DNA of 64,000 nucleotides, from contig CAZFHY010000006.1 in NCBI GenBank assembly GCA_964519305.1, positions 86,099 to 150,098 on the forward strand. Reading direction: 5' to 3'. Below are positions 1-64,000 of this stretch, in pieces (within the stretch, counting starts at the first letter, position 1; each line of letters starts with the position of its first letter). Both the position numbers and the translations under genes were made by a program. Source of the stretch: Candidatus Undinarchaeota archaeon. GTDB taxonomy: Archaea > SpSt-1190 > JASMDC01. The notes beneath the pieces are model-generated. The model was not told where the DNA came from. It did not search any database and saw only the letters and a list, made by a program, of their open reading frames with translations.

Positions 1-2058
1 GGCGTTCCTTTCCCGTGCGGGAAGGATCTGCATCACCCTTTCGATGACTCCTGCCGGTACGCCGGATGCCCTCTTCGTGGGGCAGGGCTCCTGCAGGTCA
101 TTGAGCCCGTTGTCGGACAGCTCGCCCACCCCGATGGCGACGATGGTGATCCCCGCCGCTTTACCGGGGTAGCATGGCCTCTTGATCACTTCGATCCCTG
201 CCATCGACATCTTCTTCAACAGGCTGCCGACTCCCCCCTGGTCAGCAACGAAACCTTTCGCCGCGTCCGTGAACTGTTCTCTGAACGAGGGGTCCAGTAA
301 CTGCTTCCTGAAATCCGGATCGTTCATCCGCTCCCGGAATTCCGGGATACGCCTGAGCACGCGCCCCTCCTCGGAGCGCTCGACGAATCTCTCCACGTTC
401 CGGAGCAGTGCCTTGGCAGCGGCCGACTCCCTGAACGCACTATCATCGCTCCCGCTCTCTGCGGCCTCCCTGGCCGATGTGAGCCGCCCCTTGGCCTTTT
501 CCAGGATACGTCCCGCCGCCTTACTGGTGAGGTTCAGCGCCTCGACCTTGGAAACGAGGGCGGCCAGACGCGTCTCGACGTCACTCATGTCCTTCTGGGC
601 CCTCTTCACCATGGTCTTTCGACCACGCAGTTCACCCGCGAAGCCATCCCTCCGGTCGTCGAAGGTCAGCTTGATGGCGTCGTATTCCTGTGCCCTGGCC
701 TGTGAGATCGCCCGCATGGCCTTGCGCAATGCCTCTTCGGTACCATCTACGTCGTCGAAGTCCTGAGTGGATCCCAGGATGTCCTCGATGATCGGGTTCT
801 CCTCAGGCTCTACTGTCGCAGACCCCTCCAGTTCCGATAGTTCTTCATCGGTCTTGTCGTCGTTCTCTTCTTTCAGTTTCAGCGAATCACGGGCCTCGGC
901 GAGCGCTTTCTCGCGCATCTTACGGGCCTTGTCCTGAGCTTCCTTCGCCCGTTCAAGGAGCTTCGTCAGACGCTCCTTGATCTTGGTCATCTGCTTCTTG
1001 CGCAGTTCCTTGGCAGCCTCCCGCTTGGCTTTCCAGACCTCCTTCTCCTTCTCGATACGTTCCCTGACCAGGGCGTGGATAGCCTTACCCGGTCGCACGG
1101 TCTCGATACCGATGTCCTTCAGTGCAGCAGCGACCTTGTCGGCGAGGTCGGGCCTCCCGACGACCTTTATCTTCGATGGTTCGAGCGACTTTACCTTCTC
1201 GATGAGCGATGAGATATCCTCCTCCGAGCGGATGACGATCGAAGTGACGTGCTCCCCTGCGTCCTGATTTGCCGTCCCCTGAAGCGCGTCAGTGAAGTCC
1301 TTGATGGCCACGATTATTAATGGTCTGTCCGTGGCGCCCTCGGCCTTCGCTTTCTCGATGACCTTCTCAGCGACCGCTTCAGCCACCTCTTCGGGCGTTC
1401 CACCACCAACGACCTCCTCGGTGACGTTTAGGGCGGTGAGCTCCTCGCGCAGCGTCTCGTTGATATCGGAGCCTACGAGCTTCACCTTCTCGATACCAAG
1501 CTCCCCGATGACGTCCGAGATGTCGGACGGTACGGCATCCAGTGGGACGATTAGAACAGGTAGCTTGAACGCGGTGGCCAGATCCTTGGCGGCCCCCACC
1601 TCGTCCATGTTACCGTCATTAGGTGCCTCGATGTTGTCCGTCACGAGCACGGCTTCCGTGATTCCCTCGAGCCAGAAGTACCGGGCCACTTCGGCACTTG
1701 TCCCGTACCGGGTCATGCCCCAGAGCCGGACGACGGTCTTCCCCTGACCGGTCAGACCCTCCTCGATGTCATCGCTGACCACGGCGGGACCTCCAATGAT
1801 GTAGACCGTCTCGGGTTTCAGATCGTCAATGGTCGCAACGGTCTCTTCTGGTAGCGTGTCCTTCTCCGTGAGGAGCAGGGGGATTCCCTGCTTCAGCGCC
1901 GCGGCCCGGGCGACCATGGCATCGGGATAGTTTACTGTAGTGGCAAGCAGCACTGCGTCGACACTTGCAGTCATATCACCGCTATCGATGTCTTCCTGGG
2001 CCAATGCCGTGCTTAGCACGAGCATAAGTACGAGTAATCGAGAAATCCACTTCATCAT
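1..2058 (-). CDS. secreted surface protein, partial (C-terminus lies beyond window start); signal peptide, CWB2-like cell-wall-binding repeat modules, long coiled-coil tail
   Basis: Manual reverse-strand translation from ATG at 2056-2058 (MMKWISRLLVLMLVLSTALAQ...) appears to run without stops to position 1; segments such as RLWGMTRYGTSAEVARYFW...PVLIVPLD resemble CWB2 repeats; plus-strand ORFs 182-1747 are Ser-rich shadows; absent from ORF track because edge-truncated. Confidence 0.5.
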   Translation of the reverse strand, partial: MMKWISRLLVLMLVLSTALAQEDIDSGDMTASVDAVLLATTVNYPDAMVARAAALKQGIPLLLTEKDTLPEETVATIDDLKPETVYIIGGPAVVSDDIEEGLTGQGKTVVRLWGMTRYGTSAEVARYFWLEGITEAVLVTDNIEAPNDGNMDEVGAAKDLATAFKLPVLIVPLDAVPSDISDVIGELGIEKVKLVGSDINETLREELTALNVTEEVVGGGTPEEVAEAVAEKVIEKAKAEGATDRPLIIVAIKDFTDALQGTANQDAGEHVTSIVIRSEEDISSLIEKVKSLEPSKIKVVGRPDLADKVAAALKDIGIETVRPGKAIHALVRERIEKEKEVWKAKREAAKELRKKQMTKIKERLTKLLERAKEAQDKARKMREKALAEARDSLKLKEENDDKTDEELSELEGSATVEPEENPIIEDILGSTQDFDDVDGTEEALRKAMRAISQARAQEYDAIKLTFDDRRDGFAGELRGRKTMVKRAQKDMSDVETRLAALVSKVEALNLTSKAAGRILEKAKGRLTSAREAAESGSDDSAFRESAAAKALLRNVERFVERSEEGRVLRRIPEFRERMNDPDFRKQLLDPSFREQFTDAAKGFVADQGGVGSLLKKMSMAGIEVIKRPCYPGKAAGITIVAIGVGELSDNGLNDLQEPCPTKRASGVPAGVIERVMQILPARERNA

Positions 2059-2142
2059 GACGTCCCCTCTCCTCCTTCTAATTTGTATCAGGGACGGATT
2101 AAATAGTTACCGGGGATCGAGGTGATCGTAGCCAGTTCCGAC

Positions 2143-3711
2143 TTATCGTCCGGTCAGTTCGTAGCGTGCGGGATCGAGCGTGCCGGGAGGCACAAGGACG
2201 ACATAGGAGCCCCAGTCCCAGGTGTCAAGGATGGTCACCTCGAAGAGGTCCTCATCGATGGGATCCTTGTCCTGATGGTTCTCGAACACCGACAGCCAGT
2301 CCGTGCTCTTGTCGCGAACAAGGAGCGCGATATGATCGCCCCCACGAGCGAGAACGTACCCGCCGTTCACCCGTGTATCATCGTGGAGCAGGTCGATGAC
2401 CGTGCTGTCCTTCCTCGTCCGGTCGTGGATCTCGATTGTCGTCTCGCCAGCATCGGTGACCGTCGTCGTGGAAGGACGGAAGTCGAGCAGGAAGAGGTCG
2501 ATGGGCAGGTCGTAGTATGTATGCTGGCCCTGCGCCACCTGGATGGCATACCCGTGCTCGTTCTTCTTGTTCCAGTGAGGGTGCTGCGAGTCCGGGGCGA
2601 CGAAGATTACCTGCCATCCCTGCTGTACCAGCTCCCGGGCTATGCCGATACCGCGCTTCCCTGTCCGTGTGTAAGCGCTGAAGAGCTGCTGGTACCGGGA
2701 GCCCAGCCCTGCCTCGTTGTGCGCCTCCTTCAGAACGTCCAGCACGATGCCGATGCACGAGCTCTCACGCGGTATCCGGTCCACGTCACTCGCCGTGGAA
2801 GATGTGGCGAGGGAGAGGGCCTCGGCCGCGTCCTTCCCTTCCATCCTAAGCTTGTAGTACCGGTACACGCCATCCGTGGTCGGCAGCCGTGGCACCGCCT
2901 GCTCGACCTCTTGAGCTATCCGCTGCTCGAACTGTTCCATGACACGATCCCGGGACTTCGGTTGTAGGACGAGCTGCCCGTAGAGGTCGAAGTTCAGCGT
3001 GCTGAGGTCACCCTGTTTGAGCAGGGCATAGAGGAGGGCCTTGGGATGGCTCCCGCCGAACCTGGTGGTGAGGAGCTCGGCATACTCCGAGTCGTCGCCG
3101 TAGTGGGTGCTGACGCCGAACCCGTGCTGCTCGTCGAGAGCTAGCTTGTGCTCGGAATGGGTCCGCAGCGCCTTCCGGGAGATGAGCTTGCCCATCGATA
3201 TGTCAGCAGTCGTGTCCACTGGGGCCGTACCTGCCGGAGCGGAGCCCAGCAGGCACCGTCCGTTCGCGATATACGTGCGTTCCTCGACACGCTGGAACCC
3301 GCGGTCGGCGACCGAGTAGCACTCGCCGGTCTCGAACCGATTGGTTGGACTGCTGACCAGGCAGCACGCGCACGCGAGCCGCAGACCATCGCTCCCTATG
3401 ATGTCGCAATCCAGCCAGTTGTCGAGCCGGCCGTAGAGCTGTGGATAGTGCTTCGTTTTGTCGCCCTGTACCGAGGTCCCGACCACCTTGCCCTCGAAAC
3501 ATGTCGTTTCCTGGCCGCTGACCGATAGGAGGTCGGAGCAGATGATGCACGCGTCCTCCACCATCTCCGAGCCGCCGCCATCAGCGTCCATGCTCTTGAG
3601 GCCCGTGCATGTTTCTGCACCACGATTTCCGTTGCATCCGGCAAGGAGCACCAGCGCGACAAGGAGGAGCGCGATGGCCGTTCCGCCACGCTCCGATCCA
3701 CCGAATACCAT
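2143..3711 (-). CDS. secreted lipoprotein-like protein of unknown function
   Basis: ORF track 522 aa; N-terminal hydrophobic signal followed by LLAGCNGN lipobox-like motif; opposite-strand ORF 2122-2967 is Arg/Val-rich shadow. Confidence 0.5.
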   Translation of the reverse strand: MVFGGSERGGTAIALLLVALVLLAGCNGNRGAETCTGLKSMDADGGGSEMVEDACIICSDLLSVSGQETTCFEGKVVGTSVQGDKTKHYPQLYGRLDNWLDCDIIGSDGLRLACACCLVSSPTNRFETGECYSVADRGFQRVEERTYIANGRCLLGSAPAGTAPVDTTADISMGKLISRKALRTHSEHKLALDEQHGFGVSTHYGDDSEYAELLTTRFGGSHPKALLYALLKQGDLSTLNFDLYGQLVLQPKSRDRVMEQFEQRIAQEVEQAVPRLPTTDGVYRYYKLRMEGKDAAEALSLATSSTASDVDRIPRESSCIGIVLDVLKEAHNEAGLGSRYQQLFSAYTRTGKRGIGIARELVQQGWQVIFVAPDSQHPHWNKKNEHGYAIQVAQGQHTYYDLPIDLFLLDFRPSTTTVTDAGETTIEIHDRTRKDSTVIDLLHDDTRVNGGYVLARGGDHIALLVRDKSTDWLSVFENHQDKDPIDEDLFEVTILDTWDWGSYVVLVPPGTLDPARYELTGR

Positions 3712-3770
3712 CGTGGTCTCTCTTCGCCCCCTGGTTTGTTATTAAGCGTTTCGGACGGTCGGCGGTTCAA

Positions 3771-4793
3771 TCACCGCTCATAGCTCACTGCACCGAGAGT
3801 GATGAGCTTGTTGAGCACCATGTCCACGGCAGCGTTCCCAAGCTGTTCGCGAACTGCCGCTTCGACCTCTACCATGTCACGAGTGCCGTCGCACAATTCC
3901 ACGACGGTCAGTCTCTCCTCGTCCTCTGTGATCTCTGTACCAAGGGGGAACCGAGCTTTGGGAAGTGCCCAGGCCTTCCGCGCCACATCGACCTTCATAG
4001 CCGGACCTTTGCTTGGATTTCCCTCGACAGTGATCAGGGTGCCCCGGTTCATCCCGTGGCGTTCGTCCTGTACGGCGATGACACCGCATGCGAGCGTGTA
4101 GGCAGTGGTCCCTCTCGGAGGGTCCACCTTGGCGTCCCGCTTCAGATGGTCGGTGATCCTGAACCGTGCGTCACGGTCTAGGACCACGCGGCCGCCCTCT
4201 ACCTTGGCGGTGAGGGTGGCGATGGGTGCTCGGGCGCAGGCCTTGACGAGACTGGGCCAGCCCTTGGAGTCCAGTGGGAGCACACCCTTTCCGGTATCAA
4301 GGAAAGCACCGTCCCTGCCCTTTATCTGGCCGGATACCGTACCATCGGGCGCAGGAGTGCATGCGGCCGCGAGCTCCAGCAGGCGCCGACCACCGCCCTT
4401 GGCGCGCTTCCATACACCTTCGAAGAACCGTGATGCAATCCGTCCCTTACCCGAGACCACGGCTCCCGCACCGTTCAGTCCCGCAAAAGGATTGGCACCG
4501 ACGTAGGCCCGCTCACCGTCCGCGATCACCAGGCATCCGTCAAGCCCTTCAGCGAACCGGCTGCGGGCTCCGAGGAACCGTCCCTTGAACCGTCGGAGGG
4601 CCAGTGGGTCCAGTTGTCCTTCGGCCAGGTTGGCCACAACCCGGAGGCGTACCGCCGATCGCTCGAACCTCACTCGCGGCTCTTCAAGGAAGATCGGAGC
4701 GATGATATCCAAGGAGCGTCGGGCACCGGCCATGAGCCGGACCACCTCGCGCGGGAGGGTGTGACGTCCGTCCTCGAGCACCAGGTGGACCAT
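3771..4793 (-). CDS. hypothetical protein (downstream partner of carbamoyltransferase)
   Basis: ORF track maximal extension 3771-4859 overlaps upstream gene; internal Met (MVHLVLEDGR...) at 4793 is proposed as start; no recognisable motif. Confidence 0.4.
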   Translation of the reverse strand: MVHLVLEDGRHTLPREVVRLMAGARRSLDIIAPIFLEEPRVRFERSAVRLRVVANLAEGQLDPLALRRFKGRFLGARSRFAEGLDGCLVIADGERAYVGANPFAGLNGAGAVVSGKGRIASRFFEGVWKRAKGGGRRLLELAAACTPAPDGTVSGQIKGRDGAFLDTGKGVLPLDSKGWPSLVKACARAPIATLTAKVEGGRVVLDRDARFRITDHLKRDAKVDPPRGTTAYTLACGVIAVQDERHGMNRGTLITVEGNPSKGPAMKVDVARKAWALPKARFPLGTEITEDEERLTVVELCDGTRDMVEVEAAVREQLGNAAVDMVLNKLITLGAVSYER

Positions 4794-4836
4794 GGCGTGG
4801 TGAGGGAGCCCAAGACATATAGGTATGACGGTGGCG

Positions 4837-6534
4837 TCAGGCCTGCTCGACGAGCACATCGCCCAGGGCCATGAGGGGGACGCCCGTCTCCACGAACGTC
4901 TTCAGCGCGTCCTCGGGAGTGCACACAATGGGCTGGCCATGGACGTTGAAGGAAGTGTTGAGCACGATGCCGTCACCGGTCTCTTTCCGCACGCCCTCGA
5001 TGACACGTCGATAGGCAGGGTTCTCCTCGCCAAGGATCTGGGGGCGGGAGGAGCCGTCCACGTTGATGACGGCACGGAGCTGGTCTCTTAGACCGTCCTG
5101 GATCAGATATCCCATGGTCATGAACCTGTCCGGTGCGTCCACGTCCTTGAAGAACCGCTTGCTGTCCTCTTCAAGTACCGAGGGGCAGAAGGGCTGGAAC
5201 CACACCCGCTTCTTCACCTTCATGTTCAGGTCGTGCTTGGCCGTGGGCGAGTCTGCACGGGCCAGGATGCTGCGGTTCCCCAGCGCCCGCGGACCCAGTT
5301 CCATCCGGCCGTTGTACCAGAACACGATGTCGTTGGCGGCGATGCGCTCTGCGGCTGTGCCGGCAGCATCTTCGGACCGCTCCCACCTTACCTTCCCCTT
5401 GAACGCCTTGAGAGCAGTGAGCACCTCGTCCTCGCCGTACTCAGGGCCGAGGAATATATGGGGGATGCGCTCCGGGTGGACCACGTCCACCTCCTTGGCC
5501 ACTTTGAGGGCGGCTCCGATGGCCAGGCCCCCGTCTCCCATGTGCGGGAACACGAACCATTCCTTGACATCAGGGAGCAGGCGGATGTGCATGTTCATCT
5601 TGATGTTGGAAGCGATGCCTCCGTTCCATGCCACCGAGGACATCCCTGTCTCCTTCACGGCGTTGGCGAACAGCTGGCTCGTGAAGTGCTCGAACGCCCG
5701 CTGGGCCATGTGAGCGAACTGTTCGCGGGGATTGCGCCATAGCGTCCGCTGGAGCAGCTTGTATCGAGCGCCGGGGGAGAGCCGTGCCCGGACCCGCATA
5801 CCGTCCACCTCGTAGAGGTCGAAGAAGGGGTTCTTCTCATCGGGCACCTCGTAGGAGAAGTCCGCGAGCGACATGACCTTCCCCTCGTCCTCGAGGACGC
5901 GCATACCGATTAGGTGGGTGACCTCCTGGTAGAACAGACCCAGTGAGTCGCGGGTAGCCATGGTCTCCAGGTTCCTGACATCGCCGTCCTCAGCGATCCC
6001 CACGGTCGTGGACACACCATCGCCCAGGGCGTCCATTGTGACCACCAGGCTCTTGCGGAATCCCGAACAGAGGGCCGCAGCGGCAGCATGGGCCTCGTGA
6101 TGGTCGACGATGTGGAGGATGTAATCATGGTCGAACCCTGCCCGCGCCAATTGCGTGTGCAGAGCGCGTTTCGACAGAGCATGGAACAACCTGTTCGACC
6201 GGAGCTTTCCGGTAGAGTTCTGGATGAGCCGGTTGATCTCGACGTTCCATGGCGGGTCCACCTTGTGGCGACGGACCGGATAGTAGTCCTCCTTCACCTT
6301 GGGCCACACGCGGCCCAGGGTGACCGAGAAGTCGGATGTGCACCCTGCCACGACCTCGATGTCCGCCGGTTTGAGGTCGGCGGCCCCGAGACACCAGGAC
6401 AGGGCCTTGTGGGGGAAGTGGACCTCGAGCTTACGACGTGTGAACCGCTCCTCGTTCGCAGCGGTGATCACTCGTCCGTCGCGGACCACGCAGGCGCCGG
6501 CGTCATGGCCGTCCCACACGCCCAGTATGTCCAT
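4837..6534 (-). CDS. carbamoyltransferase, NodU/CmcH family
   Basis: 565 aa; N-terminal MDILGVWDGHDAGACVV..., internal HHEAHAAAA and C-terminal WNGGIASN...GDGGLAIGAA motifs typical of the NodU/CmcH (HypF/Kae1-like fold) carbamoyltransferases. Confidence 0.75.
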   Translation of the reverse strand: MDILGVWDGHDAGACVVRDGRVITAANEERFTRRKLEVHFPHKALSWCLGAADLKPADIEVVAGCTSDFSVTLGRVWPKVKEDYYPVRRHKVDPPWNVEINRLIQNSTGKLRSNRLFHALSKRALHTQLARAGFDHDYILHIVDHHEAHAAAAALCSGFRKSLVVTMDALGDGVSTTVGIAEDGDVRNLETMATRDSLGLFYQEVTHLIGMRVLEDEGKVMSLADFSYEVPDEKNPFFDLYEVDGMRVRARLSPGARYKLLQRTLWRNPREQFAHMAQRAFEHFTSQLFANAVKETGMSSVAWNGGIASNIKMNMHIRLLPDVKEWFVFPHMGDGGLAIGAALKVAKEVDVVHPERIPHIFLGPEYGEDEVLTALKAFKGKVRWERSEDAAGTAAERIAANDIVFWYNGRMELGPRALGNRSILARADSPTAKHDLNMKVKKRVWFQPFCPSVLEEDSKRFFKDVDAPDRFMTMGYLIQDGLRDQLRAVINVDGSSRPQILGEENPAYRRVIEGVRKETGDGIVLNTSFNVHGQPIVCTPEDALKTFVETGVPLMALGDVLVEQA

Positions 6535-6553
6535 GGCGCGAGTGTTCAGGGCA

Positions 6554-6568
6554 AGTTTATATAACCAT
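6554..6568. promoter_or_regulatory. TATA-box-like element (tttatataa) in divergent intergenic region
   Basis: AT-rich palindromic TATA-like motif about 25-30 nt from the start of the minus-strand carbamoyltransferase gene and upstream of the plus-strand flippase-like gene. Confidence 0.4.
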
Positions 6569-6612
6569 TATCGTGGGAGCCTCTTCAGGTGTGATGACTG
6601 AACAGAAAGCTC

Positions 6613-7647
6613 GTGTTCACTGTCGTACTGGGACTGGCCGTTGCCATAGCCATGTTCTGGACTGAGGACCCGACGGAACTGTCGCGTGTGTGGTCGACGG
6701 CCCGTAACGACTACCTGCTGGCCGGCGTGCTCCTCGTCATCATCACCCTCTTCATCAACACGGTCCGCTGGTATACGCTACTCCATCAGCTCGGCTATGA
6801 TGCAGGGTTCATCGACGTGTTCTGTCAAGTGAGCGGCCCCTTCGTGGTCTCCTCCCTCACTCCCGGCCGTGCCGGCGAGGTGTTCAAGCTCTATGCCGCA
6901 AAGCGCATCAGCTGCATCGATGTATCCCACTCCAGTGCTGCGCTCCTTATCGAGCGCGCGTGCGATCTGTCCGTGATGACCTCCTTCATCCTCTTGGGGC
7001 TTGTGACCGGCCTCGAACCGCAGTTGGGCGCCTATGCCTCCGCTGCGTACGCCACAGTGGCGTTCACCATGACGGTCATCGCGGTGATAGTGCTCTCGGT
7101 GCGCCACCCGGGCGTGCTGGCGATGGTGGTCCGTGTGCTCGAACTGGGGGGCCGTGTCGGACTGCCCGGGTGCGGACGTGGCGCCAAGAAGATCGATGAG
7201 TGCGCTCCCGCCTTCCACTCGGTCGCAGGACGGATCAACCTGCCTCTTATACTCGGCATCACGGCGTGCGTGTGGGTGCTCGACGTTGCGCGTATGTGGG
7301 TGCTGTTCAAGGCACTGGGCGTCAACGTTCCGCTGGTGCCCATAGGGTTCGTGTACTGTCTTTCCCTCCTGTTGGGCATAGTGTCCTATGTCCCTGGTGG
7401 ACTGGGGGTCACCGAGGGTTCAATGGTCGTGCTGTTCGGGCTGTTCGCCGTACCCGGGACCCAGGCAAAGATCGCCGTTCTCATCGAGAGGGTGTTCTCG
7501 TTCTGGCTGGCCCTCTTCATCGGGAGCATGGCCCTCTCCTACAAGGCCGACGTGCTGCTGTTCGACCTGTCCTCGGGAGATATGCCGGACCTGACCGACG
7601 CGGAAGCCGCCACATGCCCCGCGGACGAGGACGATGAAACTAAGTAA
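6613..7647 (+). CDS. flippase-like / lysylphosphatidylglycerol-synthase-TM-domain family membrane protein
   Basis: 344 aa multi-pass membrane protein; conserved LTPGRAGEVF motif; acidic C-terminal tail TCPADEDDETK. Confidence 0.6.
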   Translation: MFTVVLGLAVAIAMFWTEDPTELSRVWSTARNDYLLAGVLLVIITLFINTVRWYTLLHQLGYDAGFIDVFCQVSGPFVVSSLTPGRAGEVFKLYAAKRISCIDVSHSSAALLIERACDLSVMTSFILLGLVTGLEPQLGAYASAAYATVAFTMTVIAVIVLSVRHPGVLAMVVRVLELGGRVGLPGCGRGAKKIDECAPAFHSVAGRINLPLILGITACVWVLDVARMWVLFKALGVNVPLVPIGFVYCLSLLLGIVSYVPGGLGVTEGSMVVLFGLFAVPGTQAKIAVLIERVFSFWLALFIGSMALSYKADVLLFDLSSGDMPDLTDAEAATCPADEDDETK

Positions 7648-7681
7648 CTTCTTATAGGAGCGTCGTCTGTCATTCGGACAG

Positions 7682-8734
7682 GTGGACCGCCTGAACAAAA
7701 AGCTCCTGCTCACCAGTGCCTTGGGCGCCGCCGTCCTCGCCGTCATGTTATGGTCGGTCGGCCCCGAACGCTTGACGGAGCTCGTGTCCGGGGCGCGACC
7801 GGGCTATATAGTCGCCGCAGCGCTCGCTATAGTGGTCCTCAACGTGATCGCCACGTTCCGCTGGCACCTGCTCATGTCGTCGCTCGGGTACGTGCTGACC
7901 CTCTGGGACACGTATTTCCAGATTAGTGGTGCTTTCCTTCTCTCGACTCTCACCCCGGGCCGTGCCGGCGAAGTGTTCCGGTTATACCTCTCCAAGCGTA
8001 TCAGCGATATCGACGCCTCCCACTCCGGCGCTGCGCTCCTCATCGAGCGCGCATGTGACCTTTCGGTGATGGCCGCTCTCATTCTTCTGGGGCTGGTGAC
8101 CGGTATGGGGGCGCAGTTGGGCGCCTTCGGGGACGCTGCCCGGGTCACCGTGGGTGTGACCTTCCTAATCGTCGCCATGCTCGTGCTCTCGGTGCGCCAC
8201 CGGTGGGCGATGGGCCTGGTGGTCCGGATCCTCTCTTTTGGAGGGCGACGAGGGCTCCCCGGGTGCGCGCGCGGTGCGCAGAAGATCGAGGAGAGCATCC
8301 CCGCGTTCCTATCGGTTGCACGTCGGGTGAGCGTGCCCGCTGTGTTCGGGATGACCTTGCTGATCTGGGCGTCCCAGGTCGCAAGGATGTGGTTCGTATG
8401 TGTCGCAGTAGGAGCCGAAGTGTCACCGATGGTCGTGGGCCTGGCCTACTGTCTCGGTATCCTTCTGGGTGTCGTGTCCTACATTCCTGGTGGGCTCGTG
8501 GTCACCGAGGGCACCATGGTCGGACTGCTCGTCGTGCACGGTGTGCCGACGGACATAGCGACGGTGGCCGTGGTGATCGACCGGCTGTTCGCCTACTGGG
8601 CCGCAGTAGTGGTCGGTGTGATGTCCCTTTCCTACAAGGCGGACGTGCTGTTGTTCGACTTCTCATCCGGCGAGATGCCGGACATGGTCGACGAGGAGAC
8701 GGCGACCTGTCCCCCGGACGATGATGAAGAGTAG
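7682..8734 (+). CDS. flippase-like membrane protein, tandem paralog of 6613-7647
   Basis: 350 aa; co-linear with upstream paralog at protein and nucleotide level (e.g. ...ccgggccgtgccggcgaagtgttc...); acidic tail TCPPDDDEE. Confidence 0.6.
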   Translation: MDRLNKKLLLTSALGAAVLAVMLWSVGPERLTELVSGARPGYIVAAALAIVVLNVIATFRWHLLMSSLGYVLTLWDTYFQISGAFLLSTLTPGRAGEVFRLYLSKRISDIDASHSGAALLIERACDLSVMAALILLGLVTGMGAQLGAFGDAARVTVGVTFLIVAMLVLSVRHRWAMGLVVRILSFGGRRGLPGCARGAQKIEESIPAFLSVARRVSVPAVFGMTLLIWASQVARMWFVCVAVGAEVSPMVVGLAYCLGILLGVVSYIPGGLVVTEGTMVGLLVVHGVPTDIATVAVVIDRLFAYWAAVVVGVMSLSYKADVLLFDFSSGEMPDMVDEETATCPPDDDEE

Positions 8735-8767
8735 TGGGACGTGTTCTGACACGTGATAAGTACTGTA

Positions 8768-8870
8768 TAGTTATGATGCAGTGTCAACTTCAGTCATAGT
8801 CCACTACATCTCTCAGTGATGGTTGGACGCTCCCGGTTTAGAATACTTGCGCGTAACTGTTTCGCAAAGG
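8768..8870. repeat. left copy of ~90-100 bp imperfect inverted repeat flanking the pilin-like cassette
   Basis: Reverse complement of 11385-11470 aligns with 8776-8865 (shared blocks tgcagtgtcaacttca, agtccac, cagtgatggtt, acttgcg.gtaac); roughly 75-80% identity by hand alignment. Confidence 0.6.
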
Positions 8871-9147
8871 TACCGGGACACAGAGAATTACTGAATTTTT
8901 GTTCAGTAACATGTGGATACCCTCTGTCGCCCTCATGGAAGCGAAAGGGCACAAGCTTCCCTTCAACAGTCAGCTAGCCAGAAGTCACCACATAGTACGA
9001 CCGTTCCAAAAAAGTACAGTAGACGCTGTATCTTCCTGCCATCACGCGAACATTGCGCGGACGTATCCCTGCCCAATCCTCCCACCTCGATATTGTAGGT
9101 GACGTGCCAGCAATGTCGCGTCTTGGGGGGCCCGGCCCGGTATCGAA

Positions 9148-9166
9148 AAGAATATATTATATTCAC
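9148..9166 (+). promoter_or_regulatory. TATA-box-like element (aatatattatatt) upstream of pilin-like gene
   Basis: AT-rich motif about 15-25 nt upstream of ATG 9179 in a 440-bp low-GC intergenic region; consistent with a leaderless transcript. Confidence 0.35.
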
Positions 9167-9178
9167 CCGTTAAGTCCC

Positions 9179-10933
9179 ATGGAAGGTGATCCGGTGGCAA
9201 GTAGAATCCTAACACTTTCATCTAGGAGTAACTCCGCTGGCCAGGCGGCCATGGAGTTCCTGATGAGCTACGGCTGGATGCTGGTGATCATCGTCATCGG
9301 CGGTGCCGCGATGTACTCCATGGGCATCCTCAACCCGGGCACCTACCAGAAGAAGGGCTGCGTCGGGTTCGAGAAGATCCATTACCGCGACCACCTGTTC
9401 CGCGGTACGGGCGAGGTCGGGCTGTGGACGGTGTGGTCGTCAGAGACCGAGCGCGAAAGCCAGTTCCAACTGCGTATGCAGAACGGGGCCGGGATCACCC
9501 TCCGCATCCGGGGCATCGACGTGGAGTATCCCGAGGGCGTGCACGTGACGTGGTCCGAGCGCGGCTACGACTGCGACTACTACAACACCGCTGACGACAC
9601 CGACTCGGGCTGCCAGGAGCAGAACGTGTCCGAGGGGGATCTCGCCACCCTCTCCATCGAGGACGTGGGGCGGGGGACTCTGGACCTGCGACACGGCGCC
9701 GTGTACCGCAGCAAGGTCAAGGTGACGTTCGACGCGTTCAACGCGCTGGAAGATCACTCTGAGGTGGCCATCTGCTGTGGCAAGATCGAGGGCGGCTCGA
9801 CCGCGTCCACATCGGGCGGCGGGAGCGGTTCGGGGTCCGGAACCGGTAGCGGTACGGGCTCCGGTACAGGTACTGGCAGCGGTACGGGATCCGGGACCGG
9901 GAGCGGCACCGGGGCGTCCTGGGGCCCCTGCATGGCCACGTGGGAGAAGGACGACGGATCGGACTACGAGATCATGTATGCCTCGTGGAACGGCGCGTGG
10001 AGCACCGCCGCCAAGGTGACCGACAACGCAATCTATGATAGCGCTCCTTCAATATCCTGCACCTCGTCGTCGTACTGCATGGCCGTCTGGTTCGCGTACG
10101 ACGGATCGGACTACGAAATCATGTACGCTACGTGGAACGGCGCCGCGTGGAGCGCCGCCGCCGCGGTGACCGACAACGCGGTCTCCGATACCAATCCCAT
10201 CGTGTCATGCCCGACCACGTCCTTCTGCATGGCCACGTGGAACGGGCATGACGGGGACAGCGAGATCATGTACGCTACGTGGAACGGCGCCGCGTGGAGC
10301 GCCGCTGCCAAGGTGACCGACAACGCACTCTCCGAGTCCATGTCCTCCGTGTCCTGCGCCACATCGTCGTCCTGTATGACCGCGTGGCGCGTCCTAGATG
10401 GGAATTACGAGATCAGGTCCGCCGCATGGAACGGTGCTTCTTTGAGCGATGCCGAGGTGACCGACTTCGCGTACAACGACATCCAGCCCTCCGTCTCCTG
10501 CCCCTCGGCGAGCTCCTGCATGGTCACGTGGAGCAGGCACCAGGGGTCCAGCGGCGGGGACTACGAGATCATGTCCGCTACGTGGAACGGCGCCGTATGG
10601 AGCGCTGCCGCCCTGGTGTGCGACAACTCGGACCAAGACTACGAGCCCACCGTGTCCTGCCCGACCACGTCCTTCTGCATGGCCACTTGGCACGCGTCCG
10701 GCGTCGGGATCAAGTACGCCTCTTGGAACGGCGCCTCGTGGGGCGCGGAGGCGACGGTTGTCGGATCGGGGATCAATCCCCAGGTATCATGCACGACATC
10801 GAGCTCGTGCATGGTGGTGTACTCCGTGAACGATATCAAGAGCGCTACATGGAACGGGAGCTCATGGAGCGACGCGGGGACGGTGGACACCGCCGCAGGC
10901 ACGAACTATCCGTACGTCTCGTGCGTGGGGTGA
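9179..10933 (+). CDS. archaeal pilin-like protein with class III signal peptide, Gly/Ser/Thr linker and ~8 tandem ~55-aa Trp/Cys repeats
   Basis: ORF track 9053-10933 (TTG maximal start); ...SAGQAAMEFLMSYGWMLVIIVIGGAAMY matches archaeal prepilin-like signal; repeat unit contains DYEIMYATWNGAAWSAAAKVTDNA...SC.TSS.CMA.W; start 9179 (ATG) or 9251 uncertain. Confidence 0.6.
   Translation: MEGDPVASRILTLSSRSNSAGQAAMEFLMSYGWMLVIIVIGGAAMYSMGILNPGTYQKKGCVGFEKIHYRDHLFRGTGEVGLWTVWSSETERESQFQLRMQNGAGITLRIRGIDVEYPEGVHVTWSERGYDCDYYNTADDTDSGCQEQNVSEGDLATLSIEDVGRGTLDLRHGAVYRSKVKVTFDAFNALEDHSEVAICCGKIEGGSTASTSGGGSGSGSGTGSGTGSGTGTGSGTGSGTGSGTGASWGPCMATWEKDDGSDYEIMYASWNGAWSTAAKVTDNAIYDSAPSISCTSSSYCMAVWFAYDGSDYEIMYATWNGAAWSAAAAVTDNAVSDTNPIVSCPTTSFCMATWNGHDGDSEIMYATWNGAAWSAAAKVTDNALSESMSSVSCATSSSCMTAWRVLDGNYEIRSAAWNGASLSDAEVTDFAYNDIQPSVSCPSASSCMVTWSRHQGSSGGDYEIMSATWNGAVWSAAALVCDNSDQDYEPTVSCPTTSFCMATWHASGVGIKYASWNGASWGAEATVVGSGINPQVSCTTSSSCMVVYSVNDIKSATWNGSSWSDAGTVDTAAGTNYPYVSCVG
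9790..9916 (+). repeat. low-complexity GS/GT-encoding tract (linker) inside pilin-like gene
   Basis: ggc/agc/acc/ggt codon repeats encoding GGGSGSGSGTGSGTGSGTGTGSGTGSGTGSGTG. Confidence 0.7.
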
Positions 10934-11304
10934 GCCGCGGCGGGGGCACCGTGGACGGGAGCGGGAACGTGTACTTGGTGGATACCGAGAACCACCGCAT
11001 CCAGAAGTTTACCTCGACAGGGACCTTCATCACAGAGTGGGGAGGCGGGGGCACGGGCGACGGGCAGTTCTCCACCCCACAGGGAATTGATATCGACACC
11101 TCCGGAAGGGTGTATGTCGCCGACGCGGGCAACAACCGCATTCAGGTGTTCGACACGGACGGAACCTTCATCACGAAGTGGGGGAGTTGGGGTACGGGCG
11201 ACGGGGAGTTAATCACCCCGAGCAATATGATCACGGTCGGGAGCGATACCATCTACGTCGTGGAATCGGGGAACAACCGGGTGCAGAAGTTCACCATATC
11301 GTAG
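10930..11304 (+). CDS. NHL-repeat segment (about 2.5 NHL repeats) in a different frame from the pilin-like gene; either a frameshifted C-terminal domain or a small coupled ORF starting at GTG
   Basis: Frame-1 translation GVSRGGGTVDGSGNVYLVDTENHRIQKF...GRVYVADAGNNRIQVFD...IYVVESGNNRVQKF shows NHL motifs; GTG 10930-10932 overlaps stop TGA 10931-10933 of the upstream ORF; no ATG in frame; upstream frame-1 sequence is Arg-rich nonsense. Confidence 0.4.
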   Translation: MSRGGGTVDGSGNVYLVDTENHRIQKFTSTGTFITEWGGGGTGDGQFSTPQGIDIDTSGRVYVADAGNNRIQVFDTDGTFITKWGSWGTGDGELITPSNMITVGSDTIYVVESGNNRVQKFTIS

Positions 11305-11384
11305 CGGACCGTTGTAAGTGGTGCCCCTGTCGCGTCCAGGGGGGCGGACCTACCTGACCGCTGGACGTGAGGTCATCCCGCGAC

Positions 11385-11470
11385 CGTTACACGCAAGTGT
11401 TTTAATCTGGAGTACCTAACCATCACTGTGAGGATGGGTGGACTCTTGTTGAAGTTGACACTGCACAAAA
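11385..11470. repeat. right copy of imperfect inverted repeat (inverted relative to 8768-8870)
   Basis: See left copy; lies between the end of the NHL segment and the 3' end of the convergent MBL-fold hydrolase gene. Confidence 0.6.
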
Positions 11471-11507
11471 GTTTCTGAGTACCCTTGCATCACTTCCTAC
11501 CAGAGTC

Positions 11508-12269
11508 CTAGAACTCAACCCTTTCTCCCGGTCGCAGGGTACGCACCTTGATGCCTGGCTCCCGTTCACGCGCCAACCTCTCCAGCTCCTCGGGGCGTCC
11601 CGAATGGAAGGATAAGGGCGGTAGGCTCATCCAGGCACCACCCTCGTGGATGGGGATGACTTTGCTAGCGCCAAGTTCCACTGCGGCCTGGAGGGCCTGG
11701 GCAGGGGTCATGACGATGCGGCGGCCAAGCACCCGGGAGCCGCCTATAGGGAGCATGGCCACGTCGATGGTGAAGCGCCGGCCAATATCGGTGAACCCGT
11801 GATGGTACTTCGTATCGCCGCCGAAGAACAGGCTCGTGGACCCGTCCTGGAGGACGAAGTTGATCTCGCCGTCCGGATGGTCCGCCTCGGTAGCGGTGAT
11901 GGTGACCCCTCCCTGCTCCTGGACGTCGCCCGGGACCATGTCCACGACCTCCTTCGCTCCCAGGTCGCGAGCGAAACGCGCCGTCCCCTCAGGCCCGAGG
12001 ATGGTTGTCTTGGCCAGGTCCATACGGCTTAAAGAGCGCCGGTCGAAGTGGTCCGGGTGGAGATGTGAGGCGACAATCAGGTCGATGGGTGGCAGGTCCT
12101 TGAGCTCGATACCGGGGCGCTGGTAGCAGGGCAGTCCCCGTAACTGCATGCAGAACCAGGGGTCGGTGAGGACCGTGAGCCCCTCGAACCGCAGCAGGAG
12201 CGTAGAGGTCCGGACGAATGTGACGTCCACCACGCTCCCGGGATAGGGGGCAAACGTTTTATGTCCCAT
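11508..12269 (-). CDS. MBL-fold metallo-hydrolase
   Basis: ORF track 258 aa; HxHxDH motif (SHLHPDH) and downstream His/Asp ligands; start taken at MGHKTF. Confidence 0.7.
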   Translation of the reverse strand: MGHKTFAPYPGSVVDVTFVRTSTLLLRFEGLTVLTDPWFCMQLRGLPCYQRPGIELKDLPPIDLIVASHLHPDHFDRRSLSRMDLAKTTILGPEGTARFARDLGAKEVVDMVPGDVQEQGGVTITATEADHPDGEINFVLQDGSTSLFFGGDTKYHHGFTDIGRRFTIDVAMLPIGGSRVLGRRIVMTPAQALQAAVELGASKVIPIHEGGAWMSLPPLSFHSGRPEELERLAREREPGIKVRTLRPGERVEF

Positions 12270-12777
12270 CCTCCGGCGGAGCACGCAGTGCTGCCCAGGG
12301 CCTTACGCCTCTTGAGACCATCACTGCGAATCCGCCCCATCCGACCGCTAGCAGCAGAAGCTGTGCGGCGATGAATACCTCCCGGGGGAACAGCCCCCAC
12401 GTCGACACCAGACACACGGTCTCGGAGAACGGGCGCAGGCACCGAGCATTACCTTCCCAGAGGATAGGGAGGCCTATGCCCAGATCGATAGCGGCGTGGA
12501 GCAGAACACCAGCTAGGCACACGGGCAGGACACGACGGAACCGTTGCGGGTCCCTGGCGAGCATCCACGCGACCACGGCCGCTAGCAATGGCAGAACGAT
12601 AAGGTTGCCCATCACGGTAGCATGGGTGCGTGCCAGCACGCTCCACCCGAACACCACCATCACCAGGTCTATGTCCGGTACCACGCTGGCCACGAGGAAC
12701 GCGCGGGTCCGCTCCCGGTCCAGTCCCTGTCTAGAGGCGATAAGGAGCGCGAGCATGTAATGTGTGAGCGGGTCCAT
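12259..12777 (-). CDS. membrane-bound metal-dependent hydrolase-like protein (YdjM-like)
   Basis: 172 aa, starts MDPLTHYMLALLIA, four hydrophobic helices with conserved His/Asp positions. Confidence 0.5.
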   Translation of the reverse strand: MDPLTHYMLALLIASRQGLDRERTRAFLVASVVPDIDLVMVVFGWSVLARTHATVMGNLIVLPLLAAVVAWMLARDPQRFRRVLPVCLAGVLLHAAIDLGIGLPILWEGNARCLRPFSETVCLVSTWGLFPREVFIAAQLLLLAVGWGGFAVMVSRGVRPWAALRAPPEDGT

Positions 12778-12781
12778 GGGT

Positions 12782-14197
12782 TCACCCGCGGCCTAGGAGC
12801 CGGCGGGCGGCCTTGGCACCTGCCCAAGCCATAGTGCGGACCTGAGCGTCACCCTTCAGAGCGGCGAGCGTCTGCCGTCCCACGTACCCGGGGCGCAGGT
12901 AGAAGGCCCGGTTGATGCGCTGCCAGTACTCCCGGAGAAGCTCGGGTGGTGCGGTGGGATTCTCCATCACGGTCTCGTTGAGGAACACGTACCGCTCCCA
13001 GTCGTCCGTCTGCAGGAGATCGTTCTTCTCGGCCCATGCGTGGAGCCCGGTGCCCGGGTACGGTGTGGCGAAGGACACCTGAAGGTAGTCGCAGTCGACC
13101 TCCTGGACGAGCTGGAGCGTCTCCTCCAGCGTCTCCTGGGTCTCCCCCGGCAGTCCCAGCATAAGGAATCCCATGGTCTTGATGCCCTCGTCGTGCGCCA
13201 ACGTGAAGGCGTTCTTGATCTGCTCCACGGTGATGCCCTTGCGCATGGCGTTGAGGAGTTTCTGGGAGCCGGACTCTATACCGAACTCGATGAGGTCGCA
13301 CCCCGCTTCGTGCATGGCCGCCAGCACGTCCTTGTCCACGGTGTCGGCCCGCGTGAGGGCCTTCCACCGCAGGTCGTCGGGCAGACCCCGTTCTACGAGC
13401 TCATGGCACAGCTCGATCGACCATGAACGGTCCACGGCGAACGTGTCGTCCAGGAAAGAGATGAGCTTGACGCCGAACTCGCGCCTGTCCCGCTCTATCT
13501 CCTCGGCGACGTTCCGCGGGGAACGTGTGCGCAGCGTCCCACCGAACACCCAGGGGCATGAGCAGTAGATGCACCGGCCCGGGCAGCCACGGACAGCAAT
13601 TACCGTGGAGAAATGATCAGATTCAGGCGCCCTGTACCGTTCCATGGGCAGGAGATGGAGGGCTGGGAATGGCAGGTCGTCCAGTGGGTCCACCAGCGGT
13701 CGTTGTGGCCCGTGCACTATCCTCTTGCCTTTACGGAGCGACACACCGGCCACCCGGGATAGCTTGCTAGGACCTTCCGGGAGCGAGTCCACCAGCTCGG
13801 GGAGGGTGCGCTCCCCCTCACCACGCACCAGCATATCGATAGATGGGAGCCGTGTGAGGGTCTGGTCCGGGACCATGCTGGCATGGACACCGCCCAGAAC
13901 TGTGGTCGTTTCAGGTCGCAGGGTCTTGACACCATGGGCGATGCGGCCGCACAGGTCCGCAGTGGGAGTTGTGGCGGTGAGCCCTACAACGTCGGGTTCG
14001 GCGTCCAGCACCCGACGGACCGCCTCTTCCTCGGAGAGCTGGAGCGCATTGGCGTCAAGTATGTCCACCGGTACGCCGGCCACTTCAAGGCACGCGGCGA
14101 GGTAGGCCAGCCCGAGCGGGGGGCCTACTGATATCTGGGCGATGGCCTCGGTCCGTGACTGGTACGGCGGGTTCACCAGCAGCACGGATGGTGCCAT
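12782..14197 (-). CDS. B12-binding domain radical SAM protein (class B)
   Basis: ORF track 12782-14251; N-terminal B12-binding-like region (VLLVNPPYQ...GLAYLAA), CxxxCxxC motif (CPGRCIYC); start proposed at internal Met (MAPSVLL) because the maximal start collides head-to-head with the divergent gene. Confidence 0.7.
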   Translation of the reverse strand: MAPSVLLVNPPYQSRTEAIAQISVGPPLGLAYLAACLEVAGVPVDILDANALQLSEEEAVRRVLDAEPDVVGLTATTPTADLCGRIAHGVKTLRPETTTVLGGVHASMVPDQTLTRLPSIDMLVRGEGERTLPELVDSLPEGPSKLSRVAGVSLRKGKRIVHGPQRPLVDPLDDLPFPALHLLPMERYRAPESDHFSTVIAVRGCPGRCIYCSCPWVFGGTLRTRSPRNVAEEIERDRREFGVKLISFLDDTFAVDRSWSIELCHELVERGLPDDLRWKALTRADTVDKDVLAAMHEAGCDLIEFGIESGSQKLLNAMRKGITVEQIKNAFTLAHDEGIKTMGFLMLGLPGETQETLEETLQLVQEVDCDYLQVSFATPYPGTGLHAWAEKNDLLQTDDWERYVFLNETVMENPTAPPELLREYWQRINRAFYLRPGYVGRQTLAALKGDAQVRTMAWAGAKAARRLLGRG

Positions 14198-14213
14198 GGT
14201 CGAAAAGGGGCCT

Positions 14214-14228
14214 GTTACCTTAATAAAC
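14214..14228. promoter_or_regulatory. shared divergent BRE/TATA-like element (ccttaataaacg)
   Basis: Located between rSAM start (about 14197, minus) and membrane gene start (14250, plus); the same cc-ttaataa motif recurs upstream of other genes in the window. Confidence 0.4.
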
Positions 14229-14249
14229 GTTACACGGGTTCGTTCCATC

Positions 14250-16004
14250 ATGCTCGGACAGGCAGGGGGGCTTGTGGCAGGTTTCCTGACCTGGACCTAT
14301 GCTCTTCTCGTACCGGGACTGCTGTGGGCGCTGGCCCTCTATCCTGGCCGGACGCTCATCTTCACGCTCGTGACAGGCCTGTCGATCGGTCTCTTCGTGA
14401 TGCCCGTGGGCGCTTTCATGTTCGCTTGGCTGACCGGCACGGTCGTCTCTGTACCGCTGGTGCTCTCTCTCGCTACCCTGCTCTCTCCGCTGGCCCTTGT
14501 CGTACGATGGCCTCGAGCACCTTCCCGGGGCGATTCCGGGGACGGTGGGGCCGCAGCACTGATCCTGGCGCTCCTTCTCCTAATGGGTGCGCTCTACGAG
14601 GGGACCGCTCTTGGTTACTGGGACACCTACATCGTGGCCCCCGCTCTGTTCATCATCGATGAGCCCATTGCCTTCGTGGACATGAACGGCAACCTCCTGG
14701 TGAACGCCACCCTCACCGGAAAGCTGTTCGACAATCTCAGGGACGATACGACCTATGGCATCATCACAAAGGACCAGCGCCTGGGTGCGGGTGTGCTGGT
14801 CTCGGTCCATGCCCTCCTCCTGGGCGATGTGGGGTTCAGACTGGCCTTCGCCTGCTACCACGCGCTTGGTGCGGCCGCGATCTACCTGGCGGCCCGACTG
14901 CTCTTCAGTTCGTCATGGATGGGCATTGCCGCCGCCACGCTCCTTGGGTTCAACGGGTTCGTGCTCACAGCAGATACCCTCAATCCCAACGCCATCGCCA
15001 TGTCCATGAGCGCTGTGATGACCATGTTGCTGCTCCACAGGCCGCGAGGGAGGCAGTGGGCGATCATCGGTCTGCTCCTGGGCACCCTTGGTGGGGTACG
15101 GAACATCGCACTGCTCTTCGTCCCTGCGGTCATCTGGGCGACCCGGCCCTGGGACCGGCGACGGCTGGTGCTGCTCCTGGCAACGGCCTTCATCCTCAAC
15201 GCACCTTTCCTCGCGTGGAACAGGTTCGCCTTCGGTAGTATGTTCACCCACGCCGCTATGTACGCCGGGTATGAGGGGTGGCGGCCCCAGTTCGAGCACC
15301 AGTTACCGGTCCTGGGCACGTCGTTCAAGTTCAACGGGATGCTCAACTGGCCGTTCTACGATAACATAGTCCGGACACCTCACTTCCCATTTCCTGTGTT
15401 CCTCCTCCTGCCGCTTACTGTCATACGTTCCTTCGGCCTCGTCCTCTCTGCACTGGGGCTCGCTGGCATCGCTTTCCTATGGCGGGACGACCGCGCCGCC
15501 ATTATCCTACTTCTGCTCTGGGCCCTTCCATATTTCATGTTCTTCCTACCGCAGGAGAACTGGTCCGAGCTGAAGATGACCTTCCTCCTCCCTATCTATC
15601 CGGCAATGGTGCTATTGGTCCTGGCCGGTCTGCGCGGATCACGCCCGCTGCACATCGCCGTGTCGCTCCTCCTGCTCATCGTGTTCGTACAAGTGGCCGC
15701 GACGAGCCAATACGAGCCCGATCCGCGGTGGCCCGAGCGCTTCCCACATTCCATGGCCAACGCGGGCAGGGAGCTGCCCGACGAACTGCGTGATACCCAG
15801 TTCTTCTTCCACCTGCCGGAGAACGATGACGAACTGATCCACCAGCGCCAGCGGTTCACGGCCGGGAACATCTTTCCATCGATCCGCACCGTTCCCCGTG
15901 AGCGTTTGAGCGGTCTGAGAGCGGCCCTCCGGACCGAGATGAGCGAGCGGAACAATGATGGTAGGCGGACCATGATCGCGGTATGGAACTACATCTACGG
16001 ATGA
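14250..16004 (+). CDS. polytopic membrane protein, putative GT-C-type glycosyltransferase-like
   Basis: ORF track 14142-16004; about 12 predicted TM helices, IIDEP loop motif, ~585 aa from MLGQAGG; assignment by architecture only. Confidence 0.45.
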   Translation: MLGQAGGLVAGFLTWTYALLVPGLLWALALYPGRTLIFTLVTGLSIGLFVMPVGAFMFAWLTGTVVSVPLVLSLATLLSPLALVVRWPRAPSRGDSGDGGAAALILALLLLMGALYEGTALGYWDTYIVAPALFIIDEPIAFVDMNGNLLVNATLTGKLFDNLRDDTTYGIITKDQRLGAGVLVSVHALLLGDVGFRLAFACYHALGAAAIYLAARLLFSSSWMGIAAATLLGFNGFVLTADTLNPNAIAMSMSAVMTMLLLHRPRGRQWAIIGLLLGTLGGVRNIALLFVPAVIWATRPWDRRRLVLLLATAFILNAPFLAWNRFAFGSMFTHAAMYAGYEGWRPQFEHQLPVLGTSFKFNGMLNWPFYDNIVRTPHFPFPVFLLLPLTVIRSFGLVLSALGLAGIAFLWRDDRAAIILLLLWALPYFMFFLPQENWSELKMTFLLPIYPAMVLLVLAGLRGSRPLHIAVSLLLLIVFVQVAATSQYEPDPRWPERFPHSMANAGRELPDELRDTQFFFHLPENDDELIHQRQRFTAGNIFPSIRTVPRERLSGLRAALRTEMSERNNDGRRTMIAVWNYIYG

Positions 16005-16008
16005 GGTC

Positions 16009-17292
16009 TTAGCTCAACCGAACAAGCTTCTCGCACGGGAACTGGAATCCCTCTGGCATTGGTCGTCCTGTCGGGGGCGCCAAGCAGTAGATGATCGTGT
16101 CGCAGTCCGTGAAGAGGACCGGGAAGCACACCCCCTCGTCCGGAAGCTCGCCCTCATCGGGCTGTGGCAGGTCGAGGCAGATGTTGGTCCCTTTCACCTT
16201 CGACGGCTTCAGAGGCTGGCCGTCGCAGTAGGGCATCTCGCCCTCGCAGTTGGAGTTCACCGTGTCGCCCGTGAACGTGAGAACACGGGCGTACTGTGTG
16301 ACCGGGATCATGCACGGTAGGTCCTCGTTCGCAGTGGTCGCACACCCGATCTGCTTCCACGCACCGTCCAGGGAACATCCCGAGGGATTTGGATCAGTGG
16401 TGGGTGCTGGGGTCCCGAGCGGCGGTACTTCCCCCCGCTCGAGCTTGAGGCACGGCGGTTCCCCCTCCTCGAGAGGCTCGTCGTCCACGGGACAGAAGAA
16501 GAGCGAGTCGCAGTCGATGAACGTGAAGGGGATGCAGGGCTCACCCTCCTCTCTCTCCATGCAGAGCTGGTTCCCGTCAACGATCTTGCCCGTGAACGCC
16601 TCGTCCTTGTTACAGAAGCTACCGCGGCATCCGAATGTCCCCGTGCCCCCGTCGGTGTAGGTGAGCATCACAGTGGCATAAGCGAGAGGTGCAGGGCTCG
16701 GCATTTCGCGGCCTTCCAGGTCGGTGTGCCCGGTCTGGACCCATGATCCTGTGAGGGAGCAGCCAGTTGTTCCGGTGGCCGGCGTCGCTGATGGAGACGT
16801 GACAGGTATCGGGCTGGCCGTGGCCGCGATCGGATTCGGTGTCGGGCTGGTTGTCGCATCTACCGTATTTTCGGTCATGGGCGACGGATCCTCGTCAACG
16901 GTCGGTTCCGGCTCGGTGCCGTTCATCAACGTCTCCCAGGGGACGGACGTGGGAACCGCTCCATCGCCCCCACTGGTCCCCGTGAGCCCGTCCAGGTAAC
17001 CGCCCTGGTACCCGATGAGCGCCACGCCCAGAACGAGCACCGCAACCATGCTCAGAAGGACAGGAAGACTGCTGGATGCGGCCTCTACGGCCACGACCTC
17101 CTCGACAGGGGCGGCCGTCGCCTCCACGTACGCGGCCTGGGCCTGGAGCGACTGGAATGCGGTGTCCACGGCGGCGGGGTCGTATCCGGACTGGATCATG
17201 TAGGAGCGTACCTGGTAGGGGGTGTAGCCCTGGTTGAGATACTCCTGGATATAGTTGGCGTAGTAGCTCGTGTAGTCCTGGTACGCCTCCAC
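16009..17292 (-). CDS. type-II membrane protein with conserved N-terminal cytoplasmic module and two extracellular Cys-rich repeats
   Basis: 427 aa; N-terminus YTSYYANYIQEYLNQGYTPYQVRSYMIQSGYDPAAV, single TM, Thr/Pro linker, two ~115-aa 8-Cys modules. Confidence 0.55.
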   Translation of the reverse strand: MEAYQDYTSYYANYIQEYLNQGYTPYQVRSYMIQSGYDPAAVDTAFQSLQAQAAYVEATAAPVEEVVAVEAASSSLPVLLSMVAVLVLGVALIGYQGGYLDGLTGTSGGDGAVPTSVPWETLMNGTEPEPTVDEDPSPMTENTVDATTSPTPNPIAATASPIPVTSPSATPATGTTGCSLTGSWVQTGHTDLEGREMPSPAPLAYATVMLTYTDGGTGTFGCRGSFCNKDEAFTGKIVDGNQLCMEREEGEPCIPFTFIDCDSLFFCPVDDEPLEEGEPPCLKLERGEVPPLGTPAPTTDPNPSGCSLDGAWKQIGCATTANEDLPCMIPVTQYARVLTFTGDTVNSNCEGEMPYCDGQPLKPSKVKGTNICLDLPQPDEGELPDEGVCFPVLFTDCDTIIYCLAPPTGRPMPEGFQFPCEKLVRLS

Positions 17293-17315
17293 GATATTCG
17301 TATGGCAGTTGGGTA

Positions 17316-18086
17316 TTAAGTGGATTTGCCTTCGCGGGCCAGCGCCTCGCAGGGCACTTCCACGCCCGCGGCCGGGGGGCGGTCCACTGGCGAGAGGCAG
17401 TACACCATCGTATCGCAGTCAACGAACTCCAGCGGGTAGCAGAGGCCCGTGGTGTCCATGCAGATGCGGCGACCATCCTCTGTCCTGGCGGACGTGCCCT
17501 CGCCCGGGGGACAGTACGGTTCTTTCCCCTCGCACTCGAGAACGGCGGTCCCGCCCTCATCGATTGTGACTATCCGCGCATAGTCCTCCAGTGCCACAGC
17601 GCATGGTCGCTCCTCACCGTCTGTGGAGGCGCACCCAATCTGACGCCAGCGCCCTTCGATCGGGCACTCGAGCTCCGGGTCCACGCTCCGTGGCGTTGGT
17701 GTGGGGCTGGCTGAGGCGGTGCGACGCTGTGCGGTTCTTGTACTCGTGACGGCCTGGAGCTGCGTGCGGACAATAGGTTCAGCCTGGATCCCGCTGGTAG
17801 AGGTGAGGTTGTGGAGGAGACCTTGCTGATATGCAACAACAAACCCTCCTATGAGCACCAACACGGCAAGGAGAGCGACCACAGTTCCCCGGGATTGTCC
17901 TTCATTGGTCGGTGTCGGCGGCTCCTCCCCTTTAACGAGGGCCTCCGCAGTGGCCTCGTCGTACCCCATCTCGATGAAGAGCTCCTTGACCTGCTCGGGT
18001 GGGTAGCCCATCTGCAGGTACTCCTGAGCATAGGATGCATAGTAGCTGGAGTACTGGGCATCCCCCATCGGGAGGATACTCATCAC
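17316..18086 (-). CDS. paralog of 16009-17292 (same N-terminal module, one Cys-rich module)
   Basis: 256 aa; N-terminus YSSYYASYAQEYLQMGYPPEQVKELFIEMGYDEATAEALV, TM, Cys-rich ectodomain. Confidence 0.55.
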   Translation of the reverse strand: MMSILPMGDAQYSSYYASYAQEYLQMGYPPEQVKELFIEMGYDEATAEALVKGEEPPTPTNEGQSRGTVVALLAVLVLIGGFVVAYQQGLLHNLTSTSGIQAEPIVRTQLQAVTSTRTAQRRTASASPTPTPRSVDPELECPIEGRWRQIGCASTDGEERPCAVALEDYARIVTIDEGGTAVLECEGKEPYCPPGEGTSARTEDGRRICMDTTGLCYPLEFVDCDTMVYCLSPVDRPPAAGVEVPCEALAREGKST

Positions 18087-18123
18087 TAGTGCTTTAATTG
18101 GTTTCTATGGGACCTCTGCAAGC

Positions 18124-18651
18124 TCAGAGCTTTTCGAAAGTGAGGTCCTTGGGTGGCATGCACATGGAGGCCACGGTGATGTGGAGTCGGTCCTCCTCGC
18201 CCTGGTAGATGGCAAGTGTCCGTGCGTCCATGGCGCGACCCTCGGATACCCGGTAGGCCTTGTTCCTGGAGAGGTAGTGGGAGCCGGTGAACGTCACGTC
18301 GAGCCACTTTTCCTCGCTCATGCCGTTGCCCCGTCCTTGTAGATGGAGCCCCTGCTCGTCCTCGTAGATGAGGAGCTTCGGGGCTTCGGGGAGGAGGGAG
18401 TCGGCCTGGATGAGATAGCCGTTGTCCAGCTCCATGTAAGAACCGTTCTCGAAAAGCGACTCTACGAGGTCGAGCTGGTTGTAGAGGGACTCGAGCGCGG
18501 CCCCGGGCACGGGTCTTAGTGAGCCCGCGAACCCGACGTTGTAGCCGGCGGCGGCGGGCGAGGCGAAGGGTTCGAAGACCTCTAGCCCCGATACGTCCAA
18601 TCCGGTCCCGGCCTCGGCCGCGTCCATATCGAGAAGATACATGATCATCAC
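18124..18651 (-). CDS. hypothetical protein
   Basis: 175 aa ORF with balanced composition; overlapping alternative frame 18086-18676 is Arg-rich and rejected; TATA-like tttaaaaa at about 18690 upstream. Confidence 0.4.
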   Translation of the reverse strand: MMIMYLLDMDAAEAGTGLDVSGLEVFEPFASPAAAGYNVGFAGSLRPVPGAALESLYNQLDLVESLFENGSYMELDNGYLIQADSLLPEAPKLLIYEDEQGLHLQGRGNGMSEEKWLDVTFTGSHYLSRNKAYRVSEGRAMDARTLAIYQGEEDRLHITVASMCMPPKDLTFEKL

Positions 18652-18689
18652 TTGTCCTTGCGGACGGAGGCGACAAGCAATGGTCCGTT

Positions 18690-18850
18690 TTTAAACATTT
18701 TCTTTGGATTTGACACGAAATCGCACGATTTGGGCTTATTCCCCGAAAAAACGGCTATTAAGCCTTAATAACATCTTTGAGCGTCTGTAGGGCGTCGAAG
18801 CGCACCGCATACTTTCATGCTATGTGAACTACCCCTCACCAATTAGAGGG
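18690..18850 (-). ncRNA. putative omega-RNA (reRNA) region at the right end of the tnpB element
   Basis: By analogy with IS200/IS605 TnpB systems the guide RNA overlaps the 3' end of tnpB and extends downstream; an oligo-T run (gccgttttttcgggg on the minus strand) lies near 18745; boundaries not determinable by eye. Confidence 0.25.
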
Positions 18851-20150
18851 GCTTCCCGCTTCGATACTGTTTCCAGCTCCACGGGCGCATCGGGTGGTCC
18901 CCACCCTGAGCGATTCTGAATGTTGATTGCTGCGTTCAGGTCGCGGTCAATGGTAAGGCCGCAGTTCCAGCAGCTATGTACTCGAACCGACAGGTCCTTC
19001 TTCACTAGCATACCACAACGGCTGCACATCTGAGAGGTGTTTTTCGGGTCAACCAGTACTACCTTCCCACCAGCCTCTTCCGCTTTGTAGGTGGTGTACT
19101 GGATGACCTTGTTCCAAGAAGCATCAACAATGGACTTTGCTAGATAGTGGTTTTTCATCATATTGAGGATATCGAGTTTCTCGAAGGTGATGGTCGAGTA
19201 GTTATCAGCAAGCTGACGGGAGAGCTTGTGGGCGAAGTCGGTGCGCTGGTTTCGGACCTTGCGGTGCACTTTGGCAAGCGCCTTCTTAGCCTTTTTCCTA
19301 CGGTTCGAGCCAATCTTTCTTCTTGAGATCCGACGCTGACGCGTCTTGATATTTTTCTCCGACTCTCGGAGGAAGCGTGGATTCTCGATGACGGCCCCAT
19401 CGGAGAGAGTGGCGAAATTCTCAAGGCCGACATCCACGCCGACGGCGATCCCGTCATGTGATCTAGCCTCGACTTTTACCTCACAGGAGAAGACGACGTA
19501 CCACTGATCAACATCGCGCTTGACGGTGCAGGTCTTTATCCTACCTTCGAGCGGTCGATGTAGCTTAATGCGAACGGGACCGATCTTCGAGAGTTTGAGA
19601 TGCTGTTCATCCGGAGAAAGTGAGAAGCCGCTCTGCGGATAGGTGAATGAGTCATATCTCCCCTTGCCCTTGAACCGGGGGTATCCGGGAGTTTCACCGT
19701 TCCTCACACGACGGAAGAACGCGTCGAACGCCTTCCTCAACCTCCGGAGGACATCCTGAAGTACTTGGGAGTGGACCTGTTGCTGATACTCATCCCTGTT
19801 TCCCGGGAGGGCGTCCTGTTGGTCCCTGTAGGTGACGCATCGTTGCTCATCCTTCCAGGCATCCGTGCGTTCTGCAAGTGCGTTGTTATAGAGCCTACGG
19901 CAGGTCTCGAGTGTGAATATTAGAATCGATTCCTGAGACTTGTTCGGATACAGACGATATCTGTAGCTACGTATCACTGTTTCCCCGTCCCCCACCAGAT
20001 ATCCTATTGGATGAAATAGTATTGCCGTGAATAAATAGGACTGGGAGGTGGCGTGCCAGTACTCGTTCAGGAAGTAACTTTCGAGTAAGTCACCTCCCTC
20101 TCGGAAGGCGACATCCCGCCGAAACGTAGAAAAGAGTTAGTCATCATACG
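18700..20150 (-). mobile_element. IS1341-like (tnpB-only) insertion element, approximate boundaries
   Basis: tnpB plus flanking lower-GC ends; imperfect hairpin gggaggtg...cacctccc at 20043-20097 near the putative left end. Confidence 0.45.
18829..19995 (-). CDS. tnpB: IS200/IS605-family transposase accessory protein TnpB (RuvC-like nuclease with zinc finger)
   Basis: 388 aa; canonical N-terminus RSYRYRLYPNKSQ, central RuvC-like region, C-terminal CxxC...CxxC zinc finger (CSRCG...CWNCG); no tnpA adjacent. Confidence 0.85.
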   Translation of the reverse strand: MGDGETVIRSYRYRLYPNKSQESILIFTLETCRRLYNNALAERTDAWKDEQRCVTYRDQQDALPGNRDEYQQQVHSQVLQDVLRRLRKAFDAFFRRVRNGETPGYPRFKGKGRYDSFTYPQSGFSLSPDEQHLKLSKIGPVRIKLHRPLEGRIKTCTVKRDVDQWYVVFSCEVKVEARSHDGIAVGVDVGLENFATLSDGAVIENPRFLRESEKNIKTRQRRISRRKIGSNRRKKAKKALAKVHRKVRNQRTDFAHKLSRQLADNYSTITFEKLDILNMMKNHYLAKSIVDASWNKVIQYTTYKAEEAGGKVVLVDPKNTSQMCSRCGMLVKKDLSVRVHSCWNCGLTIDRDLNAAINIQNRSGWGPPDAPVELETVSKREAPLIGEG

Positions 20151-20151
20151 A

Positions 20152-21471
20152 GTGGTCATGCGGGTGCTCCTCCTGGCCCCACGCGTGACGGAGGGCGAGT
20201 CCACTCTTCCTTTGGGGCTGGCTTATATCGCCTCCGTGCTCGAGGCCGATGGATGCGAGGTCCTTGGACGCGACCTATCCTTCACAGGACCTGAGGACGT
20301 TGCACAGGAGGCCGCCGACCTAGAGGTGGACGTGGTGCTCGCATCCTCGCTCACCAGCACCCTGGGCCAGGTGTCGGCAGCATGTGACAAGCTCCGACGC
20401 GCGACGGGGGTCCCTATCGCCCTGGGCGGCCCTCACGCCACAGCTCTACCGACCCACGCACTGGACGCCGGTGGCTTCGACGCTGTGCTGGTTGGCGAGG
20501 GTGAGGACCGGGTGCTCCCGCTCGTCAGGGCACTGTCCGGGAGCGGCCGGTTGACACGCGTCCCCGGACTCCGCCTCCCCGATGGTGCGTCAACGGGCCC
20601 GGCTCTGTCGCCTCCCGATCCGGATGCTCTTCCCTTTCCACGACGAGATGCCTTCCCCGAGAGCTTGTACTCGGGCATGCCATCCCGGGGTCCGTATACT
20701 CCGCTCATCACCTCTCGCGGGTGTGGTCGCCGGTGCGCTCACTGTCCTTCCCGTTCCCTCGTGGGGGGTCCGAGACGGCGTTCTCCGGACAACGTGGCCG
20801 ACGAGGTGGAACACATACTCTCGTGCGGGTACCGTGAGGTCCACGTGGAGGATGATGGTTTCACCGAGGACCGGGGCCATGTGCTTGGAATCTGTGATGC
20901 CTTCAAGGAGCGTGGACTGGACATCGACTGGGCGTGCACCAACGGGCTCCATCCGGACGACCTGGACGAGGGCCTTCTAGCTTCCATGGCCGGGGCCGGT
21001 TGTTACTCGATCGCCCTGGGTATCGAGTCCCTTGACCGATCTACCCTGGCCACTCTGTGCAGACCTATGGACCTGGAACGTATCGCAGGACTTGTCCGTG
21101 CGGCCCACGACCACGGTATTGAGGTCTGTGGTTACTTCATGCTCGGCATTCCGGGGATGGAGCTCAATGATGGGGCATCCCTGGCCGACGAGGCACTTGC
21201 CCTTGACCTCGACACCGCCCATTTCTCCGTGTTCTCACCCTTGCCCGGATCACCCATATTCTCCCGTTTGGCAGCTGATGGAGCATCGGTTGATGAGCTG
21301 GTGGCCGGTCGCGTCCCTGGGATGGACCGGGCCACTCTCGAAGTGGAAAGTACTCGGGCGTACCGCCGCTTCTACGCGGGGCACAAGGGAGTTGCCGTGG
21401 CACGCAAGGCCCTTTCCACTGGCAGACCGCTCGAGCCGATAGTCAAAAAGTTTAAAGACTGGTTCGTCTAA
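20152..21471 (+). CDS. B12-binding domain radical SAM protein (class B)
   Basis: 439 aa; N-terminal B12-binding-like region, CGRRCAHC radical SAM motif. Confidence 0.75.
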   Translation: MVMRVLLLAPRVTEGESTLPLGLAYIASVLEADGCEVLGRDLSFTGPEDVAQEAADLEVDVVLASSLTSTLGQVSAACDKLRRATGVPIALGGPHATALPTHALDAGGFDAVLVGEGEDRVLPLVRALSGSGRLTRVPGLRLPDGASTGPALSPPDPDALPFPRRDAFPESLYSGMPSRGPYTPLITSRGCGRRCAHCPSRSLVGGPRRRSPDNVADEVEHILSCGYREVHVEDDGFTEDRGHVLGICDAFKERGLDIDWACTNGLHPDDLDEGLLASMAGAGCYSIALGIESLDRSTLATLCRPMDLERIAGLVRAAHDHGIEVCGYFMLGIPGMELNDGASLADEALALDLDTAHFSVFSPLPGSPIFSRLAADGASVDELVAGRVPGMDRATLEVESTRAYRRFYAGHKGVAVARKALSTGRPLEPIVKKFKDWFV

Positions 21472-21481
21472 CGCCCACCTT

Positions 21482-22897
21482 ATGGGCAAGCGTGTGGTTT
21501 TCCTTCGGGCCGATCCGGAACGGCTCTCGCCGGGACACCACCCGCGCAACGCCTACCCCTGCATGAACATCCGTTACAGTGCCTCCGTGGCCATGGCCAT
21601 GGGGTACGATGTGGAGGTCATCGACATGGCAGCGAGCCTGCCGAGCGGCACACTGGCCGAATCGGTGGCCGCAGCACGACCTGACGCAGTAGTATGCGAT
21701 GTCATCACCCCTGCCGTCCAGTTCACTCTTGACGCCGTCGAGCGGATCGGGGTCCCGGTCCTCGCTATGGGACAGCATTCATCGGCGCTACCGCGGACAT
21801 TACTCGATAGAGAGGGGCCGGTGGACGGCTGTATCGTGGGCGAGGCCGAACAAACGCTCCAAGAGGCACTGCCCGCTATCATGGCAGGGGACCTGTCATC
21901 CCTTGCCGGAATGGCCGGGCTCGTTGTCCGGTCACCCGATGGGCCCATCGAAGGACCGCCCCGCGCTCCTCTCGAGCGGCTCGATGAGCTCCCCTATCAG
22001 GCCCATACCTCTCACCACGGGAGCTACTACACGCACTATCCTATTCGGACCCGGGGCCGCCGTCGGTTCGGTTTCATCGAGGCGGGCCGTGGCTGCCCGC
22101 ACTCGTGCTTATTCTGTTCACAGACACTGCGGATATCCTATGGCAACCGGGTCCGGCTACGATCGCACGAGAGCGTGGCCGCTGAGGTCGATTATCTCGT
22201 CCGTGAGCTCGATGTGAACGCGCTCGTGTTCCTGGACGACGCCTTCTGTCTCGATCACAAGTTCGCCCATGGCATCTGCGACTCCCTTATCGAACGGGGG
22301 CTCAACGACAAGGTGTCATGGCTGGTGCAGACCCGTGTAGACGCGGTCGACGAGGACCTACTGACCCACATGCGTGAGGCTGGCTGCTCCTCAGTCTGCT
22401 TCGGTGTCGAGTCAGGCAGCCAGCGTGTGCTAGATGTGTTGCGCAAGGGCGTCAAGCTCGACCAGATCCGGGCAGCGTTCCAGATGGCACATGATGCGGA
22501 CCTCCTCAGGGTCGGGTTCTTCATGCTCGGTAATCCGACAGAGACCCGGGAGGAGCTTGAGAGCACCAAGGCCTTCTGCCGTGAGCTTGCCCCGGACTTC
22601 ATTCAGGTCGCGTTCTTCACGGCGTACCCGGGCTCGGCCGCTTGGGCGGAATGGGGCGACACGACCGACTACGACTCCTACACCCACTATAACGCAGTGA
22701 TCAGCAACCGGAGCGAAATGAGCAATGAGGAACTGATCGAGCTCCATCGGGAGTTCTATCTCACCTTCCTTTCCCGTCCGGACTTCGTCGCACGCTATGC
22801 CCGCTACCGTCTTCCCAGGGCCCTTGCGAACTGGCGCGAGGAAGCGGAGCTGATGCGGACGGCGTTCGGGTTCTTCACGTCCCAGCACAGTGATTAG
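21482..22897 (+). CDS. B12-binding domain radical SAM protein (class B)
   Basis: 471 aa; CPHSCLFC radical SAM motif; follows previous rSAM gene by 10 nt. Confidence 0.75.
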   Translation: MGKRVVFLRADPERLSPGHHPRNAYPCMNIRYSASVAMAMGYDVEVIDMAASLPSGTLAESVAAARPDAVVCDVITPAVQFTLDAVERIGVPVLAMGQHSSALPRTLLDREGPVDGCIVGEAEQTLQEALPAIMAGDLSSLAGMAGLVVRSPDGPIEGPPRAPLERLDELPYQAHTSHHGSYYTHYPIRTRGRRRFGFIEAGRGCPHSCLFCSQTLRISYGNRVRLRSHESVAAEVDYLVRELDVNALVFLDDAFCLDHKFAHGICDSLIERGLNDKVSWLVQTRVDAVDEDLLTHMREAGCSSVCFGVESGSQRVLDVLRKGVKLDQIRAAFQMAHDADLLRVGFFMLGNPTETREELESTKAFCRELAPDFIQVAFFTAYPGSAAWAEWGDTTDYDSYTHYNAVISNRSEMSNEELIELHREFYLTFLSRPDFVARYARYRLPRALANWREEAELMRTAFGFFTSQHSD

Positions 22898-23601
22898 GCG
22901 CGTCCGGTGAGCCGGAGCACGCCTTCCCGGAGCAGGGGGCGGAGGATTGAGTACCAGTCGAGGAAGGGCCGCATCTTGCTATACCCCTTCTTCTCATCGA
23001 AGCGCTTGGTCACGGGGACCTCGGTGTAACGGTAGCGCTTGACCGCCTGGATGAGCATATAGGGCTCGAACTCGTACCGGTCGAGCCACGGGGCCGAGAG
23101 GTCGAGCTCCTTTACCAGCTTGATCTTATAGGCGCGAAAGCCGTTCGAGGCGTCCGTTACCTTCTTCCCGGTCACCAGCCGGAACGTGATCGTGAACAGG
23201 TGGGTGGTCACACGTCTGAAGAGCGGGATGTCCGGGTGTCCCTCGAGGTACCGGGAACCTTGGACCAGATCGTTCCCTTCGAAGAGCGGGTCCAGTAGGT
23301 TTGGTATCTCGGCCGGCTCGTCCTGGTCGTCCCCTGCTATCGCCACGATGATGTCGTACCCCTTCTCCATGGCATAGGCCTGGACGCGCCGGGTGAGGAA
23401 TCCCGGGCCACGGTTGACATCATTACGTAGTACGGTCGCACCGGCCTCTTTGGCCTCTTTCCCCGTGCGGTCGGTACTGCCGTCGTCAACGACCACGAAC
23501 TCGTCAACGATATCCCAAGGGACCTTGCGCACTGTGCGGCCGATCTTGCCTTCCTCGTTGAAGGCGCCGGTCATGAGCAGAACGCGCTTGCCCCGGTACA
23601 C
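22894..23601 (-). CDS. family 2 glycosyltransferase (dolichyl-phosphate sugar synthase-like)
   Basis: ORF track 22894-23736; GT2 signature ...AFNEEGKIG...VVVDDGSTD...; start uncertain (GTG 23601/23619 or ATG 23574) because the maximal extension overlaps the upstream gene. Confidence 0.65.
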   Translation of the reverse strand: MYRGKRVLLMTGAFNEEGKIGRTVRKVPWDIVDEFVVVDDGSTDRTGKEAKEAGATVLRNDVNRGPGFLTRRVQAYAMEKGYDIIVAIAGDDQDEPAEIPNLLDPLFEGNDLVQGSRYLEGHPDIPLFRRVTTHLFTITFRLVTGKKVTDASNGFRAYKIKLVKELDLSAPWLDRYEFEPYMLIQAVKRYRYTEVPVTKRFDEKKGYSKMRPFLDWYSILRPLLREGVLRLTGRA

Positions 23602-23632
23602 ATCAAGCGGACAGGCCACATGCTTTAAAAGT

Positions 23633-24649
23633 TCAGGGGAAGGGGACCGGTGCCCGGTCCTCGGCCGAGCGCAAGGCCGCTTCCGCCATGCGCACCGACT
23701 GGACGCCCACCTCACCCGAGGTCCGTGGCGTCTCACCGGTCCTGACGCAGTCCAGGAAGTGCTCTATCTCCAAGCGAAGGGGTTCGTGCTGATCGATAAA
23801 GGGCTGTGAGACGTTCCCCATCCGGCGCATGGCCCTGAACGCTCCGTAGGAATCGTAGCGGTAACCGTTGGACTCCAGGAATGCCAGATAGTCGAAGTCG
23901 AACACGTTGAGCTGCGGTGTGATGCTGTCGAGCTGCGCCGAGCGCGCCTCTCCCACAAGCCACATCTCACGCACTTTTCGTGGGGTGAGCCAGCTGACTG
24001 TGATGTTGGCCAGGATGTTATCGGGGAATCGGAGTGTGATGAACGCCACATCCTCGAACGGCGTCTGGGGCAGAACTGAGCTGGACGTTGCGGAGATCTC
24101 TATGGGGGTCGCGCCCAGTAATAGGCAGACCGTGTCGAAGTCGTGGACGGCGAAATCGAAGATGACACCACAATCCAGGCGAGGTGTGCGGAATCCGATA
24201 CGCGAGCAGTGGAGCATGTAGATCTTACCGAATGTATCGGAATCGATCTCTCGCTTGAGCGCCATCACTGATGGATCGAACCTGAAGATATGGCCCACTT
24301 GGAGGGTGAGCCCATCCTTCCTGGCTATCTTCATAAGGTCCTCGCACGCAGGGGAGTTCAGTGCGAAGGGCTTTTCCACAAGGAGATGCTTTCCTGCTTC
24401 CAGAACGGCGCGGGCCACGTCCGCGTGAGTGGCCGCAGGTGTGCAGACGCACACGGCATCTATGTCGCTCCTGGAGAGCAAAGAGTCCATGTCCTCGGTG
24501 GTATCGACCCCGAAGGAGCGTTCGATCATCCGACAACGGGACCCACTGATGTCACAGACCTGGACAAGGTCGGTATGGGGCAGCTCGGTGAGTACGCGAA
24601 CGTGGTTCTTGCCCCACTCGCCGACCCCTATGACCCCGACACCGACCAT
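23633..24649 (-). CDS. Gfo/Idh/MocA family NAD(P)-dependent oxidoreductase (sugar dehydrogenase-like)
   Basis: 338 aa; N-terminal Rossmann motif VGVIGVGEWG, EKP motif (HLLVEKPFAL). Confidence 0.75.
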   Translation of the reverse strand: MVGVGVIGVGEWGKNHVRVLTELPHTDLVQVCDISGSRCRMIERSFGVDTTEDMDSLLSRSDIDAVCVCTPAATHADVARAVLEAGKHLLVEKPFALNSPACEDLMKIARKDGLTLQVGHIFRFDPSVMALKREIDSDTFGKIYMLHCSRIGFRTPRLDCGVIFDFAVHDFDTVCLLLGATPIEISATSSSVLPQTPFEDVAFITLRFPDNILANITVSWLTPRKVREMWLVGEARSAQLDSITPQLNVFDFDYLAFLESNGYRYDSYGAFRAMRRMGNVSQPFIDQHEPLRLEIEHFLDCVRTGETPRTSGEVGVQSVRMAEAALRSAEDRAPVPFP

Positions 24650-24755
24650 GGGTGGGCGGAGATAAGTTAATTACATAAACCTTCCGCGGGGCCGCCGGGA
24701 ATACCGGCACGCCACCCCGGTTCGGTTATAATACGATGAACGCCTCCTCCTAGCC

Positions 24756-25049
24756 ATGCGATGGCAGCGGCAATCGGAGATGGTCCTGATCAGGGAGATC
24801 GGCAAGCGTGGGGGTCTTCTGCCCATGCAGGTGGCTTCCCCCCTACTCGCCGATAGCCTGGGCATCTCGCGGGAGTTCGCTTCGGACCTCGTGAGAAGCT
24901 TGGTCCGTTCCCAGAGGCTGGCCGCTCACCAAAGCTTTTTATCTATCAACAACCATATCAGGTGTCAGTGTGGGGCGCGGATGTTCCCCGCCGCCTTGGC
25001 CCGAACGGGAGGCGTGTGCCCGCACTGCAGAAGGATGATGACCACCTGA
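24756..25049 (+). CDS. small putative DNA-binding protein with C-terminal zinc ribbon
   Basis: 97 aa; helix-turn-helix-like segment (LGISREFASDLVRSL) and CQC...CPHC motif; TATA-like ggttataata about 25 nt upstream. Confidence 0.35.
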   Translation: MRWQRQSEMVLIREIGKRGGLLPMQVASPLLADSLGISREFASDLVRSLVRSQRLAAHQSFLSINNHIRCQCGARMFPAALARTGGVCPHCRRMMTT

Positions 25050-25057
25050 TCATTATC

Positions 25058-26056
25058 TCATGTTCCCAACCTCCCTTTTTCTTTTTTAGTTCCCCAGGGT
25101 GTGGATTCGGTCCACACCCTGCGGAACTCTTTTGTGAAGCTCGCACCCAACCGTCCGTTTCGGATAACGAGAATGTTCTCGTCGTTCCCCATTAGCCCGC
25201 TCTTGGTCGGATTCGCAGAGCCGGTCACTACAGTCTCACCATCGACGATGAAGGTCTTATGGTGCATCATACCCTTGTTCCCGTCCGCCCTGACATCAGC
25301 ACCTGCAGCCAGGACAGCAGAGCACCGTTCCCAGCGTCTGGCCTGGACGCGTTCGCATACTCCTGATACCGAGACCCCCCGATGGACGGCTCGGGACAAC
25401 GCCTCGGCCACAGCACCATCGGTGAAGGAGAATGCAAGGAACTGGACCTCCCGCTCCGCACCGTCTATCGCATCGACGATTACCTCACGGCAGCCATCGT
25501 CGGGGCAGAACGCGACCTGGAGGGAGGTCCCGCCCAGCTCCATAACAGGGGATGACGTGGACCCTCCGGTAGAGAACACACCCGCCCATAGCTCTTCGAA
25601 CTCAGCTGTATAGGCGGCCGACAGAAGTCGGGAGCGTACTTGGAGGAGAACGTTATCGTTCCGCGCTGCGCCCCTTCCTGTCGGATTGAATGACCCGGTC
25701 ACGACAAGCTGGTCATCGATGATGCAGAACTTGTTGTGCATCAGGGCACGCTCGGCATGTCCCCGTCGGACTGGGATCCCCGCCGGTACATCACCCCCGT
25801 GGACTACAACACGCGCGCGGGTCCGTCTTAGGGCGGCGATCACAGCCGGATGATCCACATCATAGAATGCACAGCTCACAGAGCTATGTGCTGAGAGGAT
25901 CGCTGCGGCCAGTAACTCCCCGCAAGGTTCATGCGGACAGAAGTGCACAAGGGGTATGGGGGCAGCCTCGTACGGGATGCTGTCGACCTGCCAGCGAGCG
26001 GCCACAGCAGCACATGTCACAAGGACGATAATCGATAGAAGAGGCCTCAGTCGCAT
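25058..26056 (-). CDS. secreted phospholipase D-family (HKD) protein
   Basis: Two HxK(x)4D motifs (HNKFCIIDD, HHKTFIVDG); start set at MRLRPLLSIIVLVTCAAVA (signal peptide); longer ORF-track extension to 26563 rejected as shadow of the divergent gene. Confidence 0.6.
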   Translation of the reverse strand: MRLRPLLSIIVLVTCAAVAARWQVDSIPYEAAPIPLVHFCPHEPCGELLAAAILSAHSSVSCAFYDVDHPAVIAALRRTRARVVVHGGDVPAGIPVRRGHAERALMHNKFCIIDDQLVVTGSFNPTGRGAARNDNVLLQVRSRLLSAAYTAEFEELWAGVFSTGGSTSSPVMELGGTSLQVAFCPDDGCREVIVDAIDGAEREVQFLAFSFTDGAVAEALSRAVHRGVSVSGVCERVQARRWERCSAVLAAGADVRADGNKGMMHHKTFIVDGETVVTGSANPTKSGLMGNDENILVIRNGRLGASFTKEFRRVWTESTPWGTKKEKGRLGT

Positions 26057-26079
26057 GAAAAGAAGAGCGGCCTGACAAA

Positions 26080-26092
26080 CCTTTTTAAACCT
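26080..26092 (+). promoter_or_regulatory. TATA-box-like element (ctttttaaacc)
   Basis: About 22-30 nt upstream of ATG 26112. Confidence 0.35.
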
Positions 26093-26111
26093 GCGACGGG
26101 AACGTTCCACT

Positions 26112-27635
26112 ATGCCTGAGTCCCTGGCGCCATATGTAGCACAGCTGCTACGCCAGGGGTATACGAAAGACCAGGTGCATGACACCCTCAGGGAGCAGGG
26201 ATGGGAGGATAAGGCCATCAGCGAGGCTCTAGAGCAGGCGACAGTGCTCGCTGAACAACCCGAACCGCGGCTCGCCCCCTTTCCCAAACCCATGGTCCCG
26301 CCGGCGGTAGTGGCCGGGGTCTTGGGAATAATCGTAGTGATCGTGTTCGCGTCCATGTTCATGGGCGGCTCGGAGCCAACGCCGGTGGAGCCCACGCCCA
26401 CACCACGCGCTACACCTGAGCCCACCCCTGAGCCCACGGTCGCACCTACAGCCACGCCGAAACCGGAACCGAAGGGATTGGGCGTCGACCTGGTCGGAGT
26501 GACGGTGCGTTCCAAGGACGAGACCCAGTTCCTCCACCGCGACTTCACTGTTGACGCGATCAAGCTCGTGTACGATGTCCTATCTGCGCCGAGCGCGCAG
26601 GAGCGTTACGAGTCGATCCAGAAATTCGTGGGATATTGTAAGAACAGGACCTTCCCTAATCCCGAGCTCGACCGTGAGCTCGAGGAAATGGACAAGGACA
26701 TGGAGAACTACAAGTTCTACTTGGAGACCAACAACATACCCAAGGCCACAGAGGTCCTGGAAAACGATATTTTCGGACGATTCAGCGCGAAGCGTGTCGA
26801 GGGACCATTACCCGTCACCGTCTCGCTGAGCTACGGGACCGGTCTTGTCCTCAACCTGACCTCCACGACCCAGCTCATTGGTTTGAACACGCTCTGGGAG
26901 ACATCCCATCTCATCCAACCGAACATCCCTGATGACGTGTGGACCGGGGTGTGGGACGAGGCGTGGACGAACACGTTCCCCGCGGGTGCTGAGCGCTCAT
27001 CCTTCACCGTGGACATGCTCTATCTTGACCAGACCACGCTCGAAGTGACCCCGCCGCGGTCGGCGGCGTTCAAGTATTACGGGAAGAGCGGCCTGCGATC
27101 GCTACAGGGGGATGGCTACACGATTCCGAGCTTCGAGGCCGTGCTGATCTACCAGATCGGAGGCGAGGTGTGCACCCAGACCGAGCGGACATGGTCCGGC
27201 GGGAATGTCGGACAGTGGGTTTGCCCCGAAAGGGTGAAGGAGGGTGAGTTCTTCGTCAAGAAGAACGTGACCTTTTCGTTCCTGGACCTCTCGCCAGTGC
27301 AGGGGAACCTTACGGCCGTCTATCGTACCGAGCTCAAGGCGAGCATCAGTGGCAATCCCATCGACCTCACTTTCCTGTTCCTTGAAGGGAAGGAGCCATT
27401 CTCCAAATCATCGGCCTCCGCCCTCCTCAAGGACCTGAAGCTCAATATCTATACTGCAGAGACCGAAGGGACGGCAAAATGTCCCGTCCACGTCGTCGAC
27501 GCTTACACAAATGCACCGGTCAGCTATGTAGCGGCCGTTGCTGTGGGCGAGTACATGATGGTTATGTACGCCGACGACAAGCCCAATCCAGCCTACTTCC
27601 GCAGTCTGGCCGATGCACTGTGCACAAAGGTCTAG
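26112..27635 (+). CDS. type-II membrane protein of the same N-terminal-module family, large extracellular domain
   Basis: 507 aa; N-terminus APYVAQLLRQGYTKDQVHDTLREQGWEDKAISEAL, TM helix, Pro/Thr-rich linker. Confidence 0.5.
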   Translation: MPESLAPYVAQLLRQGYTKDQVHDTLREQGWEDKAISEALEQATVLAEQPEPRLAPFPKPMVPPAVVAGVLGIIVVIVFASMFMGGSEPTPVEPTPTPRATPEPTPEPTVAPTATPKPEPKGLGVDLVGVTVRSKDETQFLHRDFTVDAIKLVYDVLSAPSAQERYESIQKFVGYCKNRTFPNPELDRELEEMDKDMENYKFYLETNNIPKATEVLENDIFGRFSAKRVEGPLPVTVSLSYGTGLVLNLTSTTQLIGLNTLWETSHLIQPNIPDDVWTGVWDEAWTNTFPAGAERSSFTVDMLYLDQTTLEVTPPRSAAFKYYGKSGLRSLQGDGYTIPSFEAVLIYQIGGEVCTQTERTWSGGNVGQWVCPERVKEGEFFVKKNVTFSFLDLSPVQGNLTAVYRTELKASISGNPIDLTFLFLEGKEPFSKSSASALLKDLKLNIYTAETEGTAKCPVHVVDAYTNAPVSYVAAVAVGEYMMVMYADDKPNPAYFRSLADALCTKV

Positions 27636-28432
27636 ACCGGTATCTGAGGGGACTCGACCAGTCGGTCGATGCCCATGCGCACCAGTTCATCATCACTGGG
27701 GAGAGCATCGTTCTTTGCGAACACGGCACATCCCTTGAGATAGAGGGGGACGCCCATGGTCGGATGGTCGAGGCGGAAGAGCGAGCCCTTACAGGATTGT
27801 GTGCAGGGGAACACTCCCCACTCCGGCCGTCCAGGGCGGGTGGAAGCGAGCCCAATCAAGCAGTACCTGCTGATGGTGACGAACACGTACGGGTGATGGA
27901 ACGAGCCGTGGAGAGGATTATCCCCCTCTCCCAGGCGAAGGGATACGCCTTGGAAGGGATTCTCCACTTCCACCCGGCGGACGCCACGTGAGGCCAGCAG
28001 GCTGCGGACCGCGGGTACGTCCATGTTGGTCGTGCGGAACCGTTCCCAGGCCTCGGGTGTGAGGGCTTCCTTTGCTTGCATGAGCCGCGGACCACGCTTC
28101 TGCTTGTGGATGATGCCGCCCACTACGGGTTCGAGCCGGCCTTCCTCAGCGATAATGTCGATAACGCCCCAATCGTTGGCGACGACCTCGGTGCCGTCAG
28201 GAAGTTCGGCAAGGAGGGATTTCAGCCGGTTAATGCCCTCCTGTGTGACGGGCGGTGTGACGAAGGTTACGGCCACATCGGCGTCATCTGCCCTCTTAAG
28301 AGCATCCGTGAGCTCAGTTCGTGTGGGCATGAGGCGCTGACAATACCCGTTCCCCAGGTAGAGCCGGTCATGCCCGGTCCAGTCGATCGTGTCCAACAAC
28401 TCAACCCTGGAGACGATGATCGCACGCTCCAT
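27632..28432 (-). CDS. peptidase U32 family protein (second of a coupled pair)
   Basis: ORF track 27632-28459; start proposed at MERAII (ATG 28432) overlapping the upstream stop (TGATG) with GGTGAGGTG SD-like motif; C-terminal Cys cluster. Confidence 0.55.
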   Translation of the reverse strand: MERAIIVSRVELLDTIDWTGHDRLYLGNGYCQRLMPTRTELTDALKRADDADVAVTFVTPPVTQEGINRLKSLLAELPDGTEVVANDWGVIDIIAEEGRLEPVVGGIIHKQKRGPRLMQAKEALTPEAWERFRTTNMDVPAVRSLLASRGVRRVEVENPFQGVSLRLGEGDNPLHGSFHHPYVFVTISRYCLIGLASTRPGRPEWGVFPCTQSCKGSLFRLDHPTMGVPLYLKGCAVFAKNDALPSDDELVRMGIDRLVESPQIPV

Positions 28433-29529
28433 CACCTCACCACCTCGGGCCAGTAGCATTCAGCGGCCGAGCAGTTCCAGCCATAAAGATCCCTGTACAG
28501 GGTCCGGCATCTTTCCATGTATGCAGTATTATCCTCCGAACCCTCGAGCTCCTCCAGTGCACGGCGCACGAGGATGATGTCGTCCACCTTCTTGCTCGTG
28601 GGATGGATCCGACCCTGTATCTTTACGACGGTGACACCCGCGTCGCGCATCAAGCCCAGTCCGCAGATGCCGCATCCGCTACCGCCCCAGTTGGGTGCCC
28701 ATTGCAGGCCGAACCGTTCCTGAACGGCCACGGCCAGCTCATCGCTACCCTCCAGGGCTTCGACCTGGACCGCCGAGGAATTTAGACAGAGATGGCTGGA
28801 GGCGACCCGCGCGATCGGTCCAGCGTACTGGACGGTCTTCGGGATATGTCGCATGGCTCGTACCAGATGCGCCCGCATGCTTCCCAGACGAGGACTGAGG
28901 AGGGCGAACATCCCCCTGGTAGTGCTCTTGTGCCGGGCCTCAGTGAGACCGTGGAAGTACGTGCACAGCCCCTCCACATGGGGGCAACGGGCGTTGAGCA
29001 CGAATCCCTCGAGGGTGATGTCGGGAGCCGCTTGGGCTATGTCGGCGATCTCCTTGATAGAGAGGTGATGGGGGAGGATCACACGTGAGGCGCCGAGACG
29101 TTGGTAGAACCGGGCGGCTTGGGCATTGAACACCGCGTTGATGGTGCTGACGTGGATGTCGATACCCACATCGTTGTCATGGAGGTGGGACATTAGGCCA
29201 AGATCGGCAACAATGAGGGCGTCAGCCTCAGCAGCGATGGCCTCATCGACCTCCTCGATTAGATAGGTGAACTGGGCTGCGGAGTAGAAGTCCTGGTTAT
29301 AGGCGACGTTCACGCGTACGCCGAGGTCATGGGCGATCGTCAGGGCCTTACGCAGTTCGTCATAGGATGGCATGGAAGAGCGAGTGTACATCTCGCGGCT
29401 GACACCCCCCATGTGGGTGTAGCGCTTGCGCCACCGGTCGGAGAGAACTGCACAGTACAGTTCAGTAGCTCCCGCACGGACGATGGGTTCCACCTCATCG
29501 GCCCGGTTGATGGGAGCGAGAATATCCAT
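28432..29529 (-). CDS. peptidase U32 family protein
   Basis: 365 aa; N-terminus MDILAPINRADEVEPIVRAGATELYCAV typical of U32, C-terminal Cys motif (CGICG...CSAAECYWPE). Confidence 0.7.
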   Translation of the reverse strand: MDILAPINRADEVEPIVRAGATELYCAVLSDRWRKRYTHMGGVSREMYTRSSMPSYDELRKALTIAHDLGVRVNVAYNQDFYSAAQFTYLIEEVDEAIAAEADALIVADLGLMSHLHDNDVGIDIHVSTINAVFNAQAARFYQRLGASRVILPHHLSIKEIADIAQAAPDITLEGFVLNARCPHVEGLCTYFHGLTEARHKSTTRGMFALLSPRLGSMRAHLVRAMRHIPKTVQYAGPIARVASSHLCLNSSAVQVEALEGSDELAVAVQERFGLQWAPNWGGSGCGICGLGLMRDAGVTVVKIQGRIHPTSKKVDDIILVRRALEELEGSEDNTAYMERCRTLYRDLYGWNCSAAECYWPEVVR

Positions 29530-29600
29530 CGCCAGCTACCCCAACGGACAGGTTTTTATGTGCTTCGACAGCGCCCCGCTGTGCACATCCAATAAAAACG

Positions 29601-31415
29601 ATGAACGTGCACCCCTTGATTGGAATGGAGCCCGTGCTCTCGGTAGATGATCACTTCGGTGTGCTGGAACGACTGGAGGCCATGGCCTTCGAGCCATCCG
29701 AGTGGCATGACCTCAACCTCGCTGCTCACGGGCTCTCGCTGACGGGTCAGTTCGAGCGTGCTGCCATCGTAGAGCGTGTCAAGCAGAAGATACGCATCCT
29801 CCCGCACCAGATCGAGACTGCGCTGCGTGTGCTCAACGACCTTGGCCATCGCGCGTTATTGGCCGATGAGGTAGGGCTGGGCAAGACCGTGGAAGCGGGT
29901 ATCGTGCTCAAGGAGTACCTGGTCCGTGGCCTTGTGGACCGCGTGCTCATCCTCACACCTGCTCCCTTGGTCCGTCAGTGGCAGGGAGAGCTTGAAGAGA
30001 AGTTCGGTGAAGGGTTCATCACCCCTCTTGACGATGGGTTCCGTGGGTTCGAGAAGGAGGACCGTCTCATCTGCTCCATGGACAGGGCCCGCCAGCCCAA
30101 GAACGCACCCTTTGTCCAAGCCCGTCCATGGGACCTCCTTATTGTGGACGAGGCCCACCGGCTGCGCAACGTTGAGACGAAGCTCCACCAGTTCGTGGCC
30201 GGGATCGACGCTCGTTACCTGCTCATGCTAACCGCGACCCCCATCCAGAACAACCTCTTCGAGCTGTTCAACCTCATAGACCTCCTCAAACCGGGTCATC
30301 TGGGTACGCGGAACCAGTTCGGTGTCTATTTCGTAGGGGACCGTAAGGCTCAGACGCTCGAGAACGAGGGGGAGCTGCGCGAGCTTCTGGGCCAGGTCAT
30401 GGTGCGCAACCGTCGCGCCGATGTAGGGCTCCAGCTCCCAGACCGCCATGTCCACGACATCATGCTTGATCCTTCTCCCCAGGAGGCCGAACTGTACCGT
30501 CGGGTCATCGGCTATATCGCTGACCAGTACGACGAGGCCGACGACGGTGGGGAGTTCGACGCCGCTGAGGCCCGTGGGACGACACGTGGTATCGACCTTC
30601 TGAGGCTCATGACGCTCGAGCGTGAGCTCGTGTCATCCAGTCAAGCTCTGGCCGCTACCCTGCGCAAGATAATCCCACGAGAGCCCGATCCCGAGAAGCG
30701 CGTGCTTCTGGACGAGCTGTACGAGCTTTGCCTGTCGGCCCGGGACAGCACCAAGGCCCGCAATCTCCTGGAGCTCGCTCAGCGCTTGGACACTTCCCTC
30801 ATCGTGTTCACGCAGTTCATCTCCACCCAGGAGCATCTGCGGGAACGTCTGGATGCCGCAGGCCTGTCGCCCGTGGTGTTCAACGGCAGCATGTCACCCT
30901 CCGAAAAGGAGTTCGCTATCCAGGGTTTCAAGGAGCGGGGCGGTGTGCTCCTGTGCACTGACTCGGGGAGCGAGGGCCGGAACCTCCAGTTCGCCAACGT
31001 GCTGGTGAACTACGACCTTCCCTGGAATCCCATGCGCCTGGAGCAGCGTATCGGCCGGATCCACCGCATCGGCCAAGAGCGGGACGTCCACGTGTTCAAC
31101 CTAACGCTCGCGGGCACGATCGAGGACCACATACTCACGACGCTCTATCGCAAGATCGACCTCGTCACCGCGGCTGTGGGCGATATGGACCTGATCCTTT
31201 CCAAGCTGCCCGATGGCGTATCCTTCGAGCGCCGACTGTTCGAGCTGTCGTTGCGCATCAAGGACAAGCGTTCCTTCGACGATGGGATGAAAGAGTTCGC
31301 CGATGAGATGGCGGAGGCCAAGGAGCTGGCAGCCAAGGTGCATCAGCTGGATGCCCGTGTGCTCGAGCGCTTCGACCTATCGTCACTGGAGAATGCGGGG
31401 GTGCGAATCGAGTGA
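29601..31415 (+). CDS. SNF2-family helicase/ATPase (compact, RapA-like)
   Basis: 604 aa; motif I LADEVGLGKTVEAG, motif II LLIVDEAH, motif III LTATPIQNN, helicase-C motifs DSGSEGRNLQ and QRIGRIHRIGQ. Confidence 0.75.
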   Translation: MNVHPLIGMEPVLSVDDHFGVLERLEAMAFEPSEWHDLNLAAHGLSLTGQFERAAIVERVKQKIRILPHQIETALRVLNDLGHRALLADEVGLGKTVEAGIVLKEYLVRGLVDRVLILTPAPLVRQWQGELEEKFGEGFITPLDDGFRGFEKEDRLICSMDRARQPKNAPFVQARPWDLLIVDEAHRLRNVETKLHQFVAGIDARYLLMLTATPIQNNLFELFNLIDLLKPGHLGTRNQFGVYFVGDRKAQTLENEGELRELLGQVMVRNRRADVGLQLPDRHVHDIMLDPSPQEAELYRRVIGYIADQYDEADDGGEFDAAEARGTTRGIDLLRLMTLERELVSSSQALAATLRKIIPREPDPEKRVLLDELYELCLSARDSTKARNLLELAQRLDTSLIVFTQFISTQEHLRERLDAAGLSPVVFNGSMSPSEKEFAIQGFKERGGVLLCTDSGSEGRNLQFANVLVNYDLPWNPMRLEQRIGRIHRIGQERDVHVFNLTLAGTIEDHILTTLYRKIDLVTAAVGDMDLILSKLPDGVSFERRLFELSLRIKDKRSFDDGMKEFADEMAEAKELAAKVHQLDARVLERFDLSSLENAGVRIE

Positions 31416-32494
31416 GCAACGATCTCGATAGCTTCCTTACTGCCTACAGGCGAGTGGCCGGACTCTCTCCCGGGGAGGCTGACAAGGATGTGGGAGTGGC
31501 CGATGCCATCTCTGCTGCTAAGGGTAGAGGATTGGTGGCCGTTAAGAGGCTGGTCGAGCCTCCTGGCATGAGCAAAGATCCTTTCGGAGATGTGAAGCTA
31601 ACTCACTGTCGCACGGTCCATCGCTCGACCCGCCGGAGCAGCCGGAACTTCGCACTCTGCTTCTCTTTCCGGGTAGGGATCCGCACGGCCAGTCTTCGGG
31701 AAGCGGTGTACCATGTAGCAGTGGACATGGCCACGATGGAACCGCTGGCCGGGTTCACAGGCTTTGCCGGACTGCACTACGAGAACGTCGACTACCGTCC
31801 CCGTCTTTCACATGAGCTGATCCAGCGTGCTTTCGCAAGGGCGCAGGCGGAGCTCGGTCGTCGGATGCGTCCTATGCAGGAAGAAGAACTGGCGCGCTTG
31901 ACCGTCCAGCACCGGACCGCGGCTACCAGGGTGAAGGCCTACTTCCATCAGCTCCAGAAGGAGGTGCTCGAGGCAGAGCGCCGTGTCCAGCAGCGCATCG
32001 ATTCCACTAGTGCAATGATGGCCTCTGCCACCACGCGAGAACTGAAGGAGAAGCGTCAGAAACGGCTGGTCCAGCTCGAGGCCGAACTGGAGAAGGTGCG
32101 GGACCGGAACGACTTCACACTCCTTGACTACCGGAAGCGCATGGAGGGCGAGCTCACGAAGGAGGAGGGCCGGTGCGGTCTGGACACCGACGTGACCATC
32201 ACCTCCGCCGTGGTCCTGGAGTACGACACATCGGTGGAAACCTACCTTCTCGTTGGCCGGCATGCACACGCAGAGCTGGAGCGTGCACGTTCGCCCTTCG
32301 CAAAGCCAGATACGCTACAGTGTGCCTGCTGTGGCCAAGAGGCGGTAACACTGGCACTCGATGCAGCAGGACATCTGGTATGCCCCTCCTGTGCCCGGGT
32401 CTGTACGTTGTGCGGTTCCGTGCGCAGTGAACTGTGCTCACAGGGCCGTCCCTCGAAGCTCCTTACCCAGCCCTGTACGCGATGCGGGCTGTGA
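31412..32494 (+). CDS. hypothetical coiled-coil protein with C-terminal zinc ribbons, coupled to SNF2 helicase
   Basis: 360 aa; GTG start overlaps helicase stop (GTGA); central charged helical region; C-terminal CACCG...CPSC...CTLCG...CTRCG. Confidence 0.5.
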   Translation: MSNDLDSFLTAYRRVAGLSPGEADKDVGVADAISAAKGRGLVAVKRLVEPPGMSKDPFGDVKLTHCRTVHRSTRRSSRNFALCFSFRVGIRTASLREAVYHVAVDMATMEPLAGFTGFAGLHYENVDYRPRLSHELIQRAFARAQAELGRRMRPMQEEELARLTVQHRTAATRVKAYFHQLQKEVLEAERRVQQRIDSTSAMMASATTRELKEKRQKRLVQLEAELEKVRDRNDFTLLDYRKRMEGELTKEEGRCGLDTDVTITSAVVLEYDTSVETYLLVGRHAHAELERARSPFAKPDTLQCACCGQEAVTLALDAAGHLVCPSCARVCTLCGSVRSELCSQGRPSKLLTQPCTRCGL

Positions 32495-32558
32495 GTGGGA
32501 CCCGGTCAATCCCGCGGGTGGCGGTTTTAAATAACAACGGCCGTAACTCTGACCGTCC

Positions 32559-33230
32559 ATGGCCGAGCTGCGTGTCACATGCATCGTTCCCACCAGGAAC
32601 GAAGAGCGGACCATCAGTGAGCTGCTAGAACGCATCAGTCCGCACTGTGACGAGATAGTAGTGGTCGACTCGAGCACTGACAGCACCCCTGAACGTGCGG
32701 CAAAGCATGCTCGCGTCGTACGGGAGGATCAACGAGGGAAGGGGATCGCGCTCCGCACGGGAGCGCGGGAGGCCACGGGCGATATCCTCGTGTTCCTCGA
32801 TGCAGATGGTTCTCACATCCCTGAGGACATACCCGAGCTGGTCCTGCCTATCAAGGAAGGCCGTGCTGACATGGTAATCGCCTCACGTTCGCTTGGCGGG
32901 AGCGAGGAGCTCTCAGGCACTCTGAACCAGTGGTTCCGGGCTACTGCTAGCGGCGTCATAACCCTAATTATCAATTACCGCTTCGATTCGTGGATCACCG
33001 ATAGCCAGAACGGCTTCCGCGCCATCCGACGGGACGTGTTTCTCAAGCTCGGGACCACTGCCGTCATCTTCGACATCGAGACGGAGATGCTCATGAAGGC
33101 CCTTAAGCAAGGTCACACTGTGGACGAGGTGCCCAGTCGCGAGAAGCGACGACGGTACGGAAGTTCGGGCATCAACCTATGGTGGATGTGGTATCGGTAC
33201 GCCTGGACCACCTTCCGCAACCTTGTATAA
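32559..33230 (+). CDS. family 2 glycosyltransferase
   Basis: 223 aa; ...CIVPTRNEERTI...VVVDSSTDST...VFLDADGSH... GT2 motifs. Confidence 0.7.
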   Translation: MAELRVTCIVPTRNEERTISELLERISPHCDEIVVVDSSTDSTPERAAKHARVVREDQRGKGIALRTGAREATGDILVFLDADGSHIPEDIPELVLPIKEGRADMVIASRSLGGSEELSGTLNQWFRATASGVITLIINYRFDSWITDSQNGFRAIRRDVFLKLGTTAVIFDIETEMLMKALKQGHTVDEVPSREKRRRYGSSGINLWWMWYRYAWTTFRNLV

Positions 33231-33335
33231 TCATGTCGCGAGTGTCATGCCGTGTCAGGGCAGGTTAATAACCCTTAATAACTTATATTCTGCCGAATTA
33301 GGCCGTAAAACGCGATTTCCGGCCGATTTAGAGAA

Positions 33336-33348
33336 ACGTTTATATAGG
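33336..33348 (+). promoter_or_regulatory. TATA-box-like element (tttatatagg), preceded by direct repeat ttaataac x2
   Basis: AT-rich intergenic region 33241-33390; TATA about 45 nt upstream of ATG 33391. Confidence 0.35.
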
Positions 33349-33390
33349 GGCGGTGTTGCTCGGGTTCTCACACGAAAAGAGGCGAAGATT

Positions 33391-33825
33391 ATGTTCATGA
33401 CTGAAGCCATGTACGACGTTGCGGCTGTTGACCTTGCAGGTCACAACTCAGCGTACGATGGCCGTCTCGTTATTCAGGGCTATGACCGCGCGGGTAACGA
33501 CTTCGACTCTGGTCGATACATGGTCGATTTCGACCTTAGTGAGCGTATCGATGGCGAGTTCGACCTAATCGTCCACGGCATCGCTCAGGTTAAGAAGGAC
33601 TTCGCTCACCCCAGCTCGCCCGCCTATGGTGGCGCGTGGCTCAAGTACTCCGATCACGACGATGTACACGTCTCCGAGGACACCCAAGAGACCGTCATCG
33701 ACATCCGATCGGACCGCACCTACAAGATCCACCTCATCGACGAGCCTTCAGGCACCACCCAGGATTATCTCCTCACGAAGGAGGCCGGTGAACTGATCAT
33801 CGAACCGGTGCTCGGCGATCTCTAG
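33391..33825 (+). CDS. hypothetical acidic protein
   Basis: ORF track 33223-33825; internal Met (MFMTEAMYD) chosen because upstream part lies in the AT-rich promoter region. Confidence 0.4.
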   Translation: MFMTEAMYDVAAVDLAGHNSAYDGRLVIQGYDRAGNDFDSGRYMVDFDLSERIDGEFDLIVHGIAQVKKDFAHPSSPAYGGAWLKYSDHDDVHVSEDTQETVIDIRSDRTYKIHLIDEPSGTTQDYLLTKEAGELIIEPVLGDL

Positions 33826-33916
33826 GGCACCAACGATCTCATAGCGTACTTACCCTATCTAGGTATAGCTATCCCAGTTCTCACTTGGATTGAGGAATGT
33901 TCTCGTGGCCGCGGGA

Positions 33917-34633
33917 TTATCCGATGGTCACGGTCAGCTCTTCTTGTTTGATGTGCCGATAGTTGCCGCCAGTGTCCGAGGTGCACTGAGCTGGCTCGCA
34001 GAATGCGCATTCTTCACTCATGTAAAGGCACACATCGACGGCGAACGTCCTGGTTCCCACTGTTGTGTTGGCCGGGACCGTGAGCTTAATGTTGCTGAAC
34101 CCGATCTTGTGACTCTTCGCCGCGATAGTGCGCTTGCCAGAGAACCAATCCTGTCCTGAGAATGTATCCTCCTCCTTCGGGTGCAGGTTGATACAGAAGC
34201 ATCGCGGGTCCAGATCGTCGTTCTTGACGGCCACATAGAGGGAGCGCGGGGTGGAGTTGGAGGCGGCGATTTCGAAAGAGGAGGTCTCTAATGCCATCAG
34301 TTCGCTCGACATCTTCAGTTTGTCCTCGAGGCGGTCCCGTCGCTCAGCATCAGCACGGGCTTCCGGATCTAGGTTCGCATCAGTCTCGAACTGGGCACCT
34401 GTGATCCACTTCATGAAGGGCGGTATGAGCACTGTGACCATGATGAGGAAGATGATGGCAATGAGCGTTTTGATGATGCGTGGCGGCATCTCCGTCTCAT
34501 CGCCCGAGAGGGCCTTCGCCACCTCGGCGGAGCCGACACCCTTTTTGAGCAGCGCCCTGCGGATCTCGGGTTTTGTATGTCCACGCTCCTCGAGCGTACG
34601 GATCCAATCCCGGAGCTCTTCCTGCGACGGCAT
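33917..34633 (-). CDS. type-II membrane protein of the same N-terminal-module family
   Basis: 238 aa; N-terminus EELRDWIRTLEERGHTKPEIRRALLKKGVGSAEVAKAL, TM helix, Cys-containing ectodomain. Confidence 0.5.
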   Translation of the reverse strand: MPSQEELRDWIRTLEERGHTKPEIRRALLKKGVGSAEVAKALSGDETEMPPRIIKTLIAIIFLIMVTVLIPPFMKWITGAQFETDANLDPEARADAERRDRLEDKLKMSSELMALETSSFEIAASNSTPRSLYVAVKNDDLDPRCFCINLHPKEEDTFSGQDWFSGKRTIAAKSHKIGFSNIKLTVPANTTVGTRTFAVDVCLYMSEECAFCEPAQCTSDTGGNYRHIKQEELTVTIG

Positions 34634-34693
34634 CTACCGACTGATAAAGACCTCAAGATTAAAAAAATAGATGTTCGGTATCGGGGCAACCGC

Positions 34694-35461
34694 CTACATT
34701 TTCGCGCCGCACCGGGAGCAGAACGCGGTCCTTCGCTTGTTGACGAATCCGCAAGTGTTGCAGGGGAATCCCTCAGGACCCTTGTCCTCTTCAGGTTCCT
34801 CATCATCAGTCGGTTCCGGTTCCGGTTCGGGCGGCGGTCTTACGACCGCGCCCACGGGAGAGATATGCTCAGCAATGCTGGCACCAGGTGGTGCTGGTGG
34901 GGGCTGAGGTTGTGCCATAGCGCCCCCGTACTCGTCCCTCGTTGTCTCGTTATCGGGTCCTTTCCCGGGTGCGTTGAGCTGCTCCTCAATGGCATCCACG
35001 CGAGCTGCGAGCTCAGTTATGCGTTCGGCCGATTCAGCAGCGCCTGCGCCAGCGCTGTCAAGGCCGTCATGGGCTTCGGCCCGCGCCGTCTCGAGCGCCT
35101 TGCTCAGTTCGTCCACGCGGATCTTCAGATCACGCTCCTCGCTCTCTACTCGGGTGAGGGTATCCCGTTCCTCTTTGGATAGATGGGCCTCCACGGAGCC
35201 TGCTGGCGTCTCGACTTTTGGAGCCTCAGATGGTGCCTTGTGCACAACGACCTCCTCATCGTCCGTATCCCCTGCGGTAGGGGGGAGCACCAGAGCGCTG
35301 CCCAGACCTGCGAGGGCGAACAGTACTCCGACACCCAGGAGGAACGTGGCCTTGAAGTCCATGACCATCTTCTCCACACCGAGCATGAGCATTACGAGGC
35401 CCACAGCAAGGATGGTAGCAGGGAGGATGGCGAGGATGCGTCGTGGATCGGGTGCTGCCAT
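34694..35461 (-). CDS. membrane protein with coiled coil and C-terminal zinc ribbon
   Basis: 255 aa; N-terminal TM helices, charged helical region, C-terminal CNTCG...CSRCG; ATG immediately follows upstream stop (TAGATG) with GGGGGTG 8 nt upstream. Confidence 0.5.
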   Translation of the reverse strand: MAAPDPRRILAILPATILAVGLVMLMLGVEKMVMDFKATFLLGVGVLFALAGLGSALVLPPTAGDTDDEEVVVHKAPSEAPKVETPAGSVEAHLSKEERDTLTRVESEERDLKIRVDELSKALETARAEAHDGLDSAGAGAAESAERITELAARVDAIEEQLNAPGKGPDNETTRDEYGGAMAQPQPPPAPPGASIAEHISPVGAVVRPPPEPEPEPTDDEEPEEDKGPEGFPCNTCGFVNKRRTAFCSRCGAKM

Positions 35462-37306
35462 CTAACGGAACACCCCCATGACCTTGTCAAGTAGACCTTT
35501 CTTCGCTTCGGGGCGCAGGGTCTTGACCAGCTTGGCCACAGTCTTGAGGTCCGTCCGCCTGAAGTGCTTCTGCGTTATGAACTCCTCCTTCACCCGACCG
35601 TCGGCCTCGACGTTATCATTGATGAATGGCTTGGGATCGACGACCGACACCCTTGGGGGGGAGAGGGGGTAGTTCTGTGAGAGGCGGACCTCGTAGTGCA
35701 CCTTCTTGAGCTGGGCGCCATAGAGCGCCTTGTACTCTCCGCTCCAGAGGTAGATGTTATTTGCTAGCGGTTTGAACGTGGTGACCATGTCGGACACGAG
35801 GATGTTCCCGATCTCCTCAAAGAACTCCTCGGAGCTTGTGATCTCGAACTTACGCACCCTCAGACGCTCCTTAACGATCTCCAATGCCTCACAAAGGCTC
35901 ATCTCGCCCTCCCATTCCAGGCCAGAACCGGGGTGTCCGAAGAGAACGAGCCCTGTGGGGGAATGAATGGCGCCGAAGAGGAGGATCCTCTCGGTCACAT
36001 CGAGCCGGGAGTCGAACTTGATCATTGGGGGTGTCTGCGGGAAGTACGGGTCCACCAGGACCACGGCCTCGTAGGTGCGGCCGGTCAGCACTCCTTCACC
36101 ATTGATGGTCACGGCCCAGCCTCCCAGGACCTCCCTGTTCAGGTCCTGTGCGTACTTTCCCACCTCATTGTCGGGGATCTGTGTGATGGATGGCTCGTAC
36201 TTCTCGAGGTAGCCCGCCTCATAGGATAGACGGGTCGTCGGGTCCATGGAGACAAGGTCCGTGCGCTTTAGGGCCCGGATGTCCTCAAGGACCTCCGCGA
36301 TATGGGTGTCCTCGGTCCATGCTGAGGTGAGGAGGGGGATAACTACTGAGCCCCCCACATCGATATGATCATTAGGGAACACGTTCCGAAGGGACACGCG
36401 GGGGGGTACCCGGGGGAATTCCTTGGGTACATCCACGACAATGTCGAGCGTGATGCCCTGATGGGTCGTCACTGGCCCCTCCCATCGCTCCACGTTGCCC
36501 TTCACGGGACGCAGCTGGCTCTTGCGCAGTAGCTGATAGGTCTCCAGGTACAACCGCGGCACCTCGCGGTGGACCCGCTCGATGCGACGACGTAGGGCGT
36601 CCAGTACACCGCTCAGGTCAGGGTCCTTGTTCCATTGGTAAGTGGCCAGGTTCTCGAGCTTGGCATACCCTTCCTCGTCAGTGAGCCGTGGATGGACAAG
36701 CCCTACCCGTACGGAGGGGGGGCTTTTTGGATACCCCTGAGGGAGGGTCACTATAACGATCTCGCTCTCCATACGTCCCTTGAACGTGTTCTTGCCGGAC
36801 TCCTGGAATCCCTGCTTGAGCAGCAGGCGACGGTCCTTCCCAGCCTCGACACGTTCCCCGATATCGTCCAGGCGTGTGTAGATGAACTCACCCGGAGGGA
36901 TCTGTTCCTCGAACGAGTAACTGTCCAGTGTGAATCGCGCCGGTGAGCGTGGATAGGCGGGAGGTAGTAGCACCTCCATTCGCTTCCCCTTGTGCTTTCC
37001 TGTTAGCGCGATCCCGCCGGTGTCCTCCTTGTGCGAGAAACCTTCCTCATGCAGAAAGGATACTTCGAGCGTCTTCTTGATCTCGCCATCGAGGAACTGG
37101 GCGAGCGGAAGACCGTCGGGGATTGGGACCTTCCGGTTCACTCCTCCCCCGGAGATGCTCGCGTTCTTGGCACCCTCCACCTGTAGCTTCACCTGGACCA
37201 TCTTGCCGTAGAACTCACCACGGAGGTCGTAGATTGAGTCACCTACGAAAGAGAACCCGCTCCCACGGAGCTGATGAATCTCGCGGAGGATACGCGGGTC
37301 GGGCAT
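35462..37306 (-). CDS. protein with about five tandem UBC/UEV-like (E2-variant/RWD-like) domains
   Basis: ORF track 35462-37699 (N-terminal extension overlaps upstream gene; start proposed at MPMPDP, ATG 37306). Five repeats with W..(I/V).G...YP..PP.(V/I).F motif; repeat 3 has FPNDHIDVGGSVVIPLL, matching HPN-region topology but no Cys at the catalytic position. Confidence 0.5.
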   Translation of the reverse strand: MPDPRILREIHQLRGSGFSFVGDSIYDLRGEFYGKMVQVKLQVEGAKNASISGGGVNRKVPIPDGLPLAQFLDGEIKKTLEVSFLHEEGFSHKEDTGGIALTGKHKGKRMEVLLPPAYPRSPARFTLDSYSFEEQIPPGEFIYTRLDDIGERVEAGKDRRLLLKQGFQESGKNTFKGRMESEIVIVTLPQGYPKSPPSVRVGLVHPRLTDEEGYAKLENLATYQWNKDPDLSGVLDALRRRIERVHREVPRLYLETYQLLRKSQLRPVKGNVERWEGPVTTHQGITLDIVVDVPKEFPRVPPRVSLRNVFPNDHIDVGGSVVIPLLTSAWTEDTHIAEVLEDIRALKRTDLVSMDPTTRLSYEAGYLEKYEPSITQIPDNEVGKYAQDLNREVLGGWAVTINGEGVLTGRTYEAVVLVDPYFPQTPPMIKFDSRLDVTERILLFGAIHSPTGLVLFGHPGSGLEWEGEMSLCEALEIVKERLRVRKFEITSSEEFFEEIGNILVSDMVTTFKPLANNIYLWSGEYKALYGAQLKKVHYEVRLSQNYPLSPPRVSVVDPKPFINDNVEADGRVKEEFITQKHFRRTDLKTVAKLVKTLRPEAKKGLLDKVMGVFR

Positions 37307-37355
37307 GGGCACGTGGAGGTGCGCAAGATTAATAACGGTAGCGTCGACGGTCGGC

Positions 37356-40235
37356 TCAAGCCGGGATGCACTGTCGAGGTAATACCCATGCTCCGGGGTT
37401 TCTTGCGAAGTACACGGCCCGAGTCGCGTTGTGCTCGAACAGTACACCACTACGTTCGGTGATGACAGAGACCGTGAGCTCTTCCCATCCATCCAATGCC
37501 TTATCGCAGAACCTGAACGGCTCAAAGTGGACGAGATAGCCGCCGGGGGCCGATGTGACGTACAGCGACTCGCGAACGGACCCGTCCAGATATGCCCGCA
37601 CTGTCCGGGCAGCAGGGATGATGTCGCGGCCTGCCACGGATACCAGAACGTCCATGTCGAAGCCCCATGCCTGGAGCACCTGGTAGATTGGCTCCTCACG
37701 GGAGCCCGGTCGTACCTCCTCGATGGTCAGGCGTGTCTCTCCGGGCGCTACTAGCGTGATATGGTCGGTGCCGCTTCCAGTGCGGCCCAGACGTGCAACG
37801 CTGACGTCCACGGTGGCGCGGCCGGCGCTCAGGGATCCGGAGACCACGAGCGTCAGCACCCACTGACGCAGAGCGGGCACGTAGCGCATAGAGAAGACCC
37901 TCGATTCCGTACCCCGGATGGACGTTCGCAAGTCATCGCGTGTAAGGGTCGTGACGGGACTCCCGTCCCGGGTATCCACTACGGAGACGTAGGCATGAAG
38001 GAATATGCCATGTCGTGCTTCCTCGAGCGGGACCGTCCGGGGTTCTATGGACCGGACTGTGACCTCGTAGCCGGGGCTCAAAGGACCGTACCAGAGGGGG
38101 ACGGAGGAACGTGCCGCTCCCATCTCGCCGTCGTGGTCCAGTGTTAGGAACAGCGGGATGGACCCTGGCGTGAGCGTACCTGCAAGGTGGGGTGGGAGCC
38201 GGGCACGGACCCGCCAGACCTCATCACGCCACGCCAACTCTATGTTCTCCGTAGGTAACGGGAGGTCACCCACGACCAGTGTGATCGAGTCTGCTGAGAG
38301 CCCACTGGAGACCGGGCCACCCTGCAGACGCACAGAGAGATCAAGGCTGACGATCACTTCACCAGTGGCAAGGGCGTCCATGTCCAATGCTTCTGGTCGG
38401 ATGTCCTCCACCCGGACCGAGAGCCCCTCCGGCGAGCAGCCGTCCTCGCGACACATCTCGCCCGGACCGCAGACGTGACCGAACGAGGCCGCCTCGTCCG
38501 TGCAGAGGCAATGGGAGGGGCACAGCTCCCACGGGAGGATGGCCGGGATCCGTTGGAGCCCGATCCGCGCCACACGTTCGCCGTCCTCCTCCGCAACGAC
38601 GAAGGGTGGTTCATCCCCGCCGCCGGCGCATCCGACGGCCGTGCACTGCTGGCCGTGCTCGCACACGTCAACCAACCGGCCGTCCTCGGTGAAACACGCG
38701 CACACAGGGTGTCGGTCGGAAGCGGGTACACACTGTCCGCCTGGGCCCATGCAGCGAAGGATGATGTCCCCCGTGCCCAGCGATCCGTCACGGCACAGAC
38801 GATCGTAATCGGTGCCTCTAAGGCCGGTCGGCACCCATTGCTCGACCTCGAGCGGGACGGTGTGAACGCCCGATTCGGAGCCACGGAACGCGGTGAGACG
38901 GAGTTGGTAATGGCCGGGTGGGACCGTTTCGGGGAGGGTGAAGTCGATCTTTCCACAGGGGTATGTACGACGGACGAGGATGCGCGCCTCTGTCCCAGTG
39001 TAGTTGATCAGCGCCACCTCGCAACGCTCACCTGGCGTGTCGATCCACATGCGGACGTCCTCGCCCACCATGTACGATGGCTGCTCGAGCGTGACCGGTA
39101 GGGGCACGGACCTCCCGGGCTTAAGGAAGTGGACGATGGTGTTGGCCGTGGCCGAGAGCCCCAGAGGATTGAACATGGTGACACGCACCACGTACTCCCC
39201 CTCTTCGGACTCTGTCGAGAGCGTGAGCGGGACATAGAGGCAGGAGGGGAGACCGTACTGGGCGTCAATGACATTACCCTCGTGCAGCAGTTCGACGGAA
39301 CAGGCAGATATGCCGGCCCCGGCGAAGGCGCCCACGACCATCGTCTCGCCGAGGAGGAACGTGTCCGTCACACGGCCGGCACCGTCACCTACTACAAGTG
39401 TAACAGGGAAGAGGCGCGGCCTGACGAGCACCTCAGCAGTGGCGTTGATCAGGACATTGAAACCCTTGTACTTGACCAGCGAGTGTATGATGACGGGCGT
39501 GGCAGGGCACTGGCCACCTTCGTACTCCTCGCACCCCATCCCCGCAGGATCGAGCTCGAGAAGGGCGGAGTCACAGGTGAAGCATGCGCGGGGCCGTCCG
39601 AGGGATTGACCATCGATGGAGAACGCACCCCATACGATGAACTCCACCTCGTCGCTGAATGAGAATGTTACGATGTCCCCTGCATAGTACTGGTCGAGGT
39701 CGGTGACCAGCGGGGCGTTGGTGATACAGTCCTCGGTCCCGTCCCGACACTGGAGGGGGAACTCCAGGCCCACTCGCTCCTTGCGTGTGATGTGGCTGGT
39801 CGCCAATCCTGTCGTAGGGAGGGTATAGGTGACGGTGCGTTCGCCGACCTCCTCTGCCTCGTCCACGAGTATGAACCCGCGGGGTGTGTAAGAGAACTTG
39901 AGGGTGGGTCGCAGCTCCTCGAGCGAATACGAGCGTGCCACAGTGAGCAGGGGCTCAACGGTGGTGAACCGTAGCGTGACAGAGTCACCGGTCACGTCGT
40001 AGGTGCACGCGCGAGTGTGCGCGGGTGCGAGCTGGGCACAGGCGCGGTCGAGCACGCCCGGTTTGAGGAGAGTGTCCATCAGTCCATCACCCACACCGTC
40101 GAGGGTCACGGTGATGTGGTTGATGGGAGAGCGTGATACATCGACCTCCTCTAGGATGGTATCCACGACCACAGCTGTCGCGGGAGCGACCACTAGGAGC
40201 AAGGCCAGGAGGATGGCGCTCCTCATGCAGCGCAC
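37356..40235 (-). CDS. large secreted Cys-rich surface protein
   Basis: 959 aa; Sec-type signal peptide (MRCMRSAILLALLLVVAPATA), multiple Cys-rich segments. Confidence 0.55.
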   Translation of the reverse strand: MRCMRSAILLALLLVVAPATAVVVDTILEEVDVSRSPINHITVTLDGVGDGLMDTLLKPGVLDRACAQLAPAHTRACTYDVTGDSVTLRFTTVEPLLTVARSYSLEELRPTLKFSYTPRGFILVDEAEEVGERTVTYTLPTTGLATSHITRKERVGLEFPLQCRDGTEDCITNAPLVTDLDQYYAGDIVTFSFSDEVEFIVWGAFSIDGQSLGRPRACFTCDSALLELDPAGMGCEEYEGGQCPATPVIIHSLVKYKGFNVLINATAEVLVRPRLFPVTLVVGDGAGRVTDTFLLGETMVVGAFAGAGISACSVELLHEGNVIDAQYGLPSCLYVPLTLSTESEEGEYVVRVTMFNPLGLSATANTIVHFLKPGRSVPLPVTLEQPSYMVGEDVRMWIDTPGERCEVALINYTGTEARILVRRTYPCGKIDFTLPETVPPGHYQLRLTAFRGSESGVHTVPLEVEQWVPTGLRGTDYDRLCRDGSLGTGDIILRCMGPGGQCVPASDRHPVCACFTEDGRLVDVCEHGQQCTAVGCAGGGDEPPFVVAEEDGERVARIGLQRIPAILPWELCPSHCLCTDEAASFGHVCGPGEMCREDGCSPEGLSVRVEDIRPEALDMDALATGEVIVSLDLSVRLQGGPVSSGLSADSITLVVGDLPLPTENIELAWRDEVWRVRARLPPHLAGTLTPGSIPLFLTLDHDGEMGAARSSVPLWYGPLSPGYEVTVRSIEPRTVPLEEARHGIFLHAYVSVVDTRDGSPVTTLTRDDLRTSIRGTESRVFSMRYVPALRQWVLTLVVSGSLSAGRATVDVSVARLGRTGSGTDHITLVAPGETRLTIEEVRPGSREEPIYQVLQAWGFDMDVLVSVAGRDIIPAARTVRAYLDGSVRESLYVTSAPGGYLVHFEPFRFCDKALDGWEELTVSVITERSGVLFEHNATRAVYFARNPGAWVLPRQCIPA

Positions 40236-42283
40236 CCCCGTACACCTGCGACCTGTACGAATCCGTGGTCGGTCTTTGTAGTGAACAGCGGGTCCATCAC
40301 CACATCGTGCTCGCTATCCCCCTCGATGGTTAGGACGGTGGCGGCGGTGCGCACCTTGTACACCGGGGTGCCGTCCTGGTCCGTTGGTGTCGCAAGTAGG
40401 ATGTACCGTCCGGGGAGCACTCGTGGGAAGGCATACCGCCCGTCAGCATCGGTCCGTACCTCGAGCATCTCCAGGTCGGGATCGACGGGAAGGAGCGTTA
40501 AACGTACCGCTGCCGGTGGGGAGCCGGGAACGAATACCAGTGGTCGCATGTCAGCGATATCACTGCACGGCCCCTCTGCTACATTTTCTGTTCGGTGGTC
40601 AAGGCAACCTAGTGTGAACGTTTCTGCGCACAGTATGGTGGTGTTCTCGGCCACGATCCCTGTCAGTGAGGCATACTGCGGGAGCACAACGTCGATCGGT
40701 ACTTGGGCGGGGAGAACGACGTTCACGGAGGTACCTCCTACGCCCTCTGTGTCGAGTGGGATCACTGTGAGACGGCGGATACCGCAGGGGAGACCTGAAA
40801 GCAGGGTCTCGCCCGATACATCGAAGGTCAGCGCACCACCACAAGGCTCCACTATGACCTGTACCCGTTCTGCACCTACGGGCCGGATCGTCGCTTCGCA
40901 GGTCCCCGTGCAGGCGAGGTCCACCTCCCGAGGTGGTCCATTGGCGGCCTTAGGTAGGATCGTGCCTCCGCCAGTTACCAACCAAGGAACGATCACGAAC
41001 CGCAACCGGAGGGGGCGCATGAGCGATCCGGATGGAAGGCGCCCGGCGGGTGTGAGGTCGGTGAGCTCCACCTCAAGAGGGAACTGGATGTCGTAAACGG
41101 CCCGGTAGCTCTTGTACCATGGAGCGCGACCTGAGCACAGATCGACCGCGCACGGTCGCTCATCCCTGGCGACACCACGCACCGTGATGGTGCGTTCGCC
41201 CCCGTTTACGGAGAGGTTGAGGAGAGGATAAGCGCTAGCGGCCCCCTCTCCCTTGTCGCCCAGGCGGGGCCGTGCCGACCAGGATAGAGACCGCATGAGA
41301 GCCACAGGGTCCGCCGCGTCCTCGTCGACACCGGCCAACTCGGCACCAAGTCGGCTGAACAGACGTTCGGACCGCATGCGTGCTGCAAAGAGGGTCGCGG
41401 CCACGCCGAGGTCCTCTCCGATAGCTCTTCGCAGGGCCTGTTCGTCCAAGGCCACGTTGCCCTCGTCTGTCATGCAGAAACCAGGATGGCGACGTCCCCT
41501 GGCGTCAGGAAGCGTGAACGGATCGCAGGTGAGGTCCGCAGTGGGGCCCGGTACACGTGGATCACGCTCCATGAGGAACGCGGCCAAGCTCTCGATCCCG
41601 CGGTACCAGAGGTTATCGACCTCGCCTGATTCGGGGCCCGCCTCGGTGTACAGCTGTGTGACAGCACGCGCGATGCGTACAAGGCGGAGTAGACGTAACG
41701 GCAGCTCAACTGCCACCGGTTCCTTGATGGAGGAGCTGGTCCCGTCACGTGTTATTGTCAAAGGGATCTCGGCGGAGAGGCGAACGAAAGCGTCCCCGAC
41801 CTCCACGTCACTGGTTCCGAGGGAGATGCGGTCACCGTCAAGCTCCAATCCGTCGATCCCCTCCACGCCCGCGGTAGCGAGCTCCTGGATGTTGGCCTCC
41901 AAGCGACGGGCGACCGCCTCGCGCACCATGGCGCGTACCACATCATCAGCGGGGAGGTTCACCGCACGACCGCCGAGCACGAACACAGGGATGCCGTCCA
42001 GGGATGGCTCTGGGACCGCCGAGGGCGCGAATCCTCCGCTCTGAGCGACCTCGTCCACGGCCTGTGCCAGAGACTCACGTACTACCCCTTCCAGGATCTC
42101 GTGGAGCCGGACCGACTCGTCACGCACCTCGACCGCCTGTCGGGTGTCGTCTTTGATTTCCTGCTCGATCCGTCGGGGTGCCCGCAGAGCAAGGAACAGC
42201 ACCGTGACCACCAGCGCGAGCGCAACGATGGCCAGAATTACGGTCTGACCTCTGCGGTTGAAAAGGTCCCTCCCCCTGGACAC
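40223..42283 (-). CDS. pilin-like (class III signal peptide) adhesin with C-terminal carboxypeptidase-regulatory-like domain
   Basis: 686 aa; N-terminus NRRGQTVILAIVALALVVTVLFLAL; C-terminal TDADGRYAFPRVLPGRYILLATP motif. Confidence 0.5.
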   Translation of the reverse strand: MSRGRDLFNRRGQTVILAIVALALVVTVLFLALRAPRRIEQEIKDDTRQAVEVRDESVRLHEILEGVVRESLAQAVDEVAQSGGFAPSAVPEPSLDGIPVFVLGGRAVNLPADDVVRAMVREAVARRLEANIQELATAGVEGIDGLELDGDRISLGTSDVEVGDAFVRLSAEIPLTITRDGTSSSIKEPVAVELPLRLLRLVRIARAVTQLYTEAGPESGEVDNLWYRGIESLAAFLMERDPRVPGPTADLTCDPFTLPDARGRRHPGFCMTDEGNVALDEQALRRAIGEDLGVAATLFAARMRSERLFSRLGAELAGVDEDAADPVALMRSLSWSARPRLGDKGEGAASAYPLLNLSVNGGERTITVRGVARDERPCAVDLCSGRAPWYKSYRAVYDIQFPLEVELTDLTPAGRLPSGSLMRPLRLRFVIVPWLVTGGGTILPKAANGPPREVDLACTGTCEATIRPVGAERVQVIVEPCGGALTFDVSGETLLSGLPCGIRRLTVIPLDTEGVGGTSVNVVLPAQVPIDVVLPQYASLTGIVAENTTILCAETFTLGCLDHRTENVAEGPCSDIADMRPLVFVPGSPPAAVRLTLLPVDPDLEMLEVRTDADGRYAFPRVLPGRYILLATPTDQDGTPVYKVRTAATVLTIEGDSEHDVVMDPLFTTKTDHGFVQVAGVRGCAA

Positions 42284-42331
42284 AAGGGGCTCCTCCGAGC
42301 TAAGGTTTAATTGTGTTTCTGGAAGGTTGCC

Positions 42332-42511
42332 TCAGACCTTATCCTTTGGCGCTTCTGCGTTGGCAATAAGGGCACCCTCGTTCTCATCCAGGGATTCGCC
42401 CCGTCGGAGCTTGTCCATGACGATCATCGCCTGGTCGAAGTAACTGCTGTAGAGCATCAGAAGAGGTAGGCAGAAGAGGATCGCCACCACTAGTGCAGCG
42501 GCGTGGAACAT
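42332..42511 (-). CDS. small hydrophobic protein (59 aa) immediately downstream of lonB; not in ORF track
   Basis: Manual translation MFHAAALVVAILFCLPLLMLYSSYFDQAMIVMDKLRRGESLDENEGALIANAEAPKDKV; below the 60-aa cut-off. Confidence 0.3.
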   Translation of the reverse strand: MFHAAALVVAILFCLPLLMLYSSYFDQAMIVMDKLRRGESLDENEGALIANAEAPKDKV

Positions 42512-42517
42512 GGGCGC

Positions 42518-44371
42518 TCACACCGTGGGGACCGGGCCGGGAACAACTTCAGTTGTATGCCGCGCCAGTCGCTTGATCTTGTTGATGACGTCCTTCTTAT
42601 CCTTCCAGATCAGTGCGTGCTCGAGCACATCGCTGATCGTGTCCACGGGGACGATCTCGATAAGCCCCTTCTTGTCATCATCCAACAGCACATCCTTGAG
42701 GTTGGCGGCAGGGATGAGCACCTTCTTGAGGCCTGCCTCGATAGCAGCCTCGATCTTGGACGTGACACCTCCCACAGGAAGCACGTCGCCCCGTACGGAC
42801 AGGGATCCCGTCATGGCCACGCTCTGGCGGATGGCTACCTGCTCCAGAGCAGATACCACGGCGGTGACCACAGAGATACTGGCCGAATCACCCTCCACCC
42901 CCTCATAGGTCTGAAGGAACTGGATATGGACATCGAAGTTGGCGATGTCCTTCCCGAAGTACTTCTTGATGGGGGCTGAGACGTTCTTGATCGCTTCCTT
43001 GGCGATCTCGCCCAGCTTTCCCGTGGCGATTATCCTTGACGACTCGCGGGCCATCGAAGGGGTGACGTTGGCGACGATGGGGAGCACGATGCCCGAGTCA
43101 CCGAACACGGCCAGGCCGTTGACCTTCCCAACGTTGGTGCCTGTGGCGCGGAACACCTTGTATTCCTTCTTCTCCTCGATGTACTTGTCGGCGATCTGCT
43201 GCTCAAGGGTTCGGGCGAACACCTTGGCCTTGGTGATGTGGGACGGGTTCACGAGGTCGCAATCCTCGGCCTTTGCGATGTCGCCCGCGGCGCGCACCAG
43301 GCCTCCGAGCTCACGGAGTCGGAGGGTGAGGTGGCCCTTGCGGTTGGCCCGTCGACGTGCCTCGTAGATCACCAGCTCGATGGCCTCCTTGGAGAAGTGT
43401 GGGATCTTGCCGTCCTTCGTCACTTCCTGGGCCACGAACCGGGCGACCTTCAGCTGGTTCGCCTCGCTGTCGGGGATGGTGTCGTTCATGTACACCTCGT
43501 ACCCGTAACCACGGATGCGCGAGCGCAGAGCAGGATTCATACCCTCGATGGTCTTGACGTTACCGGCTGCTACGAGCACGAAGTCACAGGGCACGGGCTT
43601 GGTGCGTACCATGGCCCCCGACGACCGCTCACTGCGACCCGTGATGGAGTATTTCTTCTCCTGCATCGCGGAGAGCAGGTCGATCTGCATCTCCGGTTTA
43701 AGGGTGGCGATCTCGTCGATGAACAGCACGCCCTTGTGCGCACGGTGGATCGAGCCGGCCTCCACGCGGTCGTGGGCAGGCGTCTCCAGCCCTCCGGACT
43801 GGAAGGGGTCATGCCGCACGTCGCCCAGTAGCGATCCCTCGTGCGCCCCGGTGGCGTCCACGAAGGGCGCCTTCTCGCCCCGCCTGTGAGTGAGGAGGAG
43901 CTTGGGCACCTTTGACTTGGTCTTTGAGCGAAGGTACTGGAATGGCACGAACAGTAGAGCGGCAGCGATGATGCCTGTGAGCAGCTGTCCGGTGAAGAAC
44001 CCGTACCAGATCAGACAGAATATGAGCATGAGGGCGATGAGGTTGCGCAGGGACTCGGTCTTGTTCACCTCGTTCTTGTAGGATGATACGATGAGCTTAC
44101 CCTGGCCGGCCTTGACGGTCTTTACGAGTGGCTCGTTATCGTCCTCCGAGTTAGGGAACACGATGACGTCCTCTAGCTCTTCTCGGGAGATGAGCTCGGC
44201 CATCCCTTGGGCCAGCATGGACTTGCCCGTGCCGGGTTCGCCGATGAGCATGACGTGGCGCCGCTGGAGCGCGGCCTTCTTCATGACCTCCACTCCGCGC
44301 TCTTGACCTATCACCTGGTCAATGATCCCCTCAGGGACCTCGACGTCCCGTGTGGACTCTGGTAACTCCAC
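42518..44371 (-). CDS. lonB: archaeal membrane-bound ATP-dependent Lon protease (LonB)
   Basis: 617 aa; Walker [13 protein letters not shown] insertion within the AAA+ domain, C-terminal Lon protease domain with Ser-Lys dyad region (GDSASIS...K). Confidence 0.85.
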
Positions 44372-44425
44372 AGTGCTAGAACTACCGTCACGACTTATAA
44401 CACTTTTCGTTGGGAGCGGGCAGGT

Positions 44426-44725
44426 CTACTCTTCTCCGGCCACCTCGGTGGCCTCAGCGATTTCCTGGTCGCGGGATGCGAACTCCATGGAATGGCTGAT
44501 GATCATGACGTCCCCGACGGCCTTGACCGCCTTGTGGGGCACGATGACGGCGCGCACGTTCTTGAGCGCCTTGCTCAGAAGGCTGTCGGGAGTGGACTTC
44601 ACCACCCATCCATTGATCATGTACTTGCCGAGGACCGCATCCCCGATCTTACCGAAGTACATGCCTGCGTCGGTAAAAACGTCGATGTCATAGATATCGG
44701 ATAGGCGCTTGATGGTGACGACCAT
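44426..44725 (-). CDS. small hypothetical protein (possible PRC-barrel-like)
   Basis: ORF track 44426-44755; start taken at MVVTIKRL; weak resemblance to PRC-barrel proteins. Confidence 0.35.
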   Translation of the reverse strand: MVVTIKRLSDIYDIDVFTDAGMYFGKIGDAVLGKYMINGWVVKSTPDSLLSKALKNVRAVIVPHKAVKAVGDVMIISHSMEFASRDQEIAEATEVAGEE

Positions 44726-44756
44726 ATTGTGTAACCCCGCATCCGCTACCGACACC

Positions 44757-44770
44757 TTTTTTTATAAATC
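44757..44770 (+). promoter_or_regulatory. TATA-box-like element (ttttttataaatc)
   Basis: About 20-25 nt upstream of ATG 44788. Confidence 0.35.
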
Positions 44771-44787
44771 TATCATTTTCGATCCTC

Positions 44788-45684
44788 ATGGGCATGATAT
44801 ACCTGGTGGGTAGCTCCCACGTTTCAGCTTCGGGCGCCGATCAGGTAGCGGATGCCATTCGCAGGGTCCGTCCGGACGTTGTCGCTGTCGAACTGTGCTA
44901 CAAGCGCTACCATGTATTACGCGAGCATGGCGGTGCACCACCTATCCCCCCATTCCGCGAAGGCATCCGTGAGCTCGGTGTGCGAAGGTACCTTCTGGTT
45001 TGGTTCCTCTCCCGGCTCCAGGAGCATTATGCACGATTAGCGGGTGCGCCCGTCGGGACCGACATGCTCCACGCTCTGGACGCAGCAGCGGAGGATGCCG
45101 TGCCCATCGCCTTGGTGGACGATGACATTGACGCCACTATAGATAGGCTCGTGAACGCAGTGGGGCTGCGTGATGTCTTTACACTGATATGGATGGGCTT
45201 CAAGGGAGATCCCTGGATCAACAGGTTCGATATCACGAGCATCCCTGAGGATGACCTTGTCGAAGAGATGCTGGAGGAGCTCGAACGCGCCTTCCCGAAA
45301 GTGCATGACGTGCTCGTGCGACGGCGGAACCTCCGCATGGCCTCACGGCTCATGACCGTGGCGGACGCCCGAGGTACGGTGTTGGCGGTACTGGGTGCAG
45401 GTCATAAACAGGGTGTTGCCAAGCTTCTTGAAGGAGGCCCTCACACGGTCATTGTGGTCGGGCCCGACACGGCCCTCCCTGACTCGGATACTCCCCGCCT
45501 CACGGTGAAGCTATCACTTCCGGGGGAACCGCCTCTACCTGGCAAGGACCTATCTGCCGCGGATGCGGAAGTGGGCGGAGAGGTTGTTGAATCCCTCGCT
45601 CACACCGACGTGGGTTCCGCGGTAGTAGCCGATGACCCCGCCCGAGACGATGCCCAGCACGAGCACGAAAATGTAGAACCCTAA
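44788..45684 (+). CDS. TraB/GumN family protein
   Basis: 298 aa; N-terminus MIYLVGSSHVS...RVRPDVVAVEL typical of TraB family; C-terminal tail possibly over-extended. Confidence 0.55.
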   Translation: MGMIYLVGSSHVSASGADQVADAIRRVRPDVVAVELCYKRYHVLREHGGAPPIPPFREGIRELGVRRYLLVWFLSRLQEHYARLAGAPVGTDMLHALDAAAEDAVPIALVDDDIDATIDRLVNAVGLRDVFTLIWMGFKGDPWINRFDITSIPEDDLVEEMLEELERAFPKVHDVLVRRRNLRMASRLMTVADARGTVLAVLGAGHKQGVAKLLEGGPHTVIVVGPDTALPDSDTPRLTVKLSLPGEPPLPGKDLSAADAEVGGEVVESLAHTDVGSAVVADDPARDDAQHEHENVEP

Positions 45685-45696
45685 TGCTCCGGCCAT
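45550..45696 (-). CDS. possible small membrane protein (48 aa), alternative to the C-terminal tail of the TraB ORF
   Basis: Manual translation MAGALGFYIFVLVLGIVSGGVIGYYRGTHVGVSEGFNNLSAHFRIRGR; TATA-like tatataaa about 27 nt upstream on the minus strand. Confidence 0.2.
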   Translation of the reverse strand: MAGALGFYIFVLVLGIVSGGVIGYYRGTHVGVSEGFNNLSAHFRIRGR

Positions 45697-45717
45697 GGTA
45701 CGCTATGTTGTACCACA

Positions 45718-45731
45718 AAAGGTATATAAAA
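45718..45731. promoter_or_regulatory. TATA-box-like element (ggtatataaaat), possibly bidirectional
   Basis: Between small minus-strand ORF start (45696) and the plus-strand regulator gene. Confidence 0.35.
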
Positions 45732-45771
45732 TATGCGGATTAGCTATCGCCCGTCCCCGGAGAGAGGCATC

Positions 45772-46116
45772 ATGGTCGTACGAACCACACGCGGAATTAC
45801 CCGAAGCTTGAAGCAGGAGATAACCCTTCTAAGGCGTCATGTGGAGATCCTGAGCGTTCTCCTTGAGACGAAAGAGCCATTAGGCATCCTGCGCCTCTCG
45901 GATCGCACCAACTACTCACCTCACAAGGTGCGCTACACTCTCCGAACTCTCGAGCACGAGAAGCTCATCAAACCCAGTACCCGCGGGGCCGAGGTCACCG
46001 AGGAGCTCGGTATATTCGTGGAGGACCTCATCCGTGATCTTTCCACTATTCGCGACGAGCTCAATGAAGTGTACAAGACCGTCCAGCGCGTACGCGAGGA
46101 ATACCCCCGACGATAG
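45772..46116 (+). CDS. putative winged-helix transcriptional regulator
   Basis: ORF track 45733-46116; helix-turn-helix-like segment (LSDRTNYSPHKVRYTLRTLEHEKLI); start at M14 preferred because of TATA position. Confidence 0.4.
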   Translation: MVVRTTRGITRSLKQEITLLRRHVEILSVLLETKEPLGILRLSDRTNYSPHKVRYTLRTLEHEKLIKPSTRGAEVTEELGIFVEDLIRDLSTIRDELNEVYKTVQRVREEYPRR

Positions 46117-46176
46117 GATGGGCCCAGAGGGCCTCGTCGGTTCATTCATACCCTTAGTAGTGCTTACGGGGCTCCC

Positions 46177-46521
46177 ATGACCGTTCAGTTAGTACTCATC
46201 GTTATCCTGTTCGTTCTGATTCTCCTCTGGCTACGCATGACCCTGCTGCCCGACCACGTGGGCACGGTTACCGCGATCGGGGGAACTGTGGCCTGTGCCG
46301 AGGGCGATAGCGCCACCTGTGCTCGTCAGACAGTGGGTGGCTCCGCTGTTAAAGTGAGCGTTGACATTGGGGACGAGACCGTGGAGGCCGAGTGCTCAGG
46401 GTGCGTACTGTGCATGGGCGACCTTCGGGAGGGATACCCTGTGGGCGTTACCCGCATCGGCTCTCGCCTCATCGCCCAGCCTCTGTTGTTCCCCTCTCTC
46501 CAGAAGAGGTGGATGTCATAG
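46177..46521 (+). CDS. small membrane-anchored Cys-rich protein
   Basis: 114 aa; N-terminal TM helix, CAEGDSATC and CSGCVLC motifs. Confidence 0.3.
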   Translation: MTVQLVLIVILFVLILLWLRMTLLPDHVGTVTAIGGTVACAEGDSATCARQTVGGSAVKVSVDIGDETVEAECSGCVLCMGDLREGYPVGVTRIGSRLIAQPLLFPSLQKRWMS

Positions 46522-47168
46522 TCGCGGAGGGGCTCGATTTAGTAGGGGCCTTCGTGCTGGGACTTGCCCAGGGTGCGGGGCCCTGCCTGGGTATCTGTGC
46601 TCCGATAATCTTCCCTCTCACCGCTGCTACCGCGGGAAGCGCTCGGGAGGGGTTCATTGTCGCTGGCCTTGCCGCATTGGGACGGCTCTTGGCGTACGTC
46701 GTCCTGGGTGCGGGCGCGGGGCTCCTGGGGGGTGCTGTCCAGGCCTTCGCCGAGGGAGGTGGTGCATGGCATGTGTACATGGCCTGCGGATTCGCTTCGG
46801 GGGTACTCGGTGGTTATTACTTGGTGAAGGCCCACACATGCGCCTGCATCGAGCTGGGGGTCACCAATCCCTTCATCCTTGGAGTTCTCCTGGGACTGGC
46901 CCCGTGCGCACCGCTCACCCTCATCCTCGTACAGGCCTTCGCCACGGGATCCGCGTTCTATGGCGTGGTCCTGGTGATCGTGTTCGGCATCGCCAGCTCG
47001 CTCCCGCTCCTTCTTGGCGGGGGTTTTGTGGGTCATCTCGTGCGTCATATCCAGACGGGGGGCGATTTCTCAAGGAACGTACAGCGTGTCAGTGGCGTTC
47101 TACTAATCATGGCCGGGGCCAAGTTCCTGCTGATGGCCAGGGCCGTGGAACTGGTCGCAGGACCCTGA
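46509..47168 (+). CDS. CcdA/DsbD-like thiol-disulfide transporter family membrane protein
   Basis: ORF track 46392-47168; two conserved Cys-Pro motifs in TM segments (GAGPCLGICAPI, GLAPCAPL); GTG start proposed at 46509. Confidence 0.5.
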   Translation: MDVIVAEGLDLVGAFVLGLAQGAGPCLGICAPIIFPLTAATAGSAREGFIVAGLAALGRLLAYVVLGAGAGLLGGAVQAFAEGGGAWHVYMACGFASGVLGGYYLVKAHTCACIELGVTNPFILGVLLGLAPCAPLTLILVQAFATGSAFYGVVLVIVFGIASSLPLLLGGGFVGHLVRHIQTGGDFSRNVQRVSGVLLIMAGAKFLLMARAVELVAGP

Positions 47169-47170
47169 GA

Positions 47171-48091
47171 TCATTCCTCGGGACGCTCGACCCTCACCTT
47201 CAGGACCTTGCTACCGAAGATGGGGAAGGTCCGTCCGCTCTCGACCTTCAGTTCGTACGCTCCCTGCTCGTCTTTGCCCTTGAAAGTGAGCCTGTCAGTG
47301 GATTCTAGTCGCCACCCGCCGACGTGCCCGTTATTGAACCGTTCCTCAGAATGAACGACCCAGACCTCATCGAGCGCCTCTACGGTCTCGAGCACTTGAC
47401 CAATGGGTGTTGTGTCCCAGTGGTCGATGGGGGGCAGACCGTACCGGCTACCGCCCTTACCGAACACCGGTCTCGGCCTGTCGAGCTTACGTGAGATAGG
47501 GGCATCGGTTATCGTGACGTCGTACGAGGATGTACCCAGGTTCCATCCCATGTGGGCGTCGATGACGGCGTACCGCTCCTCGTGCTCACGAGACTTCATG
47601 ACGAAAGAACCCCACTGCTGGAATGATTGACCCAAGACCGATCCGAGGACCGATGTGTAGTCGGGTAGGGATCCGAAGAACGAGATGTGGTCTACCGAGT
47701 CCATGGCCGCGACCTTGTCCGCCGCATCGGTGGCCGTCGTGTACTCCCAGTGGTCCACCGGTGGGACCTGATAGGGGCCGCCGCCGCCCTGCTTGAAGAC
47801 CGGTCGGGGCGAAGAGAGCTCTATGGTCTCGTCCTTCCCCTCGATGCTTGCCCGTTTTGATATGTAGTACTCGTCACCGAGGTCGTTAAGTGCGGTCTCG
47901 AGCGTCCCCTTCCGGTCGCCATGACAGCGATAGGTCGTCGTGTGAGACTCCCCGGGGGGGCTCCTGAGGACATGTTCCTTTGACAGATAGAGCCCTGGTG
48001 CGGCCTCTTGGAGGTCGGACAGCGCATCAATGAGCGCCTCGCGGTACCCTCCTTCCATCGAATAATCCTTGACCAGGTCCTCAGCGAGCAT
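47171..48091 (-). CDS. hypothetical protein with internal duplication
   Basis: 306 aa; repeated segment RPVFKQGGGGPYQVPPVDHWEYTT / RPVFGKGGSRYGLPPIDHWDTT. Confidence 0.45.
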   Translation of the reverse strand: MLAEDLVKDYSMEGGYREALIDALSDLQEAAPGLYLSKEHVLRSPPGESHTTTYRCHGDRKGTLETALNDLGDEYYISKRASIEGKDETIELSSPRPVFKQGGGGPYQVPPVDHWEYTTATDAADKVAAMDSVDHISFFGSLPDYTSVLGSVLGQSFQQWGSFVMKSREHEERYAVIDAHMGWNLGTSSYDVTITDAPISRKLDRPRPVFGKGGSRYGLPPIDHWDTTPIGQVLETVEALDEVWVVHSEERFNNGHVGGWRLESTDRLTFKGKDEQGAYELKVESGRTFPIFGSKVLKVRVERPEE

Positions 48092-48139
48092 GGGGCGCCC
48101 GGCGTGGTGGCCGATTGATAAACCTTTCGATGGGTCGCG

Positions 48140-50245
48140 CTATCCCACCGAGCCCTTCAAGGAATCCTTGTCCTGGAAGAAGGGATCGACTTCACCCTCA
48201 TCCTCAAGCTCCTCTTCGACCTCCCTCTTCTTGGACAGCGCAGTCATCTTGGCGCTGATGATGTCCACGGGCTTGAGGAGTTTGCCCAGGATATCGATCA
48301 ATACCGAGCCCACTGTCTTCTTTTTTGGCTTCACGGCCTCGCCGCCTTCACCATAGCGAGACACTTGGGCCGCTAGTCGCTCCGCCTCGATTTCTTCGTC
48401 GCTCTTTCGTCGGAAGGTCTTGTATAGGGCATCGCGCATCGGTACTAGCGAACGGGTCAAAGAGCCGAAAATACCCCTGACCTGGGCGACCAGACCGCTC
48501 TCCTCCTCATCGGCCTCCACCATCTCCGCCTCGGCCTCGATCTCCTCCTTGGTCTTCTCCCGCTCGGGTGTGAGGATCGCACGGATCGTAACGACGAGCT
48601 TGTCCACTGGTGCGAACACGGAACCCATGGTCAGCGCGATCCGTTTCAGGATAGTGGGTCCTTGTTGGGTCTCCTCGATCATCGACTCCATTCGGTTCTC
48701 TTCGGCCTTCATACGCTCCATTTCTACTTCTTCTTCTGTCTTCTCCCTGGTCAGGTTGGCTAATCCCTCGGTAATGGGGCGGAACGTCTTGGCAATGGTG
48801 ATGAAAATCCGTCGGAAGTGGAGCTGGAGGGCGGACATCTCTTCCTCTTTAAGGACGTTCCCGAACTCATCCCGCTCGACCTCCTCTTCCTCGGTCAGTG
48901 CTTTGTGCAGAGCCTTGAAGCTTTGTATGAGCCCCTCGAAGGGATGGGTGAGCTTGAACATCAACACCATAATCTTGGCACCGGTCGCGCTGGTCTCCTT
49001 CTCCTCGCTGAGCACCTGGTTGAGCTTCGCGGCCTGCTCACGCTCGGCCTCCAGCGCAGCCTGTTCATCAGGTGTCGGGAAGTACTTGTGCCGAGCTGCT
49101 GTTATCTGTTCAGCCAGTGCATTTGCCCGCGGCCTGATGGTGTGGGTCACTCTCAGGGCGACATTCTTGACCCGTCGACCCACCTTCCTTTGTACGTTCT
49201 GGATTATCTGGAGGCGATGGAGGGCGTTGAGCACATAGATGAGCCCGCCCAACGGCACGAGTGCAACACCGGCGACGATATAGATGGACAGACCGCTCAT
49301 GAACGCGTACACGGTCCCACCTGCGCCGAGCAGCATGACCGCGCTCGACATAGCCAGACCTGTCCGCACCTGACCGCTGTACTCGATCCACATGGCCTCA
49401 CCCGTGGCGTTGAGCGTGTACCGATAGGTGTTCTTCTCGTGACAGTCCTTGATAGAGGGGTAGGCCCGTCCACAGTTCATGCACGTGACGCCACTCACCG
49501 GGACGACGTATGTCTGACAGGAGGGGCAGGCCGAGTAACCCTCCTTCGACGGTTCCGGAACATCACACCCACATGAGGGACAAGTGTGCCGATCCGATAC
49601 AACACCATAGCAATCGCAGAAGTGGGTCGTGGACACCAGTGTCTTGGTGACGCGACCCTTCGCAGTGAGGACCTTGAATATACCGAGAAGCATGCGCGTG
49701 GGGATGTCCCATGTATCCATGGTGATGTACAGTTGGCCGCCGAACTCGTCCACTAGCACATCGTTGGACATGAGGAACGTGAAGGTCTTTCGTTTCAGGT
49801 CCGTGCGGAACCACGACTGCGCTATCTCGTCATAGAGGTTATAGGGCAGGAAGCTTGGATCGAGCGCAATGGCCTGCTTGTAGCACGTGACCGTCTGCTT
49901 GATGGCACCGTAATTGTAGTACGCTCGCCCGAGTAGGTACCATGCATCACCTGACTCTTGGTCCTGTTGGATCGCATTGTTCAGCGCGTTGATGGCGTCC
50001 AAGGGCTTATTGGCCTCGATGAAGGCATTACCAAGTGCGTTCCATGCTTCGACGAATTCAGGGGTCAGGTCGACGGCCGCCTGGAACGCCTCGATAGCTT
50101 TGGGATAGTCCTGCTTGCTCATTAAGTCCTGGCCGGCGGAATATTTGGTCTTGGCATAGGTGGTGTCCTTCGTGGCCTCATCGCGGTAGTACTTATAGGC
50201 GCTCTTCCCGCCCTCGGCCGGTACCGCTTGGTTCGCTTGGTCCAT
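48140..50245 (-). CDS. TPR-repeat membrane protein with zinc ribbons and C-terminal coiled coil
   Basis: 701 aa; N-terminal TPR motifs, CPSCGC...CPSCQ...CMNCG, TM helices, long charged helical tail. Confidence 0.6.
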   Translation of the reverse strand: MDQANQAVPAEGGKSAYKYYRDEATKDTTYAKTKYSAGQDLMSKQDYPKAIEAFQAAVDLTPEFVEAWNALGNAFIEANKPLDAINALNNAIQQDQESGDAWYLLGRAYYNYGAIKQTVTCYKQAIALDPSFLPYNLYDEIAQSWFRTDLKRKTFTFLMSNDVLVDEFGGQLYITMDTWDIPTRMLLGIFKVLTAKGRVTKTLVSTTHFCDCYGVVSDRHTCPSCGCDVPEPSKEGYSACPSCQTYVVPVSGVTCMNCGRAYPSIKDCHEKNTYRYTLNATGEAMWIEYSGQVRTGLAMSSAVMLLGAGGTVYAFMSGLSIYIVAGVALVPLGGLIYVLNALHRLQIIQNVQRKVGRRVKNVALRVTHTIRPRANALAEQITAARHKYFPTPDEQAALEAEREQAAKLNQVLSEEKETSATGAKIMVLMFKLTHPFEGLIQSFKALHKALTEEEEVERDEFGNVLKEEEMSALQLHFRRIFITIAKTFRPITEGLANLTREKTEEEVEMERMKAEENRMESMIEETQQGPTILKRIALTMGSVFAPVDKLVVTIRAILTPEREKTKEEIEAEAEMVEADEEESGLVAQVRGIFGSLTRSLVPMRDALYKTFRRKSDEEIEAERLAAQVSRYGEGGEAVKPKKKTVGSVLIDILGKLLKPVDIISAKMTALSKKREVEEELEDEGEVDPFFQDKDSLKGSVG

Positions 50246-50307
50246 CTTATCTCCCTGACTTTCCGTATTCGTTCCTCTAACTATCCGTTGCGTATTGCCT
50301 TTGGTAA

Positions 50308-50320
50308 CCTTTAAAAAACT
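50308..50320 (+). promoter_or_regulatory. BRE/TATA-like element (cctttaaaaaact)
   Basis: About 25-30 nt upstream of the SUI1 start. Confidence 0.35.
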
Positions 50321-50343
50321 ACAATGGGGAATAACTACTGCAA

Positions 50344-50652
50344 GTGGCCGATATATGTAAGGTCTGTGGACTGCCTGAGGACCTTTGTGTCTGCGAGGCG
50401 ATCGCGAAGGAGACCCAGAAGATCACCGTGAAAACGGTGACCCGGCGTTATGGGAAGAAGATTACGATAATAGAGGGTATTGAAGGCAAGCACATCGATA
50501 CAAAGCAGCTTGCCAAGAAGCTGAAGTCCTACCTTGCTTGCGGAGGCACTCTGAAAAAGGATTCTATCGAACTCCAGGGTGCACAGGCACGCAAGGCGAA
50601 GGAGGCCCTCATCAAGTTCGGCTTCACCCCAGAGTCGGTCGTGGTGACCTAG
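50344..50652 (+). CDS. translation initiation factor SUI1 (aSUI1/eIF1 homolog) with N-terminal zinc ribbon
   Basis: 102 aa; CKVCG...CVC then SUI1-fold region (KITVKTVTRRYGKKITIIEGI...ACGGT); GTG start. Confidence 0.85.
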   Translation: MADICKVCGLPEDLCVCEAIAKETQKITVKTVTRRYGKKITIIEGIEGKHIDTKQLAKKLKSYLACGGTLKKDSIELQGAQARKAKEALIKFGFTPESVVVT

Positions 50653-50706
50653 TAACTCTACAGGTATCCACGGCAGCTGGTCTATCCTACGTCCTAGGAA
50701 CGGCTA

Positions 50707-51780
50707 TCATCTGAACAATGGGAAGAGCGACAGCGCCACCTCGAACGGATCGGTGGTGATGATGCTCGATCCGTACAGCTCCATTGCGGCGACGTCGGAG
50801 CTGCGATGGGAAGGGTCACCCCGGTCCACCAAACGCACTACTACCGGGAATCCCTCCCATCGCGGATCATCGGACGGCGGAATCGCAATAGCGAGGTTGA
50901 ATGACCGGGTACCGAGCTTATGGAGATGATGGTCGAGCACCTTGAACACCGCTTCTTTCAGGTCGTCAGTTATCGTTGGGGACAGGAGTATGACCTCACG
51001 TTCCTTGATGGGTGTGAGGTTCACGAGCACCCGCACACCCCGCCACTCGCGACCTAGATCCAGCGTACACTGGAGCTCAGACAGGTCATCGAAATAGTCG
51101 GTGCCGTGCGCTTCCCGATAGCGAGCTGCAGCAGCCCGTAGGTGTTCCACGCGAGCGTAGTGGAGCCCTCTGGTGCACACGACCTGGGCATGCCCGTGAG
51201 TGATGGATGCTCCGCCCTTCCAGAGGCAGTTCCAGATTATTAACACGTTCTGAGCATCCGGATCGAGCTGCCTGCACCGATCGGCCCAGGCGAGAGCGCA
51301 GTCGATGTAGTCGGCCACCCTCTCAGAAGAGATGTGGAGGGGATCGTGCTCGTCGAACACGATCAGACCATGGTAACCGTCGTACTTGGCGATGTTCGAG
51401 GCCGTGACGCAATGCTTGCCTTTCACTCGCCCGAACGGATCCTCGGGAGTGAGCTCAAGGGGTGTGCAAAAGGGTCCTCCGCTGCTTCCGGTCACCTCAT
51501 CCGACACGTCCCCATGGGGCTTGGCGTCAAGTGGGCGATGGGCTCGCAGGGGATTGAACAACGAGCCTTCACCCACCACGGTGTTCATCACGTGAACGAT
51601 GGGCTGCGACGTCACAGCTTCAATGCTCCCGAACCGGTCCACCACCCACTCCTCCATCGGGGGAGGTACGCTCAGGGCTCCCGTGGATGATCGCACATCA
51701 AAGATGCGCTCCCACCGCGCACGGTTGTCGGCTGACAACCGTTCGACGAGCTCTGGAAGATCGAGGACGGTGACGGTCAT
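50707..51780 (-). CDS. GalT-like HIT-superfamily nucleotidyltransferase
   Basis: 357 aa; HxHxQ signature (GASITHGHAQVV) and Cys/His cluster. Confidence 0.5.
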   Translation of the reverse strand: MTVTVLDLPELVERLSADNRARWERIFDVRSSTGALSVPPPMEEWVVDRFGSIEAVTSQPIVHVMNTVVGEGSLFNPLRAHRPLDAKPHGDVSDEVTGSSGGPFCTPLELTPEDPFGRVKGKHCVTASNIAKYDGYHGLIVFDEHDPLHISSERVADYIDCALAWADRCRQLDPDAQNVLIIWNCLWKGGASITHGHAQVVCTRGLHYARVEHLRAAAARYREAHGTDYFDDLSELQCTLDLGREWRGVRVLVNLTPIKEREVILLSPTITDDLKEAVFKVLDHHLHKLGTRSFNLAIAIPPSDDPRWEGFPVVVRLVDRGDPSHRSSDVAAMELYGSSIITTDPFEVALSLFPLFR

Positions 51781-51830
51781 ATCCTCGATGGAGCCTAGGA
51801 GGTTTTTATGTGTTGGCGCCCCGGTCGCCG

Positions 51831-52130
51831 ATGAAATCCTTTAATTTCTTGGCGTTGATGAGCAGGTCTATGGATGAGATCCCGATAGCCGCCATAGGCG
51901 AGAAGGCCAAGGACACTCTCAGGCAGGAGACCAGACGCTTCCTGGAGATCGACCGGGAGGTCAACCAGGCTTTCCTGTTCGGCTTCATGGCCGGGGGACT
52001 CCTGGGGATCGCGATTGGCTACACCCTGCATGAGCTCGAGATCCAGCAGGATGTCGAGACCGCCAGCCAGTTCTCGTACGAGGACGTGGCGGAGGACATC
52101 AAGGACCGGCTCCGCACGGCTCTGCAGTAG
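51831..52130 (+). CDS. small hypothetical membrane protein
   Basis: ORF track 51810-52130 (TTG); ATG at 51831 (MKSF) preferred; one hydrophobic helix. Confidence 0.3.
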   Translation: MKSFNFLALMSRSMDEIPIAAIGEKAKDTLRQETRRFLEIDREVNQAFLFGFMAGGLLGIAIGYTLHELEIQQDVETASQFSYEDVAEDIKDRLRTALQ

Positions 52131-52261
52131 TGTCGTCGTCAGAACTTAAGTCCACTGCTCGGCCTAAGCATCACAGGTCCTGCTGTCATGCACTCCTATG
52201 TAGGATCGCTATATAGCGTCAAGGCTATGAACTAGTGGAATGCGCGTGATAGAATGATCGC

Positions 52262-52903
52262 TCACCAGCCGCCTTCGCTGTCGCTCCATCCCTCGCTGGA
52301 TTCGTTCCCCCAGCTCTGCTGCTGCTCGGCCGGTTGTTCCTGAGGAGCGCTCTCCTGCGGCGGGGGTGCGGGTGCCTGCTCCGTCTGGGGGTATTCTGCC
52401 CCTGGGACTCCTTGTTCGCTTTCCTGGTCGGACTGGCCCTTGTACTGATCGAGCTTCCCCTCTTCGGCCTTTCGTGCCTCGGCCCGCTCCTGGATGGAGA
52501 GCACCACGAAGATGACCATCCCGACGAGGGAGCCGAAGAACGTACCGATGCAAACGAAGAACATCTTACCAGTCGAACCGTCCCACTGGTTGCTCGCTCG
52601 GACGCAGGCCTGCTCGGTCAGTTGTGGTGTGGTGACTCCGTTGAGATCGGTACATGAACCCTCCCACAACTGCGCCAATGTGTCGGTGAGGGTCCAGCAA
52701 TCGGGATCGTTCTCCTTTGTGCACTCTTCCGGACACTTACCGTCGTTCTGCGGCTGACATGCAGCAGGCGGACCGCCGCTGTCACCGGTATCGCCCCACT
52801 CTTCCCAGTCATCCTGAGCAGCGACCCCTATCAGAAGGAGTGTAATTAGGACGAACGCAAGAGTATATCGGCGGTCCATATGATGAAGGAAGGACGTCAT
52901 CAA
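52262..52903 (-). CDS. secreted/membrane-anchored Cys-rich protein with acidic Gln-rich cytoplasmic tail
   Basis: 213 aa; signal peptide, Cys-rich ectodomain, TM helix, tail rich in E/Q/P. Confidence 0.45.
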   Translation of the reverse strand: MMTSFLHHMDRRYTLAFVLITLLLIGVAAQDDWEEWGDTGDSGGPPAACQPQNDGKCPEECTKENDPDCWTLTDTLAQLWEGSCTDLNGVTTPQLTEQACVRASNQWDGSTGKMFFVCIGTFFGSLVGMVIFVVLSIQERAEARKAEEGKLDQYKGQSDQESEQGVPGAEYPQTEQAPAPPPQESAPQEQPAEQQQSWGNESSEGWSDSEGGW

Positions 52904-52924
52904 TTATAAAAACGTGTTCCTAGG

Positions 52925-54073
52925 CTAAGGTCCGCCCTTTACCGGCAGGGGCGTACATCGCTTCTCCAATATGCTCCAATCGGTCGTTAGAGGTGTGATG
53001 ATGGGTGCCGGACGTGAGGATATCACGCTCCGGATCTCGGCTGCCCGGTCAGCGCTCACCGGATGGGTCGAGGCCACCTCCATGACGTCCTCTAGTATAG
53101 TGTCGTCCGCTGCCAGACGATCGAAGAACCGGGGCAGACCGTCAGGATCGAGCTTAGCAGCATAGAGTATCTCCAAGCCTCCATCGTCCGCTTCCCGCTC
53201 CTGCTCCCTACTGAACGCAAGGGCGGAGAGATCGCCCGCGAGGGGTGCCAACTCCACTATGTCCGAGTCGGTCCCGCTCATGATGATCGCCACCATGATC
53301 CCGATGCCCGCGTTAGCGACCACGTTCCGCAGACCGTGGCGTCCGGTGACGTGGGCCATCTCGTGGCCGAGCACCCCTGCGACCTCATGAGGATCGTCGG
53401 TGGCGTTAAGGAGTCCGTAGGTCACGAACATCCGTCCTCCCGGAAGAGCGAACGCGTTCACCATCTTGGTATCGATGATGGTGAAGTTGAAGGTATATGG
53501 CTGGTCGCCCGATGCTGTCACGAGCCGATCGGTGACCTCCGCGAGGGCGGCATTAAGCTCCGTGTTCTTGCACTCGCGATAATTACGGGTTATATCCCCG
53601 GCGGCAGTGGCCCCGAGCGATTCTTCCCAGTCGACCGGGATCCTGTCAACAGCCATATCGAGGAGGATAGGGACGCCGGCATAGATACCTGCGAGGATGA
53701 CAACGATGAATAGGAGGAACAGGGCCAACATCACCTTCTGCCCGGAAGAGTGCGCCTCCTTAACTGATGCCAGCTTATTGATCCGCTTGATAACCGAGGG
53801 ATGTGCGCCCGAGCGCCTGACGATATCGGGGAGGGAATCCTCATTGACGTAGAGGAGGAGGTCATTTCCCAGGGCATGACCCTTGAACACCCAGAACTCG
53901 TCATCGGGCCCAAGCTCCATAGTGACCGATCCGTACGTGAGCCGAACGGGCCCCTGGTCCTTCACGGTGATCTCGATGGCCGATGGGAGGAATCGCACTC
54001 TCACTGGAGTCGACTCACCCTTCTTCCCCAGACCGAACAAGGTGGCCGGGAGCTCGCTACGGGGCTCGGCCAT
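52925..54073 (-). CDS. M48-family zinc metalloprotease (HtpX-like)
   Basis: 382 aa; HEXXH motif (HEMAHVTGRHG), TM helix. Confidence 0.7.
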   Translation of the reverse strand: MAEPRSELPATLFGLGKKGESTPVRVRFLPSAIEITVKDQGPVRLTYGSVTMELGPDDEFWVFKGHALGNDLLLYVNEDSLPDIVRRSGAHPSVIKRINKLASVKEAHSSGQKVMLALFLLFIVVILAGIYAGVPILLDMAVDRIPVDWEESLGATAAGDITRNYRECKNTELNAALAEVTDRLVTASGDQPYTFNFTIIDTKMVNAFALPGGRMFVTYGLLNATDDPHEVAGVLGHEMAHVTGRHGLRNVVANAGIGIMVAIIMSGTDSDIVELAPLAGDLSALAFSREQEREADDGGLEILYAAKLDPDGLPRFFDRLAADDTILEDVMEVASTHPVSADRAAEIRSVISSRPAPIITPLTTDWSILEKRCTPLPVKGGP

Positions 54074-54114
54074 TGCTATCCCGAGGGACGCCGAACGTTA
54101 AGTATGTTGCGCCG

Positions 54115-55578
54115 CTATGAGCTTTCCAGCAGTCCGGTCTGACGGTTGAAGTCCTCGATGAGCTCATCGTACCGCTCGCCCATGTGCCATCGGTCCGGCC
54201 AGTAGTTCGGATCGTTCCACTGGGCATTGAGTTCGGCAAGGTCCTTTCCCTGCTGCTCGATCCACGTGAAGTACTTGAGATTGTGGATGCGCTTGCGGTC
54301 GTAGTGCCCGAGTTCCTTCATGAAGTCCGTCTTGATACCATGTATGTCCCTGTGGAAGGCCAATATAGCGTCGTCGCGGGTGAATGGTCCGTTCTGCGCA
54401 TTCTGTTCCTCGAGACGTGAGCCGTACATCCCCATGGAGTCGGTAAAGATGGTGAAGAGGACATCGCTCTCGCCCAGTTCGAAGTACTTGGCGGCCTTGA
54501 TGCACGTCATCATATTGCTGATCGAGGATATACCTAGCAGAGGGAGCTTGTCGATGAGCTCTTGGGAGACACCTTGATCCACAAGGTATTTCTTGCCAGC
54601 CTCCTCGTTGAACAGACGCATGGCGTTCATCACCGGAGCATCGTCCATGGCGACGATCATGTCCGTGTTCTTAACGTTGTGCACCCATGGGACGTGTTTG
54701 TCACCGATACCCTCGATCCGGTGAGCACCGAAACCGTTCATGAGCAGGGTGGGGCACTGGAGGGCCTCGCTGGCGACGACCTTGGACGTGGGGTATCGCT
54801 CCTTTAGATACTCTCCGGCACCGATGGTACCAGCGGACCCGGTCGCGACGCAATAGCCAAAGTACCTGTCGCCGGTGCGCATCTCCTTCTTCAGCACTTC
54901 CTCGATCGCGTGACCCGTGACCTCGTAGTGCCAGAGGGGATTGCCGGGCTCATCGAACTGGTTGAAGATGGTCAGGGCATCCCCGCTACGCCTGAGCTCC
55001 CAGCATTTATCATAGATCTCCTTGACGTTGGACTCGCACCCGGGCGTGGCGATGACCTCGCTACCTATGGACTTGAGCCACTCGAACCGTTCCTTGCTCA
55101 TCTCCTCGGGGAGGATGGCCACCGAGTGGCAACCCATGAGGGATGACACGTACGCTCCCCCTCGACAGTAGTTTCCTGTGGAAGGCCATACTGCTTTCTC
55201 GTTGATGGGATCGAACTCACCTGTGACCAGGCGGGGGGCCAAGCACCCATAGGCCGCTCCGACCTTGTGGGCACCGGTTGGGAACCATTTACCGACCAAG
55301 GCGATGATCCTAGCGTCGACACCTGTGAGCTCAGAGGGCATCTCTAGATAATTAACGCCATTGAATCCGCCGGTCGACATGTCGTTCTTCCAGGATATTC
55401 GGAAAAGGTTACGTGAGTCCACGTCCCAGAGCCCGATGTCCTTCAGTTTCTGTGCTATCTTGTCAGGCACGAGCTCGGGATTCTTCATCTGCTTGAAGGT
55501 AGGGAGGATGATGTTGCGCTCCCGGAATCTCTCGATGGTCCTTTTGACCTGCTTCTCGTCGATTGTGATGTCCAGCAT
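54115..55578 (-). CDS. PLP-dependent fold-type II enzyme (tryptophan synthase beta / cysteine synthase-like superfamily)
   Basis: 487 aa; putative PLP-lysine region FPTGAHKVGAAYGCL and S/T-G-N motif (PSTGNYCRGGAYVSS); specific function not assignable. Confidence 0.5.
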   Translation of the reverse strand: MLDITIDEKQVKRTIERFRERNIILPTFKQMKNPELVPDKIAQKLKDIGLWDVDSRNLFRISWKNDMSTGGFNGVNYLEMPSELTGVDARIIALVGKWFPTGAHKVGAAYGCLAPRLVTGEFDPINEKAVWPSTGNYCRGGAYVSSLMGCHSVAILPEEMSKERFEWLKSIGSEVIATPGCESNVKEIYDKCWELRRSGDALTIFNQFDEPGNPLWHYEVTGHAIEEVLKKEMRTGDRYFGYCVATGSAGTIGAGEYLKERYPTSKVVASEALQCPTLLMNGFGAHRIEGIGDKHVPWVHNVKNTDMIVAMDDAPVMNAMRLFNEEAGKKYLVDQGVSQELIDKLPLLGISSISNMMTCIKAAKYFELGESDVLFTIFTDSMGMYGSRLEEQNAQNGPFTRDDAILAFHRDIHGIKTDFMKELGHYDRKRIHNLKYFTWIEQQGKDLAELNAQWNDPNYWPDRWHMGERYDELIEDFNRQTGLLESS

Positions 55579-56008
55579 GGGTGGGATCCCCTACCCGCCA
55601 GTGCGGGTCGGAGGGGATGACAGTGTTAACTATAAATGGGTTTTGCCCGGGCTGGTCCGACGGGCGTTCACCACCTCGGGACCATCCCCAATGGGGCCTT
55701 TTCATATGATACTTCCACCATGTCGGGCGCCACGTGCGATATGGGGGAACGGGAAATGATTCCGACATGGTCGTATGGAGGAAGTTTTCATGAGAATACG
55801 AAATCGCACGCAGGAACCTTAATCCTCGGTTTTACGGATGATTATCAAATAAATATTTACTAATCGTAATATTAACTAATAATATTTGTAATGACTGTAG
55901 TAATATGCTTGTTTACGGCTGGGGGGCGATAATTGACCGAATAAAGGACTGGCTTTCCGTGTCACGATTAGCGTTAAAAACGGGATAAGAGGCCCCAATA
56001 AAGCAAAT

Positions 56009-56020
56009 CAATTTAAAGGA
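56009..56020 (+). promoter_or_regulatory. TATA-box-like element (aatttaaagg) upstream of MC1 gene
   Basis: About 35 nt upstream of ATG 56051 within a long AT-rich intergenic region. Confidence 0.4.
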
Positions 56021-56050
56021 AAACGCTATCGGGGGGTGCAGTGTGATATC

Positions 56051-56323
56051 ATGGCTGGAAATGTCAAGTACTTTGTTCTGCAGCAGAACGGTAAGGACAG
56101 CAACCACGTCTTCTCCGGCAAGCAGCCCCGTGCTGCCGCCCTGAAGGCTGCCGCTCGCGGCTTCAAGAAGATCGAGCTCCGAGAGCGCGGTGCAAAGCGC
56201 ATCCACATCTTCGAGGGCACTGTGAAGGTCGTTGACGCGCCTCCGAATGCCCCCTCCTGGATGCCGGCGAAGGTCAAGAAGGCCAACGTCAAGAAGCTCG
56301 GCATCAAGCGCCTCGACAAGTAA
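56051..56323 (+). CDS. archaeal chromosomal protein MC1
   Basis: ORF track 56036-56323 (GTG); FSGKQPRAAALKAAARG...LRERGAKRIHIFEG...VDAPPNAPSWMPAKV matches MC1 family as remembered; ATG 56051 preferred. Confidence 0.8.
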   Translation: MAGNVKYFVLQQNGKDSNHVFSGKQPRAAALKAAARGFKKIELRERGAKRIHIFEGTVKVVDAPPNAPSWMPAKVKKANVKKLGIKRLDK

Positions 56324-56345
56324 AACCGAGACGCAAGGTTGCATT

Positions 56346-56397
56346 GGGGGTCGGGTCCGCCCGGCCCCCTTCCTTGTTTTTTTTTCTTATCTGCTCC
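56346..56397 (+). terminator. GC hairpin followed by T9 tract downstream of MC1 gene
   Basis: gggggtcggg tccg cccggccccc (10-bp stem, one mismatch) then ttgttttttttt at 56386-56397. Confidence 0.5.
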
Positions 56398-56428
56398 CTG
56401 TCCTACTTGCTGTTAGGACATCGCGTTC

Positions 56429-57301
56429 TCAATTATGTCTCCGGAACTTCCATTTTCCGGAATAGTATAGTATCCCGACGAAGATAGCACCGACGAACAA
56501 ACCCGCATCAATGATGTCCTCGATGTTCAGCAGATTATCGATGAATGATTCTGTGTCATCATCATCCTCTGGTACGCAATAGAACCTGTCAATATCGCAC
56601 CGGGTGCCGAACGAGCAGAACGCATCGGACGTGCAGCACTTATGGCCCTTGAGGCAGCAGACGAAAATGCAATTGCGCGAGGCGCACCTGCTATCATCTG
56701 CACACCGCTCTCCGACATCGAGGAGGCGTAGGTGTGGTAGTACCGTTGCGGTCGCTTGTGGCGACGGGGTTGTCGGTGAGCTCCCCGGGATATCGGTCGG
56801 TACCGGGCTTGCTGTGACCGAGGGCGCAGGTGTCGGAGTGGGATCCCGTTGGTATTGAATGAGGACAAATGAGTTCCCGAAGATGGTGATGTCCTCGCAG
56901 TAATCGAGCCTCTGGGTGACCCTGAGCGTGATGGTGTTCTCACCCTTGTCCAGATTATAATCGTGCGTACTGAGGTCCCAGCGCATGTTGAAATTGGAGC
57001 GAACGGTCCACCAGTCGGAATATGTACGCTCTCCAGGGACGGGGACACCGTTGACGATGACATGGAGTCGCGGTGCATAAGTGCTCGAGGCATGGATGTT
57101 GAGGGTGGTCGACTCGGGTCTCTCGGGAGCTGTGAATGGGATGGATATCTCAGTCACGAGCTCGCGGTCCTCGGATGTGCACTTGTAGGTCTTTGTGGGT
57201 GATCCCAGGTCATCGAAGGTCATCTCTTCCTGGAACCACTCCCCCGAAACACAGGTCAGCATTACGAGGATTATGATGACTGCTACCTTGTTGGAGCGCA
57301 C
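56429..57301 (-). CDS. secreted Cys-rich protein with C-terminal membrane anchor
   Basis: 290 aa; signal peptide, Thr/Pro-rich linker, Cys-rich C-terminal region, terminal hydrophobic segment. Confidence 0.45.
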   Translation of the reverse strand: MRSNKVAVIIILVMLTCVSGEWFQEEMTFDDLGSPTKTYKCTSEDRELVTEISIPFTAPERPESTTLNIHASSTYAPRLHVIVNGVPVPGERTYSDWWTVRSNFNMRWDLSTHDYNLDKGENTITLRVTQRLDYCEDITIFGNSFVLIQYQRDPTPTPAPSVTASPVPTDIPGSSPTTPSPQATATVLPHLRLLDVGERCADDSRCASRNCIFVCCLKGHKCCTSDAFCSFGTRCDIDRFYCVPEDDDDTESFIDNLLNIEDIIDAGLFVGAIFVGILYYSGKWKFRRHN

Positions 57302-57354
57302 GGGATTGATGTGTTCGTTCTTCTTAATAAGCCTGAGTTACAGAATATTCAACT

Positions 57355-57867
57355 CTATACTGATTCGTCCTCATCCTCATCAAGTAGGTAGTCGGGCGTT
57401 GGCGACCATGTACCAACGATCACAGCCGTCATGAACACCAGTACTAGGAGTGCACCGAGCCCCGTGGACCCGAACGCGAGCCCCACTGCAGCGAAAGCAA
57501 GAAATGCGCCAAGGAGCATCACGCCCCGGCGGAGTCCGCTCACCTCGTCCTCCCCTCCGAAAAGGTAGCCGAATAGGTACGTGGCTGCAAGACCGACCAC
57601 TAGGAACACGGGGAACATGTACTTCTGGGCCAAGACCATTGTCGCAGCGAGCGCGGAGCTCGCCCTGCTCGCGCCCATTATGAGCGCGAGGGCCCAGAAC
57701 CCGATCAAAAGAGCCACGAATGTACGTTCACGGAAACCCCATCGACTATCGCTCTCTCGGTCGAGGGCGGCATGGAACACATAGGTGGCCGCCAGGGCTA
57801 CGAACGGGCCGGCCACCAGAAGGGCAACGAGGAGCTGAAGCTCCATACCGGCAGTGGCCATGATCAC
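57355..57867 (-). CDS. polytopic membrane protein, unknown function
   Basis: 170 aa, 5-6 hydrophobic helices, acidic C-terminus. Confidence 0.45.
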   Translation of the reverse strand: MIMATAGMELQLLVALLVAGPFVALAATYVFHAALDRESDSRWGFRERTFVALLIGFWALALIMGASRASSALAATMVLAQKYMFPVFLVVGLAATYLFGYLFGGEDEVSGLRRGVMLLGAFLAFAAVGLAFGSTGLGALLVLVFMTAVIVGTWSPTPDYLLDEDEDESV

Positions 57868-60800
57868 CGTCCTTCGCTGCTCGTCTCGTGTCCAAGCGTC
57901 TCAAGCTCGCGTTGGAGGAGCGTGAGCTCACGCTCACCAAGGGCGAACCTGCTTACTGTGACGAGAAGAGAAGCATCGCCCATGGACACCCGGTCCCTGA
58001 GGGATTGGATGGCCCGGAACACAGAGTCGAAACCGTTGTGGCCTACTAGATACTCGATCCCGTCCAGGAGCACGACCGACGATGGCAACTCATCGACGTA
58101 ACGCTTGATTGCCTGGACAGTGTCAATATGTGAGGGGCTCAGGGTCACGTTATCGATGGAACGTTCGTCCGTGAGCCAGCGCACTGCGACCTCCTCGGAC
58201 AGTTCGTAGCGACGGCGAAGGATATCGGGATTAGTACGGGAGATACAGAGGGTGGGTTTACCGAGCGTGTGGGCATGTGAAAGGAAGCGAAAGCTCGTTT
58301 CGGGTTTGCTCTCGATCACCAGATAGGAGTACCCAGAGCGAACTGGGAACTCTCCTCCAGACACTAGGATAGGTTCAGGCACCTCCAAGGGACGGGGCGT
58401 TTCGACGGGTACCTGTGCGGAGACCGTGGTGGCGGGGATGGGCGCGACCACAGCATTGGCCAATGCCCTGGTTATGTCCAGAGATCCGAGTGCCCGCCTG
58501 CTACGTCCGATGGCCGCAATTGCTGGGCCGTCAAGTACTGCGCCAAGGGCCTGGCGACGTGGTACTGGCGGGAGGGCGGATAGGGCGACCTGAGCAAGTG
58601 CTCTGTATACGTCGGTACGGCCTGCTTCAAGAGAGGCGATGAGCAGAGGCCGTGCCTCGGCGTCTAGTACCCTACGCAGACAGCGGACGCGGGCGAGGGT
58701 CGTAGTGGCCTCCATACCCACGGTCTCAAGAACATCCTCGAGAGCGTGAAGGTCCTCGGAGCCGGGTGCCCGGCGAGCCCAGGCCACACCTTTGACATGG
58801 TCCTGGAGGGCCAAGATACGTCGTGCATCCGCTAGCACATGGTCGGTCCCCGCTGTCGCGAGGACTACCTTAATCCTCCGCACACAGTCAGGTGGGAACA
58901 GGAGGAGATCGATCAAACGGATGAGCGCACCCTCCTGCGTAAGTTCCCCATTGACATAGCGACGGATCGCATCGAGAGCCGAAGGTAGTGAAGGGAGGGG
59001 GTTATCGACAGATCCAAGCTCATTGGACATCTCTACAAGGAGGTCGTGACGCTCGTCGGCGGGAGCTTCGCAGATGACGGTAACGGACCGGAGGATCAGA
59101 CGATGTTCCTTGGAATCGCACCCTTCTGCTGCCGGACAGAACTTGCAAGGTGCAGGGGCGGACCGCCCCTCGAGCACATCCTGGCTGTGCTCCAAGTAAT
59201 CCCGGAGGTTGGATATCGACGGGCTCTCCACTTCAGTATCGATCTTATCCACGATCGCTAACGCGTCCGTCAGAGAGACAGCGCTGGTCCTGGTCAGGAT
59301 CACGATGCCCGCTGCTTCGGGCACGAGATGTGCTGAGGACGTCTCGCCTTCGACCAAGAGGCGGGCCGCAAGGTCATCAGCGAGGCCGGTTGGAGGGAGT
59401 ATCTCACGTACAACGACTCCGACGTCACCCGAGGGGGGCGGTGTGGGAAGTCCGGCTGCAGCGAGCATGCTCCAAGGGCCTCCTGAACCGGGATCAGGCG
59501 GTGGCCAGCCGGGGAGGGCCAGGGGCCCAGTGCAAGGATTTTGACTGTCGAACGCAGTAAGGACTTTTGCAGTAGATTCGTATCCGACCGTAGCTTTGAG
59601 CAGTGATGCGAATGTGGACCCAGCCAGCTCGGAAGGGGTATCCTTTTGTGGAAGGAGTGAGGACAGCCGTTCGTCCAGAAGGCGCTCGACCAAATGATCC
59701 ATTACCGATCGTTCTCGCATCTTGGAGAGGGCTCTGGCACGACTGGCGGGATCGGATAGGGCATCGAACGCACGGACGATGGCCGCCTCTGTTTGATCGG
59801 GATTGAGCGCACTGGAGAGTGCGAGGAGAGAGTCCATGCGGAGCCAAGGATCCTCGATGCTCTCGGTCAACTCCAAGAGGACATCGGTCCGATCGGCAAG
59901 TTCAGTGCTCAAGGTATCAGGTCCCACGAGTTCACCCAGTATCCCGAGTGATGTGGCCTTTTCCCAAGGATCCGAGATCTCAGTGACCGTCCGTACTAGC
60001 TCCTTTGTGTGTGGCGTGAGGTGGTCACGGACTGCTCCCATGACGTAATGGCCTGAAGCGGCCAGGTCACGGAGCACTTCCAGCCTACGAGGGATGGCTG
60101 TGATATCAGCAGCGGGTACAAGGGTTTCGAGAGCCGTACTGGCGACGGCCTCTAGGAGGTCGGGGCGTGGCGTACAATAAGCACGTGCACCCTTGACCAC
60201 ATGAGCCGTATGCTCTGGATCAGGTAGCTCTATCGCTGCTGCCAGTACTGTGCGAGCAGTATCCCTCGGACATCCTGAGGCGAGCTTGAGGAGACCACGC
60301 ACTGCCTCAGCACGGCTCCATGGATCCTCCAGTTCGGACAGTCTGTGGATAACTCTGGGGACAAGGCCCTCCATGAGCCGGCAGAACGCAGTGTCCGAAA
60401 GAGGTGCCCTAGCGAGATGGGCAAGGAGCGTTACTGCCTCGTCCGGGCTTGATTCCTTCACGAGATCAATGGCCGCCTCCATTGCAGCGGGAGGAGCACG
60501 GTCACCCAGCCCTTCGACGATGTGGAATAACGTGTGACAGCGTTCCTTCCGGGGGAGGGATGTAGCATCGATGACTATGCCATCGGCGAAACCCGTCACA
60601 AGATCCGGACCGAGCGCGTGACCTAGTGCGGCAACCCATCGTGCACGGCTGGAGACATCGGACTCGGCCATTTCCCGCATGAGCCAATCCCCCATCTCCG
60701 CGGCGATGGCGGGAGGGAATGCTGCGAGGAAGGTGGCCGCACGTCCGGGCGTGTCCTCGGCAACGGTGGACGATAGGGCTTCCTTGGCCTGACGTGAGAG

Positions 60801-61331
60801 ACGAGGTCGCGTCCTCTCATCGGCCGCTGTCATGAGGAGGGGGATGATTTCCATGTGTACGGTATCGCTCGCACGTTCCAACTCCCTGAGCACGGATGGT
60901 GCTAGCCTCTCCGCTGAGGGCGAATCGGCCAGGACCTCACCAAGGGTGCCAAGAACGATAGCGCGCTCCTTAGGGACATCGAGGCGTTCGACGGCATCAA
61001 GGATACCTCTGAGACCTCGTCCGAGCTCACGAACCGCCCCCTCTAAGGCCTTGAAAAGTGCTGGGCCTCTTCGATTCAGGATGACGGAGACAATCGCGTC
61101 TGCGTCCCTTGGCCCCAGTTCGCTGGCAGCGAGCCGTAGGAGGAGGGCGGACCGCCTGAACCCTACATTCTCAGATTGGGACGCCAGATCGAAAAGTTCC
61201 CGGTCCGTCCCCGGTGTGGCCGTCAGTTCTTCAACGGATGCCACGACTTCGTCCAAGTGCCGCCAAGGCTCTTCTCCATCGAGGATGGAGCTGAGGGAGG
61301 CAGAGCCCATGTGAGGGATGGTTGCCCTCAT
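57864..61331 (-). CDS. large alpha-helical repeat (HEAT/ARM-like) protein with C-terminal inactivated KaiC-like (DUF835-type) module
   Basis: 1155 aa; Leu/Ala-rich helical repeats; C-terminal ~150 aa (GYSYLVIESKPETSF...VVLLDGIEYLV...SLLVTV) follows RecA/KaiC strand order but lacks a Walker A P-loop. Confidence 0.5.
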   Translation of the reverse strand: MRATIPHMGSASLSSILDGEEPWRHLDEVVASVEELTATPGTDRELFDLASQSENVGFRRSALLLRLAASELGPRDADAIVSVILNRRGPALFKALEGAVRELGRGLRGILDAVERLDVPKERAIVLGTLGEVLADSPSAERLAPSVLRELERASDTVHMEIIPLLMTAADERTRPRLSRQAKEALSSTVAEDTPGRAATFLAAFPPAIAAEMGDWLMREMAESDVSSRARWVAALGHALGPDLVTGFADGIVIDATSLPRKERCHTLFHIVEGLGDRAPPAAMEAAIDLVKESSPDEAVTLLAHLARAPLSDTAFCRLMEGLVPRVIHRLSELEDPWSRAEAVRGLLKLASGCPRDTARTVLAAAIELPDPEHTAHVVKGARAYCTPRPDLLEAVASTALETLVPAADITAIPRRLEVLRDLAASGHYVMGAVRDHLTPHTKELVRTVTEISDPWEKATSLGILGELVGPDTLSTELADRTDVLLELTESIEDPWLRMDSLLALSSALNPDQTEAAIVRAFDALSDPASRARALSKMRERSVMDHLVERLLDERLSSLLPQKDTPSELAGSTFASLLKATVGYESTAKVLTAFDSQNPCTGPLALPGWPPPDPGSGGPWSMLAAAGLPTPPPSGDVGVVVREILPPTGLADDLAARLLVEGETSSAHLVPEAAGIVILTRTSAVSLTDALAIVDKIDTEVESPSISNLRDYLEHSQDVLEGRSAPAPCKFCPAAEGCDSKEHRLILRSVTVICEAPADERHDLLVEMSNELGSVDNPLPSLPSALDAIRRYVNGELTQEGALIRLIDLLLFPPDCVRRIKVVLATAGTDHVLADARRILALQDHVKGVAWARRAPGSEDLHALEDVLETVGMEATTTLARVRCLRRVLDAEARPLLIASLEAGRTDVYRALAQVALSALPPVPRRQALGAVLDGPAIAAIGRSRRALGSLDITRALANAVVAPIPATTVSAQVPVETPRPLEVPEPILVSGGEFPVRSGYSYLVIESKPETSFRFLSHAHTLGKPTLCISRTNPDILRRRYELSEEVAVRWLTDERSIDNVTLSPSHIDTVQAIKRYVDELPSSVVLLDGIEYLVGHNGFDSVFRAIQSLRDRVSMGDASLLVTVSRFALGERELTLLQRELETLGHETSSEGR

Positions 61332-61382
61332 CTATAAATCTTTGATGCCGCGGACCTCGCCCGCTGCATCCTTTTTTATGTA

Positions 61383-62159
61383 TTGCATGCTCAGTCAACG
61401 GACATGTCCGTGTTCGGCGAGGACCCAAATCTGACTCGGATGGACGCTCCTCCAGTGTCCCAAGGCAGCGACGAGAAGATTCCAACTCATGTCCCGGGCT
61501 TCGACAAGCTCATGGGAGGGGGGTTCGAGCGCAACGCAACGATATGCCTCTTCGGCGGGCCCGGAACCGGAAAGACGACTCTCGCTCTCCAGATCCTATA
61601 CAATGCGGCCTTGACCGATGGCGAACCGGGGCTCTATATATCGTTCGAACAGTCGCGGGACGAGGTCTACAGGTTCATGAAACGCATGGGGTACGACCTC
61701 GAAGCGCTCGAAAAGAAGGGCTTGTTCACTTTCAAGAACTACTACCCGACACATCTCCAGAGCTTCATCAAGGAGGACAGGGGGCCCATTGAGAAGACTA
61801 TCGAGACAATCGGCGCCACTCTTCTGGGTATCGACTCCCTCACAGCCCTCGCGATGGTATGTGAGAACGATATCGAGCGTCGGCGGACCTTCCTTAAGCT
61901 CTTCGAGACTGTCAAGATCCATAACACGACCAGCATCTTCACCGTTGAGGAGCATATTACGCCCGACAATATCAAGAGCGTCCACGGCACCGAGTTCCTG
62001 GCTGATGGAGTGGTGAACCTCTACAACCTTCGCCGGGAATGGACACGCCGCCTGGGCCTGGAGATCATCAAGATGCGGGGGATCGCCTTTCCCCGAAAGA
62101 TCGTACCCTATACGATCGAGTCCAACGGTATAAACGTGTTCCCTGATCTCAATCTATAA
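61383..62159 (+). CDS. KaiC-like/RecA-superfamily ATPase (single domain)
   Basis: 258 aa; Walker A GGPGTGKTTLALQ, KaiC-like layout. Confidence 0.7.
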   Translation: MHAQSTDMSVFGEDPNLTRMDAPPVSQGSDEKIPTHVPGFDKLMGGGFERNATICLFGGPGTGKTTLALQILYNAALTDGEPGLYISFEQSRDEVYRFMKRMGYDLEALEKKGLFTFKNYYPTHLQSFIKEDRGPIEKTIETIGATLLGIDSLTALAMVCENDIERRRTFLKLFETVKIHNTTSIFTVEEHITPDNIKSVHGTEFLADGVVNLYNLRREWTRRLGLEIIKMRGIAFPRKIVPYTIESNGINVFPDLNL

Positions 62160-62162
62160 CGA

Positions 62163-62621
62163 TCAGATGAGACTGTCGGTGTCGCGTACGAGGTCCGCCA
62201 ATAGCCGGGATAGTTCTTTCAGCTGCCCCCGGCTCACGGACACCGATCCCTTCTCGGTCGAGATGACGAGGCTGAGGGAATTGGCGTCCACGTTGATATG
62301 CTTGTCCTCGATTGCATGATAGAGCTTGGTGACGGTACGGAACGCAGCGGGGTAATCCTCTTTGAATCCGTGCTCCTTCACGAGCACTTCCTCGAAGACC
62401 TCAGACCTGTACCGGTCGATGGTCGGCACGTTGGGTATGAGCCCGCGCTTCCGTGCGATTATAAGCGCAGCGGTGATGGCGTTGTCCATACCGGTGTATA
62501 GCTGTTTGATGGTTGAGATGAGGAGGTGTGGGTCCTTTGCCCGCGTCATCGCGACATCGATGAGGAACGTAGCGGTCTTACTGGCCTTCCGTGCCTCCTT
62601 CAGATGGGAGGACGGGTCCAT
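62163..62621 (-). CDS. hypothetical protein
   Basis: 152 aa ORF, no recognised motif. Confidence 0.35.
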   Translation of the reverse strand: MDPSSHLKEARKASKTATFLIDVAMTRAKDPHLLISTIKQLYTGMDNAITAALIIARKRGLIPNVPTIDRYRSEVFEEVLVKEHGFKEDYPAAFRTVTKLYHAIEDKHINVDANSLSLVISTEKGSVSVSRGQLKELSRLLADLVRDTDSLI

Positions 62622-62675
62622 ATCATCGGCGGGGAATCCCTATCTATTAAAAGCTTGCGTGCGACCGAGCCTGCC

Positions 62676-63338
62676 ATGCCCTCCGACCCGGAGGAGGTTG
62701 ATGGTCTGGTTGAGCCAGAACCCAGTAATACCCTTCCTCTGGTGCGAGTGGGTGTCGTCCTGGCAGTGCTCTGCTTGTTCCTCTATACTGCAGCCCGCTT
62801 GAACGCTCCCCAAGGATGTGCGGTCATCCATATCAAAGGATCATTGGCTGGCGGCAAAGAATCCCGGGTCACCTATGAAGGGGCAAGGGGCGTGATCACG
62901 GTCGAAGGAGGGAACTTCAACCAGCTGGTACAGGCAGCTGATCGGTTGGCGCTCTTCTTCCTGGGTGTTTCCGGTGAGCAGTACAACCTTAACCTCAAAG
63001 GGGAGATGCGGACCTATGAGATACCCTTTCCTGTCAAGACCGTTGACGGCGGGATGACCGAGATAATGGTCGGGATGCGTTCCAATCCATCCCGCCTGGG
63101 TGACATCCCGGTGGATGATCAGGAGGGGCTCGAACGGTTCATTGAGGCACGTCCGGCCCGATTCGCTTTCGCTTTCCATCCCAATGCTGGAGGTGAGGAC
63201 GTGGTGGCCGCAACCGAAGTGTCCACTGCTCTGGCGCTCCGGTTCAGTTATCTGAACACCACTGACGACATCCTGACATTCAATGAGGCGACCGGCGGTG
63301 TCCACAGCCTTGAGACCGCACTGGAGGCGTGCACATGA
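62676..63338 (+). CDS. membrane-anchored hypothetical protein
   Basis: ORF track 62526-63338; ATG 62676 (MPSDPEE) about 25-30 nt downstream of TATA-like ctattaaaag; one TM helix. Confidence 0.4.
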   Translation: MPSDPEEVDGLVEPEPSNTLPLVRVGVVLAVLCLFLYTAARLNAPQGCAVIHIKGSLAGGKESRVTYEGARGVITVEGGNFNQLVQAADRLALFFLGVSGEQYNLNLKGEMRTYEIPFPVKTVDGGMTEIMVGMRSNPSRLGDIPVDDQEGLERFIEARPARFAFAFHPNAGGEDVVAATEVSTALALRFSYLNTTDDILTFNEATGGVHSLETALEACT

Positions 63339-63841
63339 GCCTTCCGATGGAGATCCTGAACGCCTTCCTGTACTTCTTACCCGCATATATGGCGAACATG
63401 GCCCCCTGCTACATGGCCCATTTCTCTTTCTTCAAGGCGCTCGCCTATCCTCTGGATATGGGCCGGGAGTGGATGGATGGCCGACGCATATTGGGTGAGG
63501 GCAAGACTATTGCCGGATTCGTGTACGCTGCTGTCATCGGTGCTGCTGTATCTCTGGGTCAGGGTAATACGTGGATGCTCGGTTTCGTGATGGCGATCGG
63601 TGCGCTCATGGGTGACCTCGCCGGGTCCTTCCTGAAACGTCGGATCGATGTGGGCCGTGGGGAACGAACGCTGCTCCTTGATCAGCTCGACTTCGTGGTC
63701 GGAGCGCTGATCGTCCTGTATCTCGTCGGATGGGCGCCACCGCTGAGGACCATGGTAATACTCCTCCTCATCACTCCTCCGCTCCACCTGCTGATGAACT
63801 TCGTCGGCTACGCGCTCAAATACAAGGAGGTGCCTTGGTGA
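63335..63841 (+). CDS. carS: CDP-archaeol synthase (CarS)
   Basis: ORF track 63329-63841; MSLPMEILNAFLYFLPAYMANMAP...GDLAGSFLKRRI motifs; ATG 63335 overlaps upstream stop (ATGA) with GGAGG 7 nt upstream. Confidence 0.75.
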   Translation: MSLPMEILNAFLYFLPAYMANMAPCYMAHFSFFKALAYPLDMGREWMDGRRILGEGKTIAGFVYAAVIGAAVSLGQGNTWMLGFVMAIGALMGDLAGSFLKRRIDVGRGERTLLLDQLDFVVGALIVLYLVGWAPPLRTMVILLLITPPLHLLMNFVGYALKYKEVPW

Positions 63842-64000
63842 CGGATGAGCTGAAGCAGGTCATAGTCTTCCGTAGGGACCTCAAGCTCAGCCGCGGGAAG
63901 GCGGTCGTCCAGGGTGCCCATGCCGCCATTGGCGCCTTTGAGCGTGCCCAGCGCTCTCGCCGGGAGTGGGTGGACACATGGGGTCGGGAAGGGCAGCGAA
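63838..64000 (+). CDS. pth2: peptidyl-tRNA hydrolase Pth2, partial (3' end beyond window)
   Basis: VTDELKQVIVFRRDLKLSRGKAVVQGAHAAIGAF matches archaeal Pth2 N-terminus; GTG start overlaps carS stop (GTGA) with AGGAGG 5 nt upstream. Confidence 0.7.
   Translation, partial: MTDELKQVIVFRRDLKLSRGKAVVQGAHAAIGAFERAQRSRREWVDTWGREGQR

Follow-up and report, generated by a model that had tools for sequence, protein, structure and literature searches.

An adhesin gene between inverted repeats in a REP-like palindrome of an Undinarchaeota genome: a candidate non-autonomous mobile cassette

A unit of 2.69 kb, at about 8775-11466 of the DNA analysed here (a 64-kb stretch from a Candidatus Undinarchaeota archaeon, called the window throughout), carries an adhesin gene between imperfect inverted repeats. 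The best explanation, to which we give a probability of about 0.55, is a non-autonomous cassette bounded by terminal inverted repeats that moved the adhesin gene from an island of its family to the middle of a 22-nt REP-like palindrome, at a point where two housekeeping genes converge. Two observations make the unit look like a transposed cassette and not like a flip-switch or an RNA element: a sister genome does not contain it, and the arms of the repeat are copies of an outward-facing promoter. A first-pass annotation of the sequence had named the terminal inverted repeats of a non-autonomous mobile cassette among its readings. This reading fits best, given the absence of the unit from the sister genome and the presence of its terminus at other interrupted palindromes; on the other side of the balance, no enzyme was found.

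The inverted repeat and the unit that it bounds

The annotation had described imperfect inverted repeats of roughly 75-80% identity. Pairwise alignment of 8777-8862 (plus strand) with 11383-11465 (minus strand) yields 77.6% identity over 85 columns with one indel, and every conserved block that the annotation had listed is present. BLASTN against the whole 64-kb window finds the inverted repeat with E=2e-12. The identity is hence not near background, the outcome that the annotation had named as fatal to its claim. The arms lie where it had placed them, but they are somewhat longer: comparison with related sequences refines their ends to about 8775-8879 and 11378-11466. There is no third arm in the window by BLASTN, by a count of the 16-mer TGCAGTGTCAACTTCA (exactly two occurrences) or by an nhmmer profile of the arms, which finds these two only.

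Conservation is uneven along the arms. Their termini share a block of 16/16 identical positions and are about 83% identical over 30 nt, whereas the inner parts are 70% identical, which fits functional constraint on the ends. An alignment of this length and identity (77.6% over 85 nt), with a perfect terminal block, is what terminal inverted repeats of a transposable cassette would give. The unit and its flanks consist of the following features.

8760-8774, no strand: left half of the REP-like target palindrome, 15 nt, GTACTGTATAGTTAT; outside the inserted unit, by comparison with the intact L010 palindrome and with L013/L016
8775-8804, minus strand: left arm, terminal part GATGCAGTGTCAACTTCAGTCATAGTCCAC, in which the two arms agree best; its final three bases, 8802-8804, are the reverse complement of the GTG start codon
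8805-8879, minus strand: left arm, inner part; adhesin-family promoter and leader, copied in leftward orientation (nhmmer and alignment)
8845-8851, minus strand (reverse complement): left-arm BRE, CGCAAGT
8837-8845, minus strand (reverse complement): left-arm TATA box, TATTCTAAA
8888-8909, no strand: intact 22-nt AT palindrome TTACTGAATTTTTGTTCAGTAA with its usual flank, belonging to an array-type intergenic module on the minus strand
8950-9193, plus strand: non-coding stretch with the cargo gene's own promoter
9144-9150 and 9151-9164, plus strand: BRE-like CGAAAAG and TATA of the cargo promoter, 29 nt upstream of the GTG at 9194
9194-10933, plus strand: cargo adhesin gene
10941-11304, plus strand: out-of-frame 3' remnant of an NHL-type paralogue, about 2.6 blades (Pfam NHL, E=3.6e-22)
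11322-11345, plus strand: GC-rich hairpin CCCCTG..CAGGGG, matching sequence downstream of several genes in L013, L014 and L015
11378-11440, plus strand: right arm, inner part; adhesin-family promoter, leader and GTG, copied in rightward orientation (nhmmer and alignment)
11392-11398, 11399-11407 and 11438-11440, plus strand: right-arm BRE CGCAAGT, TATA box GTTTTAATC and GTG
11441-11466, plus strand: right arm, terminal part GACTCTTGTTGAAGTTGACACTGCAC
11467-11482, no strand: right half of the target palindrome, 16 nt, AAAAGTTTCTGAGTAC; outside the unit

The AT-rich promoter, the class-III-signal repeat gene and the out-of-frame NHL piece that the annotation had seen between the arms are all there. 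It had also seen no transposase or recombinase inside, and we found no such ORF between the arms. The only tRNA in the window lies at 18510-18591.

The cargo gene and its family

The cargo product has an N-terminus of class-III-signal type (..AGQAAMEFLMSYGW..), followed by an N-terminal module, a Gly/Ser/Thr linker and seven repeats of about 49 amino acids. Gene callers place the start alternatively at 9179, 9251 or 9263. The seven repeats are predicted to form a lectin-like, seven-bladed beta-propeller resembling fucose lectins. A helix is predicted at residues 21-47; the prediction for the N-terminal domain has low confidence, and the pilin-like N-terminus matches no Pfam or NCBIfam model. 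The motif ..AGQAAMEFLMSYGWMLVIIVIGG.., a putative cleavage site of the G/A-Q (QxSxE-like) type, is common to all paralogues.

The cargo gene is one member of a clade-specific family of class-III-signal adhesins. The family combines a constant pilin-type N-terminal anchor with interchangeable heads (PLL-like propeller, NHL, FBA and Calx-beta/Laminin-G). Its usual home is a hypervariable island, shared with insertion sequences and toxin-antitoxin genes.

The interior of the unit is colinear with the array DNA of this family: gene, NHL gene stub, GC hairpin and promoter follow each other in the same order, which fits the capture of a piece of an island. In L013 and L015, NHL paralogues have 3' ends colinear with the NHL remnant, and window positions 8873-8949 match gene-downstream elements of L015 and L013 on the opposite strand. 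For 8950-9238, neither blastn nor tblastx finds a homologue in the related loci. The cargo promoter is 30% identical to the family promoter, which is background level.

The arms are mosaics with outward-facing promoters

Each arm is a mosaic of an inner part of about 75 nt, a copy of the family promoter, leader and GTG, and a different terminal sequence of about 30 nt. A profile built from the upstream regions of nine paralogues hits the left arm at 8879-8808 (nhmmer, E=3.8e-9) and the inner part of the right arm (E=3.4e-9). The latter and the sequence upstream of P0003 in L015 share 80% identity. Both arms contain CGCAAGT together with TTTTAAT / TATTCTAAA, 29-31 nt before the GTG, as in the paralogues. 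By spacing and homology, the inner parts thus qualify as archaeal BRE/TATA promoters. The arms are copies of the 5' control region of the cargo's own family, a point that the first-pass annotation had missed. These promoter copies run antisense to the neighbouring genes.

The match to the promoter family stops at the GTG start in both arms. Both leave the homology at the same base, after GTGG, and continue with the same non-family terminal sequence. The terminal part of the left arm has no significant similarity to the signal-peptide coding sequence of the paralogues. We also considered the terminal 45 nt as decayed signal-peptide coding sequence of a paralogue and rejected this candidate: alignments are no better than shuffles in 26/28 cases, and the nhmmer match ends at the GTG.

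The promoter parts of the two arms are no closer to each other than to the promoters of the paralogues. Given this, and an identity between the arms of only about 77%, either the element is old or its inner parts have been converted.

An empty site in a sister genome

The annotation had proposed a comparison with syntenic loci in related genomes, and in L010, a Ca. Undinarchaeales MAG whose nucleotide sequence is about 87% identical along some 15 kb, the whole 2.69-kb unit including its arms is absent. There, about 100 nt separate the same convergent pair, the flippase-2 gene and the MBL gene, and neither cassette nor arms are present. The spacer holds one perfect 22-nt palindrome, GTACTAAAGCATGCTTTAGTAC, between the two genes. 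This palindrome is the only hairpin with a stem of at least 9 in 21.7 kb. The window retains GTACT / AGTAC just beyond the arms, and the unit is flanked by the two halves of the palindrome.

The window genome and L010 also differ elsewhere in gene content, and these other differences are without inverted repeats. Hence, an indel alone is nothing special here. A search for further syntenic relatives with the MBL protein returned one close cluster only; the next match is 52% identical and has different neighbours.

Target palindromes and recurrence of the terminus

Palindromes of 22 nt with the form TTACTG-N10-CAGTAA are a repeated family located 3' of genes in related islands. In L015, there are seven intergenic copies in 21 kb, four of them at a 49-nt period; further copies occur in L013 and in the window. 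Being short, repeated, intergenic and downstream of genes, the target palindromes can be classed from their sequence and position as REP-like.

Some of these palindromes are interrupted. In L013 and in L016/L017, they are broken after nt 15 and continue with GGTGCTGTGTCAACTT..., the same terminus as that of the window arms. The 15 nt of the TTACTG...CAGTAA palindrome that precede the arm terminus are the same in L013 and L016. The palindrome homologous to the interrupted one of L013 is intact in L015. Thus, occupied and empty sites are found among close relatives both at the window locus (empty in L010) and at this second one.

The terminus copies of L013 and of L016/L017 lie in different contexts and are seen at contig ends only. 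Three contigs stop within the arm terminus, the behaviour that a repeat present in many copies or in inverted orientation should show. What can be seen of the arm in L013 and L016 is limited to its outer 45-65 nt, and the little sequence further in has no obvious match to the promoter part of the window arms. An IS110/IS1111-like element in L016, unrelated to the cassette, also lies within one such palindrome, so the palindromes do serve as insertion targets.

The flanks of the unit hold 15 + 16 nt of the 22-nt palindrome. The implied duplicate copies of about 9 bp match at 5/9 positions when read directly. Because the palindromic target makes direct and inverted readings equivalent, and because the flanks have diverged, a target-site duplication is not demonstrable.

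Scans of public data for the arms gave little. A 20-base degenerate arm pattern matched nothing in public genome contigs, a scan of viral sequences for the arm pattern was equally empty, and a gapped pattern produced two AT-rich chance matches in metagenome contigs (L011, L012). These negatives say little, since the metagenome scan missed even the window's own locus, for which other searches show a presence in JGI metagenome samples.

Alternative explanations

The unit could instead be the result of a one-off rearrangement, in which a break at a fragile palindrome was repaired with a fragment of an adhesin array that by chance had intergenic modules of opposite orientation at its two ends. The inverted repeat would then be a by-product of the repeated promoter modules. 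We consider this unlikely, yet several points speak for it: nothing sets the inner parts of the arms apart from other members of the promoter family, and they are not mutual closest relatives, both ends of the unit are colinear with the intergenic structure of the array, neither an enzyme nor a clear target duplication was found, and the genomes differ by other indels that carry no repeats. It does not account for the termini. Both arms switch to the same non-family sequence at the same base, and in other genomes this terminus recurs at equally broken palindromes in two contexts unrelated to each other. A shared switch base and a terminus at the same palindrome position would not arise repeatedly from independent accidents.

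A further explanation, which we regard as distinctly improbable, takes the outward promoters as functional. Each arm would be kept because it drives a short RNA, either a small RNA of the terminal 45 nt or so or an antisense transcript that enters the convergent neighbour at its 3' end. The BRE CGCAAGT, the TATA box and the 29-31 nt to the GTG are indeed kept in both arms as in expressed paralogues, and conservation is highest in the segment that would be transcribed. However, a binding site for an enzyme would be conserved just as well. No conserved ORF extends past 4-14 codons, and we see no stable or conserved fold, no Rfam family and no consistent oligo-T terminator.

The annotation had also suggested an invertible cassette, in which recombination between the arms flips the 2.6-kb segment and so switches the expression of a surface protein. 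Inverted repeats around a surface adhesin gene of a variable family, with a perfectly conserved 16-bp block as a possible crossover site, would suit such a switch. But the evidence makes phase variation very unlikely. The segment has one orientation in L001-L004, L024, L025 and the 11 contigs with the gene (11/11), although consensus assemblies would hide a minor orientation. Logan unitig-level contigs pass the left arm without a branch, and no recombinase gene lies within or beside the unit. Furthermore, a flip would change no link between promoter and gene, since the cargo promoter (9144-9164) would move along with the segment and the outward module is the same in both arms. Promoter inversion by a flip of 8800-9192 between GGTGG cores was considered separately and rejected, as there is no inverted repeat at those points.

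Finally, the annotation's other suggestion, a structured RNA or terminator present in two copies at 3' ends, in sense with the flippase and MBL genes, is scarcely credible: each copy does follow a stop codon at a distance of 40-45 nt, and both are oriented alike with respect to their genes, but this position is accounted for by the palindromic target between convergent genes, minimum free energies are no better than those of shuffles on both strands (z -0.88, 0.02, 0.15 and 0.31), predicted folds differ between the two arms, Rfam is empty at the gathering cut-off and at E<=1, L010 has both genes without the element, and the homology of the arms is to promoters that read the other strand. A C/D-box sRNA, a tRNA fragment and an att site were rejected as well, no box motifs or tRNA-like sequence being seen in the arms by eye.

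Search for an enzyme and comparison with known systems

As for the transposed cassette, neither the window nor the related loci examined (about 0.3 Mb of related DNA) yielded a transposase or recombinase gene bounded by matching ends. No gene within 10 kb on either side of the unit has a recombinase domain, and the window contains no IS110-like gene. As parent elements we rejected the IS110/IS1111-like element of L016 and the IS4/5-like and IS605-TnpB elements of L022, because their ends are unrelated.

Passenger genes without a transposase, between inverted-repeat ends, are known from MICs (for example, the IS231-derived MIC231 of Bacillus cereus) and from cargo MITE-like elements. The unit resembles these in its passenger gene without a transposase, its inverted repeats, its presence or absence between close genomes and, to judge from the copies at contig ends, its termini at more than one locus. 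In contrast, it has no known parent IS with matching ends, its arms of about 105 nt are mosaic with only the outer 30 nt or so TIR-like, its target is the centre of a palindrome with no clear target duplication, and its host is a DPANN-type archaeon.

Some IS1111/IS110-family elements insert into repetitive extragenic palindromes. The cassette likewise has a fixed insertion position, within a short palindrome that is repeated downstream of genes, and the IS110/IS1111-like element of L016 uses the same palindrome family. However, the ends of the cassette are unrelated to that element, including its subterminal repeat ATAGAAATTCTTGA. The insertion points differ too, as the cassette interrupts the palindrome after nt 15 and the L016 element does so after about nt 19-20. 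Long inverted repeats, which the cassette has, are absent from IS110 elements.

Terminal repeats with outward-facing promoters occur in Correia/CREE-type MITEs and at some IS ends. Correia/CREE elements share with the unit promoters in terminal repeats that read into neighbouring DNA. Yet they are about 150 bp long, whereas here 2.7 kb carry a gene and the repeats contain a full archaeal BRE/TATA unit with a start codon from the cargo family. In the Campylobacter fetus sapA promoter inversion and the R64 pilV shufflon, inversion reconnects one promoter to alternative coding cassettes. Common to these systems and to our unit are a surface or pilus protein family, constant N-terminal and variable C-terminal parts and inverted copies of 5' regions. 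Unlike in those systems, the inverted 5' regions here face outwards with no coding sequence behind them, a single orientation is seen and no recombinase is linked.

IS26 of the IS6 family has the terminal repeat GGCACTGTTGCAAA and makes an 8-bp duplication. The terminus of the relatives, GGTGCTGTGTCAAC, matches it at 9/14 positions, a tentative likeness found post hoc. A duplication of 8-9 bp, if it occurred here, would be of the size that IS6 elements make, but no IS6-type transposase was seen in any locus examined.

Discussion

If the unit is a mobile cassette, then its movement can be pictured as follows. A recombination enzyme encoded elsewhere would act in trans and most likely recognise the terminal part of about 30 nt, G(G/A)TGC(A/T)GTGTCAACTT...GTCCAC. 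Just inside these termini, a family BRE/TATA promoter, leader and GTG copy of about 75 nt would face out of the unit. The unit would move by transposition or by site-specific insertion, and about 8-9 bp of the palindrome centre would be duplicated at insertion, to judge from flanks of 15 + 16 nt against a palindrome of 22 nt. The outward promoters would be carried along and would give at most short antisense transcripts into the 3' ends of the neighbours.

More tentatively, and as a possibility that we hold below even odds, the unit may represent an undescribed kind of archaeal mobile cassette. Such cassettes would have repeats of about 105 bp (a recognition end of about 30 bp plus an outward promoter), occupy a fixed position in REP-like palindromes and spread lectin-type, pilin-anchored adhesin genes in the Undinarchaeales (DPANN), diversifying a possible host-contact surface.

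The genomes of DPANN archaea, Undinarchaeota among them, are small, and a dependence on contact with other cells is assumed for these organisms. To our knowledge, how they vary their contact surface is poorly known. If the unit is not mobile, then the locus is an ordinary strain-level indel. On the preferred reading, the locus is one concrete way in which a member of an adhesin family may reach a new place, as a repeat-bounded block in a REP-like palindrome. Mobility, if confirmed, would open a testable route for adhesin turnover, with both the element and its target defined, in a lineage without genetics.

The inverted repeat and its cargo

The inverted repeat claimed in the first-pass annotation is real. 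A repeat search recovers it (8777-8838 paired with 11404-11465, and 8833-8860 with 11383-11410), as do a MAFFT alignment of arm against arm, in which all the conserved blocks listed earlier are present, and BLASTN of each arm against the whole window (77.6% identity between arms over 85 columns, E=2e-12). With either arm as query, BLASTN finds no third copy above noise in the 64-kb window. The 16-mer TGCAGTGTCAACTTCA occurs exactly twice in the window, once per strand. The arms are relatively AT-rich; the window has ~60% G+C. The contents are also as first described: a non-coding stretch, a repeat-bearing ORF and an out-of-frame NHL piece.

Features of the cassette and its flanks
6613-7647 and 7682-8734, plus strand: left flank, two tandem paralogous LPG_synthase_TM ('flippase-like') genes, flippase-1 and flippase-2
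8775-8879 (approximate): left arm
9194-10933, plus strand: cargo gene, 560-584 aa by start choice, N-terminus ..AGQAAMEFLMSYGWMLVIIVIGG.. and seven ~49-aa repeats
10941-11304: out-of-frame NHL segment (Pfam NHL, E=3.6e-22)
11378-11466 (approximate): right arm
Right flank, minus strand: MBL-fold hydrolase gene

The flippase pair lies within a cell-envelope gene cluster (carbamoyltransferase, B12-radical SAM, YdjM and a large CW_binding_2 protein), and the landing place of the cassette has an envelope-biosynthesis neighbourhood. The only tRNA in the window is a tRNA-Tyr (GTA) at 18510-18591, with a length of 82 nt and its anticodon at position 32.

The cargo protein is a member of a small, clade-specific adhesin family that appears confined to an Undinarchaeales-like clade. 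Over the first ~180 residues it shows 68-84% identity to paralogues whose C-terminal parts differ: NHL propellers (P0003, P0005), FBA domains (P0004, P0009), Calx-beta/Laminin-G domains (P0006-P0008), or 49-aa repeats as in the cargo (P0001, P0002). The family layout is thus a constant class-III-signal N-terminal module, a Gly/Ser/Thr linker and interchangeable heads. The cargo repeats are predicted to form a 7-bladed propeller (pLDDT mostly >90), and among solved structures the Photorhabdus PLL/PHL fucose-binding lectins come nearest (TM-score 0.72-0.77 on target). The N-terminus matches no Pfam or NCBIfam model, so the label 'pilin-like' rests on the motif; the long helix predicted at residues 21-47 fits a pilin-type anchor.

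Family genes form arrays within variable islands, beside nucleotidyltransferase/HEPN and other toxin-antitoxin pairs, AAA_14/DUF4143 ATPases and an IS110-family element. BLASTN and alignment show that both cassette ends repeat the element order of these arrays. The right end, read on the plus strand, has the cargo gene, then the 3' stub of an NHL-type paralogue, the GC hairpin, the family promoter, the GTG and the terminus. The left end, read on the minus strand, has an AT palindrome and its usual flank, then the family promoter, the GTG and the terminus. Because both orders match, the cassette resembles a captured stretch of array DNA. The NHL segment corresponds to the final ~2.6 blades of an NHL-type paralogue, and the GC hairpin usual for such genes comes after it. 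We reject the segment as a frameshifted extension of the cargo protein; it is the remnant of a neighbouring array gene after an earlier deletion or domain replacement.

The arms join a family promoter to a distinct terminus

When the cassette is compared with related loci by BLASTN, the inner half of each arm aligns with the sequence immediately upstream of every paralogue, oriented outward from the cassette in both arms. A profile of nine paralogue upstream regions hits the arms with E=3.4e-9 and 3.8e-9. Alignment and profile give the common segment ACCGTT.C.CGCAAGT-TTTTA(A/T)AT-...-ACCATC.CTG.GAG..GGTGG, with a BRE-like CGCAAGT beside a TATA box and a GTG 29-31 nt further on. In the paralogues this GTG begins the signal peptide MAAVGRRGQAAIEFL.., and there the homology ends. 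From the GTG to the arm end a different sequence follows, GACT.T.....TGAAGTTGACACTGCA, with no detectable relationship to paralogue coding sequence.

The two parts of the arm are conserved differently. The outer 30 nt are ~83% identical between arms, including a 16/16 block, compared with 70% for the inner part, whose mutual identity is no higher than that to paralogue promoters. Judged from sequence, each arm fuses a distinct conserved terminus to a copy of the cargo family's putative promoter that faces outward. This family promoter is not the one in front of the cargo gene. The gene's own upstream region is 30% identical to it, which is background, and has a strong TATA (9151-9164) at the same 29-nt spacing to the GTG at 9194.

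The region upstream of flippase-1 (6531-6565, ..GGCAAGT-TTATATAAC) matches the family profile weakly. Hence GCAAGT plus TATA may be a general promoter consensus of the host, and the arm-promoter similarity may be partly generic.

Occupied and empty sites

The carbamoyltransferase beside the locus has been recorded in several marine metagenomes, on 24 contigs in all. Among these, the four longest and five shorter contigs show 100% identity to the window wherever they overlap it, with the cassette in the same position and orientation. A look-up of the cargo protein returned 11 contigs, every one with this context. Two Logan short-read contigs (L006, L009) stop at window position 9283, within the signal-peptide/hydrophobic-helix coding region shared by the paralogues, which suggests more family members in the source population beyond the window.

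The species-representative collection contains a single related genome, 'MAG: Candidatus Undinarchaeales archaeon isolate ETNP3_MAG_31' (locus L010). Its carbamoyltransferase is 93% identical to that of the window, and ~15 kb of surrounding DNA ~87%. The syntenic comparison proposed in the first-pass annotation is clear: L010 has the flanking genes and lacks the cassette, both cargo and arms. Flippase-2 and MBL genes are convergent there, ~100 nt apart, and the spacer holds a perfect palindrome, GTACTAAAGCATGCTTTAGTAC; no other hairpin in the 21.7-kb locus has a stem of 9 bp or more. Directly outside the window arms lie the palindrome halves, GTACT... (8760-8774) and ...AGTAC (11467-11482). 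This arrangement points to the whole 8775-11466 block, arms included, having been inserted into, or removed from, an L010-type palindrome.

The sister genome also carries ~1.85 kb extra (L010 1098-2969 versus window 16000-16022), with two genes that the window lacks. One encodes a CcdA/DsbD-like membrane protein, the other a thioredoxin/Rieske-like lipoprotein, and the borders of this segment are free of inverted repeats.

A second pair comes from related adhesin-gene islands, where an AT-rich 22-nt palindrome, TTACTG-N10-CAGTAA, is a repeated element downstream of genes.

Copies of TTACTG-N10-CAGTAA
L015: 19279-19447 (four copies), 11611, 12713, 19916
L013: 19695
Window: 8888-8909

Four of the seven L015 copies follow an exact 49-nt period. 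The palindromes are of a REP/BIME-like type, their repeats differ from one another, and there was no sign of cas genes. An arm profile search places the outer part of the arm at the extreme ends of three contigs, on the minus strand (L013, L016, L017). L013 is homologous to L015 through nt 15 of the palindrome and then continues as GGTGCTGTGTCAACTTTGG..; in L015 the palindrome is completed. L016 has the same palindrome/terminus junction in another gene context, shared with L017. Both window junctions have the layout of the L013 and L016 junctions. L013 and L017 come from one sample, and the 40 nt of arm visible in each are identical. Both contigs end there, the outcome expected where assembly collapses on a near-perfect inverted or multi-copy repeat. 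They may be the two flanks of one element.

L016 (~12675-14118) and L017 also carry an IS110/IS1111-like element (DEDD_Tnp_IS110 and Transposase_20) unrelated to the cassette. It has subterminal inverted repeats ATAGAAATTCTTGA and sits in an AT palindrome (GTTACTGAATTTAAATTCAG / ... / GTAAT), so AT palindromes do serve as insertion targets.

Origin of the cassette

On the best-supported reading, the cassette is non-autonomous and repeat-bounded and enters REP-like palindromes. Four observations favour this: the clean occupied/empty pair at the window locus versus L010, the second pair in relatives with the same terminus, the identical promoter-homology/terminus junction in both arms, and the better conservation of the terminal 30 nt. 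The cassette would enter the palindrome at one fixed position. Of the 22-nt palindrome, 15 nt remain on one flank and 16 nt on the other, so that ~9 bp from the centre would be duplicated on insertion, an estimate limited by flank divergence and target palindromy.

The mobile cassette of the first-pass annotation stands in part, through the occupied/empty pairs and the shared terminus; no enzyme for it was found. No recombinase lies within +/-10 kb of the cassette and no IS110-like gene in the window. A parent transposase with matching ends was looked for and not found, and the ISs of relatives have unrelated ends. Another locus of the sister MAG has a 3.4-kb insertion (L022 17166-20524 versus L021) that carries an IS4/IS5-type DDE transposase and IS605 OrfB/TnpB. 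It separates a Lactamase_B gene from an alpha/beta-hydrolase gene, and its ends (..TGTCCGACAATTC..) show no relationship to the cassette arms. Scans of public collections for more copies carry no information, since even the window's own locus escaped the metagenome scan.

A serious rival is a single event in which array DNA was captured at a fragile palindrome, but it makes the repeated, position-specific terminal sequence a coincidence. Phase variation by inversion, suggested earlier, is an unlikely reading: a flip leaves every promoter-gene connection unchanged, there is no linked recombinase, and the cassette is seen in one orientation only. The earlier alternative of a sense-strand 3'-end RNA element is effectively excluded. 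Should the putative outward promoters fire, their antisense transcripts would enter the flippase and MBL genes from the 3' side.

Among known systems, the cassette is like mobile insertion cassettes and cargo-bearing MITEs in function, REP-targeting insertion sequences in target choice, and Correia-type elements in the outward promoters of its ends. Membership in any named family is not shown, since the defining link to a parent transposase was sought and not found. Its terminus resembles IS6-family ends, and the implied duplication has the right size, a lead only. What the analysis adds is the nature of the arms, an outward family promoter with a distinct terminus, and of the target, a repeated palindrome.

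Follow-up and report, generated by a model that had tools for sequence, protein, structure and literature searches.

A single forward-strand gene (9194-10933) in the window, by which we mean the whole 64-kb stretch of DNA that was analyzed, encodes a protein of four parts: a leader with a hydrophobic helix, a pilin-like beta-sandwich, a linker, and a repeat array (Table 1). The reading frame is intact over 579 codons, in DNA of 60% GC. We place the start at GTG 9194, which is kept among relatives and sits in the context GGTGGCA in all paralogues. Because this codon is conserved, TTG 9053, where the frame begins in the list of open reading frames, and ATG 9179 are disfavored as starts. The AT-rich, TATA-like stretch upstream may act as a promoter; it is unlike the conserved promoter of the paralogues, and the gene's own upstream region is without the family promoter element (alignment A3). 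At the other end, the stop codon lies at the point where related genes also end, their final residues being ISCVG (L003, 15957-17591), VSCVD (P0001), and LSCPSV (P0002). The linker DNA contains low-complexity 18-24-nt tandem repeats at 9820-9913, and a similar type of linker separates module from head in the paralogues.

Table 1. Coordinates of the features at and around the pilin-like gene
Feature	Position	Strand	Remarks
LPG_synthase_TM gene	7682-8734	+	left neighbor of the variable segment
Variable segment, 2.8 kb, holding the whole locus	8735-11509	.	flanked by the 3' ends of two housekeeping-type genes in convergent orientation
Left inverted-repeat arm	8777-8838	-	orphan reverse copy of the promoter/5' element kept upstream of pilin paralogues
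AT-rich TATA-like stretch (AAAGAATATATTATATTCACC)	9146-9168	+	26-48 nt upstream of the GTG start; read from sequence
Leader peptide MASRILTLSSRSNSAG, class-III-type signal	9194-9241	+	cleavage predicted before Gln at 9242
Mature N-terminus QAAMEFLMSYGWMLVIIVIGGAAMYSMGIL	9242-9331	+	Glu at +5; ~22-residue hydrophobic helix (pilin alpha-1)
Pilin-like globular module, ~150 aa beta-sandwich	9332-9790	+	four conserved Cys, invariant N-V-S sequon
Flexible Gly/Ser/Thr linker (GGSTASTSGGGSGSGSGTGSGT...GTGASWGP), ~45 aa	9791-9928	+	translation
Seven Trp/Cys repeat units, predicted beta-propeller head	9929-10930	+	repeat searches, AlphaFold, fold matches
Individual repeat units, protein level (n=7)	9929-10075, 10076-10225, 10226-10372, 10373-10516, 10517-10675, 10676-10807, 10808-10930	+	
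Native stop codon	10931-10933	+	directly follows the last strand, VSCVG; equivalent stop in related genes
3' remnant of NHL-propeller head, about 2.7 blades	10930-11304	+	other frame; GTG overlaps the stop (GTGA)
GC-rich hairpin-like element (GCCCCTGTCGCGTCCAGGGGGGC)	11323-11345	+	common to paralogue 3' flanks
Right inverted-repeat arm	11404-11465	+	orphan paralogue promoter/5' element copy, then only a few codons
MBL-fold gene	11508-12284	-	right neighbor of the variable segment

The C-terminal part of the protein is a tandem array rich in Trp and Cys (19 and 15 residues, respectively, in 335 aa). Tandem Repeats Finder reports a 147-nt period across 9928-10387 (score 464), and a DNA repeat search recovers seven in-register copies with spacings of 147/147/147/156/141/126 nt and 61-84% nucleotide identity. 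At the protein level, the units are 41-53 aa long (median 49), share 42-69% pairwise identity, and follow the motif CMAxW...YEIMYAxWNGxxWS...VSC, with the Trp/Cys/Gly scaffold kept in 7/7 units. The sequence-only reading had placed a Trp/Cys tandem repeat here, which both kinds of search bear out; its estimate of about eight units with a ~55-aa period is superseded, since the protein-level division into seven units of about 49 aa rules out eight units of 55 aa. The supposed eighth is a single strand, PCMATW, that precedes unit 1 and completes the last, truncated unit. This lone N-terminal CMATW strand, the end of the array after VSC, and the orthologues that end there point to a propeller "velcro" closure. 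Both Cys residues of each blade are nearly invariant in the family alignment (A1) and are lost together in a Cys-free relative (P0038); invariance in the family falls on the structural Trp, Gly, and Cys residues that recur in each blade.

AlphaFold predicts that the array forms a closed, all-beta, seven-bladed propeller with four strands per unit (pLDDT 91.7, pTM 0.91), that is, seven four-stranded antiparallel sheets arranged in a closed ring. A beta-propeller had been among the possibilities raised from the sequence, and the model now supports it with high confidence. Among solved structures, CylK and the PLL/PHL fucose lectins are closest in fold, the latter giving the best Foldseek matches (TM about 0.72, E about 1e-10), a likeness that extends to only 10-15% identity and is nearly equaled by seven-bladed propellers of many functions. 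Like the window protein, the PLL/PHL/BP39L lectins of Photorhabdus and Burkholderia have seven blades of similar size, and they have been solved with bound fucose and other sugars; unlike it, they are soluble and are not fused to a pilin. The PDB sequence and profile searches returned no match to these lectins; the resemblance lies at the level of the fold and not of sequence membership in the PLL/PHL-type propeller lectins.

The repeat itself belongs to a very large family, with 62,658 cluster representatives at E<=1e-3 and more than 38,000 protein clusters at E<=1e-10. The window protein has no match among the Pfam, NCBIfam, and PDB sequence families, nor to BNR-type Pfam models at E<=1, and the homologue search gave no sequence identical to it. 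In its bacterial relatives the repeat is likewise without a named family in Pfam and NCBIfam, the scans of repeat proteins giving stray DUF6087 matches and half-model DUF2510 matches. To this extent the earlier impression of a repeat unlike any nameable family stands: the window protein has no direct match to an established profile. A profile search of the PDB found no solved relative, the best hit being the sialidase NanC at a sub-significant E of 0.24. A connection appears through the relative P0041, whose N-terminal propeller scores 45.8 bits against Pfam PSII_BNR (cut-off 27) and combines VSCxxxxxCVAVG with canonical Asp-boxes. When the repeat profile A1 was aligned with this propeller by hhalign, the match reached 98.3% probability (E 1.2e-14, 230 columns), through one intermediate, a Cys-containing, Ycf48-like BNR propeller of actinobacterial type. 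The repeat's WNGxxW falls on the Asp-box SxDxGxTW in this alignment, and the sub-significant sialidase match aligns in the same way. The idea of a possibly new, non-BNR blade type is therefore not supported by the HMM-HMM comparison.

The window units themselves contain no Asp-box S-x-D-x-G-x-T-W (0/7) and no Ser-x-Asp. They read [ST/A]-W-N-G-x-x-[W/L] at this position, with W-N-G in all seven and a Trp three residues further in six of them. In common with BNR/Ycf48-like propellers (PF14870, PF02012, sialidase superfamily), the array has four-stranded blades, seven blades as in Ycf48, and a conserved Gly-x-x-Trp hairpin that links strand 3 to strand 4 at the Asp-box position; it differs in adding a C-x5-C pair and an extra Trp to each blade. 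Pfam DUF2510 (PF10708) shares the xWNGtxWs hairpin, seen in 6/16 bacterial members at model positions 17-34 of 35 (best E 3.8e-10), but this is a half-model local match that is not found in the window protein, and DUF2510 is a short stand-alone motif and no propeller blade. From these alignments, the blade probably originated as a derived Asp-box/BNR blade of the Ycf48-like branch in which WNGxxW replaces SxDxGxTW. It is an unnamed, very widespread offshoot of known BNR/Asp-box propellers and not a wholly new fold.

Kinship with the sialidase/BNR superfamily, and the presence of sialidases, polysaccharide lyases, and lactonases among the fold matches, raise the alternative that the propeller is a displayed enzyme, such as a glycosidase, a lyase, or a CylK-like catalyst, and not a binding module. 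We regard this as highly improbable. Identity to all such enzymes is 5-14%, and the invariant residues are structural ones repeated in each blade, with no unique catalytic set. The blades are moreover near-copies of one another (up to 69% amino acid identity), which is ill-suited to an asymmetric active site, and the head evolves fast.

The N-terminus carries the pattern of a type IV pilin with a class III signal, namely, a short leader, a cleavage site, a helix of ~20 residues, and Glu at +5. With the cleavage point marked by a slash, the window protein reads SNSAG/QAAMEFLMSYGWMLVIIVIGGAAMY, and its relatives read RRG/QAAIEFL, KRG/QASLEFL, ARG/QAALEFL, and GRA/Q. The combination of leader, Gln, Glu at +5, and hydrophobic helix is kept in all relatives; the segment encoding the mature N-terminus is nearly invariant (alignment A2), and AlphaFold places a helix at module residues 10-42. 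Pfam Class_IIIsignal (PF04021, cut-off 23.7 bits) does not match the window N-terminus and reaches the relatives only below threshold (E 0.091 and 1.3). The usual Arg/Lys at -2, present in all relatives, is missing from the window copy. Without this residue, and without the family's conserved promoter, the copy could be poorly processed or expressed. The prepilin-like N-terminus and GS/GT linker proposed earlier are both present. The module also occurs in headless, stand-alone pilins of 194 aa (about 65-85% identity), among them versions at 72-78% identity. Placement of the protein on a pilus-like filament is a tentative proposal; pili have been reported in all Undinarchaeota MAGs (PMC7414124).

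The same N-terminus could instead serve a surface receptor. The class III signal and helix would then be only a membrane or pseudopilus anchor, as in the substrate-binding proteins of the Sulfolobus "bindosome," and the role of the propeller would be nutrient capture or ligand sensing close to the cell surface, not adhesion on an extended pilus. Archaeal class-III-signal proteins with non-pilin domains are widespread and need no long fibers (bioRxiv 10.64898/2026.04.22.720090). Among the open reading frames of at least 200 aa in the 64 kb, none was found to encode a pilus ATPase, a platform protein, or a class III signal peptidase (prepilin peptidase), and no pilus genes were found near the headless homologue. 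In addition, the repeat forms the extracellular portion of a bacterial Ser/Thr kinase (P0042), a sensor-like use. We nevertheless consider the receptor reading unlikely, as the carrier has a pilin-like globular domain of its own (~150 aa) that also exists as a stand-alone protein, which is typical of filament subunits, and the family's head types are ones with known lectin or adhesion-module representatives, with no solute-binding-protein folds among them.

These heads are seen in the paralogues, in which the same pilin module is joined to NHL, FBA, or Calx-beta/LamG heads; a single 20-kb contig carries at least five of the paralogues. Among named genomes, only a MAG labeled Candidatus Undinarchaeales (DPANN) has this pilin module. 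We note that the GC content here is 57-64%, against about 40-42% in described marine Undinarchaeales (PMC7414124). Directly after the stop of the window gene, and in another frame, lies the end of an NHL head (Pfam NHL E 1.9e-20, 3 stretches). It shares 58% identity with the C-terminal 118 residues of paralogue P0005, and both end in RVQKFTI[ST] followed by the stop. The DNA similarity runs on past the remnant into the 3' flank of the NHL gene, and similarity between the window and the L003 orthologue breaks off precisely after TGA. The NHL profile has no match in 9053-10933, its hits falling only in the separate downstream frame; with its different frame, its position after the native stop, and a propeller that is already closed, we exclude the NHL repeats as part of the propeller protein. 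The GC-rich element downstream may be a terminator, and similar GCCCCTTTCGCGTCCATGGGGGC elements are found 3' of paralogue stops in L001 and L003.

The whole locus resides in a segment that varies between close relatives. Contig L012 is collinear with the window on both sides at ~87% nucleotide identity (L012 143-6740 corresponds to window 2150-8724 and L012 6844-9562 to window 11510-14228), with only ~103 nt in place of ~2.8 kb. The presence or absence of this segment, taken with the NHL remnant right after the stop, points to turnover by recombination. Near its ends are two 62-nt arms that are 74% complementary and that share with the paralogue upstream regions an ACCGTT...GCAAGTGTTTTA...GGTGG element, as seen on alignment. 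An inverted repeat of this kind might be taken for a phase-variation switch; we set this aside because the arms are symmetric, outward-facing orphan promoters, such that inversion would leave expression of the gene unchanged. There is no invertase nearby, and an IS605-type TnpB 8 kb away is the sole mobile-element gene detected.

Such surroundings also raise the question of whether rearrangements in the paralogue cluster left this gene behind as a decaying or silent copy without current function. Its position beside a truncated NHL head and two orphan copies of the promoter, the absence of the entire segment from a close relative, the atypical leader, and the missing family promoter are all consistent with decay. 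We judge it improbable, however, given that the long frame is unbroken in GC-rich DNA, every unit retains its Trp/Cys/Gly scaffold, the stop codon is in its native position, and a TATA-like stretch precedes the conserved GTG. Comparison with the L003 orthologue by a crude Nei-Gojobori estimate, which is confounded by repeat homogenization, gives dN/dS of about 0.27 for the carrier and about 0.78 for the head, and on this crude estimate the carrier appears to be under purifying selection.

Taken together, we favor with moderate confidence a modular, type-IV-pilin-like adhesin of a marine archaeon, drawn from a gene family that swaps heads. A class III signal peptidase would remove the short leader before Gln, leaving the N-terminal helix and small beta-sandwich as a pilin "carrier" that may pack into a type IV pilus-like fiber, probably at the tip or sparsely along it, or anchor in the membrane. 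The ~45-residue Gly/Ser/Thr tether would hold out the seven-bladed propeller, itself modeled with high confidence. Within each blade, a disulfide formed by the C-x5-C pair probably pins the hairpin that joins the two inner strands; the N-terminal PCMATW strand would complete the last blade and close the ring like Velcro, where a similar disulfide may act as a lock. Binding of an external ligand is the most likely role of the propeller, and a glycan carried by a partner cell or surface is the most plausible candidate. Across the paralogues the carrier would stay constant while the head is exchanged among the Trp/Cys propeller, an NHL propeller, an FBA domain, and Calx-beta plus LamG.

Pilins that carry grafted adhesive modules are an established design in bacteria (PMC8179133, PMC9934059), examples being Streptococcus sanguinis PilB (vWA) and PilC (concanavalin-like lectin) and ETEC CofB. 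The window protein resembles these in its class-III-type leader, Glu5 hydrophobic helix, small pilin module, linker, and bulky grafted module, as well as in the variety of grafted modules across the family. It differs in having an archaeal carrier with a resemblance to Aap-type or other archaeal pilins, a long linker rich in Gly/Ser/Thr, and a head predicted to be a seven-bladed propeller. Archaeal proteins in which a class III signal serves for surface display of a functional domain other than a pilin (bioRxiv 10.64898/2026.04.22.720090) offer a second parallel; in contrast to these, the window protein has a complete pilin-like module between the helix and the functional domain, and that domain is exchanged among its paralogues.

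A broader and more tentative proposal, which we consider doubtful at present, is that pilins with a constant stalk and interchangeable binding heads form a set maintained by a marine archaeon of DPANN type, and that recombination via the conserved stalk and promoter sequences renews this set. Footprints of such swaps would be the NHL stump and the 2.8-kb segment, variably present and flanked by inverted promoter copies, and the fast-evolving heads would decide to which host cells the episymbiont attaches. Our results provide a confident fold and a probable Asp-box origin for a very large repeat family that is unmodeled in Pfam and NCBIfam, and they place the "modular pilin" design, documented mainly in bacteria so far, in an archaeal lineage labeled DPANN. 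One carrier with several heads, together with the scars of recombination, offers concrete candidate host-attachment proteins.

On the plus strand the repeat region lies within a single long open reading frame that ends at 10933. Tandem Repeats Finder reports a 147-nt period at 9928-10387 (score 464), and a gap-free repeat finder places seven in-register copies at spacings of 147, 147, 147, 156, 141 and 126 nt, with 61-84% nucleotide identity to the reference copy. Unit boundaries were set by cutting the translation at each CM[ATV][ATV][WY], which yields exactly seven units of 41-53 residues with pairwise identities of 42-69%. The sequence-only reading had the tandem Trp/Cys repeat and its consensus right, but counted about eight units of ~55 residues where we find seven of ~49. 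The array, 335 residues including 19 Trp and 15 Cys, begins with a lone PCMATW strand and ends in ...YPYVSCVG without the final CMAxW strand; together these form the sequence signature of a circularly closed ("Velcro") propeller. We note that units 2, 3 and 5 (within 9958-10704) share 78-84% DNA identity, far above the other units, which suggests recent duplication or gene conversion within the array.

Coordinates of the repeat units, flanking repeat arms and neighbouring genes in the window
Feature	Position	Strand	Remark
Trp/Cys unit 1	9929-10075	+	cut at CM[ATV][ATV][WY]
Trp/Cys unit 2	10076-10225	+	cut at CM[ATV][ATV][WY]
Trp/Cys unit 3	10226-10372	+	cut at CM[ATV][ATV][WY]
Trp/Cys unit 4	10373-10516	+	cut at CM[ATV][ATV][WY]
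Trp/Cys unit 5	10517-10675	+	cut at CM[ATV][ATV][WY]
Trp/Cys unit 6	10676-10807	+	cut at CM[ATV][ATV][WY]
Trp/Cys unit 7	10808-10930	+	cut at CM[ATV][ATV][WY]
Inverted repeat, arms	8777-8838 / 11404-11465		brackets the locus
LPG_synthase_TM paralogues	6613-7647, 7682-8734		tandem
B12-binding radical SAM gene	12782-14251	-	
OrfB/TnpB gene	18829-19995	-	IS605-type
B12-binding radical SAM gene	20152-21471	+	
B12-binding radical SAM gene	21482-22897	+	
745-aa ORF	35462-37699	-	UQ_con (E 3e-22), UEV, RWD
Large ORF	37356-40235	-	no Pfam match
Large ORF	40223-42283	-	no Pfam match

AlphaFold was run on an alignment (A1) that combines the window array with homologous segments, two from archaea and thirteen from bacteria. 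It returned an all-beta model with four strands per unit (mean pLDDT 91.7, pTM 0.91), and the array is predicted with high confidence to be a seven-bladed propeller. The best Foldseek matches are the Photorhabdus PHL/PLL fucose-binding lectins (E ~1e-10, TM ~0.72), followed by TolB, sialidases and the fungal AAL lectin. Integrin alpha propellers stand in a separate list of fold matches, none of which exceeds 11% sequence identity. Judged from the model, the nearest solved shapes are seven-bladed lectins, a likeness at the fold level only. A displayed enzyme is an unlikely alternative reading of the head. Strand positions give the blade order VSC (inner strand), CMAxW, YEIMYAxW and (NG)xxWSxAxxV, with the Cys pair bracketing the five-residue turn that joins strands 1 and 2. 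Because both Cys are nearly invariant throughout A1 and are jointly absent from a Cys-free relative, P0038, we infer a disulfide staple in each blade, which in the last blade would link the C-terminal strand to the N-terminal strand.

As had been supposed, no established profile recognizes the repeat directly. Pfam gives the whole window protein just one irrelevant low-complexity match and, when run over all 16 A1 members, leaves it without a notable one; NCBIfam matches neither it nor three bacterial relatives, and the sole match of a PDB-wide profile search is the sialidase NanC (E 0.24). Positions 17-34 of the 35-residue DUF2510 model are matched by 6 of the 16 members through a ..WNGtxWs hairpin. 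An exhaustive HMMER search of 1.84 billion cluster representatives with the A1 profile returned 62,658 proteins at E<=1e-3, 38,172 at E<=1e-10 and 14,582 at E<=1e-30. Three non-archaeal homologues from the first search have informative source names (Acidimicrobiales, Streptomyces and fungal); the signal peptides and the Ig-like, TIG or fn3, or Ser/Thr kinase domains carried by non-archaeal homologues point to an extracellular module.

A 744-residue bacterial relative, P0041, carries two propellers with a TIG domain between them. The C-terminal propeller is of the Trp/Cys type, and the N-terminal one combines VSCxxxxxCVAVG strands with canonical Asp-boxes (SSDGGARW, STDAGATW, STDAGSTW and SHDGGATW) and passes Pfam PSII_BNR (45.8 bits, cut-off 27). 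Alignment of the A1 profile to this N-terminal propeller with hhalign (98.3% probability, E 1.2e-14, 230 columns) lays WNGxxW on the Asp-box, a placement that recurs in a sub-significant sialidase alignment. P0041 thus reads as a natural intermediate between Asp-box/Ycf48-like and Trp/Cys blades. From the hhalign link and the position of WNGxxW we conclude that the Trp/Cys blade probably represents an unannotated offshoot of the Asp-box/BNR (Ycf48-like) propellers, in which x-x-Trp would have replaced Ser-x-Asp and a Cys pair been gained. Since it lacks the defining BNR motif and any family HMM match, it is not filed as a BNR repeat. A new, unrelated blade type is not borne out by this profile-profile link; of the proposed new beta-propeller or beta-sandwich blade, the propeller survives in the model and the novelty gives way to a probable descent from Asp-box/BNR.

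The mechanical start of the reading frame is a TTG at 9053. All homologues have a GTG in a GGTGGCA context, then a short basic leader and then Gln (MALLYRRG/QAAIEFL, MAAVGRRG/QAAIEFL, ..KKRG/QASLEFL and ..SARG/QAALEFL). At 9194 the window carries the same CCGGTGGCA, and the conserved GTG of the relatives places the gene start there, with an N-terminus reading MASRILTLSSRSNSAG/QAAMEFLMSYGWMLVIIVIGGAAMY. The leader is short and ends in Gly (-1), and Gln (+1), Glu (+5) and a hydrophobic helix of ~22 residues follow; this is the class-III/type IV pilin pattern, in agreement with the prepilin-like N-terminus proposed earlier. Arg/Lys at -2 is missing in the window copy alone among the relatives; Pfam Class_IIIsignal has no match in the window protein and stays below threshold in its relatives (E 0.091 and 1.3).

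The first 199 residues of the protein reappear, at 45-85% identity, in proteins of two types: stand-alone carriers of ~194 residues (P0044, P0045 and P0047; MPSNKK[AS]ARG/QAALEFL...CSGK[IL]E) and carriers joined to an NHL propeller (P0003, P0005), to FBA domains (P0004, P0009) or to Calx-beta with a LamG-type domain (P0006-P0008). In alignment A2, four Cys are conserved and an Asn-Val-Ser sequon is invariant. One related contig, L001 (20.7 kb), holds at least five pilin paralogues with three head types, and another, L003, holds two, one being a full-length relative of the window gene (71.5% nucleotide identity). The paralogue clusters on both are mixed with nucleotidyltransferase/HEPN pairs, RHH/DUF3368 pairs and AAA_14-DUF4143 ATPase genes, in what looks like a toxin-antitoxin or defence island. 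On L004 (10001-20151; also L005-L007) the gene of a headless 194-residue pilin homologue is followed by one for a 138-residue multi-pass membrane protein and then by five tandem PMT_2-type glycosyltransferase genes, an arrangement that hints that the pilin with its N-V-S sequon is glycosylated. Estimated crudely by the Nei-Gojobori method against the L003 gene, dN/dS is ~0.27 in the carrier and ~0.78 in the head, whose scaffold residues remain conserved. This fits a stalk that stays constant and a binding surface that changes fast, although the estimate is rough and repeat homogenisation may distort it. A decaying gene copy is an unlikely rival explanation.

The locus bears traces of recombination. 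The sequence ...TCTCGTGCGTGGGGTGA is common to the window gene and its L003 relative, which diverge exactly past the stop; there the window continues in another frame with ~2.7 NHL blades (Pfam NHL, E 1.9e-20). These blades match the last 118 residues of P0005, an NHL-headed paralogue, at 58% identity and have the same end, ...RVQKFTIS, and the similarity extends into the 3' flank of that gene type. They are the stump of an NHL head, left either by a Trp/Cys-head cassette that took the place of most of an NHL-type gene or by a deletion fusing tandem paralogues. A ~70-nt promoter/5' element (ACCGTTGCGCGACCGTT..GCAAGTGTTTTATATCC..GGTGGCA) precedes every pilin paralogue on L001 and L003 and is missing from the window gene, which has an AT-rich TATA-like stretch (9146-9168) in its place; the arms of the inverted repeat that brackets the locus are orphan copies of this element in inverted orientation. 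On both sides of the locus the window aligns collinearly, at ~87% identity, with L012, a metagenome contig that has ~103 nt (6741-6843) in place of window 8725-11509, so the whole locus has been gained or lost among close relatives. Within this empty site, inspection of the alignment by eye picks out a short palindrome, AGTACTAAAGCATGCTTTAGTAC, whose halves resemble the outer ends of the window inverted repeat. This suggests that a bidirectional terminator was the site either of an insertion or of a palindrome-mediated deletion. The window also has an IS605-type OrfB/TnpB gene, and L012 9581-9643 is a 63-nt match to the end of that gene at a second window/L012 indel near window 14228.

Directly upstream of the locus are tandem LPG_synthase_TM paralogues, and three B12-binding radical SAM genes fall inside 10 kb. 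Further along, an ORF matching eukaryote-type ubiquitin-conjugating enzymes adjoins two large unmatched ORFs, genes not usually seen in an archaeal genome of small size. In a search of one genome per GTDB species, the sole genome with the carrier module was "Candidatus Undinarchaeales archaeon ETNP3_MAG_31", where it has four loci; one source gives P0008 the same name. GC content is 60% in the window and 57-65% in the related contigs, against ~40-42% described for marine Undinarchaeales (PMC7414124), and we therefore treat the label as provisional. None of the window ORFs of at least 200 residues encodes a type IV filament ATPase, a platform protein or a prepilin peptidase; pili genes were reported in all Undinarchaeota MAGs of the describing paper (PMC7414124).

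The evidence best supports reading the window protein as a type IV pilin-like protein of modular build. Its leader would be cleaved off, the helix and pilin module would serve as carrier within a fibre or at the membrane, and the Gly/Ser/Thr tether would display the seven-bladed propeller as a closed ring, probably stapled by disulfides, that would bind a ligand outside the cell, a glycan being the most plausible, with a possible role in cell-cell attachment. Sequence and database evidence establish the repeat, its homologues, the architecture of the family and the recombination scars, and the propeller fold is a high-confidence model. A bindosome-like anchored receptor is a less likely rival. 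Of the designs described so far, bacterial modular pilins come closest: in S. sanguinis, PilB carries a vWA module and PilC a lectin module (PMC8179133, PMC9934059). The nearest archaeal analogues are class-III-signal substrate-binding or galactose-binding-domain proteins. Each part varies on something already described, the modular pilin, here in an archaeon, and the Asp-box propeller, from which the head probably derives, and what merits attention is the large unannotated repeat family and a one-stalk, many-heads gene family in a DPANN-labelled lineage.

Follow-up and report, generated by a model that had tools for sequence, protein, structure and literature searches.

Three class B (B12-binding) radical SAM genes of a Candidatus Undinarchaeota archaeon belong to an island that we read, on balance, as a lipid-carrier surface glycosylation system with radical tailoring of the sugar, being ArnC/ArnT-like in kind and using MoeK5/MoeM5-like chemistry. 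The sugar on its membrane lipid carrier is probably both C-methylated and carbamoylated. This reading draws on the families of the genes, on the predicted GT-C fold of one product and on the co-location of the first radical SAM gene (rSAM1) with carbamoyltransferase, GT-C, MBL and GT2 genes, which extends across the boundary between archaea and bacteria. The DNA analysed (the window) is a 64-kb stretch of contig CAZFHY010000006.1, and no description of the island was found in the literature searched. The host is an uncultured marine archaeon.

Gene content and boundaries of the island

An earlier note on this DNA had proposed a glycan- or lipid-modification island with three class B radical SAM genes, and these are indeed present: each product carries PF02310 and PF04055 above the Pfam cut-offs, and each has a CxxxCxxC motif (CPGRCIYC, CGRRCAHC and CPHSCLFC in rSAM1, rSAM2 and rSAM3, respectively). 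The coordinates proposed for rSAM1 and rSAM3 were retained, and the start of rSAM2 was moved from 20152 to 20158, the position in public gene calls. The GT-C-like membrane protein, GT2, Gfo/Idh/MocA, tandem flippase-like and NodU-type genes likewise lie at or near the places where they had been reported (Table 1). The boundaries are wider than first given, at approximately 4837-24649, and the U32 pair (27632-29529) and a second GT2 gene (32559-33230) are probably further members downstream. Spacing is operon-like in rSAM1-YdjM-MBL, in rSAM2-rSAM3 (10 bp) and between the oxidoreductase and GT2a genes (13 bp).

Table 1. Features of the island and of the neighbouring part of the window
Feature	Coordinates	Strand	Families and remarks
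NodU/CmcH-type O-carbamoyltransferase	4837..6534	-	PF02543 + PF16861
Flippase-like membrane protein 1	6613..7647	+	MprF-type transmembrane domain; PF03706 2e-46
Flippase-like membrane protein 2	7682..8734	+	Tandem paralogue; PF03706 9.5e-42; TIGR00374 130 bits
Strain-specific block	8731..11523	+	Pilin-like surface protein 9053-10933, then end of NHL-repeat ORF
MBL-fold metal hydrolase	11508..12284	-	PF12706/PF13483; closes rSAM1-YdjM-MBL operon
YdjM-family membrane protein	12259..12777	-	PF04307; putative membrane-bound metal hydrolase
rSAM1, class B (B12-binding) radical SAM	12782..14197	-	PF02310 + PF04055; anchor of the conserved module
GT-C-fold membrane glycosyltransferase (predicted fold)	14196..16004 (alternative start 14250)	+	Divergent from rSAM1
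Surface protein	16009..17292	-	N-terminal cytoplasmic helical motif, one TM helix, Pro/Thr/Ser-rich linker, Cys-rich domains
Shorter surface-protein paralogue	17316..18086	-	Shares N-terminal motif and Cys-rich domain; conserved in L096
Conserved ORF, ~174 aa	18124..18651	-	Called as gene in L001-L005 and L096
TnpB element, IS200/605-type	18828..20135	-	ORF 18829-19995; PF01385, PF07282, PF12323
rSAM2, divergent class B radical SAM	20158..21471	+	PF02310 + PF04055; opens rSAM2-rSAM3 operon
rSAM3, class B radical SAM	21482..22897	+	PF04055 + PF02310; follows rSAM2
GT2a, small soluble GT2	22894..23619	-	PF00535; polyprenyl-phosphate sugar transferase type
Gfo/Idh/MocA sugar oxidoreductase	23633..24649	-	PF01408, PF02894, PF22725; operon with GT2a
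Third surface protein	26112..27635	+	Same N-terminal motif, one TM helix, Pro/Thr-rich linker; weak family matches only
275-aa partner of U32	27632..28459	-	No family assignment
U32-family protein	28432..29529	-	PF01136; family of UbiU/TrhP-type O2-independent hydroxylases
GT2b, second small GT2	32559..33230	+	PF00535; AglJ 107 bits, below cut-off

In the genome of a sister species (L096), the island module is compact and contiguous. The block at 8731-11523, whose pilin-like protein has a class III signal-peptide-like N-terminus, is missing there, so that only 109 bp separate the MBL gene from the flippase gene that comes next; the block lies outside the conserved module. Island content differs between close relatives, and insertions have rearranged it. 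Two further annotations were revised: a tRNA-Tyr called by ARAGORN at 18510-18591 had no Rfam support even at E<=1 and falls inside the conserved ORF at 18124-18651 (itself without a family match), and the PLD gene at 25058-25741 resembles Nuc/DrmC rather than a lipid enzyme.

Curated NCBIfam cut-offs were reached by none of the three radical SAM proteins, the two GT2 proteins, the oxidoreductase, the carbamoyltransferase or the U32 protein, so that substrates are assigned by analogy only. For the three radical SAM proteins, this covers the curated cofactor and pathway families, BchE, HpnJ, BzaD, QCMT and HpnR included, and gives no sign of the cofactor-biosynthesis clades that would have spoken against the earlier proposal.

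A conserved neighbourhood across phyla

Neighbours within 10 kb were compared between 26-27 loci of rSAM1 orthologues and 57 loci of its sister clade. The orthologues (43-50% identity) are spread over many phyla, among them Myxococcota, Omnitrophota, Planctomycetes, Gemmatimonadota and Woesearchaeota. Their most constant partner is the carbamoyltransferase, with homologues (29-52% identity) at <=10 kb in 24/27 loci as opposed to 0/57 in the sister clade (Fisher p = 4.6e-18). Homologues of the GT-C protein were found in 20 of the loci, of the GT2 proteins in 11-12 and of the MBL protein in 11, where the latter (40-47% identity) adjoin either rSAM1 or the carbamoyltransferase; in the sister-clade loci, homologues of the carbamoyltransferase, GT-C and GT2 proteins were all lacking, and there was a single weak MBL match. 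The co-location is specific to the rSAM1 orthologue clade and is not due to chance, and the clustering described in the earlier note is borne out by its recurrence across phyla. It is unlikely to stem from one recently transferred element, since the proteins are 30-50% identical across phyla.

Contiguous clusters elsewhere unite homologues of genes that are dispersed in the window. In two loci (L007 and L009), one side comprises the GT-C protein, a GT1, the 275-aa protein, U32 and the carbamoyltransferase, and the other rSAM1, DegT and YdjC, whilst a Myxococcales locus (L091) combines three B12 radical SAM genes with LPG_synthase_TM, GT2, carbamoyltransferase, MBL and a GT-C homologue. A PP-loop ATPase (15/26 loci) and a SPASM radical SAM protein (16 loci) are common in the bacterial clusters and absent from the window. 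Synteny of this kind strongly supports the proposal of a functionally linked glycan or lipid-head-group island, with class B radical SAM enzymes working alongside GT2, GT-C, flippase-like and carbamoyltransferase proteins, but the populated context is that of rSAM1: for rSAM3 it is sparse, and for rSAM2 there is none beyond the sister genome.

rSAM1 and its relatives

Placing the radical SAM proteins in a phylogeny, as the earlier note had suggested, gave a position for rSAM1: in a neighbour-joining tree, which is without bootstrap support, its clade is separate from and sister to a clade that is 35-41% identical to it and probably represents Gmm, the archaeal tetraether-lipid C-methylase. The sister clade is read in this way because of its Gmm-like taxonomic spread and because of its gene order, since in 15/57 loci it immediately follows a radical SAM/SPASM gene of the Gms-like AhbD type; Gmm is the methylase of archaeal GMGT/GDGT lipids and is known from a Gms-Gmm gene arrangement (PMC11214058). 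With QCMT (PDB 9CCB), itself a C-methylase (PMC12931638), the probable Gmm clade makes C-methylases the nearest characterised relatives of rSAM1. By analogy, C-methylation is the most likely chemistry of rSAM1. It is one option among others, because the best NCBIfam matches, BchE (235 bits) and HpnJ (228 bits), are non-methylases. Within the putative operon, the YdjM gene sits between rSAM1 (4-bp gap) and the MBL gene (26-bp overlap), an order kept in L096.

The match to HpnJ raises the question of a cyclitol or carbasugar head group, whereby rSAM1, acting like HpnJ or calditol synthase, would carry out ring contraction on a lipid-linked (amino)sugar that GT2 had put in place, with the flippase-like protein in the role of HpnL and a membrane-lipid head group, not a transferred glycan, as the product. 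Ring contraction has been proposed for HpnJ and for Cds (PMC13459092), and in sequence-similarity networks Fom3 and MoeK5 group with HpnJ (PMC9204698). The set of HpnI (GT2), HpnJ, HpnK (YdjC-type deacetylase) and HpnL, with Cds, resembles the island in its GT2, class B radical SAM and LPG_synthase_TM-type components; a flippase-like protein of the window matches HpnL weakly (35.8 bits), and in L007 and L009 the gene after the rSAM1 orthologue is a YdjC gene. HpnJ is also the second-best NCBIfam match of rSAM1. The score is, however, far under the HpnJ cut-off of 577.6 bits, and Cds is likened by description only. YdjC occurs in just 2/26 loci and not in the window, where hopanoid genes are likewise not present; the constant partners, carbamoyltransferase and GT-C, are foreign to the hopanoid and calditol pathways, and the sister clade is a probable methylase. 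We regard this alternative as unlikely.

The probable kinship with Gmm, a class B radical SAM protein of ~465 aa as is rSAM1, could instead suggest that the radical SAM enzymes methylate or cross-link the isoprenoid chains of membrane lipids or dolichol in the manner of Gmm, Grs or Tes, the glycosylation genes being mere neighbours. The identity of rSAM1 to a clade with the Gms-Gmm arrangement would fit, as would the best NCBIfam match of rSAM2, a lipid radical SAM family of ladderane clusters. Lipid-tail modification is nonetheless quite improbable. The rSAM1 clade stands apart from the Gmm-like clade in the tree, which has no bootstrap support, lacks a Gms neighbour and occurs in many bacteria, including those without isoprenoid ether lipids, with the same carbamoyltransferase, GT-C and GT2 neighbourhood; moreover, the window contains no Gms, Tes, Grs-type or rSAM/SPASM gene, and no match to Tes or GDGT-MAS was found in the PDB.

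Proposed sugar loading, tailoring and transfer

The GT-C protein of the window has no Pfam match of its own, but the product is predicted to have a GT-C fold on the basis of its AlphaFold model (pLDDT 84.6, pTM 0.90), the structures that it matches and the presence of PMT_2 in 13/22 members of its family. The top PDB matches in Foldseek were all GT-C enzymes, ArnT (4.6e-5) followed by AglB, STT3, ALG9, PimE and Emb, with modest TM-scores of 0.39-0.44. An invariant residue, Asp175, lies in the first conserved outer loop. The donors of GT-C enzymes are polyprenyl-phosphate-linked; the matched entries are ArnT/UndP, ALG9/Dol-P-Man and AglB.

Loading of such a donor would fall to the small GT2 proteins, whose best profile matches are Dol-P-hexose transferase, AglJ, PpgS and ArnC. 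GT2a has no transmembrane segments, and its top NCBIfam matches (AglJ, Dol-P-hexose transferase and PpgS) are all below cut-off; GT2b is 32-41% identical to the GT2 proteins of 11 rSAM1 loci, usually more so than GT2a. The oxidoreductase is closest to archaeal UDP-GlcNAc 3-dehydrogenase (232 bits, cut-off 450), and the carbamoyltransferase scores 99.7 against the NodU equivalog (cut-off 1000). Flippase-like protein 1, with eight hydrophobic segments, exceeds the TIGR00374 cut-off (129 bits against 43) and also matches a GlcN-PG flippase weakly. BLAST recognised flippase-like genes in only a few other loci, as their sequences have diverged too far.

The U32 protein is nearest to UbiU (86 bits) and TrhP (77 bits), both below cut-off, and has homologues in the rSAM1 or rSAM3 clusters L007, L009, L093 and L095. 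Homologues of its 275-aa partner (32-36% identity) directly adjoin U32 in L007 and L009; profile comparison of the partner with U32 itself gave a probability of 16%. The surface protein at 16009-17292, which has no Pfam match and is conserved in L096, is a candidate glycan acceptor.

rSAM2, rSAM3 and the TnpB insertion

rSAM2 is nearly an orphan: outside the sister species (84% identity), its closest relatives among 1.84 billion representatives are 37-41% identical and share no conserved gene context, and its top NCBIfam match, the ladderane-type family, scores 95 bits (cut-off 360). The rSAM3 family is rare, with top homologues 33-40% identical, and these lie in clusters similar to those of rSAM1, alongside carbamoyltransferase, U32, GT2, PMT_2, DegT and additional radical SAM genes.

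The cluster had been described as interrupted by tnpB. The TnpB element is, by comparison with the sister genome, where its site is empty, a strain-specific insertion, but an intergenic one that breaks no coding sequence. GC drops to 0.547 across it. On the upstream side of rSAM2, it ends ~22 bp short of the start codon, and in this strain the nearby insertion may have changed how rSAM2 and rSAM3 are expressed.

Comparison with known systems

Like the island, the ArnC/ArnD/ArnEF/ArnT, GtrA/GtrB/GtrC, CsbB/GtcA/YfhO and PpgS/GT-C systems combine a small GT2, a flippase candidate and a GT-C enzyme, and three-component systems of this kind share with it the tailoring of the sugar between loading and transfer; among known structures, the island's GT-C protein matches ArnT best. 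The island differs in tailoring with up to three class B radical SAM enzymes, a carbamoyltransferase, an MBL protein and the U32 pair in place of a deformylase, in having an MprF-type (PF03706) flippase candidate as opposed to a GtrA or EmrE-like one, and in its distinct GT-C family.

For the tailoring, the closest parallel is unit F of moenomycin, for which MoeM5 is reportedly the carbamoyltransferase and MoeF5 the amidotransferase (work attributed to Ostash et al. 2009). There, as is proposed for the island, the sugar acted on is linked to a lipid through phosphate, and a class B radical SAM protein is paired with a NodU-type carbamoyltransferase. The unusual C-methylated and/or carbamoylated product that had been suggested has a precedent here with both groups on one lipid-linked sugar, since moenuronamide is 3-O-carbamoyl-4-C-methyl-glucuronamide (PMC13584161) and MoeK5 is the class B radical SAM methylase of moenomycin biosynthesis (PMC9204698), to which Gmm is 31% identical (PMC11214058); the C-methylase relatives of rSAM1 point the same way, while the non-methylases HpnJ and BchE in the same sequence neighbourhood weaken the suggestion. 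MoeK5 is likened to the island's enzymes by description only. The PP-loop ATPase of the related loci would in principle be able to amidate a carboxylate; the window has neither a PP-loop gene nor a MoeO5-type prenyltransferase.

Could the island then make a specialised metabolite, namely a phosphoglycolipid like moenomycin, whether diffusible or anchored in the membrane, or a compound of the aminoglycoside kind, directed against hosts or prey? Class B radical SAM, NodU/TobZ-type carbamoyltransferase and Gfo/Idh/MocA enzymes are typical of moenomycin and aminoglycoside pathways (PMC9204698, PMC13584161), DegT aminotransferases occur in L007, L009 and L095, the carriers include Omnitrophota, Myxococcota/Bradymonadales and DPANN-type archaea, and the island varies among close relatives. 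We give this little credence: the GT-C and flippase-like proteins are core members that point to a cell-surface acceptor, and no prenyl-phosphoglycerate synthase (MoeO5/GGGPS-like), cyclitol synthase, exporter or resistance gene was found in the window. With its GT-C transferase and flippase, and in an archaeal host, the island looks like a cell-surface pathway and not an antibiotic one. A chance neighbourhood, in which three members of a very abundant class of radical SAM genes adjoin glycosylation genes by accident, is very improbable. In its favour are the size of the superfamily (rSAM2 alone finds 2075 representatives at E<1e-30), the lack of a conserved context around rSAM2 and the rearrangement of the island by insertions; it is opposed by the cross-phylum conservation specific to the rSAM1 clade, by independent recurrence around rSAM3 homologues and by the operon-like spacing.

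Proposed function

The route that follows for the surface glycosylation system is drawn from family roles; we infer from these its step order, lipid carrier, methylation and acceptor. At the cytoplasmic face, GT2a and/or GT2b would load dolichyl or polyprenyl phosphate with a sugar taken from a nucleotide sugar. This sugar could be tailored either while nucleotide-bound or once on the lipid: the Gfo/Idh/MocA enzyme would oxidise it, the NodU-type enzyme would O-carbamoylate it, and the class B radical SAM enzymes would modify unactivated carbons, C-methylation being the likeliest reaction, with rSAM1 assigned at the highest confidence and rSAM2 and rSAM3 performing further steps. The U32 pair would possibly contribute an O2-free hydroxylation, and the MBL and YdjM hydrolases would trim. 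The two MprF-type flippase-like proteins would then carry the lipid-linked product to the outer face, where the GT-C enzyme would transfer it to an extracellular acceptor, for which the Pro/Thr-rich surface proteins of the island are candidates. The sugar of this archaeal island is thus most likely built on a lipid carrier and then attached outside the cell.

Gene content of the island

The gene map was drawn from the listing of open reading frames (ORFs) together with Pfam and NCBIfam scans. It contains three class B (B12-binding) radical SAM genes, named rSAM1, rSAM2 and rSAM3, two small GT2 genes (GT2a and GT2b), and a gene for a membrane protein, the GT-C protein, that is transcribed divergently from rSAM1. 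Because the window carries an archaeal LonB the host is taken to be an archaeon, and near-identical proteins are found in marine metagenomes and in MAGs labelled ‘Candidatus Undinarchaeales archaeon’ or ‘Methanopyri archaeon’, although these NCBI labels may be unreliable.

Table. Position, strand and domain content of the mapped genes
Feature	Position	Strand	Domains or remarks
Carbamoyltransferase	4837-6534	-	PF02543 + PF16861
Flippase-like protein 1	6613-7647	+	PF03706
Flippase-like protein 2	7682-8734	+	PF03706
Pilin-like surface protein and NHL ORF	9053-11304		
MBL hydrolase	11508-12284	-	
YdjM	12259-12777	-	
rSAM1	12782-14197	-	PF02310 + PF04055
GT-C protein	14196/14250-16004	+	polytopic, ~11 hydrophobic segments
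Cys-rich surface protein	16009-17292	-	
Cys-rich surface protein	17316-18086	-	paralogue of the 16009-17292 gene
174-aa ORF			between the 17316-18086 surface protein and TnpB
TnpB	18829-19995	-	
rSAM2	20158-21471	+	PF02310 + PF04055
rSAM3	21482-22897	+	PF02310 + PF04055
GT2a	22894-23619	-	PF00535
Gfo/Idh/MocA	23633-24649	-	
PLD	25058-25741		Nuc/DrmC-like, 227 aa
Third surface protein	26112-27635	+	
275-aa protein	27632-28459	-	
U32	28432-29529	-	PF01136
SNF2 helicase	29601-31415		DrmD/BrxH-like
GT2b	32559-33230	+	PF00535

Several features were set aside. The PLD protein was rejected as a lipid head-group enzyme, being Nuc/DrmC-like, and was left outside the module; it and the SNF2 helicase sit either side of the U32 genes, and the two may be remnants of a defence system and not lipid enzymes. 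An 82-nt tRNA-Tyr called by ARAGORN at 18510-18591 (+) has no Rfam match at the gathering threshold or at E<=1; it falls within the conserved 174-aa ORF and is probably a false positive. Further downstream, at 35462-37699 (-), lies a gene for a 745-aa archaeal protein in which UQ_con, the ubiquitin-conjugating E2 domain of eukaryotic type, scores 79 bits and RWD matches weakly, and the two large ORFs adjoining it (37356-40235 and 40223-42283) have no family match.

The radical SAM enzymes

Class B enzymes have an N-terminal B12-binding Rossmann domain followed by the radical SAM core, in which a CxxxCxxC motif holds a [4Fe-4S] cluster. rSAM1, rSAM2 and rSAM3 all pass the Pfam cut-offs for both PF02310 and PF04055, the B12 domain of rSAM3 being marginal (33.7 bits vs a cut-off of 32.1), and each protein has one CxxxCxxC motif (CPGRCIYC, CGRRCAHC and CPHSCLFC); residues C205, C209 and C212 of rSAM1 are invariant in 40 homologues. 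Cobalamin use by the three enzymes is predicted from this domain content; AprD4 reportedly possesses a B12 domain but does not use B12. The closest solved relatives in the PDB, both of low similarity, are QCMT (9CCB; PMC12931638) and AprD4. The solved tetraether synthase is absent among the PDB sequence matches, and a Tes/GDGT-MAS identity was rejected.

The earlier note had proposed a C-methylated and/or carbamoylated surface glycan or lipid head group, and had named placement of the enzymes in a cofactor-biosynthesis clade as the result that would speak against it. None of the three (0/3) reaches any curated NCBIfam cut-off, and therefore the proposal survives on this point: against HpnJ (TIGR03471, cut-off 577.6) and BchE (TIGR02026, cut-off 481.35), respectively, rSAM1 scores 228 and 235 bits, rSAM3 141 and 147, and rSAM2 92 and 50, all below equivalog level. 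The three also differ in how widely they are distributed. Homologues of rSAM1 number in the hundreds and those of rSAM3 are rare, at 33-40% identity, whilst among 1.84 billion representatives the nearest relative of rSAM2 is that of the sister species (84%), the next being only 37-41% identical. Among the best remote matches to rSAM2 are four giant proteins of 1300-2600 aa (P0348, P0349, P0366 and P0371), each with 2-5 separate B12 radical SAM-like stretches.

Conserved neighbourhoods and the sister clade

A profile scan of species-representative genomes with rSAM1 returned 80 loci, against which all window proteins were compared using tblastn; these counts replace those of greedy ORF calling, by which MBL and flippase genes were under-counted in high-GC loci. 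Loci with an rSAM1 homologue of 43% identity or more nearly always have the same partners: a carbamoyltransferase (24 loci), a GT-C homologue (20), and MBL and GT2 (11 each). These loci belong to Myxococcota, Omnitrophota, Planctomycetes, Gemmatimonadota, Woesearchaeota and unclassified archaea. All four partners are absent from the 57 loci at which identity is at most 41% (the sister clade), bar one weak MBL match, and for the carbamoyltransferase the contrast between orthologue and sister-clade loci is marked (Fisher p = 4.6e-18). Other frequent partners in related loci, a PP-loop ATPase (15/26) and a radical SAM/SPASM protein (16/26), have no counterpart in the window. Two loci, L007 and L009, have contiguous clusters of genes whose homologues are scattered in the window, with identities of 48-51% for the carbamoyltransferase, 32-36% for the 275-aa protein, 29-32% for U32 and 25-29% for the GT-C protein. 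A close counterpart is L091, from Myxococcales: besides three B12 radical SAM genes this locus encodes LPG_synthase_TM, a GT2, MBL, a pair of carbamoyltransferases and a GT-C homologue (41%). One-to-one orthology between the two radical SAM trios was rejected: only rSAM1 has an orthologue in L091, and the remaining two genes there resemble rSAM1 more closely than they do either of the others. The contexts of rSAM3 homologues (L093-L095) include a carbamoyltransferase, U32 with a ~260-aa partner, GT2, PMT_2 and DegT aminotransferases, alongside a Wzx-type flippase and further radical SAM genes.

A neighbour-joining tree, which has no bootstrap support, places the rSAM1 orthologues in a single clade; rSAM3 belongs to a small clade of its own and rSAM2 is a long isolated branch. 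The sister group of the rSAM1 clade is probably Gmm, the C-methylase of archaeal tetraether lipids, an assignment drawn from gene order and taxonomic spread and not from a Gmm reference sequence: in 15/57 sister-clade loci the gene directly upstream is of the AhbD-like radical SAM/SPASM kind (~490 aa), and loci with this pair include Thermococci, Aciduliprofundum/DHVE2 and Thermoplasmata, which fits the published Gms-Gmm pair for GMGT synthesis and methylation (PMC11214058). The possibility that rSAM1 is itself a Gmm fares poorly, as it falls in the separate clade of that unbootstrapped tree, and neither the window nor any rSAM1 orthologue locus contains a Gms-like gene, as against those 15 sister-clade loci. 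The arrangement in which a B12 radical SAM gene directly follows an AhbD-like gene marks a widespread archaeal clade (L033-L090, e.g. L039 7076-9970, L071, L074 and L082), a useful boundary for annotating Gmm as opposed to the sugar-linked clade.

Candidate glycosyltransferases, flippases and tailoring proteins

The GT-C protein has no Pfam match of its own; PMT_2 is matched by 13 of the 22 members of its family. As modelled with AlphaFold (pLDDT 84.6, pTM 0.90), it is of GT-C-like fold: the top 16 Foldseek matches in the PDB are all GT-C enzymes (TM-scores 0.3-0.44), the first 10 having a probability of 1.00, and the best include ArnT, AglB, STT3, ALG9, PimE and Emb. Its first conserved outer loop contains an invariant Asp175 (KDQR), the candidate equivalent of the catalytic Asp of ArnT/PglB, and a GYWDTY motif is found in the loop after the first conserved helix. 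For GT2a and GT2b, which pass the PF00535 cut-off, the best NCBIfam models are AglJ, Dol-P-hexose transferase, PpgS and ArnC, at scores (81-107 bits) far below all of the cut-offs (325-529). The two flippase-like proteins exceed the TIGR00374 cut-off of 43.2 with 129 and 130 bits, flipping being their predicted activity. The carbamoyltransferase has the Carbam_trans_N + Carbam_trans_C architecture (PF02543, 104.7 bits; PF16861, 186 bits) and scores well short of a NodU equivalog (99.7 vs 1000). The U32 prephenate-dependent hydroxylases (UbiU/UbiV, TrhP, RlhA) usually act as a two-protein pair. The U32 protein of the window passes the PF01136 cut-off and lies below those for UbiU (86 vs 440) and TrhP (77 vs 534), and its neighbour, the 275-aa protein, is conserved beside U32 in L007 and L009; as a cryptic, UbiV-like U32 subunit the latter has a profile-profile probability of only 16%, and its single-sequence model, at pLDDT 36.8, is uninformative.

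A proposed pathway

In its parts list the island resembles lipid-carrier glycosylation systems such as ArnC/ArnD/ArnT: a GT2 that is a candidate Dol-P/Und-P sugar synthase is accompanied by tailoring enzymes of the cytoplasm, a possible flippase and a GT-C transferase. A second likeness is to moenomycin, which offers a chemical precedent for combining a class B radical SAM enzyme and a NodU-type carbamoyltransferase: moenuronamide is 3-O-carbamoyl-4-C-methyl-glucuronamide (PMC13584161), the class B methylase of the pathway is MoeK5 (PMC9204698), and Gmm is reported to be 31% identical to MoeK5 (PMC11214058), the MoeK5 link being drawn through the literature and not through sequence. Because the parts fit both lipid-carrier glycosylation and this precedent, we favour with moderate confidence a general scheme in which a lipid-linked sugar is C-methylated and O-carbamoylated, flipped and transferred outside the cell. 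The GT2 would load the sugar onto the lipid carrier, the radical SAM enzyme would C-methylate it and the carbamoyltransferase would O-carbamoylate it, after which the flippase candidate would move it outward and the GT-C protein would transfer it. Of this scheme we infer the order of the steps, the carrier, the acceptor and the type of reaction, and our confidence in the exact chemistry is lower than in the general scheme. The main chemical rival is an HpnJ-like ring contraction by rSAM1, which draws on its HpnJ score and on published work (PMC9204698; PMC13459092); that score is less than half of the curated cut-off.

Island architecture and surface proteins

The sister genome, L096, is 82-88% identical to the window in nucleotide sequence (95% for the rSAM1 protein). 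Its gene order is compact and ancestral: carbamoyltransferase, flippases 1 and 2, MBL-YdjM-rSAM1, GT-C, surface proteins, a 170-aa ORF and rSAM2-rSAM3. The TnpB element (~18828-20135) is absent from L096, where the empty site aligns cleanly. It inserted between genes, its end lying ~22 bp before the start codon of rSAM2. In L096 the divergent genes are 185 bp apart, and the element therefore displaces whichever promoter drove rSAM2-rSAM3 there. The block at 8731-11523, which encodes the pilin-like protein and the NHL ORF, is likewise present in the window's genome and missing from L096, and for this reason arose either by insertion or through a frameshifted fusion. The first of its proteins starts with a pilin-like (class III) signal peptide and also contains a linker of Gly/Ser/Thr and ‘YEIMYATWNGAAWS’ repeats, and the NHL-repeat ORF comes next in another frame. 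L096 in turn carries further copies of TnpB, as well as an additional trio of radical SAM genes spanning 3.7 kb. This cassette (L096 3310-6871) comprises a 477-aa B12-type radical SAM gene, two ~300-aa radical SAM genes and a 75-aa ORF, sits between two surface-protein genes, and may serve peptide modification or additional tailoring. It is a plastic island, probably for a surface glycan.

The two Cys-rich surface proteins and the third surface protein have in common a short helical motif at the N-terminus, on the cytoplasmic side (e.g. ‘YAQEYLQMGYPPEQV’), followed by one transmembrane helix and a Pro/Thr-rich linker. None of the three matches a known family, and they are possible targets of glycosylation.

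Significance

Class B radical SAM enzymes are known chiefly from antibiotic, cofactor and lipid-tail pathways. The substrate class here is probably new, and the literature searched contains no description of a cluster with this composition. Taken together, the observations allow a wider reading that we put forward only tentatively: rSAM1 and its orthologues would make up a new family of cobalamin radical SAM enzymes, shared by archaea and bacteria, that acts on polyprenyl-phosphate-linked sugars and, with a dedicated carbamoyltransferase, an MBL hydrolase, an MprF-type flippase and a new family of GT-C proteins, would put a C-methylated, carbamoylated, moenuronamide-like sugar on cell surfaces. 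This would be a primary-metabolism counterpart of moenomycin unit F, the family would be enriched in small-genome or host-/prey-associated lineages (DPANN-type archaea, Omnitrophota, Myxococcota/Bradymonadales), and this archaeal lineage alone would have the further radical steps of rSAM2 and rSAM3. If this is true, radical C-H chemistry would extend to the surface glycans of both archaea and bacteria, and rSAM1, carbamoyltransferase, MBL, GT2, flippase and GT-C would form a defined gene set for heterologous reconstitution. It would also set a sugar-directed clade apart from its probable sister Gmm, which matters where such genes serve to mark methylated tetraether lipids in environmental data sets, and would point to a novel decoration of the cell surface in uncultured marine archaea, Omnitrophota and Myxococcota, in which surface chemistry probably governs cell-cell contact.
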